NCBI GenBank assembly: GCA_963749035.1 | Contig: CAVVKW010000004.1 | Location: forward strand, 396,717 to 460,716 | Origin: an uncultured Verrucomicrobiae bacterium | Lineage (GTDB): Bacteria; Verrucomicrobiota; Verrucomicrobiia; Chthoniobacterales; JAATET01 | Length of the DNA: 64,000 nt | Direction: 5' to 3' | Shown here: one piece after another, positions 1 through 64,000 of the stretch | Position numbering within the stretch: position 1 is the stretch's first letter | Layout of the letters: each line of letters starts with the position of its first letter | Made by a program: the position numbers and the translations under genes | Notes under the pieces: model-generated | What the model saw: only the letters and a program-made list of their open reading frames with translations | The model's database searches: none | What the model was told of the DNA's origin: nothing

Positions 1-790
1 AAGGCGACCAGGCGTCGCTGGAAGGTGCCAAAGCACCGCTCGATCTTGCCCTTGGCCTGAGGGGTGGGAGCCACGAGGTGGGCGGAACCCAGTCCCAGCA
101 TGGCTCGTTGGAACTCGCTTTTGGGATCGCTATGGTCGTCGGTGGAACTCGGTCCGAAGAGGCTCAGGCCGTCGGTGTAGAGGATCTCGGGAAGCCCCCA
201 GCGGGTGAAGGCTTCGCGGAAGTGCTCGAAGTGATTCCAAGTGGTGTCCGATCCGACGAAACGGCCCGCCAGATTGAGTCCGGAGGCGTCGTCCACGGTG
301 AGTAGGAGGGTCTGCTTGGAACTGGCCGGCCACCACTGGTGGATGGAGCTGTCGTGTTGCCAAAGCTCTCCGATGTGCTCGCGGCGGAAGCGTCGGTAAA
401 CCCGGGGTTTGCGGGCCGCAGCGGGCACCAGATGCGCGTAGTGCGCTTTGACGTGGGCCTCGACCGTGGAGCGCGCCCGGCGAAACCCGCAGAGGCGCTC
501 GAGTTCGTCGGCAACGAGCTGGTAGTTGGGCGGATTTTGAAGGGGAAGGAACTCCTCGAGCAGGCATCGCGTCTTGGCTGGCCAGTCCCCCAATCGGTCT
601 CCCCCGCTGGTCTTCGGCCCGTAGTTGGCGCGCTCCGACAGGAAGACTCCGCGCATTTCGTAGAGCCGGGAGCGGCTCACTCCCAGATGCGCAGCTGCCG
701 TGACCGCGTCGAGGGTGCCTGCGTTGAAGTCTTCGAGCGTGCGTCGAACGAATCCGGCGGGATGACGGTGGGCTAACTGCTTTTTTTCAT
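1..790 (-). CDS. DDE (rve/integrase-core) transposase, 3'-truncated by the window edge, with a start-region frame problem
   Basis: My own translation of the minus strand (not in the ORF track because it runs off the edge): ..QLAHRHPAGFVRRTLEDFNAGTLDAVTAAAHLGVSRSRLYEMRG.. (HTH) then ..HQWWPASSKQTLLLTVDDASG.., ..ILYTDGLSLFG.., ..AKGKIERCFGTFQRRLVA (D, D, E-type motifs). ATG at 790-788 followed by A7 is in a different frame. Confidence 0.6.
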
Positions 791-966
791 CGCGGGATCA
801 TCATCCAAGCCAGACGCCCAAGAAAGCAAAGCTGCCTTCTGCTACGAAGGGTTCTCGAACGCCATCCACCCACCAAGCGCGCCAGCGCGGGAAGCGCCTC
901 TCCGTCGGCCTCCGCTACGCTCCGGCCTCCTCCGAGGCGCTTCCCGCGCTGTTTCCAACACCCCAG

Positions 967-1030
967 TCCGGTTTTGAACCGTCTCCTATTCCGGTTTTGC
1001 TCCGTCTCTTTCCGGTTTTGCTCCGGCCCC
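967..1030. repeat. Three direct repeats (spacing 23 and 21 bp) with core TCCGGTTTTG(A/C)(A/T)CCG; possible transposase binding sites
   Basis: tccggttttgaaccgtctcc (967), tccggttttgctccgtctct (990), tccggttttgctccggcccc (1011), read directly. Confidence 0.6.
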
Positions 1031-1191
1031 GACAGTCCTTTCTGGTTGGGAGGGACTGACGAACTTTCGGCGACGGAGAGGAGAGAATTGGTATCGGCAT
1101 TGGGGCGGTTTTCTGGCGGGACGATGACGCGGGTCGTGGCTTGACAGAAAATCGTTGGGAGCCTATCGAAAATGGCGAACCGAGCAGCAGC

Positions 1192-1770
1192 ATGAAAAGT
1201 ATCGTTAACAGCGCGGCAACAATGATGGCCGTTGCAGCCGTGGGTGTGTCCGGTTGCTCCAACCTGACTCCCGGGGAGAATTCCGCCTTGGCCGGGGGAA
1301 TCACGGGGCTGGCTGTCGGGATTCCTTTGGCAGCTTCCGGGGTCAGCTCGAACATCACGGTTCCGGTCACGCTCGGGGCGGCGGCATTGGCGGCGGGTGG
1401 AGCCTACCTTTACGCCAAGCACCAGGCGGATCAGGAACAGCGGCGAATCGCGGAAGCGAGAGCGCGCCTTTACCTAGCAGAGAGAGCGAAGCGGGAGCGG
1501 GAGGAAGCGGCGCGTCGAACGGCCTCGGCGTCGAGTTCATCGTCATCGACATCTTCGACGACCAAGAAGGCTCCGAAGAAAGAGGCGCGCTACATCGCGG
1601 TGGATACGGAGAAGCGCGACGGCTACCAGGGTGAGAAAGCCGTGATGATCTACGACACCGAGTCCGAGCGGTTGGTCGGCAACGACGTTTACGACGTGAA
1701 GAAGCCAAAGGTAGGCCAAGTCGCCAAATACGATTCGGTTCAGGCCGAATACGTCGCGGACGGGATCTAA
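1192..1770 (+). CDS. Hypothetical lipoprotein with a Ser/Lys-rich linker
   Basis: The internal ATG at 1192 gives MKSIVNSAATMMAVAAVGVSGCSN (signal peptide plus lipobox VSGC). The rest has no recognisable family. Confidence 0.55.
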   Translation: MKSIVNSAATMMAVAAVGVSGCSNLTPGENSALAGGITGLAVGIPLAASGVSSNITVPVTLGAAALAAGGAYLYAKHQADQEQRRIAEARARLYLAERAKREREEAARRTASASSSSSSTSSTTKKAPKKEARYIAVDTEKRDGYQGEKAVMIYDTESERLVGNDVYDVKKPKVGQVAKYDSVQAEYVADGI

Positions 1771-2010
1771 GTTGTCCGCTTCACCGAGGTGAGGCCGACG
1801 GCCGTCAGCGATGCCGGTTAAAGATGCCGGTTGGTCAACTTGCGGCTAAGAGGTCGTGAGATGAGTGCCAATCCCGGTCTTTTCACGGGAAAACGACGCC
1901 CCGCGGCGTTGCGTCTCGGTTCCATGTCGCAGCGGACGAGCGGCCTTGCAGCGTTCTTCGGGTCGTCATTTTTGCTTGAAATCGAAGGATCGTCACTTTT
2001 TTCCCACGCT

Positions 2011-3054
2011 CTACGAAGTGACCACTTTCGCGGTCAGCGCATTCAGCGGGAGAAGTCTGAGCAGTTTAGAGGAGAAGCGCGGGTGGAGGCTGGCTTGGCG
2101 GGCGAGTTGGTTCACCCAAAGCCGGCCGCGATACATGGCGCGGTGGGCGCGGCGGTAGTCGGCTTCCGGGGTGGGCGAGTGGACGAGTGCATTGGCGGCG
2201 AGTTCACCGGAGCGCATGGCGTAGGTGATGCCTTCGCCGGTGAAGGGTTCGACCACGCGGGCGGCGTCGCCGAGGAGATAGAGGCCGTCAGCAGCGAGGG
2301 GGGCGGAGTCGGCTCGGGTGAGTGGGGTGATCGAGCGCCAAGTGGTGGTCGGGGGAAGGCCGAATTCGGTTTCGGCGAAGGCCCGGAGGTAGGGAAGGCG
2401 GGGGGCGCGGGCGACGAGGCAGACGTTCATCGTCGAGTCGCCGATGCGAGCGAGGCCACCGTAGCCGTCGGCGTGGAAGATCATCCGGATGGTATTCCCG
2501 AGGTCGGGGGCGAGCGGGGCGTGCGTCTGGATGGCGACGCGGTCGGGTTTGGTGCGACCGAGTCGGTCGGTCTGGCGGGCGATCGTGGAGTTGCGACCGT
2601 CGGCGGCGAGGACGGTGGGTGCGCGGAATTCGCCGTCGGACGTGTGGAGGGTCCAGCGGTCGGCGTGTCGTTCGACGCGGGTGACGGTGATGCCATCGCG
2701 GAAGTCGGCGCCGAGTGCCGTGGCGCGATCGATGAGTAGGGTGTCGAGATCGCGGCGGGCGATCATGAGTTCGCCGTGGGGTGTGGACGGAGACGGGACG
2801 TGGACGCGTTGGCCGTCGGCTCCGAGGAATTCAACGGCGTCGGCGCGGGCGTGCGGGAGAGTGAGGATGCGCTCGTGAAGATCGAGCCGGGTGAGGAGCG
2901 GCCAGACGAGCGGATTCAGGCAATCGCCGCAGACCTTGTGACGGGGGAATTTGGTTTTCTCGAGGACGATCACGCGACGTCCGGCGCGGGCAAGGTGGGC
3001 GGCAGCCACGGAGCCAGCCGGACCGGCACCGACGATGAGAACGTCGAAGTTCAA
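2011..3054 (-). CDS. NAD(P)/FAD-dependent oxidoreductase, geranylgeranyl-reductase-like family
   Basis: 347 aa. N-terminal dinucleotide fold MNFDVLIVGAGPAGSVAAAHLARAGRRVIVLEK. 4-nt overlap with the stop of the upstream waaA gene. Confidence 0.75.
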   Translation of the reverse strand: MNFDVLIVGAGPAGSVAAAHLARAGRRVIVLEKTKFPRHKVCGDCLNPLVWPLLTRLDLHERILTLPHARADAVEFLGADGQRVHVPSPSTPHGELMIARRDLDTLLIDRATALGADFRDGITVTRVERHADRWTLHTSDGEFRAPTVLAADGRNSTIARQTDRLGRTKPDRVAIQTHAPLAPDLGNTIRMIFHADGYGGLARIGDSTMNVCLVARAPRLPYLRAFAETEFGLPPTTTWRSITPLTRADSAPLAADGLYLLGDAARVVEPFTGEGITYAMRSGELAANALVHSPTPEADYRRAHRAMYRGRLWVNQLARQASLHPRFSSKLLRLLPLNALTAKVVTS

Positions 3055-4355
3055 GCGGCGTGGTGTTCGATTAGGTCGCAGGTCCGGTCGGTGGCTCCGA
3101 GGTGGCGAGCGACGATGGGTTGGCCATTGGCAACGAGTTCACGGCGGCGGTCAGGGTCGGCGGCGAGATCGGTGAGGGCGGGCACGAGCGCGTCGGCGTC
3201 GGGGAGCTGGACGGCTCCGTCGTGGCGAACGAGGTCGCGGACGAGGACCTGGAAGTTTTGCATGTGAGGACCGAAAAGGACGGGGCGGTCGGCTTGGATG
3301 GCTTCGGCGGGATTCTGGCCGCCCTTCGCGAGGAAGCTCTTTCCGACGACGACGAGGGTCGCGCAGGAATACCAGTCGCGGAGTTCGCCGGTGGTGTCGA
3401 CGATGATTACATCGAGTTGAGAGTTGAGAGTTGAGGATTGAGAGTTGATTTCCGAACGGAGTTGGACTTGGAGGTCGAGGGACTTGAGGTCGGTGAGAAT
3501 TTCCGGGGTGCGTTCGACGTGGCGGGGGACGCAGATGTAGAACCAGTCGGGGTTCTTCTGGCGGAGAGCGAGGAGGGTTTTGCCGAGGAGCTTTTCTTCA
3601 CCGGGGTGGGTGCTGGCTCCGAGGAGGATGGGGGCGTCGGGTTGGATGCCGAGCTGGTCGAGGAGGGGGCGGAAGTCGCGTTCGGAGGGGGCGGTGGGGT
3701 TGTCGAACTTGATGCTGCCGGTGACGTGAATTTTCTCGCGGCGAACGCCGAGTGACTGCCAGCGGTCGAGGTCCTCGGGGTCGGGCACGCCGATGGCGTC
3801 GAGCTGATTGAAGATGGGGGCGGTGATCCAGCGGGCGCGGCGGTAGCGAGACTCCGAGCGCGGGGAGAGGCGGGCGTTGACGAGCAGGACGCTGGAACCG
3901 GTGGCGCGGACGCCGGCGACAAGGTTCGGCCAGACTTCGGCTTCAATGAGGATGAGCTGGAGCGGGCGAATGAGCGCGATGGCGCGGCGGGTGAAGAGGA
4001 CGAAATCGAGCGGATTGTAAACGGGCTCCAGCCACTCGGAGCGGTTGTCGTTCGCGAGGGCGAATCCGGTCGAGGTGGTGGTCGAGAGAACGAAGGCGCG
4101 GTCGGGGTCGCGCTCGCGGAGGCGGTCGATGAGTTTGAGCGCAATGAGGACTTCGCCGACGCTGACGGCGTGGACCCAGGTGCGACGGCGGGCCGCGAGG
4201 CGGGTGCGGACGTTGGTGGAATAGACGGCGAAACGCTGGCCGAATTTATGCCGGTATTTTCCCCGGCGCAGCATCTTCCAGATGAGCCCGGGGAGCATGA
4301 GGATGACGGCGATCGGGTAGAGCGCGTTGTAGAAAAAGCGGATGATGACGGTCAT
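3051..4355 (-). CDS. waaA: 3-deoxy-D-manno-octulosonic acid (Kdo) transferase
   Basis: 434 aa. N-terminal membrane anchor, WVHAVSVGEV motif, GT30-like C-terminal half (GKSF..GGQNPAEA). Confidence 0.8.
   Translation of the reverse strand: MTVIIRFFYNALYPIAVILMLPGLIWKMLRRGKYRHKFGQRFAVYSTNVRTRLAARRRTWVHAVSVGEVLIALKLIDRLRERDPDRAFVLSTTTSTGFALANDNRSEWLEPVYNPLDFVLFTRRAIALIRPLQLILIEAEVWPNLVAGVRATGSSVLLVNARLSPRSESRYRRARWITAPIFNQLDAIGVPDPEDLDRWQSLGVRREKIHVTGSIKFDNPTAPSERDFRPLLDQLGIQPDAPILLGASTHPGEEKLLGKTLLALRQKNPDWFYICVPRHVERTPEILTDLKSLDLQVQLRSEINSQSSTLNSQLDVIIVDTTGELRDWYSCATLVVVGKSFLAKGGQNPAEAIQADRPVLFGPHMQNFQVLVRDLVRHDGAVQLPDADALVPALTDLAADPDRRRELVANGQPIVARHLGATDRTCDLIEHHAA
3414..3448. repeat. Heptamer tandem repeat (GAGTTGA)x5 inside waaA
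   Basis: gagttga gagttga gagttga ggattga gagttga. Encodes ..NSQSSTLNSQL.. in WaaA. Confidence 0.85.
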
Positions 4356-4909
4356 CGCGGGACGAGGAACGTGACGGCGGCATCGCCGTAGGTTTTGTGG
4401 CGCAGGGATTTCCAGGCGGTGGCGGAGAGGTCGGGGAGGGGGTGTGCGGAGTGGCTTTCGAGAATGAAAGTGCCGGTCGGGGTGAGGGCGAGGGGAAGGG
4501 CGGGGTCGGCGAGAAGCTCGGCGACGAAATCGCGGTCGGCGTCGGACTTGGTGTAAGGCGGGTCGGCGAAGATGAGTTCGAACGAGCCGGGCGGGGCGTA
4601 GAGCGGGAGGAAGCGGGTGACGTCCATGGCCTGCACGCTGCCGGTGAGTTTCGTCTTGGCGAGATTGCGGCGGATCGTGGCGACGGCGGAGGAGTCGGAA
4701 TCGACGAAGGTGGCGGTGGCGGCACCGCGGCTGAGGGCCTCGATGCCGAGCGCGCCGGAGCCGGCGTAGAGGTCGAGGACGCGGGCGTCGGGGACGGCGT
4801 CACCGAGGCTGGAAAATACGGCGGCGCGCACCTTGTCCATGGTGGGGCGCGTGGTGCGAGGGGGAGGGAGGAGGGGGACGCCTCCGGCGGAACCGGCGAT
4901 CACTCGCAT
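4352..4909 (-). CDS. rsmD: 16S rRNA (guanine966-N2)-methyltransferase RsmD-like
   Basis: The internal Met gives MRVIAGSAGG..RPTMDKVRAAVFSSLG..LDLYAGSGALGIEALSRGA..IFADPPY. The longer N-terminal extension in the ORF track is probably not translated. Confidence 0.75.
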   Translation of the reverse strand: MRVIAGSAGGVPLLPPPRTTRPTMDKVRAAVFSSLGDAVPDARVLDLYAGSGALGIEALSRGAATATFVDSDSSAVATIRRNLAKTKLTGSVQAMDVTRFLPLYAPPGSFELIFADPPYTKSDADRDFVAELLADPALPLALTPTGTFILESHSAHPLPDLSATAWKSLRHKTYGDAAVTFLVPR

Positions 4910-4919
4910 CGAACTGAAG

Positions 4920-6398
4920 CTAAGAGCCGTCCTCTTTGGCGGAGGGGTTGTGCTGGGAGCCGCGTTCCTCCGGGACGTCGGGGGCTTTGAACATGCCTTT
5001 GAGGAAGCCGCCGAGGTATTTTCCAACGGTCTCGCCGAGAACGCGCTCGGCGAGGTCGGTTTCCGGTCGGGACGTTTTGCCGGTGATGGCGAAGGCGACC
5101 TGTTTGTAACCGGCGTTTTCGGAGGCGGTGAAATTTTCGTTGAGGAGACCGCGGAGGCCGCGCTGGATTTTCTCGTTCACGAGGAGACGGCCGTCGAGGT
5201 CGAGGTCGCCGTCGAAATCGACCGGGCCTTTCGCGATGATGATGAGGTTGTCGGTCTGGAGGGTGAGGTCGTTGATCCAGATTTTTTCGTCGCGAATGTC
5301 GAGGCGGAGGTCGGCGAGCTGGAGGTCGAGGGTCTGGAGTTCGTCGATGCGAAGGACGTTGCCGATCTGCCGGATGAAATCGAGTGGCTTGAGCTTGCCG
5401 TCGGTCAGCGAGAATTGGCCGTCGCCGTCGTAGGTGGATTTGTCATCGGGACTGCCCTTGAGACGGAACTCGCCTTGGAGGGTGCCGCGGGCGCCGTTGC
5501 CGTCGCCGTGAGCTTCGGAGATGAGTTCGGGAACGGAGACGTCGTCAAGGCGAAGCTGGAGGTCGAACTCGGGAGCGCCGCGGCGGGGAGTGACGAAGAA
5601 AAATTCACCGCGGATCGCGCCGCCGGCGAGGGCGCTCTTGATCTCGGTGACGGCGAGGCGGTCGTTTTCGCGGACGAATTCCGCGCGGAGCTTGCGGGGG
5701 TGGAGGCGGTCGGCGAAGGCGAGTTTGTCGATGCGGATCTCGCCGGAGATCTTTTGGGTGCCGGGTTCCATCCCGCCTTCGATGCGGACGTCCTCGAGTC
5801 GGACGACGGGGCTGCCGCGGCGATCGGTGAGAAGGATTGCGCCCCGGCGGATCGAAAAATTGCGGAGTTCCACGGTGTAGGCGGGCGCTTCGGGAGCTGG
5901 CTTGGCGCGACCGGGGTCGCCGCTGGCCGTCGCGTTTGCCGGATCGTTTGGATTCGTCGCGGGACGAGTCTTGGGCGCGGGGGGCGGCTCGGGGTTTTCC
6001 TGGATCAGCGTGGGGGGCGGCGCGACAACCCACTGCTCGTCGTCGGTCTGGCGGAGAACGAACGTGGGATCGGTGAGGTTGATTTCGCTGATGACGAAGC
6101 GGCGCTGGAGGAGGGGAAAGAACTCGAAGCGGACGGAAAATTTCGAAGCCTCCATCATCTTGGCGTTCGGGAGCATGGGGTCGGCGACGGAGAGGCCGGA
6201 GAGGCTGAGACCAGACCAAGGCGTGTAGAGGGTGCTGCTCACCTCGACGGGCGACCCGAAGGCCTGCGCGGTCGCCTCGCGGATACGCGTCTGCACGGTG
6301 GCGGACTGCAAGTAGATATTGACACCGACCAGAACGAGGATCAGTAGTCCAATGACACCCGCGAGACCGCCGAGAAAAACCTTGGCAATTCGCTTCAC
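4920..6398 (-). CDS. AsmA-family / AsmA-like outer-membrane biogenesis protein
   Basis: 492 aa. N-terminal TM (MKRIAKVFLGGLAGVIGLLILVLVGV), then a beta-rich repetitive body and a C-terminal AsmA_2-like segment (family call from memory). Confidence 0.55.
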   Translation of the reverse strand: MKRIAKVFLGGLAGVIGLLILVLVGVNIYLQSATVQTRIREATAQAFGSPVEVSSTLYTPWSGLSLSGLSVADPMLPNAKMMEASKFSVRFEFFPLLQRRFVISEINLTDPTFVLRQTDDEQWVVAPPPTLIQENPEPPPAPKTRPATNPNDPANATASGDPGRAKPAPEAPAYTVELRNFSIRRGAILLTDRRGSPVVRLEDVRIEGGMEPGTQKISGEIRIDKLAFADRLHPRKLRAEFVRENDRLAVTEIKSALAGGAIRGEFFFVTPRRGAPEFDLQLRLDDVSVPELISEAHGDGNGARGTLQGEFRLKGSPDDKSTYDGDGQFSLTDGKLKPLDFIRQIGNVLRIDELQTLDLQLADLRLDIRDEKIWINDLTLQTDNLIIIAKGPVDFDGDLDLDGRLLVNEKIQRGLRGLLNENFTASENAGYKQVAFAITGKTSRPETDLAERVLGETVGKYLGGFLKGMFKAPDVPEERGSQHNPSAKEDGS

Positions 6399-6434
6399 GC
6401 CCGCAACCTACGCGTCCAATTCCTTTTGTGAAGC

Positions 6435-7322
6435 TTGAATAAAACTCTCATCATTTTGAACCCCGCGGCCCGCGGGGAGCGCGCTAAATCCAAGGGATCG
6501 GCCATTGATGACCTCTCTAAACGCGTGGTCGTGCGCGAGACTAAGGCGGCCGGCGATGGCGAGACCATGGCCAAGCTGGCGATCGAGGAGGGGTTTGAAA
6601 CGATCATCGCGGCGGGTGGCGACGGGACGATCAACGAGGTCGTGAATGGGATCGGTGAATCGGAGGTGACGTTCGGGATTTTGCCGGTCGGGACGATGAA
6701 CGTTTTTGCGCTCGAGCTCGGAATTCCCGTGAACGATTTGGAGAAGGGATGGGAGGTTGTGGAAGCTGGTCACACGCGGGACATCGACTTGCCGCGGGCG
6801 AACGACGAATTCTTCGTGCAACTGGCGGGCGTCGGACTCGATGCGGAGGTGGTCGGGCAGGTGACGCCGGATCAGAAGAAAGTCCTGGGTCCGGTGAGTT
6901 ACGTGTTGTCGCTGGCGCAGGTCGCGGCTCGGAAGCCGCCGCTGATCCACCTGCGCGCGGGCGACGGGACGGAGCGCGAGGGGTGTTTTTTGTTGGTGGG
7001 GAACGGTCGGTTTTACGGCGGGCCCGTGGAGTTGTTTCCGGACGCGAAGCCGGACGATGGGCTCTTGGACGTGGTCTTGTTCAAAAATCAAAGTCACTGG
7101 GACGTGCTGCGGTATCTGCACGCGATCGCGTTTGGCTCGCATCCGGAGCTGCCGGACGTCGAGTATTTTCAGACGGCGGGATTGCAGGTTTCTTCGGAGA
7201 CGGACGTGCCGGTGGAGTTGGACGGAGACCTGGCGGGTTCGGTGCCGTTCGAGTTTGGATTTGCGAAGCGGAAACTGCGCGTCCTCGCGCCGCCCGTGGA
7301 TTACGAGAGAAACGACGACTAG
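6435..7322 (+). CDS. Diacylglycerol-kinase-family lipid kinase (YegS/BmrU-like)
   Basis: 295 aa. ILNPAARGERA.., AAGGDGTINEVVNG motif. Confidence 0.8.
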   Translation: MNKTLIILNPAARGERAKSKGSAIDDLSKRVVVRETKAAGDGETMAKLAIEEGFETIIAAGGDGTINEVVNGIGESEVTFGILPVGTMNVFALELGIPVNDLEKGWEVVEAGHTRDIDLPRANDEFFVQLAGVGLDAEVVGQVTPDQKKVLGPVSYVLSLAQVAARKPPLIHLRAGDGTEREGCFLLVGNGRFYGGPVELFPDAKPDDGLLDVVLFKNQSHWDVLRYLHAIAFGSHPELPDVEYFQTAGLQVSSETDVPVELDGDLAGSVPFEFGFAKRKLRVLAPPVDYERNDD

Positions 7323-7333
7323 TGTTCCCGCGC

Positions 7334-8221
7334 ATGCACCCGGACCTCCGCGCGAACGAGGCGCGGGCGACTAAGGCTCTCGTTCTCATCAATTGCGCGA
7401 TCTACCTGCTGGGATCGCTGCTGACGCCGCGCGCGCAGTATTTGATCGACCTTCAATACGGGCTGAGCGGCGCGGGGATGCAAGCTGGGTATTACTGGCA
7501 GTTGGTCACCCATCAATTTCTGCACGGCAATTTGCTGCACCTGATGCTGAACATGGTCGGGCTTTGGTTTGCCGGGCGAGAACTGGAACGGGTCGTGGGG
7601 ACGAAGGTCTTCCTGGCGTTGTATTTTGCCGGCGGGATCGTGGGCGGACTGGCGCAATTGGTCTTCGTGCCGTCCACGCCGTTGCTGATCGGGGCATCGG
7701 GCGCGGTTTACGCGGTGTTGATCGCGCTGACTGCGATCTTCCCGAACCTGCCGATCACGGCGTTGATCTTTTTCGTCCTGCCGTTGCGGATGCGCGCCAA
7801 GTATCTGGGGATCGGGATCGTGGCCGCGACCGTCGTGATGTGGGTCTTCGGCTACGAAGCGAACGTCGGTCACGCGGCTCATCTGGGCGGGGCGTTGATG
7901 GGTTATCTTTTTGGACGGGGATACGCGCTTTGGGAGCGGAAGCAGGGTCGATCGCTGGAGCCCGACGCGGATTCAGTATTCGGCGTGGCGCGGAGGATGG
8001 AGTCGGCCGATGGGCGTCGACGTTACCGTGGAGCCCGGGGGTCGAGCAGCACGGAGGCGGTGTTCGAGGTGATCGACCCGAGTTCGCGACCGAGCGTGGA
8101 TGAGATCCTCGACAAAGTATTACGCGAAGGGATCGACTCCTTGTCACGCGCGGAGCGGGAGGTGCTGGAGGAGGCGCGCGGCACCCGGCGCCGCCGGGGT
8201 TTCGCGCGGGGAGGGGATTGA
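7334..8221 (+). CDS. Rhomboid-family intramembrane serine protease
   Basis: The internal ATG at 7334 gives MHPDLRANE... Multi-TM. Catalytic GASGAVYAVL (GxSG) and HLGGALMGY histidine motif. The long upstream extension in the ORF track overlaps the lipid kinase gene and was rejected. Confidence 0.8.
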   Translation: MHPDLRANEARATKALVLINCAIYLLGSLLTPRAQYLIDLQYGLSGAGMQAGYYWQLVTHQFLHGNLLHLMLNMVGLWFAGRELERVVGTKVFLALYFAGGIVGGLAQLVFVPSTPLLIGASGAVYAVLIALTAIFPNLPITALIFFVLPLRMRAKYLGIGIVAATVVMWVFGYEANVGHAAHLGGALMGYLFGRGYALWERKQGRSLEPDADSVFGVARRMESADGRRRYRGARGSSSTEAVFEVIDPSSRPSVDEILDKVLREGIDSLSRAEREVLEEARGTRRRRGFARGGD

Positions 8222-8432
8222 GGTCTCGGTTGTCAGTCGTTAGTTATTAGTCGAGAGGCTGGGTGCGGGCGGCGGATGGTGGCCCGGGTGACGTCGCGGT
8301 TGCGTAGGGTCTTGGAAGTCGAAATCGGCGGATTCGTCGAACCGCGCCCGGCCGGAGGCTTCTCGCGGCGTCAGTGGTCTCGCCCTTGTTTGGGCCGCGC
8401 GGCCGGTCGGCTGAACGCGGGAAAGCCGAAAT

Positions 8433-8461
8433 GGGCCGAATCCGCAGGTCGAATTCGGCCC
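8433..8461 (-). terminator. Candidate intrinsic terminator for the small minus-strand gene
   Basis: GGGCCGAAT..ATTCGGCCC, a 9-bp perfect inverted repeat. In minus orientation it is followed by ATTTCGGCTTT (weak U-tract). Confidence 0.35.
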
Positions 8462-8507
8462 GGATCCGGGTCACATTAATGGTGAGAAACGAGTTCTCGG
8501 ACGGCTC

Positions 8508-8759
8508 TTAGACCTCGTCGGCCTTCCGCGAGAGCCGGTTCGACAGAATGAAGAAGCTCGGGACCCAGAGGCCGATGAAAATTCCGAAGCGCTCGCCGTA
8601 GGCACGGTTCTCCCGCGAGGCGGTGAACCACGTGATGATCGAGGCGATGATCGAAACGAATCCCAGATAAAGACAGATGTCCGACACGAGCTTGAGATTC
8701 TCGCGGGTCACCATGTCGACGGGCTGATTGAGATAGTCCTGAATTTCGGCTTTTTTCAT
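8508..8759 (-). CDS. Small hypothetical membrane protein (2 TM)
   Basis: Internal Met MKKAEIQDYLNQ.. then two hydrophobic helices (ICLYLGFVSIIASIITWF, FGIFIGLWVPSFFIL). Divergent from the next gene. Confidence 0.5.
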   Translation of the reverse strand: MKKAEIQDYLNQPVDMVTRENLKLVSDICLYLGFVSIIASIITWFTASRENRAYGERFGIFIGLWVPSFFILSNRLSRKADEV

Positions 8760-8847
8760 ACGGTTTTGATACGTAGCTGAGCGCCAAGCTGGAGGCAACG
8801 GATTGTTGCTCGACACGAGGGAAAACGCGTCGGACAGTTCGCGGCGA

Positions 8848-10539
8848 ATGAAAAAGGTAATCGTCGTTCTTGTCATTTTGGCCGTCCTCATCGGAGGTGC
8901 GGCCTGGTTTTTGCTCAGTCGTTACGGAGTGACCGATGGGGCCCGGCTGACTCCGGCCGACACGGTGGCTTTCTTGTCGCTGCCGGACGTGGCGCGCACG
9001 CGCGAGCGTTGGAAACAGACGGCTTTGGCGAGGATCGCGGCGGATCCGGCGGTGAAGGCTTTTTTGGAGAAACCTCTGACGTTGCTCGATGGCGAGGGCG
9101 GGAGTGAAGCGGCGGGTATTCTCGAGGAACTCAAACCCGGGAGACTTTTTGTCGCCGTACCGTCGGTCAGCGAGAATGAGGTCGAGGTGCTGGTCGGATT
9201 TCAGTATTTCGGCAGCAAGGACGATCTGAAGTCGGCGATGGACCGGATGCACGCCGAGCTTCAGAAGCAATTTCCCGTGGCCACGAAGTCGACGTCCGAC
9301 TACGAGGGCGACGAGGTCACGGCGATGGCGACGCCGAACGGAACCCTCTACAGCTCATCGCATTCGTCGTGGGCGTTCCTGGCGTTGGCCGAGAAGACAC
9401 TACACGCCGCGCTGGATCGCACGGCTGACCGGGCGACAGACGGCGCACTGGTGGATGATGAAACGTTTGCCGAGGTGATGGGCAACCTCGCGGAGGATCC
9501 CGAAGTCCGCTGGTTTGCCCGACCGGGGCCGCTCGTTCAGGAAATGAAGAAATACGCCGAGCAGTCCGGTGGCGACGTGAGTTCGATGCAGGTCGAGCAG
9601 ATCGAGAAAATTGACGCCTTGGGAGGTTCGCTGATTTTCGACGGACTCGATCAGAAAGAGCGGTTCTTTGCGTTTACCCCGGAGGAGGCTCATGAGTATC
9701 CGAAGCTCGACCATTCCACGATCGATCTGACGACGCCAAATACGACGATCTATTTCGCGAGCATTCAGGATTGGTCGGCGGTCGCAGAGCCCGACTACGT
9801 CGAGTCGCTGCCGGAGGAGGTGCAGACATTTCTAACGGAAAACGACCTTGATCTGGCGAAGGTGCCGGAGTGGTTGGGCGGTGATTCCGCGCTCTCGGTC
9901 ACGTGGGGAGCGAACGCGATGGTGCCGAATGCGATTCTCGCGCTCTCGATCCGGGACCGGGCCGCGGTCAACTCGTTGGTTGACCGCGTCATGGCCGGGA
10001 TGAGTCTCAATCTGCAATCGACGGAGGCCGGCGGCGCGCGGGTGATCAAGCTCCCGGAGATGGAGATTCAGCTCGTTGATCCGGTCATCGCGATCAGCGA
10101 CGATTACCTGTTTCTATCGCTGACCGAGCAGGAACTCAGCCGGGTGCTGACGGCAGGGGGTGGGGACGAGAAAACACTCGTGGACGCGGGTGCGTTCGAA
10201 CCTGCAAAGGCCGCTTACGACACGCCGGCGCAGGCGTTCGGTTACATCGACTCGAAGGTGATTTTCGAACGGATTTACAACCAACTCCGACCGGTGATCC
10301 TGATTGGTGCGGCGATGTCACCGGGAGCGTCTGACGTCGTCGACGTGAGCAAGTTGCCCGAGACGGAGACGATTTCGGGATACCTTCGGCCGGTGGTTTA
10401 CAATCAGCGTCAGACGGAGGATGGCTGGTTGATGGAGAGTTCGGGGCCGATCACGATGACGCAGGGTGGACTCGTCCTCGGTGGCGCGCTTGCAGCCGCA
10501 ATGCTGAACGGAATGGCGGAGCCTCCCGCCGGACCGTAG
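8848..10539 (+). CDS. Membrane-anchored hypothetical protein (DUF3352-like by general architecture)
   Basis: The internal Met gives MKKVIVVLVILAVLIGGAAWFLL (TM anchor), ~560 aa, with a C-terminal hydrophobic tail. The family assignment is from memory only. Confidence 0.45.
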   Translation: MKKVIVVLVILAVLIGGAAWFLLSRYGVTDGARLTPADTVAFLSLPDVARTRERWKQTALARIAADPAVKAFLEKPLTLLDGEGGSEAAGILEELKPGRLFVAVPSVSENEVEVLVGFQYFGSKDDLKSAMDRMHAELQKQFPVATKSTSDYEGDEVTAMATPNGTLYSSSHSSWAFLALAEKTLHAALDRTADRATDGALVDDETFAEVMGNLAEDPEVRWFARPGPLVQEMKKYAEQSGGDVSSMQVEQIEKIDALGGSLIFDGLDQKERFFAFTPEEAHEYPKLDHSTIDLTTPNTTIYFASIQDWSAVAEPDYVESLPEEVQTFLTENDLDLAKVPEWLGGDSALSVTWGANAMVPNAILALSIRDRAAVNSLVDRVMAGMSLNLQSTEAGGARVIKLPEMEIQLVDPVIAISDDYLFLSLTEQELSRVLTAGGGDEKTLVDAGAFEPAKAAYDTPAQAFGYIDSKVIFERIYNQLRPVILIGAAMSPGASDVVDVSKLPETETISGYLRPVVYNQRQTEDGWLMESSGPITMTQGGLVLGGALAAAMLNGMAEPPAGP

Positions 10540-10642
10540 GGAGCGGTTGCGGATTTGAGAGTTCGGATTTTGGATTTCGGGTTGTGGAATCAGCTTGCAA
10601 TCGAAGAAGCCGCCCGTATTCTCGCGCGCTCCACGTGACAAT

Positions 10643-10715
10643 GGCTGGATAGCTCAGTTGGTAGAGCAGAGGATTGAAAATCCTCGTGTCGGGGGTTCGA
10701 TTCCCTCTCCAGCCA
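10643..10715 (+). tRNA. tRNA-Phe (anticodon GAA)
   Basis: ggctgga/ta/gctc-agttggta-gagc/a/gagga-ttGAAaa-tcctc/gtgtc/ggggg-ttcgatt-ccctc/tccagcc/a folds as a canonical 73-nt cloverleaf. CCA is not encoded. Confidence 0.92.
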
Positions 10716-10820
10716 CATTTTTCCATTCGGGGAAGGGGGATCGCGCGAAGGCGCGGGAGTTTCAGCGGCCTTCCGATGCTCTAGCTCAAGGTGGCCTGAG
10801 GCAGGCTCCGGTGCGAGTGC

Positions 10821-12125
10821 CTATTTCCGCGGGATCGTCAAGCGATGGGCTTGCGCGATCCGATTCTGCCAGTCGGATGAGAGTCTCGCGAGCGTCGCAA
10901 ACTTGGGCCAAAGTTCCACTGCGGCGCGGACCTCGTTCACGATCGTCTCTGCCCGGCCTCGCTTCATGACCGCGGCTTTTGCGCAAGCTTCGAAATCCTG
11001 GAGGGAAAACCCGTCACGCTTCCCGTTGAGGGTCATCTGGTGGGAGGCGGTCCAAGACCCGGAGGGGTTGAAACTGTAGGTCACGTCAAATGCCGGTGAG
11101 AGGGACCACTCGCCGCGTTTGTTCATGAGAAAAGCGATATTCTTCACGTGGTCGTCTTGATTTCGCGCGACGACGTTGAAAACCATCCGGCGGAACTGTT
11201 CCTCTACGGCCGACATCGGCAGTTTGAGCTGACGAATGGCTAGCAGGGCCTGTTCATAGGAGTAAGCTCCCGCTCGATTGAAGTCGTAGTGCGCCAACGC
11301 GCAGAGTGACTGCACGTGGAGCTTGCCCCCTTCTTCCGTGCGATCGAAGCGCCTCGTCATGAAGTGCCGTCGGCCATTCTCTTCGAGGAGCCGACATTCG
11401 CTCATCGAGATGCCCGCGGCTTTCGCCATCAGGTAGTAGGCATACTCGATGGAGCCGTAGCCCTCGGGGTCCTCCAGCTCCTTGTCCTTGTTTCCTCCGA
11501 CACCGTCGAATTTGAGTAGCCAGTAGTCGAATCCTTTCCCCGCCGTGATCTGACCCGAGCGGACTTCTTCGGTTTCCTGGTTCCACGCAATCAACGCCTT
11601 GGCCCGAGCCCCGCCGGCCGACGTGCCAACTCGGAGGATCTCACGGAGGGTCTCCGCTTGATCCGGGTTGTGAAAGCGCGCCCGAAGGTCGCTGCGGTGG
11701 GAAAGGACCTCGCTGGCCAGGCGGACGAGTGCATCGACTTCGATTTTGGCTGCCTTTCGCGATTTTGGTCCGATTGCGGGGACAAATTCCAGCGCGCCCA
11801 TGCCGCGGGCTCCGGTGTAGCAGAGGCGCTCCACCGCGCGGAAACTTGCCGAGGTGCGACCTTGCGTCGCCAGCCAGGCGTCAATCAGTGCGTTGCCGAA
11901 TTTGTCCGGCAACGAATCCGCCAGCAACCCGGGCAGACCGTGAAACGTCTCTTGTGGGAGTGCCGGGAATTGGTAGATTTGTTCGCTCAACGGCATCCTG
12001 AAAGGCGAAATCTCAATGCCACTCCGGACGAACTCCGGGTCGTATTGAAACGCCGCGACCTTGTCGCTCTCAGCGAGGGAGGCGGCGCCAATGGTTCGAC
12101 CCCAGAGCTGGACTTCGACAATCAC
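10821..12125 (-). CDS. hipA: Type II toxin-antitoxin system HipA-family kinase toxin
   Basis: 434 aa. The N-terminal coupling domain matches the family pattern (MIVEVQLWGRTIGA..). Catalytic loop VARNQDDHVKNIAFL. Confidence 0.85.
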   Translation of the reverse strand: MIVEVQLWGRTIGAASLAESDKVAAFQYDPEFVRSGIEISPFRMPLSEQIYQFPALPQETFHGLPGLLADSLPDKFGNALIDAWLATQGRTSASFRAVERLCYTGARGMGALEFVPAIGPKSRKAAKIEVDALVRLASEVLSHRSDLRARFHNPDQAETLREILRVGTSAGGARAKALIAWNQETEEVRSGQITAGKGFDYWLLKFDGVGGNKDKELEDPEGYGSIEYAYYLMAKAAGISMSECRLLEENGRRHFMTRRFDRTEEGGKLHVQSLCALAHYDFNRAGAYSYEQALLAIRQLKLPMSAVEEQFRRMVFNVVARNQDDHVKNIAFLMNKRGEWSLSPAFDVTYSFNPSGSWTASHQMTLNGKRDGFSLQDFEACAKAAVMKRGRAETIVNEVRAAVELWPKFATLARLSSDWQNRIAQAHRLTIPRK

Positions 12126-12475
12126 GATTCGTCACCCCAGGTCCAGTCGCCACGCCGGTCGGGGGTCGATTTCGCGCCCGATGCCCGTTGGCGCTTGTGG
12201 CCTCGGTTTTTGAGCTGCTCCATTGGACCGGGGAGTACTTCGGGAACGAGGTCATTAAAGCGTTCGAGCAATTCGAGAGCGCGGCACACGCGGAGGAATC
12301 CCGACATCTGGGTGGCCACCTGACCGGATTCGAGTCGTTCCACCGTTCGCTTCGACACGCCTGCTCGTTCAGCGAGCGCGGCTTGGGTCAGATTACGAGC
12401 CAGGCGGAGATCGGACAGACGGTTTCCCATTTCCAGAAGAATGCTCCCATCGGTCAGGTCTCCAGTGATTGTCAT
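12122..12475 (-). CDS. hipB: XRE-family HTH antitoxin (HipB-like)
   Basis: 117 aa. LRLARNLTQAALAERAGVSKRTVERLESG. 4-nt overlap with the hipA start. Confidence 0.8.
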   Translation of the reverse strand: MTITGDLTDGSILLEMGNRLSDLRLARNLTQAALAERAGVSKRTVERLESGQVATQMSGFLRVCRALELLERFNDLVPEVLPGPMEQLKNRGHKRQRASGAKSTPDRRGDWTWGDES

Positions 12476-12589
12476 AATGCGTCAAATGTGGCGAAATAGG
12501 CTGATAAAGCGATATAAAACGTCATCGGTGGCGAATAGAGCGAGCACTCGTGCATTGCTGGTTCCAAGCGATGACGAAGCTGGAGAGGC

Positions 12590-12970
12590 TGGATTGTAAA
12601 GTTGGTCGACCTGCGAACTGAAGATCCTCAAGTGCTTTTTCGAATGCTTCTCCAGACTTTATTTCTCTCCACGTGGTCGCTCGACTTACCCCGACTGCAC
12701 AGGTGCTCAACGAGTTCCCGGTTGCCGTAGATGGCGGTGTGGGGATGGCGGAACTGCTTGAGTGACGCCAACTCGGCCTCGGCTTAGCGCGGGTTGAATT
12801 CACGCACCTTGGCGTCGAGTAGGTTGTCGAAGAAAAAGCGAACGGTTCTTTATACGTTCGGCGGGCGGCACAACCGAATCCAACCCCGGGCCGCTGTTCG
12901 GCGTCCTCGCGGGATCCAAGCGTCCAACCGATGGCCTCGCCGGACTTGAGGACACTTTTCTCGAGCGCGC
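12590..12970 (-). pseudogene. Decayed fragment resembling the N-terminus of a restriction-enzyme R subunit (HsdR-type)
   Basis: Minus-strand pieces in different frames, broken by stops: LEKSVLKSGEAIGWTLGSREDAEQRPG.., ..FFDNLLDAKVREFNPR*, AEAELASLKQFRHPHTAIYGNRELVEHL... The order and spacing recall HsdR N-terminal regions. Weak, memory-based. Confidence 0.3.
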
Positions 12971-13161
12971 AAGCGAGCTCCAAAACGGCTACTCATCCGA
13001 GTCCTACGTCAAACCCTGGTGACATCGTCGCCTACGGCGGCAAGGAACTGAGCGAGACTTCCGTCGCAGCGACCTCTGTCCCTGCGGCCCTAACCGGCGG
13101 TTTAATAGACTGCTGCCTGCGTTCCGGTCGGCACGAAGGATCGCTCCGCGATCACTCTTCG

Positions 13162-13253
13162 TAGGGAGTAGGGTGAGTGGCTGACCGTTTGGCCTCGAAG
13201 GCGGGCGGCCGATGCCTTTAGCTTTGCGCAGTCAAGAAAGATCGGCTGACCCC
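13162..13253. repeat. Copy A of a local repeat family (deletion derivative of copy B)
   Basis: tagggagtagggtgagtggctgaccgtttgg..gcgggcggccgatgccttta|gctttgcgcagtcaagaaagatcggctgacccc aligns with both ends of 14199-14463. Confidence 0.7.
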
Positions 13254-13255
13254 AT

Positions 13256-13726
13256 TCACACACGGAGGCCTTTGATTGGTATGAACGGCGAGGAAACGCG
13301 GGAGCGAATGCCGAGGTCTTGTGGACAGATGAGCTCCACCTGCGGGAAGTAGGTTCGGTAGCGGGCGATGTCGCGCGTGAGGATGGGCAGCTCGGAGGCA
13401 GCGGCGTGGGCGCCGATGAAGAAATCCGAGAGCGGCGCCGATTTGGTTCCCCCGCGCTGCCGGTAGGTCCGGAACGCCTGCGCGGCGAGAAACAGGGCTC
13501 GACGCGGCAGTTCCTCGTAGCGGAGACCAAGCGACAGGAGGATAAAGTCGACGTCGTCCGCGTCCCCCGCCTCGTAGCAAAGTTCGGTGTAGATCAGCGA
13601 GTTAACGACCAACCGGGTCGCGTGGCGCTCCATCTGGTCCGTCGACCAAGATGCCCACCGCTCGTCCTGCTCGGTGACGTCGAGCAACACGTTGGTATCG
13701 ACGATCACGTCCGGAGGTTCAGTCAT
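13256..13726 (-). CDS. vapC: PIN-domain ribonuclease toxin VapC
   Basis: 156 aa. VIVDTNVLLDV.. acidic PIN residues. ..RYRTYFPQVELICP looks like the usual family C-terminus, followed by a ~20-aa tail that runs up to repeat copy A. Confidence 0.8.
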   Translation of the reverse strand: MTEPPDVIVDTNVLLDVTEQDERWASWSTDQMERHATRLVVNSLIYTELCYEAGDADDVDFILLSLGLRYEELPRRALFLAAQAFRTYRQRGGTKSAPLSDFFIGAHAAASELPILTRDIARYRTYFPQVELICPQDLGIRSRVSSPFIPIKGLRV

Positions 13727-13979
13727 CGCCTCGGATCTCGCTCATGATCTCGTCGGTGCTGCGGCCTCCCGCACGATCTTTCCAGATGCCCCGCACCGCA
13801 AGTAGCCGGTCTCGCATTTCCGCAGCGTTGCGTGGTGGCTCGATCGTTCCCTCAGCGAGGCCACGTGCCAGCAGATCCCGGGCTTCGGCCTCCATCGAGC
13901 GTTGGTTACGCGCAGCCTGTTCGCGAAGCGCCTGCTTTACCGCCACGTCGAGATTGCGAATGGTCAACGTGGTGCTCAT
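13719..13979 (-). CDS. vapB: VapB/FitA-like ribbon-helix-helix antitoxin
   Basis: Internal Met MSTTLTIRNLDVAVKQALREQAARNQRSMEAEARDLLARGL... 8-nt overlap with vapC. Confidence 0.75.
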   Translation of the reverse strand: MSTTLTIRNLDVAVKQALREQAARNQRSMEAEARDLLARGLAEGTIEPPRNAAEMRDRLLAVRGIWKDRAGGRSTDEIMSEIRGDD

Positions 13980-13986
13980 GGCTTTG

Positions 13987-14005
13987 AATGCTAGCATTGC
14001 ATGCA
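13987..14005. promoter_or_regulatory. Overlapping palindromes just upstream of vapB; candidate VapBC operator
   Basis: AATGCTAGCATT (13987-13998, perfect 12-bp palindrome) overlapping TGCATGCA (13998-14005), 8 bp upstream of the vapB ATG. Confidence 0.45.
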
Positions 14006-14090
14006 TTGCAGTCAATCGGGGATGGAAGGTGCCTGACCGATCCAAGACGGTCGGGCTCCACTTAGAACCGTATCAGATTAAGCTGTCGGA

Positions 14091-14164
14091 CTGTAGCCAC
14101 GCCGGCTCTCCGGCGTTTGAGCACTACATGTGATACGGACGGCGGAGGACCGCCGTGGCTACAG
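14091..14164. other. 74-nt palindromic/structured element (long closing stem plus two 6-bp hairpins)
   Basis: CTGTAGCCACG (14091-14101) is the exact reverse complement of CGTGGCTACAG (14154-14164). Internal hairpins are CGCCGG-ctct-CCGGCG (14100-14115) and CGGCGG-agga-CCGCCG (14140-14155). Confidence 0.5.
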
Positions 14165-14198
14165 GTTGCTCTCCGGCCTGCATGGGTTGAAAATGCTC

Positions 14199-14463
14199 TA
14201 GGGAATTAGAGTGAGTGGCTGACCCTTTAGCGTCGCCGGCGGGCGGGCCGGAGCCTTTCGCACGGCGATGGCAACCTTTCTTGGGTCACTTCCTTTCAGC
14301 ACTCGTGAGTCGGATTTGGTTCGCGCCGCGTCACGGAGAGCCTGGATGACGAAGGTTTCTGCGAGGTCTCCGACCCGATTCTGGTCTTGATCACTCAATC
14401 GGTAATCGCGATTGGGAGGTCGAACGACGCTTTGCGCAGTCAAGAATGATCGACTGACCCCGG
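14199..14463 (-). pseudogene. Copy B of the local repeat family; carries a gene remnant (transposase-like C-terminal fragment?)
   Basis: Minus-strand reading GVSRSFLTAQSVVRPPNRDYRLSDQDQNRVGDLAETFVIQALRDAARTKSDSRVLKGSDPRKVAIAVR.. has no credible N-terminus. Both ends match copy A. Confidence 0.4.
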
Positions 14464-14548
14464 TTTCCGGTTTAACACGAGAATGATCGACTGACCCCGG
14501 TTTAACACGTCACAGTCAAGAATGATCGACTGACCCCGGTTTAACACG
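14444..14548. repeat. Three tandem copies (37-39 bp period) of GAATGATCGACTGACCCCGGTTTAACACG
   Basis: Unit starts at 14444, 14481 and 14520. The first copy has an internal CCGGTTT duplication. Confidence 0.8.
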
Positions 14549-14849
14549 TCATCAGCCGCTGATTGGCAAGATTCCCCGCCGTGACGCTGACACTCAGTCG
14601 TTCGATGGATTGGTCCGCCGCCGGAACCAGGCTTGCCCGATGAGACTCGCTGCACTAAAGTCCTCACGCGCGATGAAAATCGCCCGATTCTTCCCGGAAC
14701 CCTCTTTCTGAAAGGGGGTTCGAGACCAAGCCATCTCCGACTACGAAATTCGCGGATGGATGCCAGGAACGCCTTGGTCAACCCCATGGGTGGTCGATCA
14801 ACCGCGTGCGCGCTCCAGCCTGATCGCAGCAATTCAACCTTCCAAAGAT

Positions 14850-16088
14850 ATGTCTGAATCCAAGCACATCTCCCGACGCCGCCAAGTTTCGACCGGTCCG
14901 TTGATCCTGGTCGCTCTCATCAAACTTTCCCTGATCACCAACCTGATCGGGAATCTTGCGACCTCCCCCGATGATTCGAAGGACGTTCGAGAATCCTTCA
15001 CCCCGCAGCTCACGGCAGAGCACCCACTTGGGCTGATCGATTCATCGGCACGGCGGGAGATTTCTCATTGGGAGGCCGACGCCCCGCTGAAATCGGAGAA
15101 TCTGGTTCTCATTCACGCCCACGCCTCCCCCGAAGACATCAGCCCGGCCATGCCCGCACTCGAGCTGCACCTTCACGAAAGTCTCCCGGACACCGCAGAA
15201 GCCAGACTGCAGGTCAGCTACACGCGAGGAAATGGCGACCGCCCTTCCCGCGTAACCGAGCAAGACAGCGTACAAATTCCCCGCGACGGCGGCTTCCGGT
15301 CGATCCAGGGGCGCACCTGGGAGATTCACCAAGACCCGGACTTCCTGGCAGAAATTGCGGATCACGGGTTCTTCGGCGGTGACGCCGTCCTGACGTTCAG
15401 GTCCAGCGAATCGGGTGCCGAGGAAACGATCCGTTTCCGGATCGGGGGCGAGAATCCCCGCGACGAGATCTGCAAGGAGTTCATCCGCGAATTCCCGGAA
15501 ACCTCCTCCGGCCAAAAGCTCGATTTCATGAATGCGATCGCCAAGCACGAGTCGAAAGCCAAAAATCGTGACCGAGTTTACTACAACCAGTTCCTGCACC
15601 TGGACACCCACCCGAACGACGGAGGATTGCCAGCTTGGAACAACGACGGTGGGCTGACTCCCGGCGGCTACGGAGTCTTTCAGGTGACCGGCACCGCGGT
15701 TGATGCCCAGGAGAACATCGGCCGCGATGAGATCTGGAATTGGCAGAGCAACGTCCAAGCCGCCTTCCGAATCATGACGCATCAGATCAAGGGCTCGCTC
15801 GCCAAACGCTACTTCACGAAAATCAAAGAAGACGTCGAGGACGCCGAGATTCTTTTCGATCTCTGTCCCCCGCCCAAAATCCGCACCGGTGGGGAGATAT
15901 TCACCGCGAAGCAAGCCGTCTGGATCACCGCCTACAACGGCTGGGGAGGCCCGATCAAAAACCGGTTCATCTTCTCGGAGGACTTCCCCTGCGGACTTGG
16001 TCCCGACAAGCGCTGGAACTGGAAGCCCCCCGTGAAACCCAGTGGAAAAACCTACCTCGAACTCGTCGCCGAAGAGATGGAAAACTGA
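14850..16088 (+). CDS. Membrane-anchored protein with a C-terminal lysozyme-like / lytic-transglycosylase-like domain
   Basis: The ATG at 14850 gives MSESKHISRRRQVSTGPLILVALIKLSLITNLIG (TM). The C-terminus has AIAKHESKAKN (E-S), GGYGVFQVT and WNWQSNVQAAFRIM, which resemble SLT motifs I-III. Confidence 0.5.
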   Translation: MSESKHISRRRQVSTGPLILVALIKLSLITNLIGNLATSPDDSKDVRESFTPQLTAEHPLGLIDSSARREISHWEADAPLKSENLVLIHAHASPEDISPAMPALELHLHESLPDTAEARLQVSYTRGNGDRPSRVTEQDSVQIPRDGGFRSIQGRTWEIHQDPDFLAEIADHGFFGGDAVLTFRSSESGAEETIRFRIGGENPRDEICKEFIREFPETSSGQKLDFMNAIAKHESKAKNRDRVYYNQFLHLDTHPNDGGLPAWNNDGGLTPGGYGVFQVTGTAVDAQENIGRDEIWNWQSNVQAAFRIMTHQIKGSLAKRYFTKIKEDVEDAEILFDLCPPPKIRTGGEIFTAKQAVWITAYNGWGGPIKNRFIFSEDFPCGLGPDKRWNWKPPVKPSGKTYLELVAEEMEN

Positions 16089-16272
16089 TCGGGATCATCA
16101 CCTTCCCTCCCGGTCCTGGCCGCCGCCCCACCGAGTGAATGGGGTCAGGCGGTTGCGTGCGATGGCCCCGTCATAATGGCTCAGTAGCTCGACCTCCACC
16201 GCTCGGATGAATTTCGAGCGGCCCTCATCGGGAATATCCTCTTTGCTCGCGAATCCATGATTCCGCTGCGAC

Positions 16273-19200
16273 TTACGCCCCTTGATATTTCTTGAAGTTC
16301 TCCGCCTGCTCGAAGATCTCCTTGTAAACCTCATCGTGGGTGATCGGCGGGTAGCCGTTCTCGGCGAGGAGAATGATGAGGTCGACTTTCAGCTCGGCCT
16401 TGATGTCGGCGCGTTGGCTCCAGTCGGTGTATTTGGCTTTGTCGTCGACGACTTCCTTCACCGCCTTGGCTAGCTTGATCAGCTTGTCCTCGGAGTAGGC
16501 GAAGTCGTATTTGACCGAGATGGCTTTGAGGATGTCATAAAAGGACTTTTCTTCGAAATCGATCCCCATCTCGCCGAAGGATTCCTTCTCCCGTTTCAAG
16601 GCGTGGTAGAGGTCGACAATTTCTCCGGCGAAGTCGTCCAGCACGTTGCTGACGAGGACATCCTGCTCGTCGCGCTCGTTGTATTTGCTCACCAACGCCT
16701 GGAACTGCTTCGTAAAATCAACGCCTTTCATCTTGTTGACCTTCTGGAAGTCCTCAATGGCACGTTTCAGCAACTGCTGCAGGAGCTTAATCTTGGTATT
16801 AGGCAGTTTGATCCTCTCAATCTTGGCGAGGTAGTCATCGCCGAAGATGTCGATCTCCGTCGCACCATTCTCGCCGAGTTTGAAAATTTCCTCGATCCCG
16901 TCACTCTGCAGAGCTGCTGAGATCATCTCCCGCACCTTGGCGTTCATCTGGGCGCTGTCGGGGGCTTCGCCCTTGGTCAGCTTGGCGACGATGGAGCGCA
17001 CGGCGAGGTAGAAGTGAATGTGGTCGCGCTCCTGCTGGGTGAAGGCATCGCTGCCGCTGCAGATGTCGTAGGCGGCTTTCAGGCGCTTCACGAGGAACAT
17101 GACCCGCTTCTCGATCTTCTCGGTGAGCTGCACGAACTCCGCGGCCAAGTTCAGGCAGTGCAGTTGCTCGACGGGCGATCCGCTGAAGTAGGGCGTGGTG
17201 TCGAACTGATGGAAAATCCGCGCCAGCAGGTCGAGGTGATCCCGCACCACGATGATGGACGCCTCGATCTCTTCGATGCTGCCACTGTCCGCCTTGGAGT
17301 AGTGTGCCAGCGCTAGGTTCATCTGCTTCTTGATGCCGATGTAGTCGACGACGAGGCCCTTCTTCTTGTTCTCAAACTTCCGGTTCACCCGCGAGATCGT
17401 CTGGATCAGGTTGTGGCGCTGGACCGGCTTGTCGATGTAGATGGTGTCGAGGAAGGGCACGTCAAAGCCCGTCAGCCACATGTCCACCACAATGGCGATT
17501 TTGAAGTTGGATTCGGCCTTCTTGAACTGGGTGTCGAACTTCTTGCGCTCGTCCTTGTTGCCGAGCAGGTCGTAGAGCGCTTTCTCGTCGTCCTTGCCCC
17601 GCGTCATCACCATCTTGAGGCGCTCCATGGGGAGGATTTCTTTCTTCTGCTGGTCGCTCAGCTCCACGCCATCGGCGCAGACCCGCACCTCGGCCCACGC
17701 GGGGCGCAGCTTGATGACTTCCTGGTAAAAGGCGTAGGCGATCTGGCGACTGCTGCTGACAAAGATAGCCTTACCCGCCACGGTGGAGCCTTCCTCGACG
17801 CGCTTCTCGTAGTGCTCTACGAAATCCGCCGCCAGAGCCTCGATGCGTTGTGGATCACCGAGGATCGCGCCCATGTTGGCCATGGTTTTCTTGCTGTCTT
17901 CGATCGCGTAGTAGCTCGCTCCGGCGTCGGCGCATTTGTCGTAGTATTTCTCGATCTCCTCCAGCTTGCTGTTGTCGAGGATGACCTTGGCGGCGCGGCC
18001 TTCGTAAACGATGGGCACGGTGATCTCGTCGGCGACCGACTCGGTCATGGTGTAGCTGTCCACCACCTCGCCGAAGACATCCAGCGTCGCATCGATGGGC
18101 GTGCCAGTGAAGCCCACGTAGGTCGCGTTCGGCAGCGAGTCGTGCAGGTATTTGGCGAAGCCAAAGGTCCGCTTCACCCCGTCTTCGGTGATCCGGAGCT
18201 TCTGGTCCAGATTCACCTGGCTGCGGTGCGCCTCGTCCGAGATACAGATCACGTTGGTGCGATCAGTCAGCCGTTCGGTGTCCTCGGTGAACTTGTGAAT
18301 GGTGGTGAGAAAGACCCCGCCGCTGTTGCGTCCTTTCAAGAGCTCCCGCAGGTGATTGCGGCTCTCCACGCTGATGACCGACTCATCGCCGATGTAGCCC
18401 TTGCCATTGGTGAACAAGCCCGAGAGCTGATCATCCAGATCGGTGCGGTCGGTGATCAGGACCAGGGTCGGGCTGGAGAGAGCCACGCTCTTCATCAGCA
18501 GCCGGGCTAGGAAGAGCATGGTGTAGCTTTTGCCGCAGCCCGTCGCCCCAAAGTAGGTGCCGCCCTTGCCATCGCCTTCCGGCTTCCGATGCTGGAGGAT
18601 GTTCCGAGACAGCTTGGTCGCCGCGTAGTATTGCGGGTAGCGGCAGAGGATCTTCTCCTCCTTGCGCGAGGTGTCGGGCAGATAGACAAAGTTTCGGATG
18701 ACATCCAACAGCCGAGTCTGGTGAAACAGCCCCTTGACCATGGTATCGAGAGATTTAATCCCTTCCGCCTCCTTGAGCTCGCTGCCGTCTGTCTTCCGCC
18801 AGGCATAGAAAAATTCATAGGGAGCGAAGAACGATCCGGATTTTGTGTTCGCCCCATCTGAGATCACACAAACCGCGTTGTATTTGAACAGTTCCGGAAT
18901 ATCCCGCTTGTAACGAGTCGTGAGCTGCACGTAAGCCTCGTGGATTCTGATCTCCTCGCGGATTGCGCTCTTGAATTCAAACACCACCAGGGGCAGGCCG
19001 TTGATGTAGAGGATGCCGTCCGGGACGCGCTTTTCGTAGCCGACGATCTCCAACTGACTGACGATCTTAAAAATGTTGCCGCTCGCTCCGTAGGTCGCCG
19101 CGTCCTCCGCCACGATGGAGGGCACCTCGCCGGGCTCCGGTTCGCGAAAGGCAGCCAGCTCCGAGTAATCGATCAGCTGAATGTAGAGATCCTTCTGGGT

Positions 19201-19491
19201 GTGGTCTTCCCGCTTCAGGAGGAAGCCGTCCGAGACCAGCTTCATGATCGCCTTATTGCTCTCGTAGAGATCCGCCGCCGTGTAGGCTTCGAGCTGCTTG
19301 ATGACCGCCTCGATTTCCTGCGGCGTGATGTGGTCGGCGGAGTATTGCTTGGCGAGGAAGGAGCGGAGGTCGGCTTTGATGAGAACTTCCTGCGGCTGAC
19401 GCTCAATCGCCTCGCCCAACACGTGCGGATATCCCTCGGCTCCGAGAAGCTTGATGATCGCAGATTCGAGTTGGGCTTCGGTGAATTTCAT
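16273..19491 (-). CDS. hsdR: Type I restriction enzyme R subunit
   Basis: Start at MKFTEAQLES (the ATG overlaps the abiEii stop, ATGA). PD-ExK nuclease motif PDGILYINGLPLVVFEFKS, Walker A GATGCGKSYTM, DEAH box ICISDEAHRSQ, long helical C-terminus. Confidence 0.9.
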   Translation of the reverse strand: MKFTEAQLESAIIKLLGAEGYPHVLGEAIERQPQEVLIKADLRSFLAKQYSADHITPQEIEAVIKQLEAYTAADLYESNKAIMKLVSDGFLLKREDHTQKDLYIQLIDYSELAAFREPEPGEVPSIVAEDAATYGASGNIFKIVSQLEIVGYEKRVPDGILYINGLPLVVFEFKSAIREEIRIHEAYVQLTTRYKRDIPELFKYNAVCVISDGANTKSGSFFAPYEFFYAWRKTDGSELKEAEGIKSLDTMVKGLFHQTRLLDVIRNFVYLPDTSRKEEKILCRYPQYYAATKLSRNILQHRKPEGDGKGGTYFGATGCGKSYTMLFLARLLMKSVALSSPTLVLITDRTDLDDQLSGLFTNGKGYIGDESVISVESRNHLRELLKGRNSGGVFLTTIHKFTEDTERLTDRTNVICISDEAHRSQVNLDQKLRITEDGVKRTFGFAKYLHDSLPNATYVGFTGTPIDATLDVFGEVVDSYTMTESVADEITVPIVYEGRAAKVILDNSKLEEIEKYYDKCADAGASYYAIEDSKKTMANMGAILGDPQRIEALAADFVEHYEKRVEEGSTVAGKAIFVSSSRQIAYAFYQEVIKLRPAWAEVRVCADGVELSDQQKKEILPMERLKMVMTRGKDDEKALYDLLGNKDERKKFDTQFKKAESNFKIAIVVDMWLTGFDVPFLDTIYIDKPVQRHNLIQTISRVNRKFENKKKGLVVDYIGIKKQMNLALAHYSKADSGSIEEIEASIIVVRDHLDLLARIFHQFDTTPYFSGSPVEQLHCLNLAAEFVQLTEKIEKRVMFLVKRLKAAYDICSGSDAFTQQERDHIHFYLAVRSIVAKLTKGEAPDSAQMNAKVREMISAALQSDGIEEIFKLGENGATEIDIFGDDYLAKIERIKLPNTKIKLLQQLLKRAIEDFQKVNKMKGVDFTKQFQALVSKYNERDEQDVLVSNVLDDFAGEIVDLYHALKREKESFGEMGIDFEEKSFYDILKAISVKYDFAYSEDKLIKLAKAVKEVVDDKAKYTDWSQRADIKAELKVDLIILLAENGYPPITHDEVYKEIFEQAENFKKYQGA

Positions 19492-20387
19492 GTTGTCGCG
19501 GGGAGCCGTCGCCAATTTTCCGAGGGAACCCAGCGATGATCGGTGACGTCTCCCTTGATCACGGGTGAGAGGAACGCTGAGAGATCGCTGACGACTTCAG
19601 CGAGCGGCGTGGGATTGAGCTTTCCTTTGCGCAGGAAGGCATTCCACTGTAGAAGCTTTTGCTGATTCGTGCTGAACCTCTCGGTGAAAGCCACGGGAGG
19701 TGCTTTGGGAATATTTGCCCCCCGCCGTTCGAAGGTATTGATGACGGCTTCTGTGAGATCGTTCCCGTCGAATTCAGTGTGAGACTGAAGCCAGTGCAGG
19801 TCGAAGAAATCCTTCATCCGGCTGTTGTCGATCCCAAGAGAAACAGCCGCCTCCAGCTTCTCCGCGACTACCGTTTCGGGAGGATACACAAGCAGGCTGG
19901 CACTGGGGAAATCGAGAAGCTCGTGCCATTCCTTTTCCTCCGCAGCCGGCGTAATGGCATCGCCGAATCCCACATCGATCTGAATACCGAGGCGGGCTCC
20001 CGCGAGTCCAACGCCCACCCTGGCCCGGATCCCTCCGTATTCCATCTCTTCACGAATCGGTGCCACGGCAACCTCTTCCCACTCGAGACCATCGTCGGGA
20101 TCGATATCCATCTGAAGCAGCCCGGTGAAGATCGTGTGAATCGCCTCCTCGGTGGGTTCCCCGTATCCGAGAAGGTCCAGATCACGGGTGGGCCGATGTT
20201 CCTCCACCCCCCAAATCCGGAACAGTTGCGCCCCTTTCAACACAAAACGTTCCCGATACTCGCTCTGCGCGAGGCGATAGAGAAAGCGCCCGGTCGCATA
20301 CTGCTCCAGCAAGGCACTCAAAGGCTCTCCCTCTGCACGGGAAAGGTTGAGAAGCCTGGCGCGAACGGAAGCAGCGACGTTTTTCAT
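19488..20387 (-). CDS. abiEii: AbiEii/AbiGii-family nucleotidyltransferase toxin (type IV TA)
   Basis: 299 aa. MKNVAASVRARLLNLSRAEG.., NTase motif RPTRDLDLLGY. Confidence 0.85.
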   Translation of the reverse strand: MKNVAASVRARLLNLSRAEGEPLSALLEQYATGRFLYRLAQSEYRERFVLKGAQLFRIWGVEEHRPTRDLDLLGYGEPTEEAIHTIFTGLLQMDIDPDDGLEWEEVAVAPIREEMEYGGIRARVGVGLAGARLGIQIDVGFGDAITPAAEEKEWHELLDFPSASLLVYPPETVVAEKLEAAVSLGIDNSRMKDFFDLHWLQSHTEFDGNDLTEAVINTFERRGANIPKAPPVAFTERFSTNQQKLLQWNAFLRKGKLNPTPLAEVVSDLSAFLSPVIKGDVTDHRWVPSENWRRLPATT

Positions 20388-20989
20388 ATCATCGCCTCCA
20401 GATAGGGTCTCATCATTTTGCCGACCCGCAGAAGCCGGGCCATTTCGCTGATCTCGCTGAGCTTTGCTTTCCGTTCGTTCAGAGTCTCACGAAGCGCCTC
20501 CACGCAGACGTCGATTCCCAGCTTGTTGCGGTGTTTGAAGCAATCCGCCACCGTCCGTGCCGGGGTCGTGACGGCGACACTGGTGCCGCCGAGCGGGTGG
20601 TGTTCGACCCCCTCTGCTTCGAGCGCTTTCACCCGGGTTCGGATCACCCGGATCGGGGGCCAGTCGATCTTCGGAACCCGCGTCTGCGCCGGGAGTTGAA
20701 TCCAAATCTCATGAGGCGATTGGGTGCCAATCTCGTGAAAACGGAGCGCACTGATCAGCACGACCACAGCCCGCGGGGCGCTCTTGGTGATCTGGATCAG
20801 ATCGTGATGCTCACTGATGGCACTCTCCGGATGTTCATAAATCCCGCGCCGCACCCGAACCAGCGTTCCCTTTTCAACCAGTCGGGAAATACTCCGGTCG
20901 GAAACGCCGGCATCCAGAAGCTGCCGCGTCGTCAGCACCTCATTGGCAGAGGCGAGCGCGGAAAGCTTTTTCTGGAGCGTGGACGTCAT
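20384..20989 (-). CDS. abiEi: AbiEi-family antitoxin / transcriptional regulator
   Basis: 201 aa. N-terminal winged HTH (VLTTRQLLDAGVSDRSISRLVEKGTLVRVRRGIY). 4-nt overlap with abiEii. Confidence 0.8.
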   Translation of the reverse strand: MTSTLQKKLSALASANEVLTTRQLLDAGVSDRSISRLVEKGTLVRVRRGIYEHPESAISEHHDLIQITKSAPRAVVVLISALRFHEIGTQSPHEIWIQLPAQTRVPKIDWPPIRVIRTRVKALEAEGVEHHPLGGTSVAVTTPARTVADCFKHRNKLGIDVCVEALRETLNERKAKLSEISEMARLLRVGKMMRPYLEAMI

Positions 20990-20994
20990 TACGA

Positions 20995-21040
20995 TGTCGG
21001 AAATCGTTATACATTCTCATACATTGTACGACAATTGGCA
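20995..21040 (-). promoter_or_regulatory. Candidate abiE promoter/operator with repeated ATACATT heptamers
   Basis: cgttATACATTctcATACATTgtacgacaattg lies 10-45 bp upstream of the abiEi ATG. An AT-rich patch in an otherwise GC-rich spacer. Confidence 0.3.
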
Positions 21041-21102
21041 ACAGTAAGCCCGACGTCTTTGGTGGGCGCAAAGCGCGCCGAACCCATACTGGCAGCGGAC
21101 GA

Positions 21103-21471
21103 CACTTCGCCAGGCTCCGGCTCGCGAAAGGCAGCCAGCTCCGATTAATCGATCAACTGGATGTAGAGATCCTTCTGGGTGTGGTCCTCGCGCTTGAGGA
21201 GGAAGCCATCCGAGACCAGCTTCATGATCGCCTTGTTGCTCTCGTAGAGATCGGCGGCGGAGTAGGCTTCGAGCCGCTTGATGACCGCCGCGATTTCCTG
21301 CGGCGTGATGTGGTCGGCGGCATATTGCTTGGCGAGGAAGGCCCGCAGGTCGGCTTTGATGAGAACTTCTTGCGATTGGCGCTCAATCGCCTCGCCCAAC
21401 ACGTGCGGGTAGCCCTCGGCTCCGAGGAGCTCGATGATGGCTGATTCGAGTTGGGCTCCGGAGAATTTCAT
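21103..21471 (-). pseudogene. Duplicated 5' fragment of hsdR (first 108 codons, then an in-frame TAA)
   Basis: MKFSGAQLESAIIELLGAEGYPHVLGEAIERQSQ..LYIQLID* matches HsdR residues 1-108 at 99/108 positions. Homology continues about 14 codons past the stop and ends near 21103. Confidence 0.85.
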
Positions 21472-22340
21472 TTTTTCGGATCAACGGAGACTTCTCCGAG
21501 TTTTCGGTCATGCTTCCGTCCAGACTCGAACGCAGTGAAGCCGGGGCGCGGAGTCGTGTTTCGACTGCTGTCATAGTAAACGCTAAGAACGCCTGTTAGG
21601 AGAAACTGAAGAGCCATGTGGTTCTCTTCATCATCGTGCTCTAGCAAAACGAATTCGGCCTTGTCACATTTTCCATTGGGCCTCCGCTTGAAGATGCTCC
21701 AGTCATTGAAGCAGCCCAAGTAACCTACTAAATCCTCAAATCCACTCTGATCTCCGTATACTTCTTGGAGCTTTTCAAAAATCCAATCCTTCGTGTCCTT
21801 TTCCTTCTTTTCGATAAGCGAGGTCATCGAGATCAGGCCCAAATATGGCCGTCTTACCGATTGGCCTCCGCTATCGAAATGAACGCACAGCTCTGAAACA
21901 CGCTTCAATGCCGAGCACTCCTTTACAATATCACCGTCCCGCAGATTCTTCTTTATGGAGAAAACCGCTACCACGCCCTCTGGAGGAACTATCGCGTTTT
22001 TCTCGAAGCGTTGATAGACGGGGAATTTCGATGATTCATATACGATGATATCGAGCTGGCTGGAATGCGCGTCGTTTTCATCCTTTCGAGACCTTCCATT
22101 CAGCCCAGTTTTGACTGCTGGGCGAAGAATGAAACCAGTTAGGATTTCGAGCTCCTTAGGAAGGAACTTTCTCAGGTAAGCAGTAATCAATGACTCTACA
22201 TATCTTCCATCTTCACCTGAGTGAGCGGACCCGGATGTCTCCTTACTTGGAATCAAGATCTGAAATTGACGGTATGTGGCAAGAAGAGCCTCTATCTCAT
22301 TTGAAAAATATTCTCTTATTCGTTTTCCATCCATAGTCAT
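21468..22340 (-). CDS. Hypothetical PD-(D/E)xK-like (DUF6602-style) putative nuclease, partner of the RT
   Basis: 290 aa. GEDGRYVESLITAYLRKFLPKE .. SSQLDIIVYES .. PPEGVVAVFSIKKNL fits the restriction-endonuclease-like pattern (E .. D .. S-x-K variant). The stop overlaps the hsdR-fragment ATG (ATGA). Lower GC than the flanks. Confidence 0.55.
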   Translation of the reverse strand: MTMDGKRIREYFSNEIEALLATYRQFQILIPSKETSGSAHSGEDGRYVESLITAYLRKFLPKELEILTGFILRPAVKTGLNGRSRKDENDAHSSQLDIIVYESSKFPVYQRFEKNAIVPPEGVVAVFSIKKNLRDGDIVKECSALKRVSELCVHFDSGGQSVRRPYLGLISMTSLIEKKEKDTKDWIFEKLQEVYGDQSGFEDLVGYLGCFNDWSIFKRRPNGKCDKAEFVLLEHDDEENHMALQFLLTGVLSVYYDSSRNTTPRPGFTAFESGRKHDRKLGEVSVDPKK

Positions 22341-22408
22341 TTTTCGAATCAGAATTTGGTGAATTTGAAATTCTGTTTTTTTAGGTCAGCCAGAAAAGCT
22401 TGGCCGTT

Positions 22409-23914
22409 TCAGCGCAAGTCCGCGTCACTCCAGATTGTGTATATCAGGAGCCACTGGGCATCCTGATCTTGTTTCTCTTGGCTCTTTAGATTGTTCGCTC
22501 GTGTTCGTAGCCACTTCTTGACTTTGGTAAGACTCTTTCGGGTGGCGTATTCCCAGAGGAGGACATTACTCAGGCAGTCGTCGATCTGAATGATTGCCTT
22601 AAGTTCGTCTTCCGTGAGGTTGATTTCAAAGTCGTGTTCGATCGCGAAGTAGAGAGCGTGGGCGACCGAGTCTGGCTGAATCTTTTCAATCCCAATTTTG
22701 ATTAACTCGTTTCCAAGATCTTCGATCTGGTCATCCGTTTCGGGGTTTCGATGCTTCACGAACGCGCACTCCTCCATGATGGGAGCGAGATACGGATAGG
22801 CGAGGCAGAGGTTGGTGCCCTCAGCGGTGAACAGGCGCTTCGCTCGATCATTCAACCGCTTTGGCACCATCTTGATTGCATAGTTCAAGACAGCCGAAGT
22901 GCCATGTTGCCTGCTCAATTCGAGGGCGAGATCCAAGAATGAGCGAACAGTCGAAAAGCGAATTTCTTCTTCGGGAAACGTGAATCGATTGAGCTCGTTC
23001 ACCCAGCTAGCAGATACCGGCTGGGGAAGCTCAACGATCTGTGTTTTCTTTTCGTTGAGGTAGAGCTCATATTCGCGGAGCGCCAAATTCAGGTCTCGAA
23101 CAAACGTTTCTGCCTCCTGGTGGCTCGTTGCGTAGAACGTGTAATCGTCGATGTGGCGAGTGAGGCGGGTATAGTCCTTTTTCAGCAGAGTTTCATCAAT
23201 CCTCGTGAGGATGATTTCAGAAATCACGTTTGAAGAATGAGGGCCAATCGCTAAGCCATTGGTTTGATTGTCGGAGAGAATCTGACACGACCTATCGAGT
23301 AGATTTCCCTCCAGGAGGAGGTCGCGATTTCTCTTCGCATTGGCTTTCCCATGAATCGCCCAAGGAATTGAATGGGTGTAGATGCTCGGAAAGCACTTGG
23401 AAATATCAGCCTTAACCAAATGGGTTGCCCCGGTTTGATAGCCGATTTCATCTTCCTCCACCTCGAAGCGTTCCAAGCCTTTGTAGTTCATCTTGAAGAC
23501 GCGGTCTTTGCTCGTTTGCCGAACGAAGATGCGGCTGATCGGCTTTGAGGGCTTGGCGCAATGAGTTTTGATTTTCTGCCAGCACCTCTTGATTGCAAGG
23601 CAGTGCGCTAAGTAACTTTCCGGGTGGGGTATCGCTAAATGGCGAGGAATATTGATGTCTCGCAACGACTGGTATCGGATCTGTGAATGAATGACTTTCT
23701 CAAAGTGTTCTTTGAGCTGATTCGAGTCAGTTTCTGTTTCGATCTTTGCCAGAGCTGCATTGACGTGAGCTGACAGGCCTTCCGAGGTGAAGCACGGCGG
23801 GATCTTCTCAGCGAACAGACCGAATTCGGTGAGTCCTTCAAAGACTCCCTCTGCGCTTAAGTCGCGCCCGGTCGTTTGGCGAAGAATCGCCGAAAAGTTC
23901 AAGGTGGGACTCAT
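22409..23914 (-). CDS. Abi/UG-type (defence-associated) reverse transcriptase with a helical C-terminal domain
   Basis: 501 aa. RT motifs: INIPRHLAIPHPESY (1/2), LVKADISKCFPSIYTHSI (A), NGLAIGPHSSNVISEIIL (B), LTRHIDDYTFYATS (C, xxDD), YELYLNEKKTQI (D). About 200 aa of helical C-terminal region. No En/X/maturase features. The ATG overlaps the hsdS stop (ATGA). Confidence 0.8.
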   Translation of the reverse strand: MSPTLNFSAILRQTTGRDLSAEGVFEGLTEFGLFAEKIPPCFTSEGLSAHVNAALAKIETETDSNQLKEHFEKVIHSQIRYQSLRDINIPRHLAIPHPESYLAHCLAIKRCWQKIKTHCAKPSKPISRIFVRQTSKDRVFKMNYKGLERFEVEEDEIGYQTGATHLVKADISKCFPSIYTHSIPWAIHGKANAKRNRDLLLEGNLLDRSCQILSDNQTNGLAIGPHSSNVISEIILTRIDETLLKKDYTRLTRHIDDYTFYATSHQEAETFVRDLNLALREYELYLNEKKTQIVELPQPVSASWVNELNRFTFPEEEIRFSTVRSFLDLALELSRQHGTSAVLNYAIKMVPKRLNDRAKRLFTAEGTNLCLAYPYLAPIMEECAFVKHRNPETDDQIEDLGNELIKIGIEKIQPDSVAHALYFAIEHDFEINLTEDELKAIIQIDDCLSNVLLWEYATRKSLTKVKKWLRTRANNLKSQEKQDQDAQWLLIYTIWSDADLR

Positions 23915-25323
23915 CCGGCCACATCCTCAACTAGTTCGCTTGTGTCGGAAAGGCGGATTTCCTTGGAGATAAGTTTCGGGAGGAGGGTGTCGCGGAGCTT
24001 TGTGAGGGTTTCTGTAGAGAGTCGGTTCTCGTAACCTCGCGAATAGATTGAGGAAACAGCTCTATTGAATCGGTCAAGCAGCGTCGCGGTCGGCTTGAAG
24101 ACCATGAGTCGCTTCATGTCACCGGCTGTGAAATGCCCGAGCCCCGTGGTTTGTTTGTCCCTGGCAAGCTCCGCGAAGGTGGAGCGGAGATACTTGAGCT
24201 GATAGTAGACGAAGTAGCGTTCGGACTCGTCGTGGAGACGGACGTTGAAGATGTGCTGATTAAGATAGCCGGGGCCGTTTGTCCAAATGAACGTGTCGAT
24301 GGAGGTGTCGGGGTTGCCTGACCAAGAAAGCAGGATGTCACCATCTTCGACTCTGTATTTGTCGCCTTTGTTGTTCGTAGTAAACTTGGTTTGGCCTGTG
24401 ATTCCCGCTTTTACCTCCGCAATTTTAATGACTGGTAAAGCAGCCTCAGCGTCAGAGAAGTCTGCTCCCTTGTAAGCAGCTCCGTTGACGAAATCCGCGA
24501 TGTCGTAGAGAGGCTGAGTTTCCCAGCCTTCCGGGATCGGGCCAAGTTCATCGTAGTATTCAAACGCGGCAGGGAAGAGGGATTGGGGATCAGACAGGGT
24601 TGGGTGGTCGACGGAACCCTGTTGGGTGGTGCCGTTGGCGAGGGCTTTCTTTCGGACTTCGGCGCGGGAGGCGAGTTCGTCGGGGATGGGATTGCCGGCG
24701 GCGAGGGCATTGTCGATCACCGGGTCAAGGTCCACAAACCAGCTTTTGAAGAGCGCCTGCGCCATCCCTTCCAGCGTCGCATTCATCCGCCGATTCAACT
24801 CAATCTTGTCATCCAAGGTGCCCAAGATGTGAGCGATCGCTTTCTGCTCGGGGAGGGGTGGGAGGATGAATGGGACTGCGGAAAGAATGCTCGTATTCAG
24901 GTTAGGCATCGTAGCGCCGATAGCGTGCCGAACGATCCACTCCCGACACTGAGCGCCTCCCAATTGGAATGATGCATACTCCGGATCTACCAATTCTTTG
25001 TCGAATCGAATGCGTAAGCAGCCCGTCCCGCAAAGCCACCCGTCTTCGGCTTCTCTAACCAATGCACGTCGCTCAACATCACCTCGTCTGCTGTAAACGA
25101 CATCTCCAGGTTCGACTCGGTACTTTGAAAGTCGCTCTGCGTCTTCCTCACTGATTCGCGCGATGCTCTCGGTTGTGATCCGGTTGTCGGCGATATTGAC
25201 GGGCATTATCGACGGGATGCCTTCCTCGACATAATCCGACTTATGGAGCTGGCTTCCAAAAGGACCAGTTTGGACGCTTAGAGAAGCATCTGCGAGGGTC
25301 ACCTCTTGCCGCTCACTTCCCAT
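23911..25323 (-). CDS. hsdS: Type I restriction enzyme specificity subunit
   Basis: 470 aa. Two target-recognition halves separated by conserved helical spacers (..LPPLPEQKAIAHILGTLDDKIELNRRMN.. and ..LRDTLLPKLISKEI..). Confidence 0.88.
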   Translation of the reverse strand: MGSERQEVTLADASLSVQTGPFGSQLHKSDYVEEGIPSIMPVNIADNRITTESIARISEEDAERLSKYRVEPGDVVYSRRGDVERRALVREAEDGWLCGTGCLRIRFDKELVDPEYASFQLGGAQCREWIVRHAIGATMPNLNTSILSAVPFILPPLPEQKAIAHILGTLDDKIELNRRMNATLEGMAQALFKSWFVDLDPVIDNALAAGNPIPDELASRAEVRKKALANGTTQQGSVDHPTLSDPQSLFPAAFEYYDELGPIPEGWETQPLYDIADFVNGAAYKGADFSDAEAALPVIKIAEVKAGITGQTKFTTNNKGDKYRVEDGDILLSWSGNPDTSIDTFIWTNGPGYLNQHIFNVRLHDESERYFVYYQLKYLRSTFAELARDKQTTGLGHFTAGDMKRLMVFKPTATLLDRFNRAVSSIYSRGYENRLSTETLTKLRDTLLPKLISKEIRLSDTSELVEDVAG

Positions 25324-25432
25324 ACCCCATGCCCTCCAGGTTTTTCCGAATCACTTCATCCAGCTTTGCCGACTCCTCCATTTGCGCGATTAGCGTCTGG
25401 CTCAGCTCGGTCATTTTAGTCTCAAAGGAAAT
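25313..25432 (-). pseudogene. Duplicated 3' end of hsdM (last ~38 codons) preserved immediately upstream of hsdS
   Basis: SFETKMTELSQTLIAQMEESAKLDEVIRKNLEGMGYGK* versus the intact HsdM C-terminus PFETKMTELSQTLYGQMEESAKLDEVIRKNLEGLGYGK* (34/38). Keeps the ATGGGAAGTGA stop/start junction with hsdS. Confidence 0.85.
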
Positions 25433-25440
25433 CGATCGGT

Positions 25441-26127
25441 TCATGGTTTTGGCCACTTGTTCAGAATTTGATCAATCCACGGCTGCAATCCGGCCTGTCG
25501 GATCGCAACGAATCGGTCGAGGACCGTCGTGAAGTCTTTCAGCTTTGGAGACATCCATTCAATCACATCGAGAATACTTTGATGGCGTTGATCCAGGTCT
25601 TGCCAGTGAGGGATCCGCTCATGATGGAAAACCCGGTTGCGCAGATCGCGAATGTCCTTCCAGCGTCGGTCCAGTTTGTTTTGCACTTGCTCAGTACTTA
25701 GGGCGTGGGGAAATGCCCTCCTTGATAGGAATGCTCCAATACCAGTCCGGGCATGGGCGTTGTTGAAGAATCCAGTCCAGAATCCGAAGTTGAGCTCAGC
25801 GACAATTCTTCCCGGGGTAAGTGGCTTCGTGAGTCTGCTCAAGGTGCGCTTGGCTTCGTCCAGCTTGTCCTGTTGCCAATAGGTGAGTCGTGCTTGGGGC
25901 GAGTCGTACCAGGCATCGGTTCCACACCGTGCAGACAGCTCACGATGCACCGCGTTTCGGAGGGCGATTTCCGAGAATTGGAGTGTAGGGTAGAGGGCCC
26001 CGCTGAGGGCCATATTCAGCAAATAGCGTCCAAGAGTAGTTTTTTCATCCGCCCCATCTTGGCGATAGGCGTCAATCCGCTCTGTATGCAGATTCCCTTC
26101 GACTTCCTTGAAAAAATCGGGATTCAC
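25441..26127 (-). CDS. Abi_2 (AbiD/AbiF-like) HEPN-domain abortive-infection protein
   Basis: 228 aa. EIALRNAVHREL and the HEPN R-x4-H motif in IRDLRNRVFHHERI. Architecture typical of Abi-like proteins inserted in Type I R-M loci. Confidence 0.7.
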   Translation of the reverse strand: MNPDFFKEVEGNLHTERIDAYRQDGADEKTTLGRYLLNMALSGALYPTLQFSEIALRNAVHRELSARCGTDAWYDSPQARLTYWQQDKLDEAKRTLSRLTKPLTPGRIVAELNFGFWTGFFNNAHARTGIGAFLSRRAFPHALSTEQVQNKLDRRWKDIRDLRNRVFHHERIPHWQDLDQRHQSILDVIEWMSPKLKDFTTVLDRFVAIRQAGLQPWIDQILNKWPKP

Positions 26128-26277
26128 AAGCTACTCCTTTCCATGGCTGCTATACGGAATCGTATGCAAAAAGTTTGACGGATAGCCCCTCTGATAGCAA
26201 AGTGTCTCCGTTGACCCCGGGATCCCTTCCTTCGCCGCTCGCGGCTTAGAGGCCCCGGGGTTTCTTTTTGGACGGAA

Positions 26278-27759
26278 TCACTTCCCATACCCCAAGCCCT
26301 CCAAGTTTTTCCGAATCACTTCATCCAGCTTCGCGGATTCCTCCATCTGCCCGTAGAGCGTCTGGCTCAGCTCGGTCATCTTGGTTTCGAACGGAATTCC
26401 GTCGTCCTCCAACGTCGCCGCGCCCACATAGCGTCCGGGAGTGAGCACGAAGTCGTGCTTGCGGATGTCTTCGAGGGTGGCGGATTTGCAGTAGCCTGCC
26501 ACGTCGGCATAGGCCTCGGTGGAGTTTTCAGTGTTCAGTTTTGAGTTTTCAGTTGGAGTTTGGCTTCGCCAGTTGTGGTAAGTCCTTGCGATGTGCTCGA
26601 TATCTTCTGCTGAGAGTTCCTTCTGCGTCCGGCTGATCATGGCGCCGATCTTGCGGGCATCGATGAAGAGGGTCTCGCCTTCGCGGTTGCGATAGTCGCG
26701 TTCGTTGTTGGCCTTTTTGTTTTTGGTCAGGAACCAGAGGCAGACGGGGATCTGGGTGGTGTAGAAGAGTTGGCCGGGCAGGGCGATCATGCAGTCGACG
26801 AGGTCGTTCTCGACGAGTTTTTGGCGGATCTCGCCTTCGCCCTTGGTGTTGGTGGACATGGAGCCGTTGGCGAGGACGAAGCCGGCGACCCCGTTTTCCG
26901 AGAGTTTGCTCACCATGTGGAGAATCCAGGCGTAGTTGGCATTGCCGGTGGGCGGGGTGTCGTAGCCGTTCCAGCGTCCGTCGTGGACGAGTTCGTCGGG
27001 GCCGCGCCAGTCCTTCAGGTTGAAGGGGGGATTGGCCATGATGTAGTCGGCCTTGAGGTCGGGGTGTTGATCCTTGAAGAAAGTGTCGGCGGGGACTTCG
27101 CCGAGGTTGGCGGAGAGCCCGCGCACGGCGAGGTTCATCTTGGCCAGCTTGTAGGTGGTGGCGGCAGACTCCTGCCCGTAGACGGAGATGTCCTTCTTGC
27201 TGCCGTGGTGGCTTTCGACAAACTTGATCGACTGGACGAACATGCCGCCGGAGCCGCAGCAGGGGTCGTAGATCTTGCCTTTGTAGGGCTCGATCATTTC
27301 GGCAATGAGATTGACGACGCACTTCGGGGTGTAGAACTCGCCCCCGAGCTTGCCCTCGGAGGCAGCGAATTTGCCGAGGAAGTATTCATAGACCCGGCCG
27401 ACGGTGTCCTCCTCCTTGTCCTCGACGGTGTCGATGTTGTTGATGGCATCGATGAGGGCGGAGAGCTTGCTGCCATCGAGCCCGAGGCGGGAGAAGTAGT
27501 TGTCGGGCAAGGCGCCCTTGAGCGAGGCATTACTCGCCTCCACGTCGGTGAGGGCGGAGTCGATCTTGATGGCGATGTCGCCCTGCTTGGCATGCTGCTG
27601 GATGTAGGACCAGCGGGAGGTCTCCGGCAGGTAGAAGACATTCTGCATGGTGTAGAACTCGACCATGTCGAGGTAGTCGTCCTTGCCCTCGGCCACGAGC
27701 TCGGCCCGGCGCTCCTCGAAGGATTTGGTGGATTTCTTGATTGGTGTCGGGTTTGACAT
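26278..27759 (-). CDS. hsdM: Type I restriction enzyme methyltransferase subunit
   Basis: Start at MSNPTPIKKST (ATG 27759), 493 aa. AdoMet motif IYDPCCGSGGMF, catalytic IMANPPFN. The upstream extension in the ORF track is a repeat-derived reading. Confidence 0.9.
   Translation of the reverse strand: MSNPTPIKKSTKSFEERRAELVAEGKDDYLDMVEFYTMQNVFYLPETSRWSYIQQHAKQGDIAIKIDSALTDVEASNASLKGALPDNYFSRLGLDGSKLSALIDAINNIDTVEDKEEDTVGRVYEYFLGKFAASEGKLGGEFYTPKCVVNLIAEMIEPYKGKIYDPCCGSGGMFVQSIKFVESHHGSKKDISVYGQESAATTYKLAKMNLAVRGLSANLGEVPADTFFKDQHPDLKADYIMANPPFNLKDWRGPDELVHDGRWNGYDTPPTGNANYAWILHMVSKLSENGVAGFVLANGSMSTNTKGEGEIRQKLVENDLVDCMIALPGQLFYTTQIPVCLWFLTKNKKANNERDYRNREGETLFIDARKIGAMISRTQKELSAEDIEHIARTYHNWRSQTPTENSKLNTENSTEAYADVAGYCKSATLEDIRKHDFVLTPGRYVGAATLEDDGIPFETKMTELSQTLYGQMEESAKLDEVIRKNLEGLGYGK
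26522..26563. repeat. Heptamer-periodic tract (6 units) inside hsdM
   Basis: gagtttt cagtgtt cagtttt gagtttt cagttgg agtttgg. Encodes ..TENSKLNTENSTE... Confidence 0.8.
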
Positions 27760-27845
27760 GTCGGGATATAAAATTTGGTGAAATGGGCCGCGGGATCGCC
27801 GCCGCAGTGCATCCCCGTCTGGCGCCGTTCGGGGTAGCTTGCTAA

Positions 27846-27919
27846 CCACAGATTGCGCAGATGGGCTCGGATAAAGAACTTCAGAAAAACATCTGTGTTC
27901 ATCTGTGAAATCAGTGGTT
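27846..27919. repeat. Inverted, diverged copy of the CACGGATG-type sub-repeat (CACAGATG) upstream of hsdM
   Basis: The minus strand reads aaccactgatttcacagatgaacacagatg, parallel to aaccacggatgacacggattttcacggatg at 30457-30487. Confidence 0.6.
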
Positions 27920-28236
27920 GAACTCCTTGGTGCTTGAAAATTTTGGCGAGGGCCTTGATCAGCATTTTGGCACCCGGATCGGCAGAGGCGTGAGTCGATG
28001 GGGGAGGCCAGCGCATGCAAAACTTGGAGGGTGCCTAATCTGATGCGGAAAGTGAAGTTGATCAGGTGGCGCACGCCTGCTGGGTGTCAGTTTGGGGGCT
28101 GCGGTCGGTCATTGCGGGGTGGAGTTGGGCAGTTCGGGACTCCTGCTTTTGGCGTTGCCGGGGAAGACCTGCGGCGTCGCGGCTCACCCCACGGTGTGGA
28201 TTTGACTCCGTTGGCTGGAAAAGCGATTGCTGGGGG

Positions 28237-28797
28237 GTGCAGGTTTTGGCGCGGTGGTTTGACAGTTTGGCGTTGGCGTCCGGGCGTTCCGGGGCTGTTG
28301 GCTTAGCGGGGCTGCTGGTGGCGGTCGGGCTGACGGGGTGCGCGTTGCCGCCGGTCGAGTTGTCGACGCAGGAGCCGTTGGCGGTGGACATCAACATGCG
28401 GATCGACGTTTACCAATACGACGAGGGCGAGAAGCCCAAGCCAATCGCGACGCCGACTCCGGTGCCGAGTGGGGACGTGGCGACGCGGCAGGAGGATCGG
28501 GCGGCGGACGTGCAGGTCTTCAAGAATAGTCGGCTGGTCGGGGAGGGCGCGGATGGGTTGCTCGCGATCCTCGCGGAGACGCAGGGGGATTACGGGGATT
28601 TTGTCCGGGACACGGTGCGGGCGGAGAACGCGGACCGGATGACGCTGATGAAGTCCATCGCCGAAAAGGAACGGAAGTCGCTGACGGAAGTGCAGAAAAA
28701 TCAGGCTGAGCTCTGGCGCAATCGCTCGTTTTCGGGAGAATACATTCAGGTGCCCGGTGCGGGTGGCGATTTGACGTGGAAGCAGAAGGAAGAATGA
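28237..28797 (+). CDS. YdbL-like (DUF1318) periplasmic lipoprotein
   Basis: Lipobox LLVAVGLTGC. The C-terminal half (..LVGEGADGLLAIL.., ..ENADRMTLMKSIAEKE..EVQKNQAELWRN..) is YdbL-like. The start codon is uncertain (GTG 28237 or TTG 28246). Confidence 0.5.
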   Translation: MQVLARWFDSLALASGRSGAVGLAGLLVAVGLTGCALPPVELSTQEPLAVDINMRIDVYQYDEGEKPKPIATPTPVPSGDVATRQEDRAADVQVFKNSRLVGEGADGLLAILAETQGDYGDFVRDTVRAENADRMTLMKSIAEKERKSLTEVQKNQAELWRNRSFSGEYIQVPGAGGDLTWKQKEE

Positions 28798-30368
28798 GTT
28801 TGGTTCGGATTGCCCGCAAAAATTTGTGGAGAGAGTGGCTGGCTGTCTCGCTGCGCTCGGCTTCGGATTTCGGATTTCGGATTGTTGTGGTTTTGGTGGC
28901 TTTGGGTGGGGTCGTGCACGCGGGGGAGGACGGGGTGGCCTTGGAGCTGACTTACTCGAAGGCGATTCAGATGGCGCTGGCGAAGAACTTCGACATTCAG
29001 ATCGAAAAATTTAATCCGGTGATCGCCCGGGCGGAGACGGTGAGCGAGGAGGGGCGGTTCGATCCGCGGGTGGAGGTCGAGTATTCGTACGAGGAGAGTC
29101 GACGGGATCTGACGTCTTTGGATCCGACGCTGGATTCCGGGTCGCCGGAGCGGAGTGGGTTGGCGAGATTTGCGCGGGAGAGTGGGACGGAGGGACGCGC
29201 GGGGGTCGCGGGGGTGACGCCGCTGGGGACGCGGTATGATTTTGGTGCGTCGGTGGATCGGGATACGGATACGCGGAGCGCGATCGATCAGCGTTACAAC
29301 ACGTTCGTGGGCGGGACGATCACGCAGCCGCTGCTGCGGGGGTTCGGACCGGACGTGAATCTGGCGCAGATCCGGATCGCGCGGGCGGATCAGGCGATTT
29401 CGGCCTGGGCACTGCGGGATCGGATCATCGACGTGGTGACGGACACGGCGCTGATCTACAACGACCTGTTTTTTCAGATTCAAAATTTGGCGGTGCAGAT
29501 TCGGTCGAGGGATTTGGCGGAGCGGACGCTGCGGGACAACGAGCGGCGGGCGGAGATCGGCGTGATGTCGCCGCTGGACGTGGTGCAGGCGCAGGCGGAC
29601 GTGGCGGCCCGAGAGGAAAGGGTGCTGGTGGCGGAGCGGGCGGTGGCGGACAACCAGAATTTTCTGAAACAGCTCGTGACGGACGAGATCGCGGACGTCT
29701 TGCGGACGCCGGTGCGGATTGCTCCGCCGCCGCTGGATCGGGACGTGGCGGTGGATCTGGAGACGGATCTCGAGCGGGCGTTTGAGATTCGGCCGGATTA
29801 CCGTCAGGCCCTCCTCGACCTACAGAAGCGGAACATCAACGTGGTCTTCAACCGGAATCAGGCGCTGCCGCGGCTGGATCTGGTGGGGAGTCTGGGGCTG
29901 AACGGGATCGAGACGGAGGTCGGCGAGAGTGTGTCGCAATTAACGGTGCCGAGCAATCTGGCGGGGAGTCTGGGGGCGATCTTCAGTCTGCCGATTCCGA
30001 ACCGGGAGGCGCGGGGTCAGTTGCAGGTGTCGAAGCTGGAGGTGGCGCGGGCGTTGGTCGGGCTTAAGCAGGCGGAGCAGAGTATCTTCGTGGAGGCGGA
30101 CAACGCGGCGGGGCAGATCGACACGACGCGGCAGCGGATCCAGACGACACGGGCGGCGCGGGTGTTCGCGGAGCGGACGCTGGAAGCGGCGCAGGCGCGG
30201 TTGGCGTCGGGGACGGCGACGACGTTCGAGGTGCTGCAATTTCAGCGGGATCTCGCGGAGGCGGAGGTGGCGGAAATGCGGGCGCTGACGGATCATCAGA
30301 AGGCGATCGCGGAATACGCGCGGACGGTCGGGACGACGCTGGAGGCGAATTACATTTCGCTGGAATAG
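28794..30368 (+). CDS. TolC-family outer-membrane efflux protein
   Basis: About 524 aa. LTYSKAIQMALAKNFDIQIEK.. with two repeated OEP halves. The ATG overlaps the preceding stop (ATGA). Confidence 0.8.
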   Translation: MSLVRIARKNLWREWLAVSLRSASDFGFRIVVVLVALGGVVHAGEDGVALELTYSKAIQMALAKNFDIQIEKFNPVIARAETVSEEGRFDPRVEVEYSYEESRRDLTSLDPTLDSGSPERSGLARFARESGTEGRAGVAGVTPLGTRYDFGASVDRDTDTRSAIDQRYNTFVGGTITQPLLRGFGPDVNLAQIRIARADQAISAWALRDRIIDVVTDTALIYNDLFFQIQNLAVQIRSRDLAERTLRDNERRAEIGVMSPLDVVQAQADVAAREERVLVAERAVADNQNFLKQLVTDEIADVLRTPVRIAPPPLDRDVAVDLETDLERAFEIRPDYRQALLDLQKRNINVVFNRNQALPRLDLVGSLGLNGIETEVGESVSQLTVPSNLAGSLGAIFSLPIPNREARGQLQVSKLEVARALVGLKQAEQSIFVEADNAAGQIDTTRQRIQTTRAARVFAERTLEAAQARLASGTATTFEVLQFQRDLAEAEVAEMRALTDHQKAIAEYARTVGTTLEANYISLE

Positions 30369-30376
30369 TGGGGGAT

Positions 30377-30489
30377 CACGCGAAGGCGCGAAGGCGCGAA
30401 GGAAATATCGGATTCTCACGCAGAGCCGCAGAGGCGCAGAGAATGTGGATGCTACTAACCACGGATGACACGGATTTTCACGGATGGGG
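30377..30489. repeat. Composite intergenic repeat: (CGCGAAGG)x3, (CGCAGAG-N)x3, (CACGGAT-N)x3
   Basis: cacgcgaaggcgcgaaggcgcgaagg .. tctcacgcagagccgcagaggcgcagaga .. aaccacggatgacacggattttcacggatgg. Confidence 0.8.
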
Positions 30490-30531
30490 TGGGGCCGCGA
30501 ATGGGGTGATTCGGCCGGTCAGCTCATGACT

Positions 30532-30559
30532 CTCAACTACAAACTATAAACTAGCAACT
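30532..30559. repeat. Heptamer-periodic tract (NNCAACT)x4 upstream of the fpg-like gene
   Basis: ctcaact acaaact ataaact agcaact (complement orientation of the GAGTTGA family). Confidence 0.75.
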
Positions 30560-30564
30560 GACTC

Positions 30565-31383
30565 ATGCCTGAACTAGCGGAGGTCGATCACGCTCGGAAA
30601 TTGTGGGACGTGGGGGTGGGGGCGAAGGTGCTGGAGGTGATGGTGCCGAAGCCGGCGGTTCGGGTGCTGCGGGGGACGGACGTCGATGCGTTGACGGCGG
30701 GCCTGACGGGGCGGGTGCTGGCGGAGTCGGAGGCGAGTGGGAAGCAGATGGTTTTCCGCTTTGGGGCCAAGCGGGACCGGTGGCTTGGGGTTCATTTGGG
30801 GATGCGGGGGCGGCTGCGGGTGGAGCCGGAGGATGCGGAGCTGGAGAAGCACGATTATCTGGCACTGCGGCAGCGGGGGCGGATGTTGGTTTTCAACGAC
30901 GCGCGGGTTTTTGGTCGATTGCTCTATCACGAAGGGGTGGATGCTCCGGAGTGGTGGGCGAAGCTGCCGCCGTCGATTTTCTCGGCGGCGTTTTCGCGCG
31001 AGGCGGTGGGGGCGTTTTTGGAGCGGCGGAAGCGGACGCCGTTGAAGCCGTTGTTGCTGATGCAGGAGCGATTTCCGGGGGTGGGGAATTGGATGGCGGA
31101 CGAGATTCTCTGGCGGGCGCGGCTGCACCCGCGTCGGCTGGCGGGTGGCATGTCGACGAAGGAGATCGGGGCGCTCTGGCGGACGGTGCGGGACGTTTGC
31201 GTGAAGTCGGTGGAGCAGATCGATGACGATTGGCAGTATCCGCGCACCTGGCTCTTCCCACACCGGTGGACGGATGGCGGGACGTGTCCGCGTTGTCGCG
31301 GTGGGCTGGAGCGGGCGGTGATCGGGGGACGGCGGACGTGTTGGTGTCCGGGGTGCCAGGGGGTGGGGGGAGTTGAGTGTTGA
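30565..31383 (+). CDS. Fpg/Nei-family DNA glycosylase/AP lyase
   Basis: 272 aa. N-terminal MPELAEV (Pro2/Glu3), H2TH region, C-terminal zinc finger CPRCRGGLERAVIGGRRTCWCPGCQ. Confidence 0.85.
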   Translation: MPELAEVDHARKLWDVGVGAKVLEVMVPKPAVRVLRGTDVDALTAGLTGRVLAESEASGKQMVFRFGAKRDRWLGVHLGMRGRLRVEPEDAELEKHDYLALRQRGRMLVFNDARVFGRLLYHEGVDAPEWWAKLPPSIFSAAFSREAVGAFLERRKRTPLKPLLLMQERFPGVGNWMADEILWRARLHPRRLAGGMSTKEIGALWRTVRDVCVKSVEQIDDDWQYPRTWLFPHRWTDGGTCPRCRGGLERAVIGGRRTCWCPGCQGVGGVEC

Positions 31384-31397
31384 GTGTTGAGTGTTGA
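31370..31397. repeat. Heptamer tandem repeat (G(A/T)GTTGA)x4 across the fpg-like stop codon
   Basis: gagttga gtgttga gtgttga gtgttga. Confidence 0.85.
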
Positions 31398-31438
31398 GTG
31401 GGTTGCCGCAGCGAGTTGAGATTCGTAGAGTGCGCGTG

Positions 31439-32485
31439 ATGAAGTGGCGATTGGCGGTTGGGATGATGGTGATGGGCGCGGCCGGGGCGGCTGAGGACGC
31501 GGCGCTGGTGACGGTTGCTGAAGTCGAGCGGGGTGAGGTGGCGGAGGAGGTCAGCCTGACGGGGACGGTGACGCCGGAACGCCGGGCTTCGCTGTCCGCG
31601 CGGACGGCGGGGTTGATTTCTTCGGTCGCCGTGGATGCCGGGAGTCGAGTGGAGAAGGGGGAGGTGATCCTGGAGCTGGACGCGACTCTGGCGGGGTTGG
31701 CGTTGGAAGGGACGACGGAGGCGGTGGGTGAGGCGACGGCTCAGCTGACGGAAACGCGACGGCTCTACGAGGAGGGGACGGTGCTGGCGAAGTCGGGTGG
31801 GCTGCCGACGACGGAAGCGGCGGCGCGGGCGGCTGCGTTGCGGGTGCAACGGGCGGCGGTGAAGCAGTTGGACATTGGTCGGCGGGAGCAGGCGGAGATC
31901 GTGGCGCGGCATCGCTTGGTCGCGCCGTTTGCCGGGGTGATCAGCGAGAAGCTGGCTGAGGTCGGTGAGTGGGTGGAGACGGGGGTGCCGGTCCTGGAAT
32001 TGGTGGAGGTCGACGCGGTGCGGTTCGACGTGCAGGCGCCGCAGGAGTTTTACGGTTCGCTGGCGGAGGGCGATGGCGCGACGGTGCGGTTGGACTCCAT
32101 GCCGGGGGAAGAATTCCCGGCGACAATCGCGGTGCGGGTCCCGGTGAAAGATGCGGTGACGCGGACGTTCTTGATTCGCCTGGACGTCGACGCCGGGCAG
32201 GAGGTGATGGCGCCGGGGGTCTCGGGGACGGCGGAGTTTCGACTGGCGAGTGGACGTGAGGCGGTGACGGTCCCGCGCGACGCGATCGTGCGGCAACCGG
32301 ACGGATCGGTCGGGGTGTGGATTGTGGTGGACGGGAAGGCGGAGTCACGCTCGGTCGAGGTGGGCTCGCGGATGGGGGAGACGGTGGAAGTGCGGTCGGG
32401 ACTGAAGGGTGGCGAGCGGGTGGTGGTGCGGGGGAATGAATCGCTGCAGGCGGGGCAGGCGGTCGAGGTGGTCGGTGGAGAGTGA
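31439..32485 (+). CDS. Efflux RND transporter periplasmic adaptor (MFP) subunit
   Basis: Internal Met MKWRLAVGMMVMGAAGA (signal). Biotinyl-lipoyl-like and coiled-coil hairpin segments, ..LVAPFAGVISEK... Confidence 0.8.
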   Translation: MKWRLAVGMMVMGAAGAAEDAALVTVAEVERGEVAEEVSLTGTVTPERRASLSARTAGLISSVAVDAGSRVEKGEVILELDATLAGLALEGTTEAVGEATAQLTETRRLYEEGTVLAKSGGLPTTEAAARAAALRVQRAAVKQLDIGRREQAEIVARHRLVAPFAGVISEKLAEVGEWVETGVPVLELVEVDAVRFDVQAPQEFYGSLAEGDGATVRLDSMPGEEFPATIAVRVPVKDAVTRTFLIRLDVDAGQEVMAPGVSGTAEFRLASGREAVTVPRDAIVRQPDGSVGVWIVVDGKAESRSVEVGSRMGETVEVRSGLKGGERVVVRGNESLQAGQAVEVVGGE

Positions 32486-32503
32486 CGGGTGGAATGAGCT
32501 GGG

Positions 32504-35500
32504 ATGATTGAGTTTTTGGTCAGGCGCGGGACGCTGCTGACGGTGGGGGTTTTCATCATCCTGCTGTTCGGGATTCTGGCGGCGTTTCAGGTGCCGGTGC
32601 AGATGATTCCGGACCTGGACGTGCGGACGATCACGATCCAGACGCAGTGGCCGGGGGCGACGCCGCAGGACGTCGAGAAGGAGATCGTGATCGAGCAGGA
32701 GGAATACCTGCGCAACCTGCCGGGGCTGCAGCGGATGATCTCCGACGCGACGACGGGTGAGGCGGTGGTCGAGCTGGAGTTTCCCTTCGGCACCGACATC
32801 AACGAGGCGCTGATCCGGGTGAACAACGCGCTGAGCCAGGTGCCGGCTTACCCCGAGAACGTGGACGAGCCGGTGTTGTTCACGAATTCGTTTTCCGAGA
32901 ACGCGTTTTTGTATTTTTCGGTTACGCCGCGGGAGGGGAATCCGCGGGATCTGGACATGAACATGATGCGGGACTTCGTGGACGACGAGGTGCGGACGCG
33001 GATGGAGCGGGTGCCGGGGGTGTCGCAGGTCGAGTTGTGGGGGGAGCTGAGCGGCAGATTCAGATTCTGATCGATCCGGCGAAGTTGGCGCAGCGGGGTG
33101 TGACGTTGACGGAGCTCCGGGATGCGATCCGGGCGCGGAACCGGGACGTTTCGGGTGGTGACGTCGATAGCGGGAAGCGACGGTATCTGCTGCGAACGGT
33201 GGGGAGGTTCGATTCCGTGGAGCAATTTGAGCAATTGATTTTGCGGCGGGACGGGGACGCGATCACGCGGTTGGGTGACGTGGCGACGGTGGAGCTTGGG
33301 CACTTTGAAATCCGGTCGAGATCGTCCTCGGCGGGAAAGCCTTCGATGACACTGGCGGTGCGGCGGGAGACGGGGTCGAACGTGGTGGCGATCCGCGAGG
33401 CGGTCCTGCCGGTGGTCGATCGGTTGCAGTTGGAGGTATTAGCGCCGGCGGGGCTGGAAATTTCGCTGACCAGTGACGACGTGCGCTACGTCGAGGCGTC
33501 GGTGGCCAACGTGTGGCAAAATCTGGCGATCGGGGCGGTGCTGGCGACGGCGGTGATGTTCCTCTTTCTGCGCTCGGTGCCGGCGACTTTGGTGGGGATG
33601 GGCGGGATCCCGATCTGCACGGTCGCGGCGTTCATTGGGCTGTTGGTCGCGGGGCGGACGATCAACGTGATCTCGCTGGCGGGAGTGGCGTTTGCGATCG
33701 GGATGACGCTGGATAACACGATCGTGGTGCTGGAAAACATCGAGCGCGAGCGATCGAAGGGGAAGCGGGGCTTCGAGGCGGCGCTGGCGGGGGTTCACGC
33801 CGTGTGGCCGGCGGTGCTGGCGTCGACGTTGACGACGGTCTTCGTCTTCGCGCCGGTGTTGTTCGTGGAGCAGGAGGCGGGTCAACTTTACTCCGACATC
33901 GCGATTGCGATCTCGGCGGCGATCCTGATGTCGCTGCTGACCGCGATCACGGTGGTGCCGGCGGCGTGTGCGCGTTTGCCCGTCCGAGATCAGAATCAGG
34001 GCGGGGAGGCTTGGGCACCCTTCAAGAAACCGATTTTGGCCTTCGTGGTCTGGTTGGTCGGGTCGGCCTGGCGCCGGGTGGCGTGCCTGGTTTTAACGAT
34101 CGCGGCGACCGTGGGAGCGATTGTTTTCCTGACGCCGCCCGCCGAGTATCTGCCGGAGGGCGAGGAGGCGAAGACGTTCGCGATGCTGATCGCACCGCCG
34201 GGATACAGTCTCGCCGAGATGGGTGGGATCGCGGATGAGATCGAGGCCGGACTCGTGCCGTATCTCGACGATGATCCGGAGGAGTTTGCCAATGGCGAGA
34301 CCGAGGTGCCGGCGTTGTTGATGTTGATCGTGAGTGCGGGGCCGCAATCGCTGCGGGTGATCTCGGAGACGAAGGATCCGGGGCAGATCGATGCGCTGAT
34401 GAAGATCCTGACCGAGCGCTTCAAACGGTATCCGGGGATGCGGGCCTTTGCGTCGCGGGGATCGATCATTTCCAGTAACGACGGGGGGACGCGGAGCGTG
34501 AATCTGGACATCAGCGGGCCGGAGCTTGCGCCGATCTACGAGACGGCGTTGACGGCGTATCGGCGGGCGGGGGAAGCGATCGACGGGCCGCAGATTAATT
34601 CCGAGCCGTCGTCGTTGGTGTTGGGTCAGCCTTTGATCGAGGTGCGTCCGCGGTGGGACCGGGCAGCGGAGTTGGGATTCACGGCGGAGGAGATCGGTTA
34701 CGCGGTGGCGGCGTTGAGTGACGGGGCTTACGTCGACGAGTTCTTTTTGGCGGACGACAAGATCGACGTGTTCGTTTACAGCGCGGCGCGGACGAATCAG
34801 GAGCTGTCGCGGCTGGCGGATCTGCCGGTGGCGACTCCGGCGGGCGCGGTCGTGCCGGTGCGCTCGGTCGCGGATCTGATCGAGACGGTCGATACGGACG
34901 CGATCCGGCGGGTGAACGGACGACGAACGGTCACGCTCAACGTCATCCCGCCCCGCTCGGTGGCGTTGGAAACGGCGGTTGGGTTGATCCAACGGGACGT
35001 CGTCGACGCGATGCGGACGGACGGGGAGATTCCGGATGGGGTGAGTATCGACATCTCGGGGGCGAGCGATCAACTGACGGCGACGCGGGAGGCGCTAGGC
35101 GGGAATTTCTTGGTCTCGGTCGTGCTGAGCTACCTGCTTTTGGTCGTGATCTTCCGGCATTGGGGCTATCCGTGGATCATCATGGCGACGGTGCCGCTGG
35201 GGATCGCGGGAGGCATCTTCGGGCTGTGGGCGATGAACGCGGTGGGGATCAATCAGCCCTTCGACATGATCACGATGCTGGGATTTTTAATCCTGCTGGG
35301 GACGGTGGTGAACAATCCGATCCTGATCGTGGATTTGGCGCTGGAGAATTATCGAGCGGAGGGGATGAGTGCGACGGACGCGGTGCGGGAGGCGGTGGAG
35401 GCGAGGCTGCGACCGATCCTGATGACGACGATTACAACGATCTGCGGGTTGTCGCCGCTGGTGTTTATTCCAGGTGCGGGGACGGAGCTTTACCGCGGGG

Positions 35501-35631
35501 TTGGGGCGATTGTGTTGTTTGGTCTGCTGTTTTCCACGGTGGTGGCGCTGACGTTTTTGCCGGCTTTGCTGACGCTGGTGCTGGTGTGGTTGACGAAGAG
35601 AAAGGCGCCGGCCAGCGAGGCGATGGCTTGA
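32504..35631 (+). pseudogene. Efflux RND permease (AcrB-like) split by a -1 frameshift in a G6 run
   Basis: ORF 32504-33070 (..VPGVSQVELWGELSGRFRF*) and ORF 33037-35631 (GGAERQIQILIDPAKLAQRGV..) are contiguous parts of one RND permease. The junction is the run GGGGGG at 33039-33044. One more G restores ..VELWGGAERQIQ... Confidence 0.8.
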
Positions 35632-35666
35632 CGCTGAGGGGCGAAAAGCGTGGGTATGCGGTCAAG

Positions 35667-36092
35667 ATGGCGATGAAAAGTTTTCGTGAAGAATTGTGGT
35701 TCGACGTGCCGACTCGGCGGGAGATGCGAAACGTCACGCCGGAGGTGGAGCGGTGTCTGCGGGCGAGCGGGATTCGGGAGGGCCTCTGCCTCGTGAATGC
35801 GATGCACATCACGGCCAGTGTCTTCATCAACGACGATGAAGCGGGTTTGCACGAGGACTTCGAGCGGTGGCTGGAGGACCTGGCTCCCGAGAAACCGCAC
35901 TCGCAGTATCGCCACAATCGTACGGGCGAAGACAACGCGGACGGGCACCTGAAACGGACGATCATGGGGCGGGAGGTCGTGGTGGCCGTGACGGATGGTC
36001 GGCTTGATTTCGGACCTTGGGAGCAGATTTTTTACGCGGAATTCGACGGGCTTCGGCGAAAGCGGGTGCTGGTGAAGATCATCGGTGAGTGA
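35667..36092 (+). CDS. yjbQ: YjbQ/UPF0047-family protein (secondary thiamine-phosphate synthase-like)
   Basis: 141 aa. ..[55 protein letters not shown]... Confidence 0.8.
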
Positions 36093-36156
36093 GTGGGGGG
36101 TTGAGTGTTTATGGTTGAGAGTTGAGTGGGGTGAAGGGGTGTGGGACGGTTGGGGG

Positions 36157-37134
36157 ATGAAGTCGCGGGAGTTTGCTGGTGGGTGTGAGGTGTCTGAGAT
36201 CGGGTTGGGGTGTTGGCAACTTTCGGGGAGCGATTGGGGGGCGGTGGACGAGGAGAGGGCGATGGAGATTCTGGACACGGCGGTGGGGGCCGGGGTGACG
36301 TTTTTGGACACGGCGGACGTTTACGGGGGCGGACGGAGTGAGGAGTTGATCGGGAGATTCTTGGCCGGGCGCGGTGAGGATTTGTTCGTGGGGACGAAGC
36401 TGGGGCGGGGTGGGATGTATCCGGATGGGTATTCGGAGGCGGGGGTGCGGGCGGCGACGGAAGCGTCGTTGGGGCGGCTCGGGGTGGATTCGCTGGATCT
36501 GACTCAGTTGCATTGCGTGCCGCACGAGGTGCTGCGGCGAGGGGAGATCTTCGACTGGTTGCGGGCGATGCAGCGGGACGGCTTGGTTCGGCGGTGGGGG
36601 GCGAGCGTGGAGTCGATGGCGGAGGCGCGCACGTGTCTGGAGGCGGAGGGATGCGCGTCGTTGCAGATCATCTTCAACGTTTTTCGGCAGAAGCCGATCG
36701 CGGAGCTGTTCGACGCGGCGAGGGAGCGCGGGGTTTCGATCATCGTGCGGCTGCCGCTGGCGAGTGGGTTGTTGACGGGGAAGTTTGAGAGGGAGACGGA
36801 GTTTGGTGAGGAGGATCATCGGAACTACAACCGCGATGGCGGGGCGTTTAACGTTGGTGAGACGTTTGCGGGTTTGCGATTCGAGACGGGGGTGGCGCTG
36901 GCGGATGAATTGAAAGAGTGGGTGCCGGAGGGTTGGTCGATGGCGTACTTTGCTCAGCGTTGGATTTTGGACCACGAGGCGGTGACGACGGTGATCACGG
37001 GTGCGAGTCGGCCGGAACAGGCGCGGGCGAACGCAGCGGTTTCGAGATTGGAGCCGCTGGATGAAGCGACGCACGCGGCAGCCAGAAAATTTTACGAGGA
37101 ACGGGTGGCTGCCGAGGTCCGGGGGCCATATTGA
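36157..37134 (+). CDS. Aldo/keto reductase
   Basis: MKSREFAGGCEVSEIGLGCWQLSG..GVTFLDTADVYGGGRSEELIG..LDLTQLH... Confidence 0.85.
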   Translation: MKSREFAGGCEVSEIGLGCWQLSGSDWGAVDEERAMEILDTAVGAGVTFLDTADVYGGGRSEELIGRFLAGRGEDLFVGTKLGRGGMYPDGYSEAGVRAATEASLGRLGVDSLDLTQLHCVPHEVLRRGEIFDWLRAMQRDGLVRRWGASVESMAEARTCLEAEGCASLQIIFNVFRQKPIAELFDAARERGVSIIVRLPLASGLLTGKFERETEFGEEDHRNYNRDGGAFNVGETFAGLRFETGVALADELKEWVPEGWSMAYFAQRWILDHEAVTTVITGASRPEQARANAAVSRLEPLDEATHAAARKFYEERVAAEVRGPY

Positions 37135-37205
37135 CGGAAGGTTAGTGTCGCAGGGGGCGGCGTTGGAGATTGGTCGATCGATGCGGGGCGCATATTTATC
37201 AAGGT

Positions 37206-37442
37206 ATGCCATACGTTCATTTGCAGATCACGAAGGGTGCGACGCGGATTCAAAAGAAGAAGATTGTGGAAGAGTTCACTGCTTCGCTCGTGAGAAATCT
37301 GGGAAAGGAGCCGGAGCACATCCACGTCGTGATCGATGAGATCGCGGAGGAGAACTGGGGCTTCGCCGGGATGCTGACGGATGATTACCGACGCGACCGT
37401 CGCGCAACCGACGGCGCTTCCGGATCGGGTGGCGCTGGGTAA
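37206..37442 (+). CDS. 4-oxalocrotonate tautomerase-family protein
   Basis: MPYVHLQITKGATRIQKKKIVEEFTASLVRNLGKEPEHIHVVIDEI.. (catalytic Pro1 after Met). Confidence 0.75.
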   Translation: MPYVHLQITKGATRIQKKKIVEEFTASLVRNLGKEPEHIHVVIDEIAEENWGFAGMLTDDYRRDRRATDGASGSGGAG

Positions 37443-37504
37443 CGGGGAATTGATGGTTATCAGTTGAGGTTGAGTGGGGTGCGGTGATGTGGGACTTTAA
37501 GGGG

Positions 37505-38263
37505 ATGAAAGCACTATTCTTGGCAGCGTTGGTTTGGGTTGGGGTTGCTGGTTTGGCGGGGGCGCAGCCGAAGGTGCTGATGGTGCTCTCCAATCACGGT
37601 GAGCTGGGTGACACGGGGAAGGATACGGGATTTTACCTGTCGGAGGCGGCGCATCCGTTTGAGGTTTTTCGCGACTCGGGTTTTGACGTGGTGTTGGCAA
37701 GCCCGGAGGGCGGTTTTGCGCCCGTGGATCCGAAGAGTCTCGAGCTGGAAGACCCAGGTAACGCGGCATTCTGGAAGGAATTCGGCGCGGAGGAGGACGG
37801 AGTGAAGGGCGTGAAGGACACGATGGGGTTGGCCGCCGCGAAGGTGGGGGACTACGACGCAATTTTTCTGGCGGGCGGTCACGGGACGATGTGGGATTTC
37901 CCGGACTCGGAATCGGTGAAGTCGGCGGTGGCGGGGGTTTACGATTCGGGCGGACTGGTGGCGGCCGTGTGCCATGGCCCGGCGGCGCTGGTCAACGTGA
38001 AGCTGAAGGACGGGGAAATGCTGGTGGAAGGTAAGCGGGTTGCGGCGTTTACCAACGCGGAGGAAGAAGCGGTGGAGCTGACGGACGCGATGCCGTTCCT
38101 GCTGCAGGACCGGCTGGAAGAGGCGGGTGCGACGGTGGAGACGGGTGAAAATTTTTCCGAGAAGGTCGTGACGGACGAACGGCTGATCACGGGTCAGAAC
38201 CCGGCGTCGGCCCGGGCAACGGCGATGGCGGTAACAAAGGCGATCCTGGCGCGGCAGGAGTAG
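37505..38263 (+). CDS. DJ-1/PfpI-family (type 1 glutamine amidotransferase-like) protein, secreted
   Basis: Signal peptide MKALFLAALVWVGVAGLAGAQP. Nucleophile elbow AAVCHGPAAL. The start choice (37484/37487/37505) is uncertain. Confidence 0.75.
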   Translation: MKALFLAALVWVGVAGLAGAQPKVLMVLSNHGELGDTGKDTGFYLSEAAHPFEVFRDSGFDVVLASPEGGFAPVDPKSLELEDPGNAAFWKEFGAEEDGVKGVKDTMGLAAAKVGDYDAIFLAGGHGTMWDFPDSESVKSAVAGVYDSGGLVAAVCHGPAALVNVKLKDGEMLVEGKRVAAFTNAEEEAVELTDAMPFLLQDRLEEAGATVETGENFSEKVVTDERLITGQNPASARATAMAVTKAILARQE

Positions 38264-38274
38264 TCCTTCAACTA

Positions 38275-38303
38275 GACAGGATTAACAGGATTGGCAGGAT
38301 TTT
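38275..38303. repeat. Three direct repeats of (A)CAGGATT at 9-10 bp spacing, upstream of the TetR gene
   Basis: gACAGGATTaACAGGATTggCAGGATTtt, read directly. Confidence 0.7.
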
Positions 38304-38364
38304 GTGAGTTGTTGACTCTGAGTTAGTAATTGACCCGGAGTTTTATCTGGTTGAGTTGTTGGGG

Positions 38365-39096
38365 ATGGTGACTCGAAAAGAGCGGGCATTTGCAGAGCGG
38401 GAGCGGTTGATTGTGGAGACGGCTGACGGGATGCTGTGGAGGGCGGGGTATCTGGGGTTGAATCTGGATGAGCTGGCGGAGCGGGTGGAGTATTCGAAGG
38501 CCACGCTCTACAATCATTTTCAAAGCAAGGAGGACCTCGTCCTCGCGGTGGTCACGCGGCAGATGGAGCGCCGGGTGGACTTTTTTACCCGGGCGGTTCG
38601 CTACGATGGCCGGACGCGGGAGCGGATCTTTGCCATTGGATTGAGTGATTGGTTGTTGAGTCGGCTCATCCCGCACGGCTTTCCGCTGGTCCAGTTGGTG
38701 CGGTCAGATTCGATCTGGGGGAAGTGCTCCGAGGGGAGGCGGGAGCGGATGCAAGCGATCAACGATCAGTGCTTCCGGCTGGGGATGGACGTGGTCGATG
38801 CTGCGGGAGCGGCTGGTGATCTCGACGAGGGGAGACCGAGCTCCGGGGAGGTTGTGTGGGGTCTGGTAAGCTTGTCGAAGGGCGCTCATTTGCTGGCTGA
38901 CGACCGCATCATCCAAGCGGGGGTGGCGATGGGGGGATCGCCGATGGATTGCTTGATCGAGAACTATCACCGTTACTTGGACGGCTGCGGGTGGCGGCCG
39001 TTCTGGCGAGAGTTTGACTACGAGGCGAGTCGGAAGCGGATCGAGATGGAGCTGTTTGCCGAAGAGTTCGCGGAGCTGGAGGCGGGGGCGAAATGA
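38365..39096 (+). CDS. TetR/AcrR-family transcriptional regulator
   Basis: ..GLNLDELAERVEYSKATLYNHFQSKEDLVLAV.. HTH. The stop overlaps the ATG of the adaptor gene (ATGA). Confidence 0.85.
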   Translation: MVTRKERAFAERERLIVETADGMLWRAGYLGLNLDELAERVEYSKATLYNHFQSKEDLVLAVVTRQMERRVDFFTRAVRYDGRTRERIFAIGLSDWLLSRLIPHGFPLVQLVRSDSIWGKCSEGRRERMQAINDQCFRLGMDVVDAAGAAGDLDEGRPSSGEVVWGLVSLSKGAHLLADDRIIQAGVAMGGSPMDCLIENYHRYLDGCGWRPFWREFDYEASRKRIEMELFAEEFAELEAGAK

Positions 39097-40187
39097 GGGC
39101 GGTGAAGGTGGTTCTTGGAGTGGCGGCGGCCGTTTTGGCGGGTTGTGGTGGTGGCGAGGACGGTGAGCCGGAGGGGACGCGGGTGCCGGTCGCTGTCGTG
39201 GAGTTGGTGAAAGAGCGCGGCTATTCGGTGGTGGAGAAATTTGTCGGGGTGGTGGAAGCGCGGCGGCGGGCGCGGTTGGCCTTTGAAATTGCCGGGACGG
39301 TGCAGGAGGTCGCGCGGGACGAAGGGGAGCGGGTCGAAGAGGGGGAGCGTCTGGCGGTGATCGGGACGGAGCGCTTGGAGGCGCAGCGGGCGGAGCTGCG
39401 GGCAACGATCAAGCAGGCGGAGGCGACGTTGGCTCTGGCGAAGTCGGGGTTTGAACGGAATCGCGAACTCCGGAAATCGCAGGTCATCGCGGAGCAGGAA
39501 ATGGACGCGGCGGAGGAGCGGTATCGAACGACGGCGGCGAATTTGCGGAGGACTCAGGCGCAGTTGGACACCGTCGAAGTCGATCTGGCGAAGAGTTCGT
39601 TGGTGGCGCCGTTCGCGGGGACGATCGCGAGGCGGATGATCGACGAAGGTGCGGTGGTGTCGCCGAACGAGCCGGTCTTTGAGCTGCTGGAGGCAAACGT
39701 GCTCGAGGTGCGGGCGGCGATGGCGGCGGATGCGTTGGCTGGTGTGGAGGTCGGGGACGTCCTGACGGTCGAGGTGAATGAGGAGGGGCGCGAATGGTCG
39801 GTGAGTCGGATTTTGCCTTCGAGAGATGAGCGAACGCAGACCGTCGACGTGATCCTGGCGGTGCCGGACGGGTCGGGTCTGCGGGACGGGGATCTGGTGA
39901 CAGTGCGGCGCGACCGAACCGTGGAAGACGAGGGTTTTTCTCTGCCTTTAGACAGTCTGACGGAGAGCTCGCGAGGCCTGTGGGCCTGCTACGTGGTGGA
40001 AGATCGGGATGGGGATCTGCTTTTGGATCGACGAGACGTCGAGGTGGTGCACGCGGGAGTTGAAGAGGTGTTCGTTCGGGGTTCGGTGAGGGCTGGTGAG
40101 AAGGTTGTCTCCGGAGGGTTGCAGAAGGTCGCGGTCGGTCAGCGGGTGCGGATCGCGGGTTCGGTGTCAGAGCAATCGGCACCATGA
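39093..40187 (+). CDS. Efflux RND transporter periplasmic adaptor (MFP) subunit
   Basis: 364 aa. Lipobox-like AAAVLAGCGG, coiled-coil hairpin, ..LVAPFAGTIARR... Confidence 0.8.
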   Translation: MRAVKVVLGVAAAVLAGCGGGEDGEPEGTRVPVAVVELVKERGYSVVEKFVGVVEARRRARLAFEIAGTVQEVARDEGERVEEGERLAVIGTERLEAQRAELRATIKQAEATLALAKSGFERNRELRKSQVIAEQEMDAAEERYRTTAANLRRTQAQLDTVEVDLAKSSLVAPFAGTIARRMIDEGAVVSPNEPVFELLEANVLEVRAAMAADALAGVEVGDVLTVEVNEEGREWSVSRILPSRDERTQTVDVILAVPDGSGLRDGDLVTVRRDRTVEDEGFSLPLDSLTESSRGLWACYVVEDRDGDLLLDRRDVEVVHAGVEEVFVRGSVRAGEKVVSGGLQKVAVGQRVRIAGSVSEQSAP

Positions 40188-43100
40188 GCGAGGTGGAAGG
40201 CGGTCAGTCGGCGGGTTCGCGGTGGGTGGGAATATTCTTCGACAACAAGTATCTGCTGGTTCTGACGCTGATCGTGTCGTTGGTGGCGGGCGCGTCGGCT
40301 TTGGTCAACCTGCCGCGGCTCGAAGATCCGGTGATCACGAATCGGAATCCGCTGGTGCTGACGATTTTTCCGGGCGCGTCGGCGGATCGAGTCGAGGCGT
40401 TGGTCACGGAGAAGATCGAGACCGAGCTGGATGACATCGACGAGATCAAGAACGTGAGCAGCACCTCGCGGGCGGGGATTTCGGTGGTGAGCGTCGAATT
40501 GAAAGACGCCGTGGGGAAGGGAGACGTCAGCGCAATCTCGTCGGAGATCCGCGACGCGTTGTCGGACGCGGCGGCGACGTTTCCGCCGGAAGTGCGTGCT
40601 CCGGTGTTCGACGATAAGCGGAATCCGGTGGCCTACACGTTGATCGTGGCGTTGCGGTGGGCGGACGCGGAGAAGGGCGCCGAAAGTCTGGGGATCTTGT
40701 CGCGGCGGGCGGAGGAGTTGGCGGACGAGCTGCGGAACGTGGGTGGGACGGAATTGGTCCGGCTATACGGGGCGCCGATGGAAGAGATCCTGGTGTCGGT
40801 GGACTCTGCGGCGTTGGCGCAGCGTGGTCTCACGGCGGCGGCGGTGGCGGAGGGGCTACGGCGGGCGGACGTGAAGGTGCCAGCGGGGCAGTTGCGCGGG
40901 AAGGGATCGACGCTGCTGGTGGAGGTGGCGGGAAAGCTCGACGCATTGGAACGGGTGCGGGAAGTGATCGTTCAGCAGGGCGACGCCGGGCGAACGGTGC
41001 GGGTCGGAGACGTGGCGGTGGTGGAGCGGACGTGGCGTGACCCGCCGTCGCAGGTGGCGGTGACGGACGGACAGCGGGCGGTCTTCGTGGCGGCGCGCGT
41101 GGCGGAGTCGGAGCGGGTGGACGTGTGGGACGCGGGGGCGGGGAGGGTGTTGGACGACTTTCGGACCGAGACTGGGAACGCGATTTCGACGGAGGTGGTG
41201 TTTCGGCAGAACGAATACACGTCGGCGCGGTTGGCGGAGCTGGCGGTGAATCTCGCGCTGGGTGCGGGGGTGGTGCTCCTCGTGATCCTGCTGACGATGG
41301 GGTGGCGGCGGTCGCTGATCGTCAGCGCGGCGTTGCCGTTGACGGCGGCGGTGACGCTGTTCGTGATCTCGCTGCAAGGGGGGAAGCTGAATCAGATGTC
41401 GATCTTCGGCATGATTATCGCGATGGGTCTCTTGATCGATACGGCGATCGTGGTGACGGATGAGATCCGAATCTATCTCGAGCGAGGGATGGGGCGGCGG
41501 GAGGCGGTGGTGGGGGCGCTGCGACATTTATTTGTGCCGCTGCTTTCATCGACGCTGACCTCGGTGCTGGCGTTTTTGCCGATTCTGTTGCTGCCCGGTG
41601 GGGCGGGGGATTTCGTGGGGGCGATCGGCGGGAGCGTGATCGTGGCACTGGTGGTCTCGTTTGGATTGTCGATGACGGTGATCGCGGCGCTGGCAGGACT
41701 GTTGGCGGAGGCGCCGGGGAAGGGAGGTAGGACTCCTCGATGGCTGCGGGAGGGGGTGGAGGCGAGATGGTTCGTTCGGCCGATGGGGGCGGTGGTCGAA
41801 TTGGGCGTGCGACGACCGTGGCTGGGGGTGGCGATGGGAGTGGCGCTTCCGGTCGTCGGGTTCGTAATCGCGCCGATGCTGGGTAGTCAATTTTTTCCGA
41901 GGACGGATCGGGACATGTTTACCGTGGAGGTGACGCTGCCGTCGGTCAGCGCGATCGGGGAAACGGTGAAGTTGACGCGGGAGGTGGAGCGCGTGATCCG
42001 GTCGGAAGGTGGCGTGGAGCGGGTCCACTGGTTGGCCGGCGCGACGTTTCCGCCCGTCTATTACAACTTGGTCGAGAACCGGGACAATTCGCCGGAATAC
42101 GCGATGGGGGTGATCGACGTGGACAATTTCGAGACGACGAGTCGATTGGTCCCGAAGTTGCAGCGGGAACTGGCGGAGGCGTTTCCGCAGGCGCGGGTGC
42201 AGGTGGAGAAATTCGCTCAAGGTCCACCGGCGAGTGCGGACGTCGAGTTTCGGCTGCGCGGGCCGAGCGTCGACGAGTTGCAGCGGCTGGGGGACGCGGT
42301 GCAACGGAGGCTGGGTGAGCAGCCGGGGATCACGAATGCGGAATCCACGCTGACGCGGGGCGAGCCGAAGCTGTGGTTTGCAACGGACGAGGCGGCGGCG
42401 CGGGCGGCGGGACTGGATCCGGGGGCCGTGGCGGAGCAACTGGAGGCCGGGCTGGAAGGGGTCGCGGGGGGGAGTCTGATCGAGGGTGTGGAGGAATTGC
42501 CCGTGAGGGTGCGGGTGCCCGACGAGGGGCGGGACTCGGTGGCGGCGATTGCGGATCTCAGGTTGGTGGGGAGCGGGGGTGAGCGGGTGCCTCTGCGGGC
42601 GCTGGGGAAATTTGAGTTGCGACCGGAATCGGGGGCGATCACGCGGCGTAACGGCGAGCGGGTGAACAACGTGCGCGGATTCGCGGAAGCGGGCTCGCTG
42701 CCGATCGACATCACGGAACGGGTGCGGTCGGAGCTGGCGGAAGCGGGGTTTGAGTTGCCGTCGGGTTACGGGCTGGAGTTGGGTGGGGAGTCGGAGAACC
42801 AGGCTGACGCGGTGGGGAATTTGCTGCTGTATTTGCCGGTGATCGTGACGCTGACGATTGCGACGCTGGTGTTGTCGTTCAAGAGTGTGCGGATTGCGTT
42901 GATCTTGCTGGCGATCGCGCCGTTGACGACGGGTTTTGGTCTGCTGGCGACGGGCGCGATGGGATTTCCGGTGAGCTTCAACACGATCCTTGGCTGCATC
43001 GGGTTGGTGGGGTTGGCGTTCAACGACAATATCGTGGTGCTGGCGGCGATCCGGGCGAACGCGAAGGCGCGGGCGGGGGACTGGGAGGAGATCGTGAAGG

Positions 43101-43318
43101 AGGTGAGGGGATGCGGGCGGCATCTGGTCAGCACGACGTTGACGACGATCGGAAGTTTTCTGCCGCTGTTGATTCTGGTGGGCGGACAGTTCTGGCCGCC
43201 GCTGGCGATCGTTCTGGCTGGCGGGGTGGGCGGGGCGACGTTTTTGGCGGCGGTGTTCACTCCCGCAGCGTACCGGCTGCTGGTGGCGCGGGGTGAGGAC
43301 GCGACGGCTGCGGCTTGA
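40184..43318 (+). CDS. Efflux RND transporter permease (AcrB/AcrD/AcrF family)
   Basis: 1044 aa, 12-TM two-lobe architecture, typical motifs (..GMIIAMGLLIDTAIVVTDEI.., ..GLVGLAFNDNIVVL..). Confidence 0.88.
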   Translation: MSEVEGGQSAGSRWVGIFFDNKYLLVLTLIVSLVAGASALVNLPRLEDPVITNRNPLVLTIFPGASADRVEALVTEKIETELDDIDEIKNVSSTSRAGISVVSVELKDAVGKGDVSAISSEIRDALSDAAATFPPEVRAPVFDDKRNPVAYTLIVALRWADAEKGAESLGILSRRAEELADELRNVGGTELVRLYGAPMEEILVSVDSAALAQRGLTAAAVAEGLRRADVKVPAGQLRGKGSTLLVEVAGKLDALERVREVIVQQGDAGRTVRVGDVAVVERTWRDPPSQVAVTDGQRAVFVAARVAESERVDVWDAGAGRVLDDFRTETGNAISTEVVFRQNEYTSARLAELAVNLALGAGVVLLVILLTMGWRRSLIVSAALPLTAAVTLFVISLQGGKLNQMSIFGMIIAMGLLIDTAIVVTDEIRIYLERGMGRREAVVGALRHLFVPLLSSTLTSVLAFLPILLLPGGAGDFVGAIGGSVIVALVVSFGLSMTVIAALAGLLAEAPGKGGRTPRWLREGVEARWFVRPMGAVVELGVRRPWLGVAMGVALPVVGFVIAPMLGSQFFPRTDRDMFTVEVTLPSVSAIGETVKLTREVERVIRSEGGVERVHWLAGATFPPVYYNLVENRDNSPEYAMGVIDVDNFETTSRLVPKLQRELAEAFPQARVQVEKFAQGPPASADVEFRLRGPSVDELQRLGDAVQRRLGEQPGITNAESTLTRGEPKLWFATDEAAARAAGLDPGAVAEQLEAGLEGVAGGSLIEGVEELPVRVRVPDEGRDSVAAIADLRLVGSGGERVPLRALGKFELRPESGAITRRNGERVNNVRGFAEAGSLPIDITERVRSELAEAGFELPSGYGLELGGESENQADAVGNLLLYLPVIVTLTIATLVLSFKSVRIALILLAIAPLTTGFGLLATGAMGFPVSFNTILGCIGLVGLAFNDNIVVLAAIRANAKARAGDWEEIVKEVRGCGRHLVSTTLTTIGSFLPLLILVGGQFWPPLAIVLAGGVGGATFLAAVFTPAAYRLLVARGEDATAAA

Positions 43319-43334
43319 GTCGCGGAGGATTCTT

Positions 43335-43396
43335 TACGCAAACACGCGAAGGGGGTTCTCACGCAGAGGCGCGGAGACGCAGAGACGCGAAGAGGG
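43335..43396. repeat. Second copy of the CGCGAAGG / CGCAGAG composite repeat
   Basis: acgcaaacacgcgaagggggttctcacgcagaggcgcggagacgcagagacgcgaagaggg. Confidence 0.75.
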
Positions 43397-43425
43397 AGAG
43401 ATTTTTAGCGATCGGCTTTGCCCCT

Positions 43426-43446
43426 TCTCAACTCTCAACTCTCAAC
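43426..43446. repeat. Heptamer tandem repeat (TCTCAAC)x3 at the MMPL gene 3' end
   Basis: tctcaac tctcaac tctcaac. Encodes the C-terminal ..KLRVES*. Confidence 0.85.
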
Positions 43447-45812
43447 TTGCTCCGCTGCAGCCAGACCCAGAGTTGGGGGAGGAGGAAGATGGCGATGAGG
43501 GTGTTGGCGGCGAAGCCGAGGGCGCAGACTCGTCCGAGGCTGGCGAGGCCTTCGCTGGCGGCCCAGGCGATGGAGGCGAAGCCGGTGGTGGTCGTGATGC
43601 CGCAGAGGAGGAGGGCGGTGCCGACGGTTCGTTGAGTCAGGAGGAGGTCGCCGTGGGTTTCGCGGAGCGAGCGGATCACGTGGATGCTGAAGTCGACGCC
43701 GGTGCCGAGGAGGAGGAGGGCGGAGGCGATGTTCATGAAGTTCCAGGTGAAGCCGAGCAGGGTCATTCCGCCGAGGAGCGTAAGGCAGTTCAGCGCGAGG
43801 ATACCGATGGCGAAGACGACGTCGAACGCGTTGCGGAAGGCGAGGGTGAGCATGACGACGAGGACGGTGGAGAAGATGGCGAGGGGGAGGATCATCTCCC
43901 GGGCGGCGAAGCGGGCGAGTTCGGCGCCGAGCAGGGGCCAGGAGAGGAGGGTGATGCCGGGGGCGTTGATGTGGGCGGGGAGCGTAGCGTATTCGGTGTC
44001 GGTGAGGGTGGCGGTGGGTTCGACGGCGCCCATGGCGGAGTCGGGTTCGTGAATGGCGCGGCGGAGAATCCAGCGGGAGTATTCGTCGGTCGGCCAGAGC
44101 GGAAGCGGCTGGGCGCTGGCTTCGGACCAGCGGGTGAGGAGGTCATCGGTGAGGGCGAAGGCTTCGGGGGTGAAGCCGGCGGTGTCGAGGGCGGCGGCGA
44201 GTTCGTTGCGGCTTTCGATGGCGGGCTGGATGGCGGCGAGGTTGGTGCGCTGGGCGTCGGCGTTGGGCCAAAAGGCGGTGGGGAGGAGGGTGCTCGTGAT
44301 GAGGCCTTCCTGCTGGAGGGTTTCGAGTCGGCCGGCGGCGGTGAGGAGACGGTCGCGGATCTGGGAGGGATTGTCGCCGGTGACGAGGAGGCTGAGGGTG
44401 CGGGGGGAGTTGGCGAGTTTCTCGTAGATGCGGTTGACGGTTTCGTAGGCGAGTGAGTTGCGGGGCTGGAGGGCCTTGGCGGAGGATTCGAGGGCGGGGA
44501 GACCGCGGATGAGGAGGGTGGCGGTCGCGGCCAGGACGAGGGCGGTCGTGAGGAGGGCACCGACTTTGAGGAGGGGAGCTGTGATCGGTGATCGGTGGCT
44601 CGTGGGTTGTGGTTTGGCGAATCGGTGGACGGCTCGAGTGAAGAGCGTGAGCATGAGGAAGGCGCCGGCGGCGACGCCGAGGGCAACGAGGGTGCCGAGC
44701 TGGGCGAGGCCGGGGACGCCGGAGAAATTTAGCGAAGCGAAGGCGGCGGCGGTGGTGGCGGCGGCCCAGGCGATGCCGGGCAGGCAGCGGCGGCGGAGAA
44801 CGTCGGGGGGTTCGCGGTGGGCGAGGTAGGTCTGGTAGATGATGAGGCCGTAGTCGACGTTGATGCCGACGAGGATGGAGGCGAACCCGGCGCTGATGAT
44901 GGTGATGCCCTTATCGAGAAATCCGGCGACCGAGAGGGCGATGAGAAAGCTGAGTCCGAGGAGGCCGATGAGGATGGCGAGGGTGAGGAGGCGGCGGTAA
45001 ACGGCGAAGAAGATGAGTCCGACGATGGCGACGGTGACGACGCCGGATTGGCGCATCTCGCTTTCCATGCCGGTGGAGAGTTCCGACATGAAGGCCGGGT
45101 CGCCCGCGATGCCGATCTGGAGGGGCGGATCGATTGGGGGCTGGGTTGTTCGCCAGGCGGCGATGCGGGACTTGATGGCGGTGATCCAGTCGGTGGCGAG
45201 ACGGTAGTCGGTCAGGTCCGGGGTGGCGGTGACGTAGAGGGCGCGAAACGTGCCGTCGGCGGAAACGAATTCGGACTTTTGGGGTTCGGTCGATTCCGCG
45301 GCGTTTGGCGCGATCGCCTGGAGGTGGGGGAGGAGGCGGTAGGGGTCGTAGCTGAGGAGGGCGATCTCTTCGCCGGAGAGGGTGGTGGCGAGAGTGGCGG
45401 CGGTGTTGGTGGCTCGGGTGGTCGCGGTGGTGGGATCAAGGGCGGAGACGATGGGGGCGAATTGGTCGGGGGGGAGGTTGAGCGCGGTGTAGGCGGCGAG
45501 GCCGCCGAGGTTCTCGGGGGAGGATTCCCAGAGGGGCTGGGCGACGACGAGCCGGACGAGGTCGGGGGTGGCGAGGAGGTGCTCGGCGAGCGAAAGGGTG
45601 GCGGCTTCGGTGCGGGCGGAGTCGGGGGATTCGACCGTGACGATGAGTTCGTTCGGGAGGCCGAAATCGGCGAGGACGCGGGCGAGGCCTTCGGCCTGCT
45701 CGATGTCGGGGGGGAGGAGGTCGAGGATCTCGACGTTAAAGCTGATTCGCGAGAGACCGATCGCGAGGGTCACGATCGCTGCGGCGAGGAGGAGAATTCT
45801 GAGGGATCTCAA
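43428..45812 (-). CDS. MMPL/RND-superfamily exporter (lipid-type, HpnN-like architecture)
   Basis: 794 aa. Two 6-TM bundles with two periplasmic domains. ..GINVDYGLIIYQ.. and ..GTGVDFSIHVI.. motifs. Confidence 0.75.
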   Translation of the reverse strand: MRSLRILLLAAAIVTLAIGLSRISFNVEILDLLPPDIEQAEGLARVLADFGLPNELIVTVESPDSARTEAATLSLAEHLLATPDLVRLVVAQPLWESSPENLGGLAAYTALNLPPDQFAPIVSALDPTTATTRATNTAATLATTLSGEEIALLSYDPYRLLPHLQAIAPNAAESTEPQKSEFVSADGTFRALYVTATPDLTDYRLATDWITAIKSRIAAWRTTQPPIDPPLQIGIAGDPAFMSELSTGMESEMRQSGVVTVAIVGLIFFAVYRRLLTLAILIGLLGLSFLIALSVAGFLDKGITIISAGFASILVGINVDYGLIIYQTYLAHREPPDVLRRRCLPGIAWAAATTAAAFASLNFSGVPGLAQLGTLVALGVAAGAFLMLTLFTRAVHRFAKPQPTSHRSPITAPLLKVGALLTTALVLAATATLLIRGLPALESSAKALQPRNSLAYETVNRIYEKLANSPRTLSLLVTGDNPSQIRDRLLTAAGRLETLQQEGLITSTLLPTAFWPNADAQRTNLAAIQPAIESRNELAAALDTAGFTPEAFALTDDLLTRWSEASAQPLPLWPTDEYSRWILRRAIHEPDSAMGAVEPTATLTDTEYATLPAHINAPGITLLSWPLLGAELARFAAREMILPLAIFSTVLVVMLTLAFRNAFDVVFAIGILALNCLTLLGGMTLLGFTWNFMNIASALLLLGTGVDFSIHVIRSLRETHGDLLLTQRTVGTALLLCGITTTTGFASIAWAASEGLASLGRVCALGFAANTLIAIFLLPQLWVWLQRSKLRVES

Positions 45813-45884
45813 ATGAGGATGCGGTTTGTCCGCAGATTAAGCAGAGGGACGCAGATTTTTTCGTAGGTTTTTGAGCGGGCGTTT

Positions 45885-46511
45885 TTAGGGGGTTTCGAAG
45901 ACCGACTTTGGGAGATTCGGCTGGTTGACTTTGACGTGGGTGAAGTTGGTTTCGAGTCCGCCGCCGTTGGTGAGTTCGACGTTGAAGTTCGAGAGGATGC
46001 CGGAGGCGGTCTGATATTCGAGGTTGATCCGCTTGACGTTTTTGCGGAAGTCGGCGGCGCGGGGGACGAGGTCGAGTTCGGTGGTCTTTCCTTTTTCCTC
46101 CATGCGGGTGACGTCGAAGAGCTCGCGGAACTCTTCGATCGATCCGGTGATCGGGAAGCGCATGAGGAGGAGTTGGCGGCTGTCGGGGCCGGTGGCGCTT
46201 TCGTCGATGGTGCGGGTGGTGCCTTGGCGCTTGTCGATCAGTGTGACGGTGGTGCCTCCGTCGCGGATGGCGATGGTCTCAGGGGGATCGCCGAGTTGAA
46301 AACGGAACCGGCCGTCGGACTGGAACCAGATCTTTCCGGGCTGGCGGGAGGGGACGCGGAGGGTGGGGAGGCGACGGGTCTGGGTGAAGTCGGCTTCGAG
46401 ATTGCGGACGGTCTGCTGGCGTTCGATCCAGGACTCGAGGGCGGCCCAATCGGGCTCGGCGTGAAGGCCGGTGGTGGCGAGGGTGAGGAGGGCGGTGAGG
46501 GCGATTCGCAT
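45885..46511 (-). CDS. LolA-like outer-membrane lipoprotein carrier family protein
   Basis: Internal Met MRIALTALLTLATTGLHA (signal). ..LEADFTQTRRLPTLRVPSRQPGKIWFQSDGRFRFQLGDP.. resembles the LolA fold signature. Upstream of, and co-oriented with, the MMPL gene. Confidence 0.65.
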   Translation of the reverse strand: MRIALTALLTLATTGLHAEPDWAALESWIERQQTVRNLEADFTQTRRLPTLRVPSRQPGKIWFQSDGRFRFQLGDPPETIAIRDGGTTVTLIDKRQGTTRTIDESATGPDSRQLLLMRFPITGSIEEFRELFDVTRMEEKGKTTELDLVPRAADFRKNVKRINLEYQTASGILSNFNVELTNGGGLETNFTHVKVNQPNLPKSVFETP

Positions 46512-46646
46512 GGTGGGTCGGGTGGCGGACGATACTGCGGAGCTCGAAGTGGGGCAATAGCCGGGGGTGGATGAGGGATCGGTGAGAATCAACGCTCGGG
46601 CAATCTTGGTCCTTCCGATTCGGACGGAAAAGCTGGAAGCTGGGGC

Positions 46647-49600
46647 ATGATCAAACTCTCCCCCGTGTGGATCTGGATCGTTGTCGTTGGGTGCGTGCTG
46701 GGGAGGTTGGGCGCAGTCCCGGAAGGCGGGAGCCCGGGGGACCCGCGGACGATCCCGGCGCCGTTGGCGACTTGGGAGGATTGGGCGACGTGGGATCTGG
46801 TTCATCGCGATTGCCCGACGCCATACGGGGACGCGGAGACGCATCTGTGTTTCTGGCCGTCGAGGTTGGGGTTGGATTTGAACGAGACGGGCGGGAGTTT
46901 TGCGATCGGGGTGACGGCTTACGGACCGACGTGGGTGCCGCTGCCGGGGGGTGATGAGCATTGGCCACTGGGGGTGACGGTCGGTGGGGTGGCGGTCCCG
47001 GTGGTGGTGCACCACGGGGCGCCGTCGGTGCAGCTGGCGGCGGGGGAGCACGAGTTGGCGGGGCGTTTTGATTGGGCCGAGCTACCACCGAGTCTGCGGC
47101 TGCCGACGGCGGTCGGAATTTTGGATCTCCGCGTCGGGGGAGCGGCGGTTGAGCTGCCGTCGTGGGAGGCGGACGGACGGCTGTGGCTGAAGCGAGACGC
47201 GGCGTCGCAGGAGGCGGAGCGGGATTTCTTGTCGGTGAAGGTTTACTCGCTGCTGGAGGATGGGATTCCGCTTTGGCTGCGGTGCGAGGTCGAGTTGATC
47301 GTGGCGGGGAAGAGTCGGGAGGAGGAGATCGGCGGCGTGTTGCCGGAAGGCTGGAAGCTGGCGTCGGTGGAGAGCGAGATTCCGGTGGCGGCGGATGATG
47401 CGGGGCGGATGAAGGCGCAGGTGCGGGCGGGGAAGTGGACGGTGCGGCTGGCGGCGTTTCGGCTGGATGACGTGCGGGAGTTTGGTTTTGCGGAGGGGGT
47501 GGAGCCGGCCGTGGGGGATGAGTTGGTGGCGGTGCGGGCGGCTCCGCATTTCCGGATGATCGACGTGGTCGGGGCGCCGTCGGTCGACGTTTCGCAGACG
47601 ACGATACCGGACGCGTGGCGGCAGTTGCCCGTGTATCGGTGGGAGACGGACGGGCCGTTTACGATCGAGGAGCGGATGCGGGGGATGGGGGAGCAGGCGG
47701 CGGAGGGGCTCACGATTGGCCGGACTTGGTGGCTGGATGAAGACGGGGCGGCAATGACGTTTCAGGACGAGATCGAGGGGGAGCGACAGCGGATCTGGCG
47801 GCTGGACGCGGCGGAGGGTCAGGATCTGGGATCGGTGCGGAGCGGGGGGGAGGGTCAACTCATCACGCGGAATCCGGTGAACGGCGCGGTGGGGGTGGAA
47901 GTCCGGACGCGGGATTTGGATTTGTCGGCGACGGGGCGAATGGATCGAACGGCGAGTCTGTCGGCAACGGGTTGGGAGGCGGACGCGGGGAAGGTGGACG
48001 TGACGTTGCACCTGCCGCCGGGGTGGCGATTGTTCGCGCTGTTTGGCGCGGACTGGGTGCGGGGTGATTGGTTGACGGCGTGGACGCTGTTGGATTTGTT
48101 TCTGCTGCTGTTGTTCACGCTGGCGGTGCGAAAGCTGTGGGGCTGGGTGCCGGCGGCGGTTGCGTTCCTGGCGTTTGGAATTTCGTACCACGAGCCGGAT
48201 GCGCCGCGGTTTCTGTGGTTGGCGTTGCTGGTGCCGCTGGCGCTGCTGCGGGTGGTTCGGCCGGGCGAGGGGCTGGGGAGGAAGTTGCTGATGACGTGGA
48301 AGTGGCTGGCGGTGGGGGCGTTGGTGCTGGCGTTGGTGCCGTTCGTCGCGGGGCAGGTGCAGCAGGCGATCTTCCCGCAGCTCGAGAGCGGGGTGTTTCC
48401 GGGCTACGGGCGAGCTGGTGCGGAGGTGATGGTTTACGAAGAGGCGAGTGACGCGCTGGCACCGGAGCCGATGGACCGAACGAGATCGAGCTGGTCGAAG
48501 TCAGGGTCGAAGATGGAATTGTCCGCACCGGGTGCGCCGCAGGAGGCGTCGAAGGCGAACAGGAATCTGCTCTATGAGTCGAAGGCGCGGATCCAGACGG
48601 GGCCGGCGGTGCCAGACTGGACGTGGCGGTCGGTGGCGTTTGGTTGGAACGGTCCGGTGCAGGCGAGTCAGGAGGTGCGATCGATTTTGATTCCGCCACT
48701 GGTCGAACGGACGCTTTCGATTTTGCGAGTCGTGTTGCTGGCGAGTTTGGCGTTGGTGTTGCTGCGGTCGGGGCGGTGGGCGTGGCGCGGTGGTCGCACG
48801 GTGGCAATCGCATTGGTTTTGATGGGATGGAGCTCGGCGGTGCGGGCGGAGTTCCCGGACGAGGCGATGCTCGAAACGTTGCGGGAGCGGCTGACGAAGC
48901 CATCGGAGGCGTATCCGCACGCGGCGGACATCCCGTCGGCGTCGCTGGAGCTGGCGGGCCGTCGGCTGACCATGGAGGTCACGGTGCACGCGGCGATCGA
49001 GACGGCGGTGCCGTTGCCGGGCCGCTTGCCGACGTGGTCGCCGGTGTCGGTGACCGTCGATGGAATCGGCGCGGCTTCGGTGCGGCGCGACGATGGATTT
49101 CTGTGGGTCGTGGTGCCAGCGGGGGTTCACACGGTGAGGGTGGAGGGAACGTTGAGCGAGGCCGCGGAGTGGCAGTGGACGTTTGGCCTGGTGCCGAGGC
49201 GGGTCGAGATCGTGGCGCCGGATTGGAACGTCACGGGAGTGGACAAGAGCGGGGTGCCGGAGGCGCAGGTGTTCTTTGGGTTGAAGCAAGAGTCGACGGG
49301 TGACAGCGCGAGTTACGATCAGCAAACGCTGCAGACGGTGGCGGCGGTCGAGCGTGATTTGGAACTGGGTTTGGTGTGGCAGGTCCGCACAACCGTGAGG
49401 CGGTTGTCGTCGGAGGCGAAGGCGGTTTCGTTGCGGGTGCCTTTGCTGCCCGGAGAGAACGTGATCTCGTCGAACGTCACGCCGGAAGGTGGCGCGGTGG
49501 ACGTGCGTCTGGGGGCGGGGGACGCGAGTTTTTCCTGGACGAGCGAGTTGACCCCCAGTGGGTCGTTAGCGCTGGTGACACGGGAAGGGGATCCTTGGGT

Positions 49601-50681
49601 GGAGCGATGGAGTCTGGTGGTGTCGCAGGTGTGGAACGTGGCGTTCGCCGGATTAGCCCCGACGTTCGAGCCGGAGAGTGATCAGCTGGTCCCGGTCTGG
49701 CGCCCGTGGCCGGGCGAGTCGGTGGAACTGGGGATCGAACGGCCGGAGGCGATCGCTGGAGCGACGGTGACCGTCAATGACGTGAACCACGAAGTCGAAT
49801 TGGGGCGGCGCCAGCGGGTCTCGTCGCTGGATCTGAGTTTGCGGTGCAGCCTGGGGGAGGATTTTTTGGTCGGTCTGCCGGAAGGAGTGGCGGTGACGAA
49901 TCTGGAACTCGATGGTCGGCCGTTGCCGGTGAGGATGGACGGCCCGAAGGTGATGGTGCCGTTGAGTCCAGGGGAGCGGGCGGTGTCCCTGAGTTGGAAG
50001 ACGGAGGTTGGACTGGGGCTCACGGCTTCCGCTGGCGAGGTGACGCTTCCGGTCGAGAGCGCGAACGTGCGGACGTCAGTCCGGGTTCCGAATGACCGAT
50101 GGACGCTTTGGGCGCACGGGCCGATGCGGGGTCCGGCGGTTCGATTCTGGGTGGTGTTAGTTTGTTCGGTGCTGGCGGCGGCACTGCTGGCGCGGTTGCC
50201 AGGATCGCCGCTGCGGACGGTCGATTGGGTCTTGTTGTCGATTGGGTTGACGCAGGTGCCGCTGCTTGCGGCGCTGTGCGTGGTGGCGTGGTTGTTCTTG
50301 TTGGCGTGGCGTGGCGGCGATGCGTTTCAGAGGCTGCCAGCGGTCGGGCACAACCTCGTGCAGATCGCGATCATCGGGAGCACGGTCGTGGCGTTGGGGG
50401 TTCTCTTCACGGTGGTCGGCACGGGGCTGTTGGGGAATCCGGACATGTTCGTCTTGGGCAATGGGTCGTCGAAGTGGACCTTCAATTGGTTTTTGGCACG
50501 GAGCGGGATGGAGTTGCCCGAGCCGGGAGTCGTGACCGTATCGATCTGGTGGTATCGCCTCTTGATGCTTGGCTGGGCACTTTGGCTCGCGGCGGCGTTG
50601 ATCCGCTGGCTGAGGTGGGGATGGGAGCAGTTTTCGCGGGGCGGGGTGCTGCTCGTGCCGATTCGGCCGAAGTCGAATTAG
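46647..50681 (+). CDS. Very large (1344 aa) hypothetical multi-pass membrane protein with two related extracytoplasmic modules
   Basis: Consistent GC3-rich coding frame. N-terminal signal/TM, a TM cluster at about aa 470-590 and 690-720, and a C-terminal cluster of ~6 TM. No recognisable catalytic motif. Confidence 0.7.
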   Translation: MIKLSPVWIWIVVVGCVLGRLGAVPEGGSPGDPRTIPAPLATWEDWATWDLVHRDCPTPYGDAETHLCFWPSRLGLDLNETGGSFAIGVTAYGPTWVPLPGGDEHWPLGVTVGGVAVPVVVHHGAPSVQLAAGEHELAGRFDWAELPPSLRLPTAVGILDLRVGGAAVELPSWEADGRLWLKRDAASQEAERDFLSVKVYSLLEDGIPLWLRCEVELIVAGKSREEEIGGVLPEGWKLASVESEIPVAADDAGRMKAQVRAGKWTVRLAAFRLDDVREFGFAEGVEPAVGDELVAVRAAPHFRMIDVVGAPSVDVSQTTIPDAWRQLPVYRWETDGPFTIEERMRGMGEQAAEGLTIGRTWWLDEDGAAMTFQDEIEGERQRIWRLDAAEGQDLGSVRSGGEGQLITRNPVNGAVGVEVRTRDLDLSATGRMDRTASLSATGWEADAGKVDVTLHLPPGWRLFALFGADWVRGDWLTAWTLLDLFLLLLFTLAVRKLWGWVPAAVAFLAFGISYHEPDAPRFLWLALLVPLALLRVVRPGEGLGRKLLMTWKWLAVGALVLALVPFVAGQVQQAIFPQLESGVFPGYGRAGAEVMVYEEASDALAPEPMDRTRSSWSKSGSKMELSAPGAPQEASKANRNLLYESKARIQTGPAVPDWTWRSVAFGWNGPVQASQEVRSILIPPLVERTLSILRVVLLASLALVLLRSGRWAWRGGRTVAIALVLMGWSSAVRAEFPDEAMLETLRERLTKPSEAYPHAADIPSASLELAGRRLTMEVTVHAAIETAVPLPGRLPTWSPVSVTVDGIGAASVRRDDGFLWVVVPAGVHTVRVEGTLSEAAEWQWTFGLVPRRVEIVAPDWNVTGVDKSGVPEAQVFFGLKQESTGDSASYDQQTLQTVAAVERDLELGLVWQVRTTVRRLSSEAKAVSLRVPLLPGENVISSNVTPEGGAVDVRLGAGDASFSWTSELTPSGSLALVTREGDPWVERWSLVVSQVWNVAFAGLAPTFEPESDQLVPVWRPWPGESVELGIERPEAIAGATVTVNDVNHEVELGRRQRVSSLDLSLRCSLGEDFLVGLPEGVAVTNLELDGRPLPVRMDGPKVMVPLSPGERAVSLSWKTEVGLGLTASAGEVTLPVESANVRTSVRVPNDRWTLWAHGPMRGPAVRFWVVLVCSVLAAALLARLPGSPLRTVDWVLLSIGLTQVPLLAALCVVAWLFLLAWRGGDAFQRLPAVGHNLVQIAIIGSTVVALGVLFTVVGTGLLGNPDMFVLGNGSSKWTFNWFLARSGMELPEPGVVTVSIWWYRLLMLGWALWLAAALIRWLRWGWEQFSRGGVLLVPIRPKSN

Positions 50682-50828
50682 AAGTCGGTTGGCTGGTGAG
50701 GGGTGATCGCTTTTCGGCGTGGCGAGCGTCGGTGCAATCGGGGGCGACGGATGGGTCAGGCGGGCGGGATCGGCGGATTCGTAGGGCCCCGGAGGTGGTG
50801 AGTTGCGAATAGAGTCGGAATCAGGACC

Positions 50829-53108
50829 ATGGCAGAGAAATTGAAGAAGATAGCGTTCGTGGGGGATTACCAACCTCGGCAGTGTGGGATCGCGACCTTC
50901 ACGACGGATTTATGCACCGCGCTGTCGTCGCGGTTCCCGGAGACGGAGTGCCTGGTCGTGGCTTTGAACGATCGACCGGAGGGTTACGACTACCCGGAGT
51001 CGGTGAAGTTCGAGATTCAGGAACGAAACCTGGAGGATTATCGGCGAGCGGCAGAGTTCTTGAACTTCAGCAACGTCGACGTGGTGTGCGTGCAGCACGA
51101 GTTCGGGATCTATGGCGGGGTAGCGGGTAGTCATTTGCTGACGCTTCTCAACGAGCTGCGGATGCCGGTGGTGACGACGTTACACACGATCTTGAAGGAT
51201 CCGAATTCGGAGCAGCGGGAAGTTTTGAACCAGATCGTGGAGGCGTCGGCTCAGGTTGTCGTGATGACGGAGAAGGGAAAGGAGCTGCTGCGGGAAGTTT
51301 ACGACGTGCCGGAGGAGAAGATCGCTTTGATCGCGCACGGGATACCGGATTGTCCGCGCGGGGATTCCGAGGATTCGAAGGAGCAATTCGGGCTGGACGG
51401 ACAAACGGTGCTTTTGACCTTCGGGCTGCTCTCTCCCGGCAAGGGGATCGAGCACGTGATCGAGGCGCTGCCGTCGATCATCGAGAACCACGAGGACGTG
51501 ATCTACGTGGTGCTGGGAGCAACGCATCCGAATTTGCGGAAGCGCGAAGGCGAGGCGTATCGGCTGTCGCTCCAGCGGCTGGCGGAGGCGCGGGGGGTGG
51601 CGGAGAACGTGCGCTTTTACGACCAGTTCGTTTCGTTGGACCAACTGCTCGAATTTCTGGGCGCGACGGACATTTACATCACGCCTTATTTGAACGAGGC
51701 GCAGATCACGTCGGGAACCCTGGCTTACGCGTTCGGCTCGGGAAAACCGGTGGTCTCGACACCCTACTGGCACGCGAAGGAACTACTCGCGGACGGTCGC
51801 GGGAGTCTGGTGCCGTTCAGCGATCCGAGCGGGATCGCGGGTGCGGTGAGAACCTATTTGGACGATGACGAGTTGCTGCAGAAGACCCGGGACGCGGCTT
51901 ACGAGCTTGGTCGGGAGATGATCTGGCCGCGGGCGGCGGAGCGTTACCTCGACGTGTTTTCGGCGGCGGGCTCGCCGACGAGTCCGCGGCGGGAGGTGGC
52001 GGTCATCGAGGCGCGGCGGCGATACGCGTTGCCGCCGTTGAACCTCAATCACGTGCACACGATGACGGACAGCACGGGAATCCTGCAGCATGCCATCTAC
52101 ACGGTGCCGCGATACGGCGAGGGACACACGACGGACGACAACTCGCGGGCGTTTATTCTGACCCACTGGTTAGCGGAGACGAGTGGCGAGGAGACGGGGG
52201 AGCTGGCGCGCCACGCGTCGCGATACCTCGCGTTTTTGTGGGAAGCGTTCGACCAGAAGTCGGGGCTCTTTTGGAATTTCATGTCTTACGATCGGCGTTG
52301 GCTCGACCTGCCGGGGACGTCGGACGACGCGGGTGGTCGAGCACTGTGGGCACTGGGAACGGCTCTCGGACGACGCGGGGAGAACGAGGGATTTCGGCAG
52401 TTGGCGCTCGAGCTCTGGAAGCAAGCGCTGCCGAAGAGTGAGGAATTCACTTCTCCGCGGGCCTGGGCGTTTGCTTTGCTGGCGATCCACGAGTATTTGC
52501 GGACATTCTCGGGGGACGCGGTGGCCTACGACCTTCGTCATGAATTCACGGCGAGGCTGGTGGATTTATACGAACGGGTTGCGGACAACGACTGGCAGTG
52601 GTTCGAGACGGAAGCGACCTACGACAACGCGGTGATCTCGCACGCATTGGTCCTGAGTGGGCGGTGGACCAATCACGCTCGGGCATTTGAGATCGGGCTC
52701 GAGTCGCTGCGGTGGCTGGCCAAGGTGCAGACGTCGGAGAGCGGGTGCTTTTCACCGATCGGCTCGAACGGATTTTTCACGCGAGGCGGGCGGAAGGCGC
52801 AATTCGATCAGCAACCGTTGGAAGCGCAGTCGATGATCTCGGCGTGCTTGGAGGCGGAGCGCGTGACGAAAGACGCGTTTTGGCAGGGTGAGGCGAAGCG
52901 GGCGTTCGAATGGTTCCTGGGGCGGAACGACCTGGGGGTGTCGCTCTATGATTCGTCAACGGGGGGGTGCCGAGATGGATTGCACGAGGATCGCGCGAAC
53001 GAGAATCAGGGCGCGGAGTCGACGGTGGCGTTCCATTTGGCTCTGGCCGAAATGCGACAGGCATCGGTCGGAATAGCGCTGTCTGAAGCGGTTGAATTCG
53101 AGCTATAA
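50829..53108 (+). CDS. Glycosyltransferase family 4 fused to a C-terminal ~350-aa helical (alpha/alpha-barrel-like?) domain
   Basis: 759 aa. The N-terminal half is GT4-like (..HEFGIYGG.., ..LLTFGLLSPGKGIE.., ..EAQITSGTLAYAFGSGKPVVSTP..). The C-terminal half is W-rich and helical, of unknown function. Confidence 0.7.
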   Translation: MAEKLKKIAFVGDYQPRQCGIATFTTDLCTALSSRFPETECLVVALNDRPEGYDYPESVKFEIQERNLEDYRRAAEFLNFSNVDVVCVQHEFGIYGGVAGSHLLTLLNELRMPVVTTLHTILKDPNSEQREVLNQIVEASAQVVVMTEKGKELLREVYDVPEEKIALIAHGIPDCPRGDSEDSKEQFGLDGQTVLLTFGLLSPGKGIEHVIEALPSIIENHEDVIYVVLGATHPNLRKREGEAYRLSLQRLAEARGVAENVRFYDQFVSLDQLLEFLGATDIYITPYLNEAQITSGTLAYAFGSGKPVVSTPYWHAKELLADGRGSLVPFSDPSGIAGAVRTYLDDDELLQKTRDAAYELGREMIWPRAAERYLDVFSAAGSPTSPRREVAVIEARRRYALPPLNLNHVHTMTDSTGILQHAIYTVPRYGEGHTTDDNSRAFILTHWLAETSGEETGELARHASRYLAFLWEAFDQKSGLFWNFMSYDRRWLDLPGTSDDAGGRALWALGTALGRRGENEGFRQLALELWKQALPKSEEFTSPRAWAFALLAIHEYLRTFSGDAVAYDLRHEFTARLVDLYERVADNDWQWFETEATYDNAVISHALVLSGRWTNHARAFEIGLESLRWLAKVQTSESGCFSPIGSNGFFTRGGRKAQFDQQPLEAQSMISACLEAERVTKDAFWQGEAKRAFEWFLGRNDLGVSLYDSSTGGCRDGLHEDRANENQGAESTVAFHLALAEMRQASVGIALSEAVEFEL

Positions 53109-53122
53109 AATATACCAATCTG

Positions 53123-54583
53123 ATGAAAAACGGGGAAAAGTCACTGGGGCTCAAACGAACGGGAAATATTCTGCGCCCGCAGAGCAAGCGGGTATTGGTG
53201 CGGCCCTTTTTGGTCACGGATGGTCAGCGAGTGCGGAGCCTGATGGAGCGGCTCGCGACGCTGAGCAACGAAGAGGTGAAGGAGGCTCTCGACGAGGCGC
53301 TTCACGATTTCGCGTCGCGGCACGCGGACATGCCGACCATTTTGCGGCGGCATTACGAGCGGGCGAGGGTTCACCTGGACGGATGGCCGGACATTTCGGA
53401 GGAGCGGCAGATGCTGGCCGGGGCTTACTTTACGAGCGAATACGCGCTGGAGTCTGCGGCGTTGTTCAATCCATCGATCGTGCCGGCACCCAACCAGGAC
53501 GGCGTCGCCGAGGGCGATCTGCGGTTTGTGATAAGTTTGAGAGCGACCGGCGAGGGGCACATTTCGTCGATTGAATTCCGGGAGGGCGTCGTGGATGCCA
53601 AGGGAAAGATCACGATGGAGGAAGCGGGCTCGATGGTGACGGAGCCGGAACGCGTCGACGCGGCGGCTTACGAGCGAGAACTTTTTGCCCGGAAGTTGGC
53701 GGAGATCGGCTTGGAGAGCGACTACAGCTGGTCGGTGTTGAATGCTTTGGAGGAACGGTTCACCATCGCGGAACTACGTCGGGCGTTGGACACGGTGGAC
53801 TCGCGGGGGGGCGGGGTGGATATCGATCGCGTGAAGACGGGTATGGAGATGCTGGCGGAATCGAATTACGAGACGCAGTTTTCGTCCGGTCAGAGGGTCG
53901 AAGAGCGGATCATTTTTCCATCGTCGCCGAGCGAGCGGAACGGGATCGAAGATGCACGATTCGTGGCGTTTCGGAGGGACGATGGGTCGGTGATTTATTA
54001 CGCGACCTACACGGCTTACGACGGGCGGGTCATTTTGCCGCAGTTGATCGAGACCGAGGATTTTCTTTATTTCAAGATCCGGACGTTGAACGGCCCAGCG
54101 GCGCAGAACAAGGGGATGGCGTTGTTCCCGAGGTTGATCGGGGGGCGTTACGCGATGATCTCGCGACAGGACAACGAGAACGTCTTCCTGATGTTTTCGG
54201 ATCATCCCCACTTTTGGAATGACTACGAGCCGCTCTTCCAGCCAAAGCAGGCGTGGGAGCTGGTGCAGATGGGGAACTGCGGGTCGCCGATCGAGACGGA
54301 GGAGGGTTGGCTCGTTTTGACGCACGGGGTGGGTCCAATGCGGAAATACTGTATCGGCGCGATTCTTTTGGACTTGGAAGATCCGCGGAAGGTGATCGGT
54401 CGACTGCCGGAGCCGCTGCTGACGCCGGACGCGAACGAGCGTGAGGGTTACGTCCCCAACGTGGTTTATACCTGCGGCGCGATGGTTCACGCCGGACGGT
54501 TGATCCTGCCTTACGCCATGAGTGACTATGCGACCGGGTTCGCGACGGTTGACCTCGCCAAGCTGCTCGGTCGACTTCGATGA
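53123..54583 (+). CDS. GH130-family (beta-mannoside phosphorylase/glycosidase-like) protein with a ~190-aa N-terminal extension
   Basis: 486 aa. The C-terminal 290 aa has NGIEDARFV.., YATYTAYDG.., NKGMALFP.., GSPIETEEGWLVLTHGV.., YCIGAILLDLEDP.., VPNVVYTCG.. which are typical GH130 blades. Confidence 0.7.
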   Translation: MKNGEKSLGLKRTGNILRPQSKRVLVRPFLVTDGQRVRSLMERLATLSNEEVKEALDEALHDFASRHADMPTILRRHYERARVHLDGWPDISEERQMLAGAYFTSEYALESAALFNPSIVPAPNQDGVAEGDLRFVISLRATGEGHISSIEFREGVVDAKGKITMEEAGSMVTEPERVDAAAYERELFARKLAEIGLESDYSWSVLNALEERFTIAELRRALDTVDSRGGGVDIDRVKTGMEMLAESNYETQFSSGQRVEERIIFPSSPSERNGIEDARFVAFRRDDGSVIYYATYTAYDGRVILPQLIETEDFLYFKIRTLNGPAAQNKGMALFPRLIGGRYAMISRQDNENVFLMFSDHPHFWNDYEPLFQPKQAWELVQMGNCGSPIETEEGWLVLTHGVGPMRKYCIGAILLDLEDPRKVIGRLPEPLLTPDANEREGYVPNVVYTCGAMVHAGRLILPYAMSDYATGFATVDLAKLLGRLR

Positions 54584-55593
54584 CGGGTTTAAGGGTGGCG
54601 ATGTTAGCGCCGATTGCCTGGCGGGTGCCGCCGCGCCGCTACGGTCCGTGGGAGCTGGTGACGTCGTTGTTGACGGAGGGACTCGTGGCGAAGGGCGTGG
54701 AAGTGACGTTGTTCGCGACGGGGGATTCGGTTACGGAGGCACGGCTGGAGTCGGTGGTGCCGCGATCGTATTCGGAAGATCCGGAGTTGGACGCGAAAGT
54801 GGGCGAGTGTCTGCACGTCGCGCATTGCTTCGAGCGGTCGGAGGATTTCGACGTCATTCACAACCAGTTCGATTTTTTGCCGCTGACTTACTCGGAGTTG
54901 GTGTCGACGCCTTTGGTGACGACGATTCACGGGTTTTCTTCGGAGAGGATCGTGCCGGTGTATGAGCGTTACAATGATTCGAACCATTACGTTGCGATCA
55001 GCGAGAGCGATCGACATCCGAAGTTGGATTACGCGGCGACGATCCACCATGGAATTCGGGTCGATGAGTTTCCGTTTGTCGAGTCGCCGGACGATTACCT
55101 GTTGTTTTACGGTCGGATCCATCCCGACAAGGGCGCGGCGGAGGCGATCGAGGTGGCGAAGCACTCGGGCCGGCGGTTGATCATGGCGGGATTGATTCAG
55201 GACATTGCCTATCACGAGGAGCGGGTCGCGCCGCACGTGGACGGAGATCGGGTGGAGTTCTTGGGCGAAGTGGGGCCGGACCGGCGAGGCGAGCTGCTGG
55301 GGCGGGCGAGCGGTTTATTACACCTCATCAATTTCGACGAGCCGTTTGGGTTGAGCGTTGTCGAAGCGATGGCGTGTGGAACGCCGGTGATCGCGATCGA
55401 GCGAGGATCGATGCCGGAATTGATCGCGGATGGGGAAACGGGGTGCCTGGTCCGGTCCGTTGATGAAGCGGTGTCGGCAGTCGGTCGTCTCGAGGACCTG
55501 AATAGGGAGAGGGTCCGGGAGGTGGCGAGAGAGCGTTGGTCCGTGGAGCGAATGGTGGACGACTACCTGCGGGTTTACGCGGAGATCGTCTGA
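54580..55593 (+). CDS. Glycosyltransferase family 4
   Basis: 337 aa. ..FYGRIHPDKGAAEAI.., ..EPFGLSVVEAMACGTPVIA.. (E-x7-E region). ATGA overlap with the GH130 gene. Confidence 0.8.
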   Translation: MTGLRVAMLAPIAWRVPPRRYGPWELVTSLLTEGLVAKGVEVTLFATGDSVTEARLESVVPRSYSEDPELDAKVGECLHVAHCFERSEDFDVIHNQFDFLPLTYSELVSTPLVTTIHGFSSERIVPVYERYNDSNHYVAISESDRHPKLDYAATIHHGIRVDEFPFVESPDDYLLFYGRIHPDKGAAEAIEVAKHSGRRLIMAGLIQDIAYHEERVAPHVDGDRVEFLGEVGPDRRGELLGRASGLLHLINFDEPFGLSVVEAMACGTPVIAIERGSMPELIADGETGCLVRSVDEAVSAVGRLEDLNRERVREVARERWSVERMVDDYLRVYAEIV

Positions 55594-55669
55594 ATTTCGC
55601 GCGAAGACGCGAAGGAGTCGGAGCGGACCGACAGCTGAAGGGGACGCGGAAAATTACGGGGTGGTGACC

Positions 55670-56257
55670 TCACACGCGGGGATTTGCGAGGGTGGGGAGG
55701 ATGCCGCCCTTCACGTAGAGGGTGCCGGAGTCGACCTTGTACTCGTATTCGTAGAGGCCGCGCGGGGGCGGGCCGGCGGCGTAGGAGCCATCCTGGTAGT
55801 AGGCCCCTCCGTGGCAGGGGCAGAGAAACAGCTTCGACTCTTCAAACCAGCGGACGGGGCATCCGAGGTGGGCGCAGTTGATGGCGAAGACTTGGAATTT
55901 CTCGTCGCCGTCAGCTTGGAAACGTCGGACCCAGCAGGGGAGTTGGGCGGTCTCGCCGTCCCAGGTCCGGGAATTGGGATTCTCGTAGGTGGCGAGGCGG
56001 GTGGTGTCCATCGGGAATTTGTCGATGGAACCGAGTGCGATCCATTCGAGCGGCATTTTGCGGACGAAGCTGGAAAAGACGTAGCCGAGGATCGGGATGC
56101 CGATCATGGCGCCGGCGACGACGTTGAGACCGACGCCGATTTTGAGCATGAGCTCGCGGCGAGTCGATTTCTCCGGTGCGACCGGAGCACCTTGGCCGTC
56201 GCAGGCGCAGGGCTGGGTCGGGTCGCTTTCAGGTTTGGGTGGGTCTTCCGGTATCAT
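55670..56257 (-). CDS. Rieske [2Fe-2S] protein (Tat-exported, bc/b6f-type iron-sulfur subunit-like)
   Basis: 195 aa. Tat-like STRRELMLKIG plus TM. Cluster ligands CAHLGCPV .. CPCHGG. Confidence 0.85.
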   Translation of the reverse strand: MIPEDPPKPESDPTQPCACDGQGAPVAPEKSTRRELMLKIGVGLNVVAGAMIGIPILGYVFSSFVRKMPLEWIALGSIDKFPMDTTRLATYENPNSRTWDGETAQLPCWVRRFQADGDEKFQVFAINCAHLGCPVRWFEESKLFLCPCHGGAYYQDGSYAAGPPPRGLYEYEYKVDSGTLYVKGGILPTLANPRV

Positions 56258-57009
56258 TCGGCGGTCGGAGTCTGAGTTGGCACGGGCATCGGTGGGTTGG
56301 AGGGCATCGGGTCCGCCCCTTCCGGTTCGGTGGACGGAGGTCGGTGGGAAGCGATCCAGGCAGTGACGTCGGACACTTCGGTCGGCGTAAGTTGGGGGGC
56401 GGGCATACCGAGGTCGGGTCGGCCGACGACGTTGATGGTTCGGAGGTATTGGTCACTGACGATTCCGAGGTAGGCGGGATCGAGGATGGAGCCCGCCGTT
56501 CCGCCGTGGCCGTCTGGGCCGTGGCAGGAGGCGCAGTGGGTCGAATAGGCGGTGCCGCCCGCCGCAACGTCGCCGAGCGGGGCGGAATACGGAGGATGAT
56601 CGACGGAAACTTTGGTGCCGGTGTCCCAGGCGATGATGCCGGCGACGAGGACCTTGATTTGCTCGGTGGTGAGGGGGCCGCCATTGGAGTCGGCAAAACC
56701 GGGCATGGGCGTGCCGGGGACGCCATTGGCAATGACCTCGTGAAGCTTCGCAACGGGAATGAAGCGGAGATATTCCGGGAAATTCATCGGGATGGAAGCG
56801 GACGTGGTGCTTCCATCGCTGTGGCAAGCGAGGCAATTCTCGCGGTAGAGGTCGGTGAAGTCGGTGAGCGAGGATTCCGGGTGCCACTTATCGCTCGCCT
56901 TCGGAGCGCCGGGCATCCAATCGCAGCCGACGAGAAGAGCGAGGAGGGTGAGCCCGGAACAGGCGAGAACGATTTGGCGATTTTGCCATTTTTTGAGGTT
57001 CGGAGTCAT
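56254..57009 (-). CDS. Dihaem c-type cytochrome lipoprotein
   Basis: Start MTPNLKKWQNRQIVLACSGLTLLALLVGC (lipobox). Two CxxCH motifs (CLACH, CASCH). 4-nt overlaps on both sides. Confidence 0.8.
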   Translation of the reverse strand: MTPNLKKWQNRQIVLACSGLTLLALLVGCDWMPGAPKASDKWHPESSLTDFTDLYRENCLACHSDGSTTSASIPMNFPEYLRFIPVAKLHEVIANGVPGTPMPGFADSNGGPLTTEQIKVLVAGIIAWDTGTKVSVDHPPYSAPLGDVAAGGTAYSTHCASCHGPDGHGGTAGSILDPAYLGIVSDQYLRTINVVGRPDLGMPAPQLTPTEVSDVTAWIASHRPPSTEPEGADPMPSNPPMPVPTQTPTAE

Positions 57010-57842
57010 TTTTTCTCCTCCAGGCGGTGGGCTTCGACGCCGAGGCGTTCCGCCATTGACCAGCTTTGCATCGTGTCGATTTTGCCGGATTTGAAGACGA
57101 CGAATCCAGCGGTCATCCCGAAGGCGACCTGACAGATGACGAACCAGATCCAGTCGATCCGATCGGAGAGTGCGGGATCGATGATACCGAGAACCGGAAA
57201 GAGGAGGCCGGTCCAGATGAGAGGCATGATGATGCCGCCCCAGAACCACTGTTTACGGTCGGGGAGCATGGGAAGAATCGTCGTGTAGAGGAGGCCGATG
57301 AGGATGGAGATCGCGCCGTGGGAGACGATGGCAACGATGAGGCCGATGAGGCTGAAGCTCCGGAGGGTTTCGAGGTCGGCGGCGGCGAGGCTGCTGACGC
57401 CGGCGGCGGCGAGGAGATTGATCGGATACCAAATGCTGCCTTGAGCGACGAGGCCGTAGGCCATGGCCAGGACGGCCATGACAACTCCGCCAACGAGTCC
57501 GCCGAAGGCGCCAGCGGTGTAGGGGTGAACTTCGATCGGGATGTGGGAACGGTGGCCGTGTTTGCCGATCTGGAGGTGGCCAACGGAGCGGCCGGAGGTC
57601 TTGATGGCTTCCGGTCGCTCGCCGGGCGGGCGGATGGGGAAGGGTTCGTGGGCGGCGTGCGGGAGGCAGTCGCGGAACCAGCCAACGGCTCCGAAGAGTC
57701 CGCAGATGAGGCCAACCGCACTGACGAAGAGGCTGGTGACGAGTCCGGCGAAGATGAGGGCGAGTCCAAACGCGGTGATCATCGGCCACGCGGTCGGCGT
57801 GGGCATGTCGATATGGTGCTCGTGGCGGTGCGGATCGTTCAT
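57006..57842 (-). CDS. Hypothetical polytopic membrane protein of the oxidase operon, with a His-rich loop
   Basis: Start MNDPHRHEHHIDMPTPTAWP.., ~7 TM. Loop GHLQIGKHGHRSHIPIEVHPY. No family recognised. Confidence 0.6.
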   Translation of the reverse strand: MNDPHRHEHHIDMPTPTAWPMITAFGLALIFAGLVTSLFVSAVGLICGLFGAVGWFRDCLPHAAHEPFPIRPPGERPEAIKTSGRSVGHLQIGKHGHRSHIPIEVHPYTAGAFGGLVGGVVMAVLAMAYGLVAQGSIWYPINLLAAAGVSSLAAADLETLRSFSLIGLIVAIVSHGAISILIGLLYTTILPMLPDRKQWFWGGIIMPLIWTGLLFPVLGIIDPALSDRIDWIWFVICQVAFGMTAGFVVFKSGKIDTMQSWSMAERLGVEAHRLEEKK

Positions 57843-57846
57843 CGGT

Positions 57847-58479
57847 CTAGAATTTGATGAGCCCGGTGCTGATGACGTAAACGACGAGTAGGACAACGAC
57901 CCAGATCGCGTCGACGAAGTGCCAATACCACGAGATCATCTGGATGCGCTCGAATTGGTCGGAGCGGACGTGGCCCAGGACGCTGAGAATCCAGACGATC
58001 GAGAGCAGGATCAGCCCGACAATGACGTGCGAAGCGTGGAGTCCGACGAGGGCATAAAAGGTCGAGCCGAAGGTGTTCGACTGAATGGTGAGGTTCTCGT
58101 GGACGATGAGGTCATACCATTCGTAGGCGGTGAACCCGATGAAGAAGAGGCCGAGCAGGATGGTGACGCCCCACCAGAGGTGAAAGGTCGGGAGTTTGCC
58201 GCGGTGGAAGGCTTTCTCGGCGACGACGACGGTGACGCTGCTGGCGAACAGGGCGATCGAGGCGAGGAACGGGAAGTGAAGGACGTCCTCGGGGTAGGGG
58301 CCGTTGAGGCTCTTGCCGATGTAGAAGAGGTAGGCGACGACGAAGATCGTGAAGAGCGCGGACTCCGTGAAGATGAGCGAGAGGATGCCGACTTTGCGGT
58401 GGGAGGGAAGCACCCACGGGGTGACGTCAGACGGCTCCGTCGAGTCGTTGATCATTTGCTCGTTCGTCGACTCAATCAT
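57847..58479 (-). CDS. ctaE: Cytochrome c oxidase subunit III
   Basis: Start MIESTNEQ... ..FHLWWGVTILLGLFFIGFTAYEW.., ..FYALVGLHASHVIVG.., ..YWHFVDAIWVVV... Confidence 0.88.
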   Translation of the reverse strand: MIESTNEQMINDSTEPSDVTPWVLPSHRKVGILSLIFTESALFTIFVVAYLFYIGKSLNGPYPEDVLHFPFLASIALFASSVTVVVAEKAFHRGKLPTFHLWWGVTILLGLFFIGFTAYEWYDLIVHENLTIQSNTFGSTFYALVGLHASHVIVGLILLSIVWILSVLGHVRSDQFERIQMISWYWHFVDAIWVVVLLVVYVISTGLIKF

Positions 58480-60172
58480 ACTTCCAATCCGGGTCGTCGG
58501 GGTGTTTGAGGTCCCAGAGGGGGCGGCGTGAGCGGATCTCGGGGAGGTTTTCGAAGTTGTAATCGGCGGGCGGCGAGGTGGTGGTCCACTCGAGCGTCCA
58601 GGCGTCCCACGGATCGTCACCGGCGTGGTGTCCTTTGAAGTAGGACCAGATCAGGTTGAACACGAAGACCGCGATGCCCGCGATTTGGAAAAAGACGCCG
58701 ACGGTCGAGATGAAGTTCCACAATTCCCACCCGCGTCCGGCCTCGTAGGTGAAGATCCGGCGGGGCATGCCGAGGATGCCGGAGACGTGTTGGGGGGCAA
58801 AGGTGACGGTGAAGCCGATAACGAAAAGCCAAAAGTGCCAGTGGCCGAGGCGGACGCTGAGCATCCGGCCGAACGCCTTCGGATACCAGTAGTAGATGCC
58901 GGCGAAGAGGGTGAAGAGGAGGCCGCCGATGAGGACGTAGTGAAAATGCGCGACGACGAAGTAGGAATCGCTGAGCTGCCAGTCGAACGGGGCGACCGCG
59001 AGCATGACACCGGTGAGGCCGGCGATGAGGAATTGAAAAAGAAACGCGATGCAGAACATCATCGGCGGCTCGAGGCGGATCTTTCCTCCATACATGGTGC
59101 CGAGCCAGTTGAAGATTTTGATGCCGGTCGGGACGGCGATGATCATCGTCGAGATCGCGAAAAAGGTGTTGCCGATCGAGGTCATTCCCACGGTGAACAT
59201 GTGGTGCGCCCAGACGCCGAGGGAAATGAATCCGATCATGATCGTGGCGGCGACCATGATGGGGTAGCCAAAGATCGGTTTGCGGGAAAAAACGGGGATG
59301 ACCTCGGAGGCGATCGCGAAGCCGGGGACCATGAGGATGTAAACTTCGGGGTGTCCGAAGATCCAGAAGAAGTGCTGCCAGAGGACGGCATCGCCGCCGG
59401 CCTGGGTGTCGAAGAATTTCGCGTCGAGGTAGCGGTCCAGCGTGAGCATGATCTGGCACGCGGACAGCGACGGCATGGCGATGAGGATGAGGAAGGCGGT
59501 AACGAACCACATCCAGACGAAGAGGGGCATGCGGCCGAGGGTCATGCCTTTGCAACGCATGCAGATGATGGTGACGACGATGTTAAGCGCCGTGGCGATG
59601 CTGCCGATCCCGCTGACCAGGAGGCTGAGGGTCCAGTAGTCGGTCGAGTGGCCGCGCGAGAAGGCTTTGGCGGTGAGGGGGGAGTAGGCGAACCAGCCGA
59701 CGTCGGGCGCGGAACCGGCTCCGTAGAGGCCCTCGGCGCCGAGGTAGCTGAAGTAGAAGAGCGCGCCGCTAAACGCAAACATCCAGAAGCCGAAGGCGTT
59801 CAGACGCGGGAACGCCATGTCGCGGGCTCCGATCATGAGCGGAACGAGGTAGTTCGCGAAGCCGATGATGATGGGCATGCCGACGAAGAACACCATGGCG
59901 GTGCCGTGCATGGTGAAGAGTCGGTTGAAGACGTCGGGCTCGAGAAAATCGTTCTTGGGAAGAGCGAGTTGGATGCGGATCAGGGTCGCCATCAGGCCCG
60001 CGACGACGAAGAAGAAGAGGCCACTGCCGATATACATCAGCCCGAGCTTCTTGTGGTCGACCGTGTAAATCAGCGACTGGAAGATGCCGGTGAGCGTCCC
60101 GGGTTCCTCGCCGGGGCGGGCGGGCGTGATCGGAATCTCGCGAGAGTCGTGGGCTGAGGTCGTGCTGGGCAC
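58472..60172 (-). CDS. ctaD: Cytochrome c oxidase subunit I
   Basis: 566 aa. ..DHKKLGLMY.., ..FWIFGHPEVYIL.., ..WAHHMFTVGM.., ..HFHYVLIGG... Confidence 0.95.
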   Translation of the reverse strand: MPSTTSAHDSREIPITPARPGEEPGTLTGIFQSLIYTVDHKKLGLMYIGSGLFFFVVAGLMATLIRIQLALPKNDFLEPDVFNRLFTMHGTAMVFFVGMPIIIGFANYLVPLMIGARDMAFPRLNAFGFWMFAFSGALFYFSYLGAEGLYGAGSAPDVGWFAYSPLTAKAFSRGHSTDYWTLSLLVSGIGSIATALNIVVTIICMRCKGMTLGRMPLFVWMWFVTAFLILIAMPSLSACQIMLTLDRYLDAKFFDTQAGGDAVLWQHFFWIFGHPEVYILMVPGFAIASEVIPVFSRKPIFGYPIMVAATIMIGFISLGVWAHHMFTVGMTSIGNTFFAISTMIIAVPTGIKIFNWLGTMYGGKIRLEPPMMFCIAFLFQFLIAGLTGVMLAVAPFDWQLSDSYFVVAHFHYVLIGGLLFTLFAGIYYWYPKAFGRMLSVRLGHWHFWLFVIGFTVTFAPQHVSGILGMPRRIFTYEAGRGWELWNFISTVGVFFQIAGIAVFVFNLIWSYFKGHHAGDDPWDAWTLEWTTTSPPADYNFENLPEIRSRRPLWDLKHPDDPDWKYD

Positions 60173-60174
60173 TC

Positions 60175-60202
60175 TAGTTGAGAGGTGGGAGTTGAGAGTT
60201 GA
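60175..60202. repeat. Heptamer-periodic tract between ctaC and ctaD
   Basis: agttgag aggtggg agttgag agttgag. Confidence 0.8.
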
Positions 60203-60235
60203 GGGAGCGGGCGGCTCGCTGGCGCTTTGACGGGA

Positions 60236-61294
60236 TCATTTGAGCGTCTCCAGGTAGTCGACGATGTGGTCGATGTCGGAGTCGACGAGTTTCATGGCGG
60301 GCATGAGCGAACCGGGCTTCATGTGCGGACTTTGGGGGTCTTTGATCCAGTCGACGAGAGTTTGGCGGTCGTTCGGCAGAGAGCCGCCGGCGATGGTGGT
60401 TCGGGTGGCGAGCTTGGTGAGGTCGGGGCCGAAGACGATCTCGGTGAGGCTTCCGTCAACGATGTGGCAATTGATGCAGGCGTTGCTGGCGAAAGTTTGG
60501 CGGCCGAGGGCGACGGCGGGGTCCTCGACCGGCGGCGCGGCCTGGTTGCGAGCCCAGGCTTGGTAGTCGTCCGGTTCGTCGACGAAGACGCGGAGAAGCA
60601 TGTTGGCGTGTTGGGTGCCGCAATATTCGGCGCAATTGCCGAGGAAGAGGCCGGTTTCGCTGGGCTCGAGCCAAAGTTCGTTCCGGCGGTTGGGGACGAG
60701 GTCGGTTTTGCCATTGAGCTGGGGCACCCAGAAGCTGTGAATGACGTCGGCGGACTCGAGGAGGACGCGGGTGGGGCGGGGATTCTCGTCGGTGCTGAGA
60801 GGGATGTGGATTTCGTTGGCGACGATGAACTCGGTCTGGCCCTCGGCGTCGAGGTAGTGAACTTCCCACCACCACTGATGCCCAATGACCTTGATGGTGA
60901 GAGCGCTTTCGGGCAGCCGGGCGTTCTGGATGTCGGCGATCGTGCGCGCAGTGACGAGGACGAGGACGATGGTGATGAGGATGGGGAGGACGGTCCAAGC
61001 GAGCTCGATTTGGGTGCTGCCGTAAACCTGGGGAGGTTCCTCGTCGTTGTCGCCGGGACGACGGCGGAATTTGAGGACCGTGTAGATCAGCAGGCTGGTG
61101 ACGATGACGAAGATGATCGTGCAGATGAGAAGAACGAGGAGGGAAACCTCGTGAATCATGAGCGCGGGTTTCGACTTCGGGTCGAACATGTTGGCGACCG
61201 CGTGAAGCTTCGGGTCGTCGGATTGAGCGAGCGCCGTAAAAGGCGCGGCCAACGCGGACGCTATCCAGAGTGAGAGTTGGGATTTCCCGCGCAC
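60236..61294 (-). CDS. ctaC: Cytochrome c oxidase subunit II fused to a C-terminal cytochrome c domain (caa3-type)
   Basis: 352 aa. CuA site HSFWVPQL..CAEYCGTQHANM. C-terminal CINCH haem-binding motif. Confidence 0.9.
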   Translation of the reverse strand: MRGKSQLSLWIASALAAPFTALAQSDDPKLHAVANMFDPKSKPALMIHEVSLLVLLICTIIFVIVTSLLIYTVLKFRRRPGDNDEEPPQVYGSTQIELAWTVLPILITIVLVLVTARTIADIQNARLPESALTIKVIGHQWWWEVHYLDAEGQTEFIVANEIHIPLSTDENPRPTRVLLESADVIHSFWVPQLNGKTDLVPNRRNELWLEPSETGLFLGNCAEYCGTQHANMLLRVFVDEPDDYQAWARNQAAPPVEDPAVALGRQTFASNACINCHIVDGSLTEIVFGPDLTKLATRTTIAGGSLPNDRQTLVDWIKDPQSPHMKPGSLMPAMKLVDSDIDHIVDYLETLK

Positions 61295-61400
61295 GTTCGG
61301 TCTTGGATAACAGGCAGACCAGAGATTTCAAACTCTAGTTGTCCTCTTGATGTTTTGCGAGTTGGTCGACAGGGTGGCCTGACCAAATCTCTGGTTGAAC

Positions 61401-63026
61401 ATGCACCGAATCCTCTTGCTGACTTCGAACGATGGGGTCACTTCCCGTGTCGCGTCGCTGCTGGCGGCACGTTTGAAGAATCATTTTTTGATGAAGACGG
61501 CGGAGGGGGTGAGGTCGGGGTCGGTCCCGCTGATCAACGAACGGGCGCCGGACGTTGTCTTGGTGGACTTGCCGCCGCAGGACGAAAACCCTGAGCAGCT
61601 GCTGGCGCTGTCGTTGGAAATGGTGGCTGGCTTGCCTTTGATCGCGCTCCTGAGCGTCGAGGATCCGGAATTGGAACTCCAGGCACTGAAGGGTGGGGCG
61701 CAGGATTGTCTTTTGCTGCCCGAGCTGACGGCGCGGTCACTGGCGCGGTCGATTCGGCACGCGATGGAGCGGGCCGTGATCGAACGCCGCTTGGCGAGGG
61801 AGCAAGAGATGCTCAACAACCTGTTGGATCAATTGCCGGACCGAATTTACTTCAAGGACTTGAAGAGCCGGTTCATTCGGGTGAACAAGGCAATGCTGGA
61901 ACTCTTTCGGGCGCGGGATTCGTCGGCGTTGATCGGGAAGACGGACCACGATTTTTTCACGGTCGAGCACGCCAAGCCCGCTTACAAGGACGAGCAGGGA
62001 ATCATGGAGACGGGGTCGCCGATCATCAACAAGCTCGAGCGGGAGACGCTCCCGGACGGCGAGGTTCGCTGGGCACTGACGTCGAAGCTGCCGCTCAGGG
62101 GGCGGGACGGCGAGATCACCGGGACGTTTGGGATCTCCCACGACATCACGCAGATGAAGCTGTTGGAGGAAGCGGTGGACGCTGAGCGGTTGAGATTCAA
62201 GCTGCTGTCGGAGGAATTGCAGGAGCGTAATTTGCAGCTCGAGCAGGATTTGGTAATGGCGAAGGGGATTCAGGAGGCGCTGTTGCCGGAGGCCGTCGTG
62301 ATGTATCCGGGCGGGGTGGGGGAAGGTGATGACCGCGTGCGGATTTCTTCCGTGTATCGTCCGGCGTCGGCGGTCGGGGGGGACTTTTTCACGATTGTCC
62401 CGATCGACGCGCAGCGCGTGGGTGTCTTGATCTGCGACATCATGGGGCACGGGTTGCGAGCCGCTTTGGGGACGGCGATCGTGCGGGGGTTGGTCGAGCA
62501 GTTGCAGAGTGATGCGGAGATTCCCGACGCGTTTTTGACCAGCTTGAACCGGGGGCTGCGCGCCATTCTGAGAAACATCGACGAGCCTCTACTCGTGACC
62601 GCGTTCTATCTGGTGGCGAACGTGGAAACGGGGGCGATCTCGTTCGGGACGGCGGGCCATCCGGGACCCGTAATCTGTGATCGTCAGTCGGGTGAGGTTC
62701 GCGAGTTGCCGCTGGAGAAGGCCAAGCGAGGACCGGCGCTGGCGCTCTTCGACGACGCGACTTACGGCCGGGAGGAGTATGAGCTGGAGGAGGGCCGGGT
62801 GTTACTTTTGTTCACCGATGGGGCCATCGAATTGAGCGACCCTACGGGTCGCGTGATCGGGATCGAGTGCTTCTTGGAGAGCGCGCATTCGCACGTTGCC
62901 CTGCCGGCCGACGAATTGTGTCGGAACGTTCTGGCCGACATCCAGGAAACGGCGGGCGGAGCGGAGTTTGACGACGACGTCTGTCTCGTGGCGTTGGAGC
63001 GAGGGTCGCGTGTCGGGGTGGGTTAG
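61401..63026 (+). CDS. Receiver-like domain / PAS / PP2C (SpoIIE/RsbU-type) phosphatase signalling protein
   Basis: N-terminal REC-like (..DVVLVDLPPQ..LPLIALLS..). PAS (..IYFKDLKSRFIRVNKAM..GISHDITQ..). PP2C (..AVGGDFF..VLICDIMGHGLRAA..LLLFTDGAIE..DDVCLVAL). Confidence 0.8.
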   Translation: MHRILLLTSNDGVTSRVASLLAARLKNHFLMKTAEGVRSGSVPLINERAPDVVLVDLPPQDENPEQLLALSLEMVAGLPLIALLSVEDPELELQALKGGAQDCLLLPELTARSLARSIRHAMERAVIERRLAREQEMLNNLLDQLPDRIYFKDLKSRFIRVNKAMLELFRARDSSALIGKTDHDFFTVEHAKPAYKDEQGIMETGSPIINKLERETLPDGEVRWALTSKLPLRGRDGEITGTFGISHDITQMKLLEEAVDAERLRFKLLSEELQERNLQLEQDLVMAKGIQEALLPEAVVMYPGGVGEGDDRVRISSVYRPASAVGGDFFTIVPIDAQRVGVLICDIMGHGLRAALGTAIVRGLVEQLQSDAEIPDAFLTSLNRGLRAILRNIDEPLLVTAFYLVANVETGAISFGTAGHPGPVICDRQSGEVRELPLEKAKRGPALALFDDATYGREEYELEEGRVLLLFTDGAIELSDPTGRVIGIECFLESAHSHVALPADELCRNVLADIQETAGGAEFDDDVCLVALERGSRVGVG

Positions 63027-63733
63027 CCGCCCCAGCGTCCATTGACCGAGATCGTTCCGGTCGTGGAGATGCGCGAGTAATCGGTCTTGCCGACGGCACC
63101 GATCATTTTCTTTCCGGTCGCTTTTTTCCAGGCCTTGCTGAAGCTCTCGGCGGTGTGGCACCCCCAGCTTTTGATGTGGGCGTCCTTCGTGAAGATGCCG
63201 CGCTTGATCGCGCGGAGTTCGTCTTCGTGCAGCCAGGACTTGGACGCGGAATCGATCTGGTTGCTGTAGTCGAACATGAAGGCCTTGCTGTTCGAGTGGC
63301 CGTAGAAGTCGAAGCTCGCGACCTTGACCTGCCTTCGAGGTAAGCCTTGATTGAGGTAGCCGATGACTTCGGCACCTTCCTCGAACCAGACGAGGTTGAC
63401 GCCGTATTTATCGCGAACGGAGACGATGTTGCTGATGAGGTTTTCGTTGTCCTGGCGATTGCCGCGACGGGCGTAGCTGGAGCGGTGGACGAGCCAGGTG
63501 ATGCGGGCGCTCGGCCCGTGTGCCTTGCGGAGTTCCTGGATGCGAATGCGCGCTGAGCGGATGAAGTTGCCCCACCACCGGTCGTGCGGGGCGGCCTTGT
63601 ATTTCTCCCATTCGTGGAGCGACGGTCCGCCGCTGAGGATGATGTATTCGCGATTGGCGGCTTGGGCTTGGGCCTCGGCGAATGGCGTGGCGACGAGGGT
63701 CAGGAGGAGAAGAAAGGCAAAGTGGGCGCGCAT
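63023..63733 (-). CDS. Hypothetical secreted protein
   Basis: Internal Met MRAHFAFLLLLTLVATPFAEAQA (signal peptide). No family recognised. Confidence 0.5.
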   Translation of the reverse strand: MRAHFAFLLLLTLVATPFAEAQAQAANREYIILSGGPSLHEWEKYKAAPHDRWWGNFIRSARIRIQELRKAHGPSARITWLVHRSSYARRGNRQDNENLISNIVSVRDKYGVNLVWFEEGAEVIGYLNQGLPRRQVKVASFDFYGHSNSKAFMFDYSNQIDSASKSWLHEDELRAIKRGIFTKDAHIKSWGCHTAESFSKAWKKATGKKMIGAVGKTDYSRISTTGTISVNGRWGG

Positions 63734-63789
63734 AAGGTCGGGAAGGGGCGGGTGTTGTCGGTAGTTAGTTATTATTGATTTGCGTTTGG

Positions 63790-64000
63790 TCAATGGCGAG
63801 ATTTCGCAACTGCGGGATGATTTGTAGTGAGTCCGTCGAATCCGATCTCGTTACAATGAGCCATTTCGCAGGGGGAATTCACGGTAAACGTGTAGGCGAT
63901 TTTGGAAACTTCGCGTTCGATTTGCGTGTCGTTGAGGGAAGGTGAGTAGCGGAGGTCAAAGCCGTCAAGGTGGCGGATGCGGCTCGAAAGATCGGCGGGG
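63790..64000 (-). CDS. C-terminal part of a glycerophosphodiester-phosphodiesterase-like protein (5' end outside the window)
   Basis: My translation of the minus strand: ..IAYTFTVNSPCEMAHCNEIGFDGLTTNHPAVAKSRH*. The ..G(F/V)DG(L/I)(T/I)T(N/D)xP ending is GDPD-like. Confidence 0.4.
   Translation of the reverse strand, partial: PADLSSRIRHLDGFDLRYSPSLNDTQIEREVSKIAYTFTVNSPCEMAHCNEIGFDGLTTNHPAVAKSRH

Follow-up and report, generated by a model that had tools for sequence, protein, structure and literature searches.

How do several defence modules come to lie nested within one Type I restriction-modification (R-M) operon, and does their activity depend on it? That R-M operons harbour embedded defence genes is established; the route by which the cargo arrives and the reason why the host operon survives it have been described as unexplored. 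We addressed these questions for a locus of an uncultured Verrucomicrobiae bacterium (GCA_963749035.1), contained in a stretch of 64,000 nucleotides that is referred to here as the window.

Gene content and junctions

Pfam and PADLOC supported every gene of a minus-strand chain in the order hsdM, Abi_2/HEPN, hsdM 3' scar, hsdS, DRT4 reverse transcriptase (RT), DUF6602 nuclease, hsdR 5' scar, abiEi, abiEii and hsdR (Table 1), in agreement with the preliminary description of this DNA. The three Type I R-M genes, hsdM, hsdS and hsdR, were all matched by both tools; hsdS was intact, with a full-length model match, and hsdR contained the HSDR_N, SWI2_SNF2, ResIII, T1R_D3-like and T1RH-like_C domains. 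Together the genes make up a Type I R-M operon (hsdM-hsdS-hsdR) with four cargo defence modules on the same strand, and the nesting of several differing defence functions within it, as first proposed, is upheld by the Pfam and PADLOC matches. The number of modules was originally given as three; we count four, because the RT and DUF6602 are each found without the other elsewhere.

Table 1. Coordinates of the features of the locus, in window positions
Feature	Position	Strand	Description
hsdM	26278..27759	-	493 aa; Pfam N6_Mtase E=8e-105; HsdM_N match begins at model position 36
Abi_2/HEPN single-gene module, PD-T4-5-like	25441..26127	-	228 aa; PADLOC PD-T4-5 E=2.3e-14
hsdM 3' remnant	25313..25432	-	120 nt, 87% identity to 26397-26278
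hsdS	23911..25323	-	470 aa, two target-recognition domains; PADLOC Specificity_I E=1e-103, full length; Pfam Methylase_S
DRT4/UG15 reverse transcriptase	22409..23914	-	501 aa; PADLOC Drt4 E=4e-150
DUF6602 PD-(D/E)xK-like nuclease	21468..22340	-	290 aa; Pfam DUF6602 67.6 bits; PADLOC PD_DExK E=6e-19, NucC-like E=1.5e-10
hsdR 5' remnant	21097..21478	-	382 nt, 90% identity to 19498-19117
sigma70-like promoter candidate	21013..21041	-	TTGCCA-17-GAGAAT; consensus match only
abiEi antitoxin / transcriptional regulator	20384..20989	-	201 aa; Pfam AbiEi_4 E=2e-12; PADLOC AbiEi E=4e-70
abiEii nucleotidyltransferase toxin	19488..20387	-	299 aa; Pfam AbiEii E=1e-43; PADLOC E=4e-100
hsdR	16273..19491	-	1072 aa, full length; PADLOC REase_I 1271 bits, model positions 3-1023 of 1029

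The Abi_2 gene has a GTG start preceded by an AAAGGAG Shine-Dalgarno sequence, 150 nt 3' of the hsdM stop codon. Its product scored 23.3 bits against Pfam Abi_2 (E=8.7e-5), under the cut-off of 25.6; the PADLOC PD-T4-5 match covers model positions 16-208 of 309, and the translation contains a HEPN-type RNRVFHH motif. A 73% homologue lies between hsdM and hsdS in two related loci (L101/L102). The AbiE genes form a type IV toxin-antitoxin (TA) bicistron, a wHTH antitoxin (AbiEi_4) followed by a DUF1814 nucleotidyltransferase (AbiEii) with an ATGA overlap, and abiEii shares an ATGA with both abiEi and hsdR.

Reading of the sequence confirmed all five overlapping junctions quoted previously, namely ATGGGAAGTGA between the hsdM remnant and hsdS, and ATGA at hsdS/RT, DUF6602/hsdR remnant, abiEi/abiEii and abiEii/hsdR. 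The claim that every junction is frame-coupled in a single translationally coupled chain did not stand, as four gaps without overlap, of 68-155 nt, interrupt the chain (hsdM to Abi_2, 150 nt; Abi_2 to hsdS, 117 nt; RT to DUF6602, 68 nt, or 8 nt before the RT nonsense mutation; hsdR remnant to abiEi, 155 nt). These gaps, together with a sigma70-like site directly 5' of abiEi, also speak against dependence of all modules on one coupled chain. That site, at 21041-21013 in the 155-nt spacer, is a consensus match and the sole promoter-like match in 12.7 kb. No terminator-like sites were found in the intergenic gaps, the 15 matches all being intragenic and at chance frequency (14.3 expected), and co-transcription of the modules is therefore plausible.

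State of the cargo and of the host operon

The RT belongs to DRT type 4 (UG15), with a full-length Drt4 match, an RT palm motif and a priming tyrosine, Y144, which aligns with Tyr125 of the solved DRT4; the IDDY motif is conserved. Its C-terminal (alpha-repeat) region is incomplete: a GGA>TGA change has created an early stop at 22411-22409, which costs the protein its final 21 residues and leaves 501 aa compared with 522-523 aa in close homologues, and the ancestral frame runs on to a TGA at 22351-22349. The premature stop is shared with a sister metagenome-assembled genome (MAG) and with L095. The last 34 residues (507-540) of E. coli DRT4 are disordered (PMC12783706); since the 21 missing residues align with an ordered part of that protein (roughly 485-506) and not with the disordered tail, the effect of the truncation is uncertain. 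The DUF6602 protein, scoring 67.6 bits against a cut-off of 27, has the domain and PD-(D/E)xK-like residues; D97, E121, S128 and K130 are present, and of the positions with at least 95% conservation among 120 homologues, Y109 (F in the family) is the only one that departs.

The preliminary description had treated these two genes as one RT module. A two-gene RT-nuclease system would fit their adjacency, with an ancestral spacing of 8 nt, the low GC content of both (46.5-50%, compared with 57-60% in the hsd and AbiE genes) and the occurrence of the pair in three assemblies (the window, L094 and L095). We nevertheless regard such a system as very improbable, as the nearest RT homologues occur without DUF6602 (a cluster of at least 90% identity in L096 and L098; 81% in L089; 73% in L091), the nearest DUF6602 homologue whose context is known (79%, L081) comes after an ATPase of the OLD family, other DUF6602 genes are solitary (L083-L088), and both families have been reported as single-gene defences, DRT4 in PMC12783706 and DUF6602 as 'Damona' in 10.1101/2024.07.02.601686. 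These contexts suggest that DUF6602 is an independent single-gene module, one that may have arrived together with DRT4 given their shared low GC and original distance of 8 nt.

The host operon carries a lesion of its own. A strain-specific in-frame deletion of 111 nt in hsdM, its junction within an 8-nt repeat (TTCGAGGA at 27720-27713), removes 37 aa of the HsdM N-terminal domain, its most conserved segment, so that the gene product is not an intact Type I HsdM. The deleted segment was present in 11 of 11 relatives checked and is conserved as far as Methanosarcina 3KHK and 7VRU, and HsdM's N-terminal domain forms an M-M bridge over DNA (PMC2647291). The HsdM of the sister MAG (protein P0242, 530 aa) differs by no more than one substitution and the 37-aa gap, and DNA alignment of the two hsdM genes gave 100% identity in the deletion flanks. 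As this second assembly has no lesion and its Abi_2, DUF6602, AbiEi and AbiEii proteins are identical to those of the window, the lesion appears to be a very recent single event. It probably disabled the R-M host system, though it could be tolerated or be an assembly or population variant.

The possibility that the hsd genes are inactive remnants in a decaying mosaic, raised at the outset as one finding that would overturn the operon reading, is partly realized: HsdM lacks 37 aa, the RT has a premature stop and two hsd scars are present. Extended to the whole locus, this would mean non-functional recombination debris with no active module, in keeping with the two remnants, the HsdM deletion, the RT nonsense codon and a TAA within the hsdR remnant. 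We consider so complete a decay improbable, because all other ORFs are full length by their family models, DUF6602 keeps its family-invariant residues save Y109, the RT has lost neither its priming Tyr nor IDDY, and the Abi_2, DUF6602, AbiEi and AbiEii proteins are preserved unchanged in the assembly without the HsdM lesion. With R-M probably disabled and DRT4 C-terminally truncated, the locus reads as an actively recombining, partly eroded mosaic.

hsd-terminus scars and assembly of the locus

The hsdM 3' remnant contains a mini-ORF of 33 codons, the stop of which overlaps the start of hsdS (ATGGGAAGTGA), and the ATG of the hsdR remnant overlaps the DUF6602 stop (ATGA), with TAC>TAA at codon 109. 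Compared with the full copies, differences by codon position number 4/2/10 in the hsdM remnant (10/16 at the third position) and 8/3/25 in the hsdR remnant (25/36 at the third position), the latter comprising 23 synonymous and 11 non-synonymous codons. The third-position bias in both scars suggests that the copies diverged as functional genes in different lineages or alleles, and we infer that both remnants are recombination scars from diverged alleles. In a chimeric-hsdR comparison, the remnant and the full-length gene were 90% identical to each other and at most 86% identical to any relative.

Scars of a similar kind were present in more than 12 related loci. Remnants of hsdR that start at the hsdR start codon and lie 5' of the last cargo were found in L001, L003, L004, L021, L043, L045 and L070, with the same arrangement also in L017, L081, L089 and L096; hsdM 3' remnants were seen upstream of hsdS in L012, L046 and L052, and probably occur in L096. 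These hsd-terminus scars, repeated across relatives, are a new observation that bears on how embedding happens.

We propose that the Type I R-M operon was probably a landing pad for four autonomous modules and is now a partly eroded mosaic. Abi_2/HEPN would have inserted between hsdM and hsdS, and DRT4, DUF6602 and AbiEi/AbiEii between hsdS and hsdR, step by step, through recombination with diverged alleles from within this hsd family, as the scars suggest. The conserved hsdM and hsdR genes would provide the homology. Each insertion beside hsdS or hsdR would leave a truncated hsdM 3' end or hsdR 5' end, and the same event would build a new ATGGGAAGTGA or ATGA junction, so that the downstream hsd gene kept its translation start. 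By analogy with known mechanisms, Abi_2/HEPN would act as a HEPN RNase in abortive infection, DRT4 by protein-primed, template-independent ssDNA synthesis, DUF6602 as a PD-(D/E)xK nuclease, and AbiEii as a nucleotidyltransferase toxin restrained by AbiEi. The hsdM promoter would drive transcription of the modules in common, probably aided by a promoter of AbiE, and we propose no regulatory dependence on the R-M enzyme.

To place the stack in context, we compared 65 related loci in which both hsdM and hsdR were in range. Cargo was present in 51, with at least three cargo ORFs in 28, at least four in 19 and at least five in 10, amounting to about 111 cargo clusters, from families including AAA_21/AAA_15 (AriA/OLD/PtuA-like), RhuM, SLFN, AbiEii, YhcG, Fic, SIR2, GmrSD and HerA. 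The stacks include Abi_C, OLD, DUF6602 and AbiE-like (L081), KilA-N, DRT4, DUF3800 and SLFN (L096), and Abi_2, NB-ARC, RhuM and PDDEXK_3 (L101); DRT4 occurs alone in L091, with AbiE in L089 and with Abi_C in L098. A multi-module stack, initially thought unusual, is ordinary for the Type I R-M operon family here, and nothing hints at a novel mechanism of defence.

Cross-talk with the R-M system had also been envisaged. One or more embedded effectors might be held inactive by an EcoprrI-like R-M complex and fire on a phage anti-restriction protein (Ocr, ArdA, Stp), as PrrC does; the PrrC/EcoprrI precedent, discussed in this sense by Payne et al. (10.1101/2024.01.29.577857), the common strand and ATGA overlaps, and the repeated position of the DRT4 clade between hsdS and hsdR would accord with such a guard or back-up circuit. 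It is, however, a remote prospect here. None of the nine ORFs was a PrrC/RloC homologue (ABC-ATPase plus anticodon nuclease) by Pfam and PADLOC, there are reports or observed cases of DRT4, DUF6602/Damona and AbiE working or occurring in the absence of hsd genes, relatives combine the partners freely, and the cargo is kept here with the conserved HsdM N-terminal domain deleted. Nothing points to cross-talk. Each of the modules turns up elsewhere with different partners or away from hsd loci.

The landing-pad reading may be carried one step further, to a tentative and rather doubtful proposal in which the duplicated hsd termini serve as portable homology arms and the embedded defence genes as recombinase-free cassettes. 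RecA-type recombination between the hsdR 5' copies (382 nt, 90%) would excise a circle with one hsd terminus and the AbiE cargo, and the hsdM 3' copies (120 nt, 87%) could likewise release Abi_2. Such a circle would enter any related hsd operon by a single crossover, and integration would rebuild the ATGA or ATGGGAAGTGA junction, keeping hsdR or hsdS expressed. This cycle would explain why remnant length is clade-specific (about 85 nt with the AbiE clade of L003/L004; about 105-117 nt and a spacer in common for the DUF6088-AbiEii clade of L017, L070 and L081; 312-382 nt for the window and L089), why the upstream cargo differs among these loci, and why AbiEii similarity does not track HsdR similarity among them. 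Seen together, this locus and the related ones point to the conserved ends of hsdM and hsdR as recombination anchors, where every insertion would deposit a terminal scar and restore a start-stop junction. The HsdM-deleted genome and its near-identical intact sister offer a natural comparison of whether embedded modules work or misfire after R-M loss.

Comparison with known systems

Among the individual modules, the DUF6602 protein is likened to 'Damona' (10.1101/2024.07.02.601686) by the shared Pfam domain alone. The RT resembles the solved E. coli DRT type 4 (UG15) (PMC12783706) in matching the HMM over its full length and in the alignment of its priming Tyr and catalytic IDDY; unlike that enzyme it has lost the last 21 residues to a nonsense codon, and its clade lies characteristically between hsdS and hsdR. 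The AbiE pair shares with AbiE type IV TA systems the AbiEi_4 and AbiEii domains, the 4-nt gene overlap and a promoter-like site 5' of abiEi, and differs in that the abiEii stop overlaps the hsdR start and an hsdR 5' scar precedes the pair.

EcoprrI-PrrC, in which an anticodon nuclease embedded in hsdMSR is kept latent by the R-M enzyme, likewise has an effector gene between hsdS and hsdR; unlike PrrC, the window modules occur independently of hsd genes, with no indication of physical or regulatory coupling. The Type I R-M system of V. cholerae VPI-2 carries the embedded TgvAB (PMC11411939), and the EPEC RRDM island has DarTG2 between hsdS and hsdR, at a site termed a 'potential recombination hotspot' (PMC12255303). 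Both have, like the window, a second defence system or TA pair between hsdS and hsdR, but as single embedded systems, whereas four are stacked at two junctions in the window.

Under the name 'guilt-by-embedding', Payne et al. 2024 (10.1101/2024.01.29.577857) documented defence systems that are nested within operons of the Type I R-M, BREX, DISARM and Hma types, and the locus belongs to the known class of defence genes embedded in Type I R-M. As in that set, known or candidate defence cargo lies on the same strand between hsd genes, and the PADLOC families PDC-S02, S05 and S23 recur in loci related to the window. PD-T4-5 was embedded only once in that survey, whereas the Abi_2/PD-T4-5-like clade is found repeatedly at the hsdM-hsdS junction here. 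Payne et al. make no mention of remnants, truncation or recombination; the window and its relatives add duplicated hsd-terminus scars to the features of this class.

Gene order, junctions and flanks of the hsd locus

The preliminary description had read the locus as a single translationally coupled chain, had regarded its stacking as unusual and had raised cross-talk between the modules. Its minus-strand gene order matches the ORF listing and family scans, and each of the five junctions that it quoted was found letter for letter. These observations largely held, whereas the interpretation was not supported on the three points of coupling, stacking and cross-talk. Continuous translational coupling is contradicted by four gaps: 150 nt between hsdM and Abi_2, 117 nt between Abi_2 and hsdS, 68 nt between the RT gene and DUF6602, and 155 nt between the hsdR remnant and abiEi. 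The 3' remnant of hsdM retains an in-frame ATG and a 33-codon mini-ORF ending in the ATGGGAAGTGA overlap with hsdS, and this mini-ORF could serve as a translational coupler for hsdS. Similar mini-ORFs are annotated by gene callers in two loci with cargo homologues, L096 (50 aa) and L101 (89 aa).

Features of the locus and its flank, in window coordinates
Feature	Position	Strand	Remarks
hsdM	27759-26278	-	ORF listing and family scans
Abi_2/HEPN	26127-25441	-	PADLOC PD-T4-5, E=2e-14; Pfam Abi_2 slightly under cut-off; RNRVFHH motif
hsdM 3' copy	25432-25313	-	120 nt
hsdS	25323-23911	-	
DRT4/UG15 reverse transcriptase	23914-22409	-	Drt4, E=4e-150
DUF6602 PD-(D/E)xK / NucC-like protein	22340-21468	-	
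hsdR 5' copy	21478-21097	-	382 nt
abiEi	20989-20384	-	
abiEii	20387-19488	-	
hsdR	19491-16273	-	full length
ORF convergent with hsdR	14760-16088	+	442 aa; no Pfam match
Small ORFs	14198-14832	-	no matches
FitA-like RHH antitoxin and PIN toxin pair	14045-13256	-	
HipA-family kinase toxin	12125-10821	-	
tRNA-Phe	10643-10716		

A consensus scan of 12.7 kb returned one sigma70-like site, at 21041-21013 directly upstream of abiEi, and terminator-like matches that were exclusively intragenic and about as frequent as chance predicts (15 versus 14.3). Co-transcription of the locus is therefore plausible but unproven, and a separate AbiE promoter is likewise plausible. Apart from tRNA-Phe, no structured RNA of an Rfam family was found across 10-30 kb of the window; DRT4 works without an ncRNA.

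Upstream of the locus lie tRNA-Phe, the HipA toxin and the FitA/PIN pair, making 10643-14045 a flank rich in toxin-antitoxin genes. A tRNA-Phe-anchored integrative island was ruled out, as the tRNA 3' end has no second copy in the window and no integrase adjoins it; nor was a tRNA-derived att repeat found in the window. Base composition shifts beginning in the 5' part of hsdM: at 26500-34000 the GC content climbs to 62-69% and the GC skew is strongly positive (0.2-0.4). The skew of the cargo region is about zero. Database records place all eight proteins on a contig of 1.78 Mb. In the sister MAG (Chthoniobacterales, GCA_049793755.1) this locus is likewise present, with an identical gene neighbourhood (fpg, OEP, DUF1318, hsdM, Abi_2).

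Cargo in related hsd loci

The prevalence of such stacking was examined in 80 genome loci encoding HsdR relatives of 67-87% identity, the nearest being from Verrucomicrobia and Planctomycetota; hsdM lay upstream in 65 of them. Extra DNA of up to 8.4 kb separated hsdM from hsdR in 51 of these 65 loci (6.8 kb in the window), with 0, 1, 2, 3, 4, 5, 6 and 7 cargo ORFs in 14, 10, 13, 9, 9, 5, 4 and 1 loci, respectively. The window has five, and at least five were present in 10 of 65, so the stacking is ordinary for hsd loci of this kind. The 175 cargo ORFs fell into 111 clusters, mainly of defence type, including AAA_21/AAA_15 (AriA/OLD/PtuA-like), RhuM, Schlafen, AbiEii, YhcG, Fic, SIR2, GmrSD and HerA.

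Homologues of the window Abi_2, DRT4 and DUF6602 were not found in the 80 hsdR-related loci; only searches at the protein level against metagenome assemblies brought them to light. Each window module reappears with other partners in relatives. An obligate pairing of RT with DUF6602 was ruled out by genomic contexts in which DRT4 occurs without DUF6602 and DUF6602 without an RT, including gut contigs where DUF6602 is solitary; the two are separate modules.

Gene order of annotated metagenomic hsd loci carrying homologues of the window cargo (hsdR', 5' remnant; percentages in brackets as reported for the homologue)
Locus	Gene order
L081	hsdM-hsdS-Abi_C-OLD-DUF6602 (79%)-hsdR'-DUF6088-AbiEii-hsdR
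L089	hsdM-hsdS-DRT4 (81%)-hsdR'-AbiEi (77%)-AbiEii (70%)-hsdR
L091	hsdM-hsdS-DRT4-hsdR
L096	hsdM-KilA-N-hsdS-DRT4-hsdR' (162 aa)-DUF3800-SLFN-hsdR
L098	hsdM-hsdS-Abi_C-DRT4-hsdR
L101	hsdM-Abi_2 (73%)-89 aa-hsdS-NB-ARC-RhuM-PDDEXK_3-hsdR

An inverted-repeat element (TCACAAAAAG..N..CTTGTGA) is conserved within the spacer that precedes the DUF6088-type antitoxin in two related loci (L017:7840-7960 and L081:9060-9175), with an apparent relic in a third (L004:8300-8345), and may serve this TA clade as operator or promoter.

hsd remnants and the entry of cargo

Across 382 nt, the hsdR 5' copy shares 90% identity with the full-length hsdR; it carries a stop at codon 109 (TAC>TAA). Within its first 375 nt, 25 of the 36 differences fall at third codon positions, and the codon changes comprise 23 synonymous versus 11 non-synonymous; the hsdM 3' copy has the same bias (4/2/10 by codon position). 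Remnant and full-length copy therefore diverged while each belonged to a functional gene, and we infer that inter-allele recombination brought them together, rather than a local duplication of which one copy later decayed. When full hsdR and the remnant were compared with 12 relatives by binned nucleotide identity as a check for a chimeric hsdR, the two proved mutually nearest (90.4% versus at most 86.4% to the relatives), with donor and recipient not distinguishable.

Similar scars recur. In seven of the related genome loci the last cargo is preceded by a remnant of the hsdR 5' end, 42-158 nt long, which begins with the start codon of hsdR or no more than 7 nt into it, and hsdM 3' remnants precede hsdS in three, ending at or a few nucleotides from the hsdM stop; two of these three have two copies each. 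In L089, two separate hsdR-derived fragments (10591-10644 and 11124-11436) lie between DRT4 and abiEi, which suggests that this one junction underwent insertion or deletion two or more times in succession. In the Rubritalea locus L081, a remnant of the hsdS 3' end (6074-6152; 84% identity to the window hsdS 3' end over 58 nt) sits between Abi_C and the OLD-family gene, so hsdS termini too can remain as scars.

These scars are of allelic origin, and cargo probably entered in one of two ways. Recombination might be anchored in conserved hsdM or hsdR and completed by a non-homologous join inside the resident gene terminus; alternatively, a circle with one hsd terminus might integrate Campbell-style. 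Either route would leave a truncated terminus behind and put a new junction in place. Remnant length is apparently specific to the clade of the adjoining cassette, and similarity among AbiEii proteins does not follow that among HsdR proteins; these features keep alive, without proving, a model in which duplicated hsd termini act as portable homology arms for cassettes that excise and re-integrate as circles, which we consider unlikely.

Lesions in HsdM and DRT4, and known systems

HsdM lacks 37 residues that are present in all 11 relatives checked and in the sister MAG. In the DNA, 111 nt have been cleanly lost between two copies of TTCGAGGA, and the flanks are 100% identical. Conservation within the HsdM N-terminal domain is highest in the deleted segment, which aligns to PDB 3KHK and 7VRU; in M.EcoKI this domain links HsdM to HsdM, a bridge by which the clamp is closed over DNA (PMC2647291). 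In the window strain, methylation has probably been abolished or weakened, and restriction would be as well, because HsdR needs the M2S core. No second hsd copy able to complement HsdM was found within the window. DRT4 has lost its last 21 residues to a nonsense codon (GGA>TGA) that the sister MAG and one further assembly share; the former frame and its stop codon are still readable, 8 nt ahead of the DUF6602 start. DRT4 keeps its priming Tyr and its IDDY motif. Its activity is uncertain, because the missing residues align to a region that is ordered in the E. coli structure. The hsdS, hsdR, Abi_2, DUF6602 and AbiE genes look intact.

PrrC is the classic case of cross-talk with a Type I R-M system; nothing PrrC-like is present at the window locus, and the proposed cross-talk is unsupported. 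What makes the locus noteworthy is its recombination scars, together with a probable, very recent knock-out of the host R-M system. Defence genes embedded in Type I R-M loci were documented by Payne et al. 2024, who mention neither remnants nor recombination, so the scar pattern is a modest new observation. Defence genes are likewise embedded in Type I R-M loci in the case of TgvAB of VPI-2 and of DarTG2 of EPEC, and for the latter the authors describe the site between hsdS and hsdR as a potential recombination hotspot.

Follow-up and report, generated by a model that had tools for sequence, protein, structure and literature searches.

Defence genes nested in restriction-modification (R-M) operons are now used for discovering new anti-phage systems. 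In the preprint by Payne et al. (2024; doi 10.1101/2024.01.29.577857), such genes are described as embedded in loci of type I R-M, BREX, DISARM and Hma systems, and the terms 'recombination', 'remnant' and 'truncat' do not occur in it. Two further sources describe TgvAB, located inside the type I operon of V. cholerae VPI-2 (PMC11411939), and the rlo and mlo ORFs of the Campylobacter hsd loci (Miller et al. 2005, as cited in PMC5183652). Our literature search returned papers on embedding and none on gene-end remnants, and the route by which nested defence genes enter their operons is without explanation in the literature searched.

The stretch of 64,000 nucleotides that we analysed (the window) contains a type I R-M operon with the same nesting of anti-phage cassettes, on one strand, between hsd genes. 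Whereas the papers on embedded loci, as far as read, give the fact of embedding and not how it came about, the locus described here keeps gene-end remnants that record the splicing. On the minus strand, the order is hsdM, Abi_2, hsdS, RT, DUF6602, an hsdR remnant, abiEi, abiEii and hsdR. The non-hsd defence genes found between the hsd genes, on their strand, are an Abi_2/PD-T4-5-like gene, a Drt4-like RT, the DUF6602 nuclease and AbiE; neither a transposase (Pfam, PADLOC) nor an integrase was found in the operon. The intact hsdR (16273-19491) encodes a restriction subunit of 1072 aa with the N-terminal nuclease, SF2 motor and C-terminal helical domain of an HsdR of ~1000 aa (Pfam HSDR_N, SWI2_SNF2/ResIII, T1R_D3-like and T1RH-like_C). 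Its product is 87-90% identical (aa) to HsdR of Verrucomicrobiota MAGs, and the gene is a mosaic in its nucleotide identity to relatives.

Directly before hsdR lies the AbiE pair that a preliminary description of this DNA had noted, and we found support for both genes in Pfam and PADLOC. abiEii (19488-20387) encodes a nucleotidyltransferase, the toxin of an AbiE type IV toxin-antitoxin/abortive-infection pair (Pfam PF08843, 1.1e-43; PADLOC AbiEii, 3.6e-100), and abiEi (20384-20989) encodes the antitoxin and transcriptional regulator (Pfam AbiEi_4, 2.4e-12, above the cut-off; PADLOC AbiEi, 4.3e-70). The two genes form a bicistron in which the abiEi stop and the abiEii start overlap by 4 nt (20384-20387). 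The left edge of the cassette is formed by a leader (20990-21045); the closest abiE cassettes (L025, L090 and L093) share ~52 nt of it before the abiEi ATG, and the homology ends there. The only sigma-70-like site between 19300 and 21700, TTGCCA-17-GAGAAT on the minus strand (21041-21013), falls in this leader, which probably holds promoter and operator of the cassette. Two-gene layout, 4-nt overlap, AbiEi_4 regulator with an N-terminal wHTH and AbiEii nucleotidyltransferase are as in known AbiE systems, and upstream of abiEi lies the conserved leader with its promoter-like site. AbiE systems are further characterised by a promoter of their own with inverted repeats that AbiEi binds (negative autoregulation), by an AbiEii toxicity that AbiEi neutralises and by phage protection; the cassette described here is most likely an ordinary, self-regulated module of this kind. 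The proteins are ordinary; what is particular is their position, with the abiEii stop overlapping the hsdR start, and hsdR is predicted to be translationally coupled to abiEii. The closest abiE relatives (70-83% aa identity) are all tied to this hsdR family.

The AbiE cassette is bracketed by two copies of the hsdR start, a duplication that had been proposed from manual alignment and that our repeat search and our own comparison resolved into one ungapped direct repeat of 375 nt (339/375 identical, 90.4%) with an offset of 1980, both copies being on the minus strand. Copy A (19117-19491) comprises codons 1-125 of the intact hsdR, and copy B (21097-21471) is a dead remnant of the same codons. 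In the 3.79-Mb genome this repeat occurs in these two copies only. The end of homology upstream had been set at about 21103 and moves to 21097, that is to codon 125, and we obtained the same amino acid identity of 99/108 as before, with the nine replacements at codons 4, 5, 14, 33, 44, 51, 61, 66 and 71. Third codon positions hold 25 of the 36 nucleotide differences between the copies. As previously seen, a TAA in the upstream copy (21145-21147) replaces the TAC of hsdR codon 109, and both copies begin in an ATGA overlap, with the DUF6602 stop at 21468-21471 and with the abiEii stop at 19488-19491. We rejected a conserved leader before hsdR as the source of these overlaps, the 12 nt before the ATG being unconserved; the TGA is part of hsdR's own ATGAAA start. 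At 21097 homology stops abruptly and is followed by a filler of ~50 nt (21046-21096) without homology to hsdR or to other abiE loci, which was not found in 400 other genomes of the phylum. The preliminary description had argued against a fresh target-site duplication, and we agree: the repeat is neither short nor identical, the repeat search found no inverted repeats flanking the cassette and no transposase is present, and we rejected a target-site duplication of a transposon or IS. An assembly artefact was also rejected, since the structure recurs in a metagenome contig that was assembled independently (L185). In Pfam the remnant gives only a sub-threshold HSDR_N match (22.5 against a cut-off of 25.1 bits), and with codons 1-125 alone it falls short of an HsdR. 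We consider it likely that the upstream copy is a recombination scar, neither a gene nor a fresh duplication.

For A and B we obtained a dS of 0.37 and a dN of 0.036 in the window and a dS of 0.30 and a dN of 0.053 in L185 (dN/dS near 0.1); for nt 151-375 alone, dS is 0.28-0.34. Over the same part, dS between alleles of different genomes is 0.28 (A and L190), 0.24 (B and L190) and 0.22 (L190 and L012), so that the silent divergence of A and B is as large as that between hsdR alleles of different genomes. In a tree of nt 151-375, the copies fall into two separate clades (98% each), and A clade, B clade and the other alleles form a three-way split without resolution (65% support). In the tree of the full 375 nt, A and B lie on opposite sides of a 94% split, which is partly driven by a chimeric first 150 nt. 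As the former tree leaves a three-way split, the case for two alleles is built on dS and dN and not on topology. These substitution patterns indicate that the copies come from distinct hsdR alleles, which diverged as working genes before they were joined.

Metagenome relatives (L190/L191 and L188/L189) still carry the unoccupied site. There, DUF6602, a PD-(D/E)xK/NucC-like gene (21468-22340 in the window; Pfam PF20247; PADLOC PD_DExK/NucC), is followed directly by an hsdR that is intact past codon 125. Positions 17-1254 of L190 are colinear with 22334-21097 of the window at 89.5%, and colinearity ends exactly at 21097, where L190 continues as intact hsdR. L190 is about 89% identical to A as well as to B and does not discriminate donor from recipient. 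The alleles compared included no parental one closer than about 90%, so that donor and recipient sides and any microhomology at the joint are unreadable from them.

A survey of other genomes for the same abiE-hsdR junction had been suggested before, and L185 has it. Positions 3359-6688 of L185 match 21472-18143 of the window at 96.4%, with remnant, joint, filler (4 differences), abiE and hsdR in common. Homology between the two begins with the ATG of the remnant; further upstream, their genes are unrelated. Within the remnant, identity is 89% over nt 1-150 (16 differences) and 98% over nt 151-375 (4 differences; Fisher p = 2.5e-4), and dS is 0.24 and 0.02, respectively; for nt 151-375 of the remnant, the joint and abiE, dS is 0.02-0.06. 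This distribution indicates an old crossover inside the stub at about nt 150 since the insertion, in a zone about nt 150-180 from the ATG (21290-21322). The suggestion that the cassette carries an hsdR homology arm is borne out in this respect: the remnant was used as an arm, and abiE stands behind different genes in L185. hsdR diverges more than abiE between window and L185, which could reflect later exchanges, hsdR being mosaic. The orthologous remnant of L185 (protein P0003) keeps the Tyr of codon 109. By these comparisons the insertion is not private to this genome but older than its divergence from L185, and the TAA alone is specific to this lineage. In same-genus relatives the locus is absent, and a search for the joint in 400 other genomes of the phylum gave partial matches to the remnant part only.

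Remnants recur in related operons. At least one was found in 14 of 50 with an occupied hsdS-hsdR gap, as opposed to none of the 10 in which hsdS abuts hsdR, and L043 has two in series. Behind the remnants we found AbiE, Schlafen/HATPase_c_4, deaminase, RhuM, PDDEXK_4, GIY-YIG and Thoeris cassettes, and the set of cassettes changes rapidly from one related operon to the next. Moreover, the protein collection holds 269 short HsdR-start ORFs. Remnant endpoints cluster at nt 75-105 in 11 related loci, a clustering that counts against a purely random non-homologous joint. A mirror-image scar is present in the window itself: the last 40 codons of hsdM (25313-25432, minus strand) lie between the Abi_2 cassette and hsdS, are 86.7% identical to the true hsdM 3′ end (26278-26397) and retain the overlap of hsdM stop and hsdS start. 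L020 has the same hsdM-remnant arrangement.

The upstream fragment might be a working small gene, and the free N-terminal HsdR peptide made from it would then regulate restriction or couple cassette translation to the operon. The ATG of the fragment overlaps the upstream stop, which makes ribosome entry probable, public data contain many calls of such short ORFs, and the endpoints in the 11 related loci gather near codons 25-35. We regard such a gene as extremely improbable, since the reading frame is closed by a TAA that its L185 orthologue does not have, the 4 differences from L185 in the common part include 2 replacements and 1 nonsense change, and T4S, E5G, P33S and E61A affect residues that are invariant in 11 relatives. 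The remnant moreover ends before codons ~170-180, where the region of the nuclease motif (..VVFEFK..) is situated, and in relatives the remnant frames continue, over different lengths, into unrelated sequence. A further explanation is a tandem duplication of the hsdR start in place, for instance through a replication error or unequal crossing-over at the arrival of abiE, after which the two copies diverged. A and B are indeed each other's best match (90.4%, against at most 89.6% to full-length alleles of other genomes, L185 excepted), and the tree of nt 151-375 is compatible with A and B as sisters. A dead copy should however accumulate replacements as fast as silent changes and, with a dS of about 0.34, have reached a dN of about 0.19 instead of the 0.03 observed, and dS values of 0.30-0.37 with a dN of only 0.03-0.05 therefore argue against duplication in place followed by decay, as do the between-genome scale of the silent divergence and the 94% split on the full 375 nt. 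Furthermore, a young pair, more than 97% identical to each other, was present in none of about 20 loci compared, and about half of the remnants compared (eight: L014, L015, L020, L029, L031, L033, L043 and L072) resemble the hsdR genes of other genomes more than the one in their own; many remnants are clearly of foreign alleles, such as that of L031 (72% to its own hsdR and 93.5% to that of L010). An old duplication in place, with which the topology is compatible, is disfavoured by dN/dS, and we give duplication in place very little credence.

A circle with abiE and a single 375-nt piece of the hsdR 5′ end could also have entered the start of a resident hsdR by one homologous crossover, as in a Campbell-type insertion. 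Pop-out at a donor locus, through its two repeats, is one way in which such a circle could arise, and no new non-homologous joint would be needed. This predicts direct repeats with the truncated copy upstream and the intact copy downstream, and the mirror layout for the hsdM 3′ end, and it would account for the same joint behind different upstream genes and for remnants being so common. For the difference between window and L185 we rejected the model: the reciprocal chimera is absent, as nt 1-150 of hsdR, which should be a shared donor type, differ at a dS of 0.20 and nt 1-150 of copy A in the window are only 89.3% identical to nt 1-150 of copy B in L185. This test covers the later exchange between window and L185, not the founding event. 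For the latter, a first non-homologous event is still needed to make the joint, and loci with related AbiE cassettes have remnants that end at different points (29, 36, 53, 61 and 125 codons). A Campbell-type origin thus seems unlikely, if better placed than the two preceding explanations.

We favour replacement of the front of a resident hsdR by incoming DNA. In the ancestral operon, DUF6602 or another gap gene would have stood directly before hsdR. DNA from a related, diverged type I locus, in which abiEi-abiEii was already coupled to its own hsdR start, would then have replaced the front part of the resident gene. The downstream joint would be homologous and lie inside hsdR, and the upstream joint (21096/21097), after codon 125 of the resident hsdR, was in our reading made without homology; the assignment of donor and recipient sides is likewise inferred. 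All operon genes would have been kept whole and a 125-codon stub left, which would later have decayed by the TAA and by replacements at invariant residues. Being ~90% identical to live hsdR starts, the stub would offer a second target for homologous recombination, and through the crossover at about nt 150 two lineages would have come to carry the abiE block behind different cassettes. The preliminary description had offered recombination of an abiE-hsdR block from a related but distinct type I locus through the hsdR 5′ region, with the homology arm as an alternative. The distinct alleles and the empty site speak for the former, which explains the downstream joint only, and the data support that both readings describe one process. 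As the operon genes abut or overlap, an insertion leaves a working system only if it brings a replacement gene end, and survivorship of such insertions probably explains why stubs are what is seen.

The 375-nt remnant is unusually long and could therefore be dated and mapped. The locus suggests that the cassette arrived with the start of a foreign hsdR allele; the leftover stub has since served as a crossover point exchanging neighbouring cassettes, and the unoccupied site persists in relatives. Tentatively, gene-end remnants might be more than passive scars. Each insertion leaves a repeat pair, either a dead and a live hsdR start or a live and a dead hsdM end, and such direct repeats might make the cassette a RecA-mobile unit, able to pop out and to enter any related type I operon, and to be stacked or swapped. 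If so, type I R-M operons would be integrase-free cassette arrays with the newest cassette adjoining hsdR, and the crossover in the remnant, the serial remnants of L043 and the endpoints at nt 75-105 would be traces of cassette traffic. Short ORFs annotated as 'type I restriction enzyme R subunit' mark cassette boundaries and are thus usable to delimit embedded cassettes automatically.

Homology-facilitated illegitimate recombination reportedly occurs in naturally transformable bacteria. The event proposed here resembles it in having one end anchored by homology, in this case in hsdR, and the other joined nearby without homology, the mechanism being only a proposal at this locus; in contrast to that process, the joint here falls within the recipient's own anchor gene and leaves a duplication, not a deletion. 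Variable capsule and O-antigen loci are exchanged by recombination in conserved flanking genes, and in IS26 translocatable units the repeated element serves as the homology. As in these systems, a conserved repeat on each side would let homologous recombination move or swap the cassette; unlike in these systems, the flank is here a dead piece of the neighbouring gene that was made by the insertion itself.

Between 16 and 28 kb of the window every gene lies on the minus strand. The type I restriction-modification (R-M) operon comprises hsdM (26278 to about 27760), an Abi_2 gene (25441-26127; PD-T4-5-like in PADLOC), hsdS (23911-25323), a reverse transcriptase gene (RT, 22409-23914; Drt4-like in PADLOC, 4e-150), a DUF6602 gene (21468-22340; PD-DExK/NucC-like nuclease in PADLOC), a fragment of the hsdR start (21097-21471), abiEi (20384-20989), abiEii (19488-20387) and hsdR (16273-19491). 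As claimed in the preliminary description, the abiE pair is flanked by direct repeats of the hsdR 5′ end. Copy A (19117-19491, codons 1-125 of the intact hsdR) and copy B (21097-21471, the remnant) align over 375 nt at an offset of 1980 with 90.4% identity and no gaps, and are the sole two copies in the whole genome. We recovered the same amino acid identity over the first 108 codons (99/108). The proposed loss of the upstream copy by a Tyr to TAA change was also found (codon 109, TAC in hsdR, reads TAA in the fragment), as was the ATGA overlap of each ATG with the stop of the gene before it. The G+C content is 0.56-0.61 (~0.59) in the remnant, abiE and hsdR versus 0.44-0.52 in DUF6602 and RT, with the step at the ATG of the remnant (boundary at ~21500).

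The remnant structure consists of two diverged alleles that were joined. Of the 36 nucleotide differences between A and B, 25 are at third codon positions, and dS and dN (Nei-Gojobori) are 0.37 and 0.036, compared to 0.30 and 0.053 for the orthologous pair in L185, a contig with the same remnant-abiE-hsdR junction. Over nt 151-375 alone, counted from each ATG, dS between the copies is 0.28-0.34. This equals or exceeds the dS separating hsdR alleles from different genomes (A-L190 0.28, B-L190 0.24, L190-L012 0.22). An in-place duplication is disfavoured: with one copy inactive from then on, a dN of ~0.19 would be expected, and 0.03 was found. Nearly all of the A/B divergence therefore predates the joining and accumulated in working hsdR genes of separate lineages. 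The changes on the fragment's own branch, polarised by 11 relatives, are the nonsense codon and T4S, E5G, P33S and E61A at otherwise invariant residues, and represent recent decay. In a 375-nt tree, A groups with L011/L012 and B lies across a 94% split; with nt 151-375, the A clade and the B clade, each at 98%, make up a three-way split with the other alleles, without branching order. The two-allele conclusion is not based on tree topology. No parental allele closer than about 90% was found.

Relatives were found in which the site is empty. The best public matches of the DUF6602 protein are P0121 (91% amino acid identity) and P0122 (80%). On their contigs (L190/L191 and L188/L189), the DUF6602 stop overlaps the hsdR ATG, and hsdR stays open beyond codon 125, reaching the nuclease motif region and running to the end of the contig. 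Window 22334-21097 is colinear with L190 17-1254 (89.5%); colinearity ends exactly at the end of the fragment, and the remainder of L190 aligns to the window's intact hsdR. These contigs, like L185, are short metagenome contigs. The RT-DUF6602 pair recurs in L188 (55-1736), where the C-terminal part of an RT lies upstream of DUF6602-hsdR, which shows that RT, DUF6602 and hsdR do occur together in the absence of abiE. DUF6602 is not a fixed partner of the RT: in L011 (6616-8187) a 91%-identical RT adjoins hsdR without DUF6602, and in L186, a Rubritalea metagenome-assembled genome (MAG), DUF6602 comes after an OLD-like ATPase (7170-9885).

When the 108-aa fragment was compared to the protein collection, 269 matches to short HsdR-start ORFs were obtained. 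One of them, P0003, spans the same joint peptide (..EVSSAANMGSARFAPTKDVG.TVANCRTMYE.V) and encodes Tyr at the codon that is TAA in the window. P0003 lies on contig L185, which has the hsdS end, a 771-aa ATPase-like gene, a 108-aa gene, the remnant, abiEi, abiEii and hsdR. Window 21472-18143 matches L185 3359-6688 with 96.4% identity; homology starts at the ATG of the remnant, and nothing related was found upstream of it. The differences are unevenly distributed along this block: dS is 0.24 in remnant nt 1-150, 0.02 in nt 151-375, 0.054 in abiEi, 0.063 in abiEii and 0.10-0.20 in hsdR. Within the remnant, nt 1-150 contain 16 differences and nt 151-375 contain 4 (Fisher p = 2.5e-4). The uneven dS indicates that remnant nt 151-375, the joint and abiE share a younger ancestor than either flank. 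One edge of the shared block is a crossover within the remnant, at ~21290-21322, and the dead stub therefore served as a substrate for homologous recombination. Through this crossover, two diverged operons traded either the abiE block or the cassettes lying upstream. The remnant-abiE structure is older than the split between the window and L185, the TAA alone being private to the window lineage.

Regarding its origin, the downstream joint is homologous. At the other side, hsdR homology ends at 21096/21097. Next come ~50 nt without a match and abiE's own conserved leader, and from this we infer a non-homologous upstream joint. Our best reading is a replacement that was anchored by homology in hsdR, while its other end would have been joined without homology within the first 125 codons of the resident hsdR. 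Since the operon genes abut or overlap, insertions supplying a spare gene end would be the only ones that keep every gene intact, and hence those surviving as scars. Alternatively, a circle with one repeat could have integrated at the hsdR start by Campbell-type insertion, which yields the same remnant-cassette-hsdR picture. We consider this improbable; the expected reciprocal chimeras are absent in the window/L185 pair, although this comparison bears on later exchange and not on the founding event. With such a structure in place, double crossovers at the two copies of the hsdR start can move or swap cassettes by homology alone, for which the crossover within the window/L185 remnant is direct evidence.

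We surveyed the 80 closest hsdR loci, in 60 of which both hsdS and hsdR are visible. hsdS adjoins hsdR in 10 of the 60, none of them with remnants. The gap is filled in the other 50, with one or more hsdR-start remnants in 14; further remnants in L017, L025 and L033 fall outside this count, as hsdS is out of view there. The cassettes behind remnants include AbiE pairs (AbiEi_4 or DUF6088 with AbiEii), Schlafen-AlbA_2/HATPase_c_4, deaminase-HATPase_c_4, RhuM, 23S-rRNA-IVP proteins, GIY-YIG, PDDEXK_4, an AAA-subtilase pair and a Thoeris ThsA/ThsB pair. The latter (ThsA_Macro and ThsB_TIR; L184 4672-8775) lies behind a 113-codon remnant, with a Transposase_20 gene and a further HSDR_N fragment after it. 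The Rubritalea MAG L186 has DUF6602, a 37-codon remnant, DUF6088/AbiEii and hsdR. L043 harbours two serial remnants, each ATGA-overlapping the gene before, as if cassettes had been added successively beside hsdR.

No remnant among those compared was >97% identical to the hsdR of its own locus, and roughly half were much nearer to hsdR from other genomes: 72% to own versus 93.5% to L010 for L031, 86% versus 96.6% to another genome's for L029, and 82% versus 94% for L014. Remnants end after between about 25 and 161 codons. In 11 loci (among L013-L052) the endpoints cluster at nt 75-105, just past the highly conserved MKFTEAQLE.AII.LLG.EGYPHVLGE block, and random joints do not predict this cluster. 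The window's hsdR (16273-19491), compared with L022, L010, L011 and L012, has a mosaic structure. Over nt 1051-1300 it matches the hsdR from a Piscirickettsiaceae (gammaproteobacterial) MAG at 94-96%, against 57% over the first 150 nt, which suggests that hsdR segments are exchanged across phyla.

The remnant is most likely inert, given its nonsense codon, its relaxed constraint and the missing nuclease motif. The abiEi-abiEii pair resembles a standard AbiE module, self-contained and with a promoter-like site of its own (21041-21013) within the leader conserved among relatives. Via ATGA, hsdR is translationally coupled to abiEii. The overlaps occur because the hsdR start, ATGAAA, itself contains TGA. 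At no fewer than 16 junctions in relatives (L010-L191), unrelated upstream genes, including AbiEii, RT, RhuM, Schlafen-type, PDDEXK_4 and DUF6602, stop exactly on this TGA, so that each cassette is translationally coupled to hsdR or its remnant. This fits cassettes that have long been travelling jointly with an hsdR start. The closest abiE cassettes (70-83% amino acid identity; L025, L090, L091, L092 and L185) are tied to the same hsdR family as the window's, with hsdR or a piece of it straight after abiEii in four, and only L093 is without; more distant cassettes are not tied to this family. In L090 (6991-7240), just two hsdR scraps (residues 454-515 and 1050-1072) are left downstream of a 77%-identical abiEii, and this locus is a decaying operon whose cassette outlived its restriction gene.

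A mirror-image remnant is present between the Abi_2/PD-T4-5-like cassette and hsdS, where 25313-25432 reproduces the final 40 hsdM codons (26278-26397) over 120 nt with 86.7% identity and retains the hsdM-stop/hsdS-start overlap. The same Abi_2 layout was found in L020, and additional hsdM ends in L028, L070, L081 and L084. For both gaps, the sequence duplicated comes from the conserved flanking gene (hsdM or hsdR) and never from the variable hsdS.

Defence genes embedded in type I operons are well described (Payne et al., doi 10.1101/2024.01.29.577857; TgvAB in VPI-2, PMC11411939; the rlo/mlo ORFs of Campylobacter, Miller et al. 2005, cited in PMC5183652). In the literature searched we found no description of gene-end remnants, and the words recombination, remnant and truncat are absent from the Payne et al. 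preprint (doi 10.1101/2024.01.29.577857). To these known systems, the present locus adds a remnant whose length permits rates and breakpoints to be analysed, an orthologous locus (L185) with a crossover within the remnant, and empty-site relatives.

Follow-up and report, generated by a model that had tools for sequence, protein, structure and literature searches.

A Type I Restriction-Modification Operon as a Probable Hotspot for Independent Defence Cassettes, among Them a DRT4/UG15 Reverse Transcriptase and a DUF6602 Protein with a Predicted NucC Fold

Gene Content of the Operon

The window, i.e., the whole 64,000-nucleotide stretch of DNA that was analysed, contains a Type I restriction-modification (R-M) operon, and all of the genes of the locus are on the minus strand. 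The methyltransferase gene hsdM (26278..27759) matches Pfam N6_Mtase (1e-104) and HsdM_N, as well as PADLOC MTase_I (1e-166, with the match starting at residue 113). Its mechanical ORF extends to 28074; translation probably begins at the ATG of 27759 (MSNPTPIKK...), and homologous hsdM genes encode 517-524 aa. Between hsdM and the specificity subunit gene hsdS (23911..25323; two stretches of Pfam Methylase_S and PADLOC Specificity_I at 1e-103) is an Abi_2-like or PD-T4-5-like gene (25441..26127), which is a separate embedded cassette. It matches PADLOC PD-T4-5 at 2.3e-14 and Pfam Abi_2 at 8.7e-5, the latter being under the family cut-off.

The next two genes are the main subject of this report. 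They encode a reverse transcriptase (RT) of 501 aa as encoded (22409..23914) and a DUF6602 protein of 290 aa counted from the first ATG (21468..22340). An earlier note on this DNA, made from the letters alone, had placed both ORFs, the motifs that it quoted from them, the 68-nt gap between them and the two start-stop overlaps, and all of these are present as placed. One ATGA joins the hsdS stop to the RT start (23914-23911), and the other joins the DUF6602 stop to the start of the next reading frame (21471-21468). Both ORFs are real genes and not chance ORFs, as indicated by profile matches, hundreds of full-length homologues and dN/dS values of 0.05-0.12. The low GC content that had been noticed in the RT gene is also real, at 0.501 vs 0.634 in the flanks; the value for the DUF6602 gene is 0.465, and those for the hsd genes are 0.55-0.60. 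The two genes differ in GC from each other as well as from the hsd genes, which would suggest separate acquisition.

The reading frame that overlaps the DUF6602 stop had been taken for a copy of hsdR. The overlap stands; however, the gene, designated hsdR' (21085..21471), is a pseudogene fragment with a partial Pfam HSDR_N match. At the DNA level, about 385 nt align, mostly in identical columns, with the beginning of the full-length hsdR before the homology stops, and a nonsense codon (TAC to TAA) is present at 21147-21145. The fragment is followed by an AbiE toxin-antitoxin pair and then by the full-length hsdR. The pair consists of the AbiEi antitoxin and transcriptional regulator (20384..20989; PADLOC AbiEi 4e-70, Pfam AbiEi_4) and the AbiEii nucleotidyltransferase toxin (19488..20387; Pfam AbiEii 1e-43, PADLOC 4e-100). 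The hsdR gene (16273..19515) encodes 1080 aa with the HSDR_N, SWI2_SNF2, T1R_D3-like and T1RH-like_C domains of Pfam and a PADLOC REase_I match of E = 0. The sole sigma-70-like site in the operon, at 21041-21013, is directly upstream of AbiEi.

The Reverse Transcriptase

The RT had been assigned to the Abi/UG defence class, with no maturase domain and no associated noncoding RNA, and the analysis agrees. The best PADLOC family is Drt4 (4e-150, 499 bits), with residues 17-500 covering positions 10-485 of its 506-position profile, followed by Drt6 (321 bits) and AbiK (136 bits). Matches to the solved UG15/DRT4 structures reach 2e-51 for the single sequence and 4e-71 for a profile, and residues 36-493 align to chain positions 28-476. 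RVT_1 is the only Pfam match, and no maturase domain is present in the RT; an Rfam search of the region found no RNA, and there is no room for one upstream of the RT. The family has 1347 homologues. The RT misses the 450-bit cut-off of the NCBIfam Drt4 equivalog (NF041749), with 424 bits for the encoded protein and 426 for a read-through version. Intact members of the clade score 412-429 bits, which are also under the cut-off, and therefore, the shortfall is a property of the clade and not of the truncation described below.

The residues that matter most in the E. coli enzyme are kept. The priming residue, defined as Tyr125 in E. coli DRT4 (PMC12783706), aligns in its 'MNY' context (HMMER alignment to PDB 21ou/9ltm) with Tyr144 (codon at 23483..23485), which is invariant in our alignment A2. 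The catalytic D240/D241 belong to the xIDD motif (PMC12783706), which is YIDD in E. coli DRT4 and, by structure alignment, HIDD at residues 254-257 of the window RT (23144..23155). I255 and D256 are invariant among the 25 homologues of A2, and D257 is present in at least 90% of the sequences. Thus, judging from homology, the RT is of the catalogued and mechanistically studied DRT4/UG15 type of the Class 1 UG/Abi family, which has been described as a single-gene system (PMC9226505; PMC12783706), and the suggestion that it belonged to an undescribed RT system falls away.

The 501-aa ORF is as it had been read, but it does not represent the whole ancestral gene. Comparison at the DNA and protein levels with homologues L087, L173, L174, L088 and P0121-P0134 indicates that it ends at a premature TGA (22409..22411), a codon that is GGA (Gly) in all close homologues. 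Beyond it are 19 in-frame codons (NGQAFLADLKKQNFKFTKF; 22408-22352) and the original stop (22351-22349), a stretch (22349..22408) that matches the conserved C-terminal tail of the homologues. The homologue P0121 is intact, and its copy of the tail falls on positions 475-485 of the NCBIfam Drt4 profile, which has 489 positions. Because the codons past the TGA are conserved, most of the 68-nt 'spacer', whose length had been given correctly, is in fact a vestige of the RT gene's 3' end, and the ancestral gap to the DUF6602 gene was 8-14 nt. A sequencing error or a minor polymorphism might also account for the TGA.

Taken at face value, the nonsense mutation is very recent on the sequence comparison. 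It is the one lesion in the gene, there are no frameshifts, and dN/dS is 0.07 against a 92%-identical relative. The RT lacks its last 20 conserved residues and so is probably impaired. In E. coli UG15, deleting 38 C-terminal residues abolishes immunity (PMC9226505); the tail of the window RT does not align to the C-terminus of E. coli DRT4, so it is at most a candidate equivalent of the 38-residue segment.

The stop codon brings up the reading that the RT-DUF6602 segment is decaying cargo, with the RT as a pseudogene and the region without a current function. The nonsense codon in the adjacent hsdR' fragment fits this reading, as does the reduction of the RT to a remnant in a related lineage (L083/L084, see below). 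Yet the single lesion, the conserved tail after it and the low dN/dS speak against decay, the TGA itself might be an error or a polymorphism, as mentioned above, and the DUF6602 gene is intact and has kept all of the residues that are invariant in its family. We consider decay very improbable.

The DUF6602 Protein

The product of the second gene matches Pfam DUF6602 (PF20247) over residues 35-151 at 1e-18; the score of 67.6 bits is well over the gathering score of 27, and the protein has 578 homologues. Matches from PADLOC are to PD_DExK (6e-19) and NucC (1e-10 and 4e-8). Its true start is likely the second ATG at 22334 (MDGKR..., 288 aa), as in all homologues. Its AlphaFold model (pLDDT 79, pTM 0.80) was compared to the PDB with Foldseek, and the best 14 matches are all NucC (E 2e-11 to 2e-9, probability 1.0); SgrAI, Bse634I and Cfr10I are weak secondary structural matches. 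The idea that the partner resembles restriction endonucleases with an S-x-K variant of the active site is therefore borne out by the fold and by these weaker matches.

A profile alignment to NucC outlines a putative active-site segment (21951..22052), in which D97 (22052-22050) falls on the Asp of IDVV, and S128 (21959-21957) and K130 (21953-21951) fall on the E-x-K. D97, S128, K130 and E121, which is also in the segment, are invariant in alignment A1. The canonical D...E-x-K triad of NucC is thus absent from the protein, the Glu position being an invariant Ser; other invariant acidic residues (E43, D44 and E121) could stand in for the missing Glu. Genes for a CD-NTase or Cas10 were absent among the nine operon proteins scanned, the genes next upstream at 75 family loci and the neighbour clusters, and a cyclic-oligonucleotide trigger for the DUF6602 protein is therefore unsupported.

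Relationship between the RT, the DUF6602 Protein and the R-M Genes

We think it probable that the operon is an R-M-embedded defence hotspot, and that the RT and DUF6602 genes are independent cassettes of known types, nearly always found apart, that came to lie side by side by chance. The Type I operon (hsdM ... hsdS ... hsdR) would be a place where defence cassettes, each independent of the others, collect between its hsd genes; here these are the Abi_2-like gene, the DRT4/UG15 RT, the DUF6602 nuclease with its NucC fold and the AbiE pair. Both genes do sit within the R-M operon, as had been noted.

Position within hsd operons is a recurring property of this RT. Hsd genes are alongside on the same strand, typically as hsdM-hsdS-RT-hsdR, in 35 of the 76 informative RT loci, and most of the RT-to-hsd gaps at these loci are 12 nt or less. 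The conserved hsdS-RT-hsdR overlaps suggest co-transcription and translational coupling, and the RT might thus provide a second line of defence behind the R-M genes. From its homology to E. coli DRT4, the RT would form a hexamer, use its own Tyr144 as the primer and synthesise random ssDNA without a template. Abortive infection would follow when a phage ssDNA-binding protein shields the ssDNA from host exonucleases. Such an enzyme would need neither a partner protein nor a noncoding RNA.

The earlier note had proposed that the RT and the nuclease form one undescribed two-gene abortive-infection system, with the RT or its ssDNA as a sensor or regulator and the nuclease as the effector. Several observations favour such a system. 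The two genes share a strand, the ancestral gap between them was short, and RT and PD-(D/E)xK effector pairs, e.g., DRT8/UG7, exist elsewhere (PMC9226505). The pair is also found in a single related lineage, L083/L084, which shares the same junction with the window: the RT ends in ...TKF and its stop, and after about 14 nt comes ATGGATGG. Between the window and L083/L084, dS is about 1.7-2.1 and dN/dS is 0.05-0.07, indicating strong purifying selection on both genes. A shared derived junction and purifying selection across this divergence imply that the adjacency of the two genes is long-lived.

However, synteny of the pair in other genomes had been set beforehand as a criterion, and neither sample of loci, both of them mostly relatives at 60% identity or less, contained the pair: a DRT4-type RT was detected at 0 of the 80 genomic DUF6602 loci (tblastn, 1e-3) and DUF6602 at 0 of the 86 RT loci (DUF6602 HMM). 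Contexts of the closest relatives are few and often limited by contig ends; for example, P0001 (91% identity) has 16 nt upstream and P0004 has 68 nt. Among the 67 genes directly downstream of an RT, no nuclease family recurs by Pfam, and HsdR domains alone do. Likewise, on the upstream side of DUF6602, Pfam applied to 75 genes gives a single recurrent match, a retron RT confined to one subclade, and no conserved neighbour was found in the group of DUF6602 loci at 45-60% identity.

Close relatives of each gene also occur in orthologous operons without the other. An OLD/AriA-like ATPase occupies the slot of the RT in a Rubritalea metagenome-assembled genome (MAG), and RT relatives at 73-92% identity are in hsd operons where the downstream gene is hsdR directly, a 23S_rRNA_IVP gene, PDC-M48 or AbiE. 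Even in L083/L084, the RT is a remnant, with homology beginning at residue ~265 and with the fingers, palm and YxDD missing, and the DUF6602 gene and the start of hsdR are intact. In both lineages with the pair, then, the RT is damaged and the nuclease is not. DRT4 and DUF6602 (as Damona) were each active as single genes in published tests. We therefore regard a two-gene system as unlikely; what survives of the proposal is the class of the RT, the restriction-endonuclease-like partner and the embedding of both genes in the R-M operon. Most members of the partner family stand alone, and one of them has been published as a single-gene defence system.

The DUF6602 gene would instead be a separate insertion at the RT/hsdR junction, and since its family is normally stand-alone (the Damona type), independent action of the protein is most likely. 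One point against this stand-alone reading is that NucC proper depends on a ligand for its activation. The neighbourhood patterns would nevertheless imply that the RT and the DUF6602 protein function independently of each other.

Could the functional link of the nuclease be to the R-M enzyme and not to the RT, with HsdR guarded or assisted by it in the manner of PrrC? Of the five contexts in the close clade, four (the window, L081, L083/84 and L085/86) have the stop codon of DUF6602 overlapping an hsdR start, either that of the gene or that of a remnant, and the upstream gene varies between an RT, an RT remnant and an OLD/AriA-like ATPase, which is the pattern expected of such a tie. This pattern does not extend further: no hsd gene was detected by tblastn near the 80 wider family loci, where the upstream neighbours are heterogeneous, and in L176 (73% identity), the gene that follows DUF6602 is not hsdR. 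An insertion mechanism alone can also account for the position in the operon, and we find a tie to HsdR quite improbable.

An RT is directly upstream in 17 of the 80 DUF6602 family loci; these are retrons of type I-B, and 16 of them have an ATPase-TOPRIM gene. The DUF6602 relatives are the third gene of these loci, which speaks for the two-gene system, and the tie of a subclade to retron I-B implies that this nuclease family can be recruited by RT-based systems. DUF6602 genes thus lie downstream of two unrelated RT systems, DRT4 (the window and L083/84) and retron I-B (17 loci). The known triggers of DRT4 and of retron I-B are phage ssDNA-binding proteins. One may speculate, and we hold it doubtful, that DUF6602 NucC-fold nucleases are accessory effectors that read out RT-made ssDNA, that the pair is an early-stage or clade-specific module, and that the R-M operon couples three layers of defence.

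Comparison with Known Systems

The independent-cassette reading that we prefer can be set against systems already described. The RT is homologous over its full length to E. coli DRT4 (PDB 21ou/9ltm/9vdo), with fingers, a palm and a C-terminal alpha-repeat domain that replaces the thumb. The two share the priming Tyr (Y144 = Tyr125), the xIDD motif and the lack of both a noncoding RNA and a fused effector domain. However, only about a third of the aligned residues are identical, the motif is HIDD instead of YIDD, the window clade is systematically between hsdS and hsdR, and the window RT has lost its last 20 conserved residues to a nonsense codon.

The DUF6602 protein resembles NucC (PDB 6p7p, 6uxf, 6q1h and 7zgv), the cA3-activated nuclease of CBASS and type III CRISPR, in its whole-length predicted fold (TM-score 0.67 normalised to the target) and in keeping D97 and K130, which correspond to the IDVV Asp and the ExK Lys. 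It differs in that identity is 13-16%, it is ~50 residues longer, the ExK Glu is the invariant S128, and its operon has no CD-NTase or Cas10 gene. A parallel by domain family is Damona, a single-gene DUF6602 anti-phage system from the chromosomal integron of Vibrio cholerae (bioRxiv 10.1101/2024.07.02.601686). Both match Pfam DUF6602, with secondary matches to Cas PD_DExK and a small CBASS endonuclease, and both have the single-gene habit in most genomes; Damona, however, sits in an integron cassette and the window gene in an hsd operon.

At the retron type I-B loci (ATPase-TOPRIM plus RT, Eco8-like), too, a DUF6602-family nuclease directly follows an RT and shares its strand; this nuclease is only ~42% identical to that of the window. 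Their RT is a retron RT (PADLOC RT_I-B 6e-79) and not DRT4, and it occurs with an OLD-type ATPase.

Finally, the locus follows the paradigm of R-M operons with embedded abortive-infection genes, PrrC-EcoprrI, in its same-strand insertions between hsd genes and its overlapping stops and starts. Mestre et al. (2022) used the wording 'operonization with a type I R-M system'. PrrC is physically controlled by the R-M complex; the RT and DUF6602 genes resemble it in gene position. Unlike PrrC-EcoprrI, the window holds several unrelated stacked cassettes, and hsdR 5' remnants mark past rearrangements.

Identity of the Reverse Transcriptase

The reverse transcriptase (RT) gene (22409..23914, minus strand; 501 aa) encodes a DRT4/UG15 enzyme. 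The comparison with defence-RT profiles that the earlier note had proposed placed Drt4 first and Drt6 second; against the PADLOC Drt4 model, residues 17-500 score 499 bits (4e-150), and the runner-up family reaches 321 bits. Solved UG15/DRT4 structures align to residues 36-493 at 2e-51, or at 4e-71 when a profile built from 25 homologues is used. Y144 is the counterpart of the priming Tyr125 of E. coli DRT4 and HIDD (254-257) that of its catalytic YIDD; both are kept in the homologue alignment. The RT, put forward in the earlier note as part of a candidate undescribed module, therefore has a catalogued family and solved relatives. DRT4 is a single-gene system whose product forms a hexamer and carries out protein-primed, template-independent synthesis of random ssDNA; the cell is killed once a phage DNA-binding protein shields this ssDNA from host exonuclease (PMC9226505; PMC12783706).

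With the NCBIfam Drt4 equivalog model, for which the cut-off is 450 bits, the scores of the window RT and of every intact relative are 412-429 bits; the clade is a divergent DRT4 subgroup. Because the clade falls slightly under this cut-off, public records say only "RNA-directed DNA polymerase", a point of use to annotators.

Organization of the Operon

All genes of the operon are on the minus strand. The first is hsdM, whose mechanical ORF (26278-28074) has a 105-codon 5' extension without homology, and the ATG at 27759 is the likely start (27759..26278). A 228-aa Abi_2-like/PD-T4-5-like gene (26127..25441; PADLOC PD-T4-5 2e-14, Pfam Abi_2 match under its cut-off) separates hsdM from hsdS (25323..23911), whereas two related operons (L081 and L087) have an Abi_C/AbiJ-like gene after hsdS. 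The RT (23914..22409) is followed by the 290-aa DUF6602 partner (22340..21468), an hsdR-like ORF of 108 codons (21471..21145), AbiEi (20989..20384), AbiEii (20387..19488) and a full hsdR (19515..16273; 1080 aa). The GC content is 0.50 in the RT and 0.465 in the partner, with 0.55-0.60 in the hsd genes and 0.634 in the flanks. The motifs quoted in the earlier note, the two ATGA overlaps, the 68-nt gap and the low GC were all found in the window. Promoter and terminator scans gave nothing above shuffle expectation, the sole promoter-like site being upstream of AbiEi, and Rfam at gathering thresholds detected a tRNA-Phe (10643-10716) and no hidden ncRNA in or near the locus.

This placement of the RT is common. 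Iterated Hsd HMMs find hsd genes on the same strand and within 3.5 kb at 35 of 76 informative RT loci, usually in the order hsdM-hsdS-RT-hsdR with gaps of at most 12 nt, and every RT relative of 73-92% identity belongs to an hsd operon and follows hsdS, either directly or past another embedded gene. The gene downstream of the RT is hsdR in three of these operons (L090, L174 and L175) and 23S_rRNA_IVP in L087; in L088 an hsdR remnant and AbiE follow. In L173 (774-6135) an RT relative of 83% identity has a PrrC-like PDC-S06 AAA_13 gene upstream (PADLOC 1e-262) and PDC-M48A/B-like genes and AbiE downstream. This locus shows that many candidate defence systems use one slot. Type I restriction-modification (R-M) embedding is a known kind of context, and a statement of it specifically for UG15 was not found in the text searched. 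A position between hsdS and hsdR, with codons that overlap, is thus habitual for this DRT4 clade as a whole, which bears on the co-inheritance of a first-line (R-M) and an abortive (DRT4) defence.

Truncation of the RT

Close homologues of the RT have 513-523 aa and end in ...DLRGNGQxFLADLKxxNFxFTKF(SS). The window has TGA at codon 22411-22409, where they have GGA, and after this TGA the frame continues as NGQAFLADLKKQNFKFTKF to a stop at 22351-22349. Therefore, the 68-nt gap between the ORFs is present as the earlier note said, but it is not a spacer; most of it is the vestigial 3' end of the RT itself. Homologues with as little as ~54% identity still conserve the tail, and in an intact relative it aligns with the final positions of the Drt4 profile. 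Removal of the C-terminal 38 residues of E. coli UG15 abolishes immunity (PMC9226505), and we infer by analogy that the window RT would have lost its function with the tail. The equivalence of the two tails is putative, as alignments to the solved E. coli DRT4 chain end at ~residue 478, short of its C-terminus. The window RT and its 92%-identical relative have a dN/dS of 0.07, which makes the lesion very recent, either a polymorphism or a sequencing error.

Since TGA replaces a Gly codon, reading of UGA as Gly (genetic code 25) was considered and rejected because TGA is the stop codon of hsdS and of DUF6602, at the very positions where their homologues end, and because the GC content of the window is 60-65%.

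The DUF6602 Partner

Pfam DUF6602 matches the partner at 1e-18; in PADLOC the PD_DExK model (Cas-associated) reaches 6e-19, and a pair of NucC models reach 1.5e-10 and 4.4e-8. The best 120 of its 578 homologues are nearly all 285-298 aa, and the majority of these 120 are just 54-62% identical and spread over many phyla. There were seven weak matches to the partner in plasmids and none in the phage collection. The structure prediction and fold search suggested in the earlier note found a nuclease-like fold: the 14 top PDB matches of the AlphaFold model (pLDDT 79, pTM 0.80) are all NucC, at E-values of 2e-11 to 2e-9 and spanning the entire NucC chain, with SgrAI, Bse634I and Cfr10I as weak matches after them. 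The partner is thus predicted to be a NucC-fold DUF6602 protein. A profile-to-sequence alignment places D97 on the catalytic Asp of NucC and S128-x-K130 on its E-x-K, which is close to the original reading of a Cfr10I-like S-x-K variant. S128 is invariant in the DUF6602 family, as are E43, D44 and E121.

Do the Two Genes Form a Module?

The earlier note proposed that the RT and its partner are a single two-gene system. Synteny does not favour this. None of 80 genomic loci with DUF6602 relatives of 41-60% identity has a tblastn match to the window RT at 1e-3, and the DUF6602 HMM has no match at 86 loci with RTs of 32-92% identity. Only one related lineage shares the pair, and its RT is truncated. 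Among the 67 genes that directly follow the RT, Pfam finds HsdR domains as the sole recurrent class and no nuclease family. On the partner side, clustering of the neighbours and Pfam searches with the 75 genes directly before DUF6602 revealed neither a CD-NTase or Cas10 nor, one subclade excepted, a conserved partner.

The tblastn result alone would suggest that the pair never recurs. It does recur in that single lineage: a 266-aa gene upstream of the DUF6602 homologue P0002, on which Pfam is silent, is matched by PADLOC to a Drt4 RT, of which it represents the C-terminal half. The window's junction (RT ...TKF* ~14 nt before ATGGATGG) is otherwise present only in loci L083 and L084, where the partner is 80% identical. 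RT homology begins there only at ~residue 265 after unrelated sequence, so this copy is without fingers, palm and catalytic motif. L083 (1-80) and L084 (1-50) are contigs from separate ENA assemblies whose ends lie no more than 26 nt apart, shortly before this point, and an IS element or other repeat may interrupt the RT. The pair arose once and has since been maintained by purifying selection (dN/dS 0.05-0.07 at dS ~2). The RT is damaged in both pair-bearing lineages and DUF6602 is intact in both. Plain decay of the segment is a minor rival reading and very improbable.

The excepted DUF6602 subclade, ~42% identical to the window's and mostly from Lachnospiraceae, is immediately preceded by a retron type I-B RT at 17 loci, and at 16 of these the ATPase-TOPRIM gene of retron I-B is present as well (PADLOC: ATPase-TOPRIM 6e-143, RT_I-B 6e-79). 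The order is ATPase-TOPRIM, RT_I-B, DUF6602 on one strand (L059, L062-L065, L067, L068, L070, L071, L073-L077 and L080; for example, L062:4634-8900). The retron type I-B loci of this subclade thus have DUF6602 as their third gene; no mention of DUF6602 together with retrons was found in the literature searched. This precedent and the long-lived junction common to the window and L083/L084 speak for one two-gene module, which we nevertheless consider unlikely given the synteny. Only a dependence of the nuclease on RT-made DNA, if it were true, would be a new effector logic for DRT and retron biology.

The orthologous operon of a Rubritalea MAG (L081; partner 79% identical) reads hsdM, hsdS, Abi_C, a 603-aa OLD/AriA-like ATPase-TOPRIM, DUF6602, an hsdR remnant, the AbiE pair and hsdR. 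The OLD/AriA-like gene (6170-7981; PADLOC AriA 4e-59, GajA 2e-26) occupies the RT slot directly upstream of DUF6602, and the two could be an ATPase + nuclease unit. We conclude that an R-M-embedded hotspot in the window probably holds a stack of two independent defence cassettes, each of known type: a DRT4-type RT and, next to it, a DUF6602 nuclease that resembles Damona and NucC.

History of the Locus

Intact relatives have an RT whose stop codon overlaps the start of hsdR (...TCATGAAATTCACC = MKFT...), and it is exactly at this junction that the window carries the DUF6602 insertion. The "hsdR copy" that had been described after the partner does overlap the partner's stop (ATGA), but it is only a ~385-nt 5' fragment (21085-21471, minus strand) with a TAC to TAA stop, and the full hsdR is elsewhere. 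It is highly improbable that DUF6602 is tied to HsdR in the manner of PrrC. Aligned to the start of the real hsdR, the fragment is identical at most positions, after which homology stops and AbiE follows. Its dS from the resident hsdR is 0.35, and therefore it may derive from another operon. Similar 5' remnants lie beside inserted cassettes in four related operons (L081:8882-8995; L088:10124-10436; L087:~3206-3290; L173:4573-4644), immediately upstream of AbiE, 23S_rRNA_IVP or PDC-M48 cassettes. This pattern suggests a recurrent entry route for cassettes at the hsdR start.

The operon segment is in a low-GC-skew island adjoining the tRNA-Phe gene. The plus-strand GC skew is unusually strongly positive (0.2-0.47) over most of 1-64000 and ~0 across 11-26 kb, coinciding with the lower-GC island. 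Between the tRNA and the hsd genes are a HipA/HTH (HipB-like) toxin-antitoxin pair (10821-12475, minus strand), a PIN/FitA-like pair (13256-14045, minus strand) and, just before the hsd island, an unannotatable 442-aa ORF (14760-16088, plus strand). The region from tRNA-Phe through hsd looks like a ~17-kb genomic island beside a tRNA gene.

Comparison with Known Systems

The locus clearly exemplifies a Type I R-M operon in which defence cassettes land and replace one another; across related operons, the genes that fill the slots before hsdR are DRT4, DUF6602, OLD/AriA-like, PrrC-like PDC-S06, PDC-M48, AbiE or 23S_rRNA_IVP genes. No new RT-based mechanism emerges from it, and both components are of known kinds. 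The active-site Asp and Lys of NucC are matched in the partner by D97 and K130, whereas its Glu is Ser (S128) in the DUF6602 family. Damona, a single-gene DUF6602 anti-phage system named in a preprint (bioRxiv 10.1101/2024.07.02.601686), resembles the partner in its domain matches, including the secondary ones.
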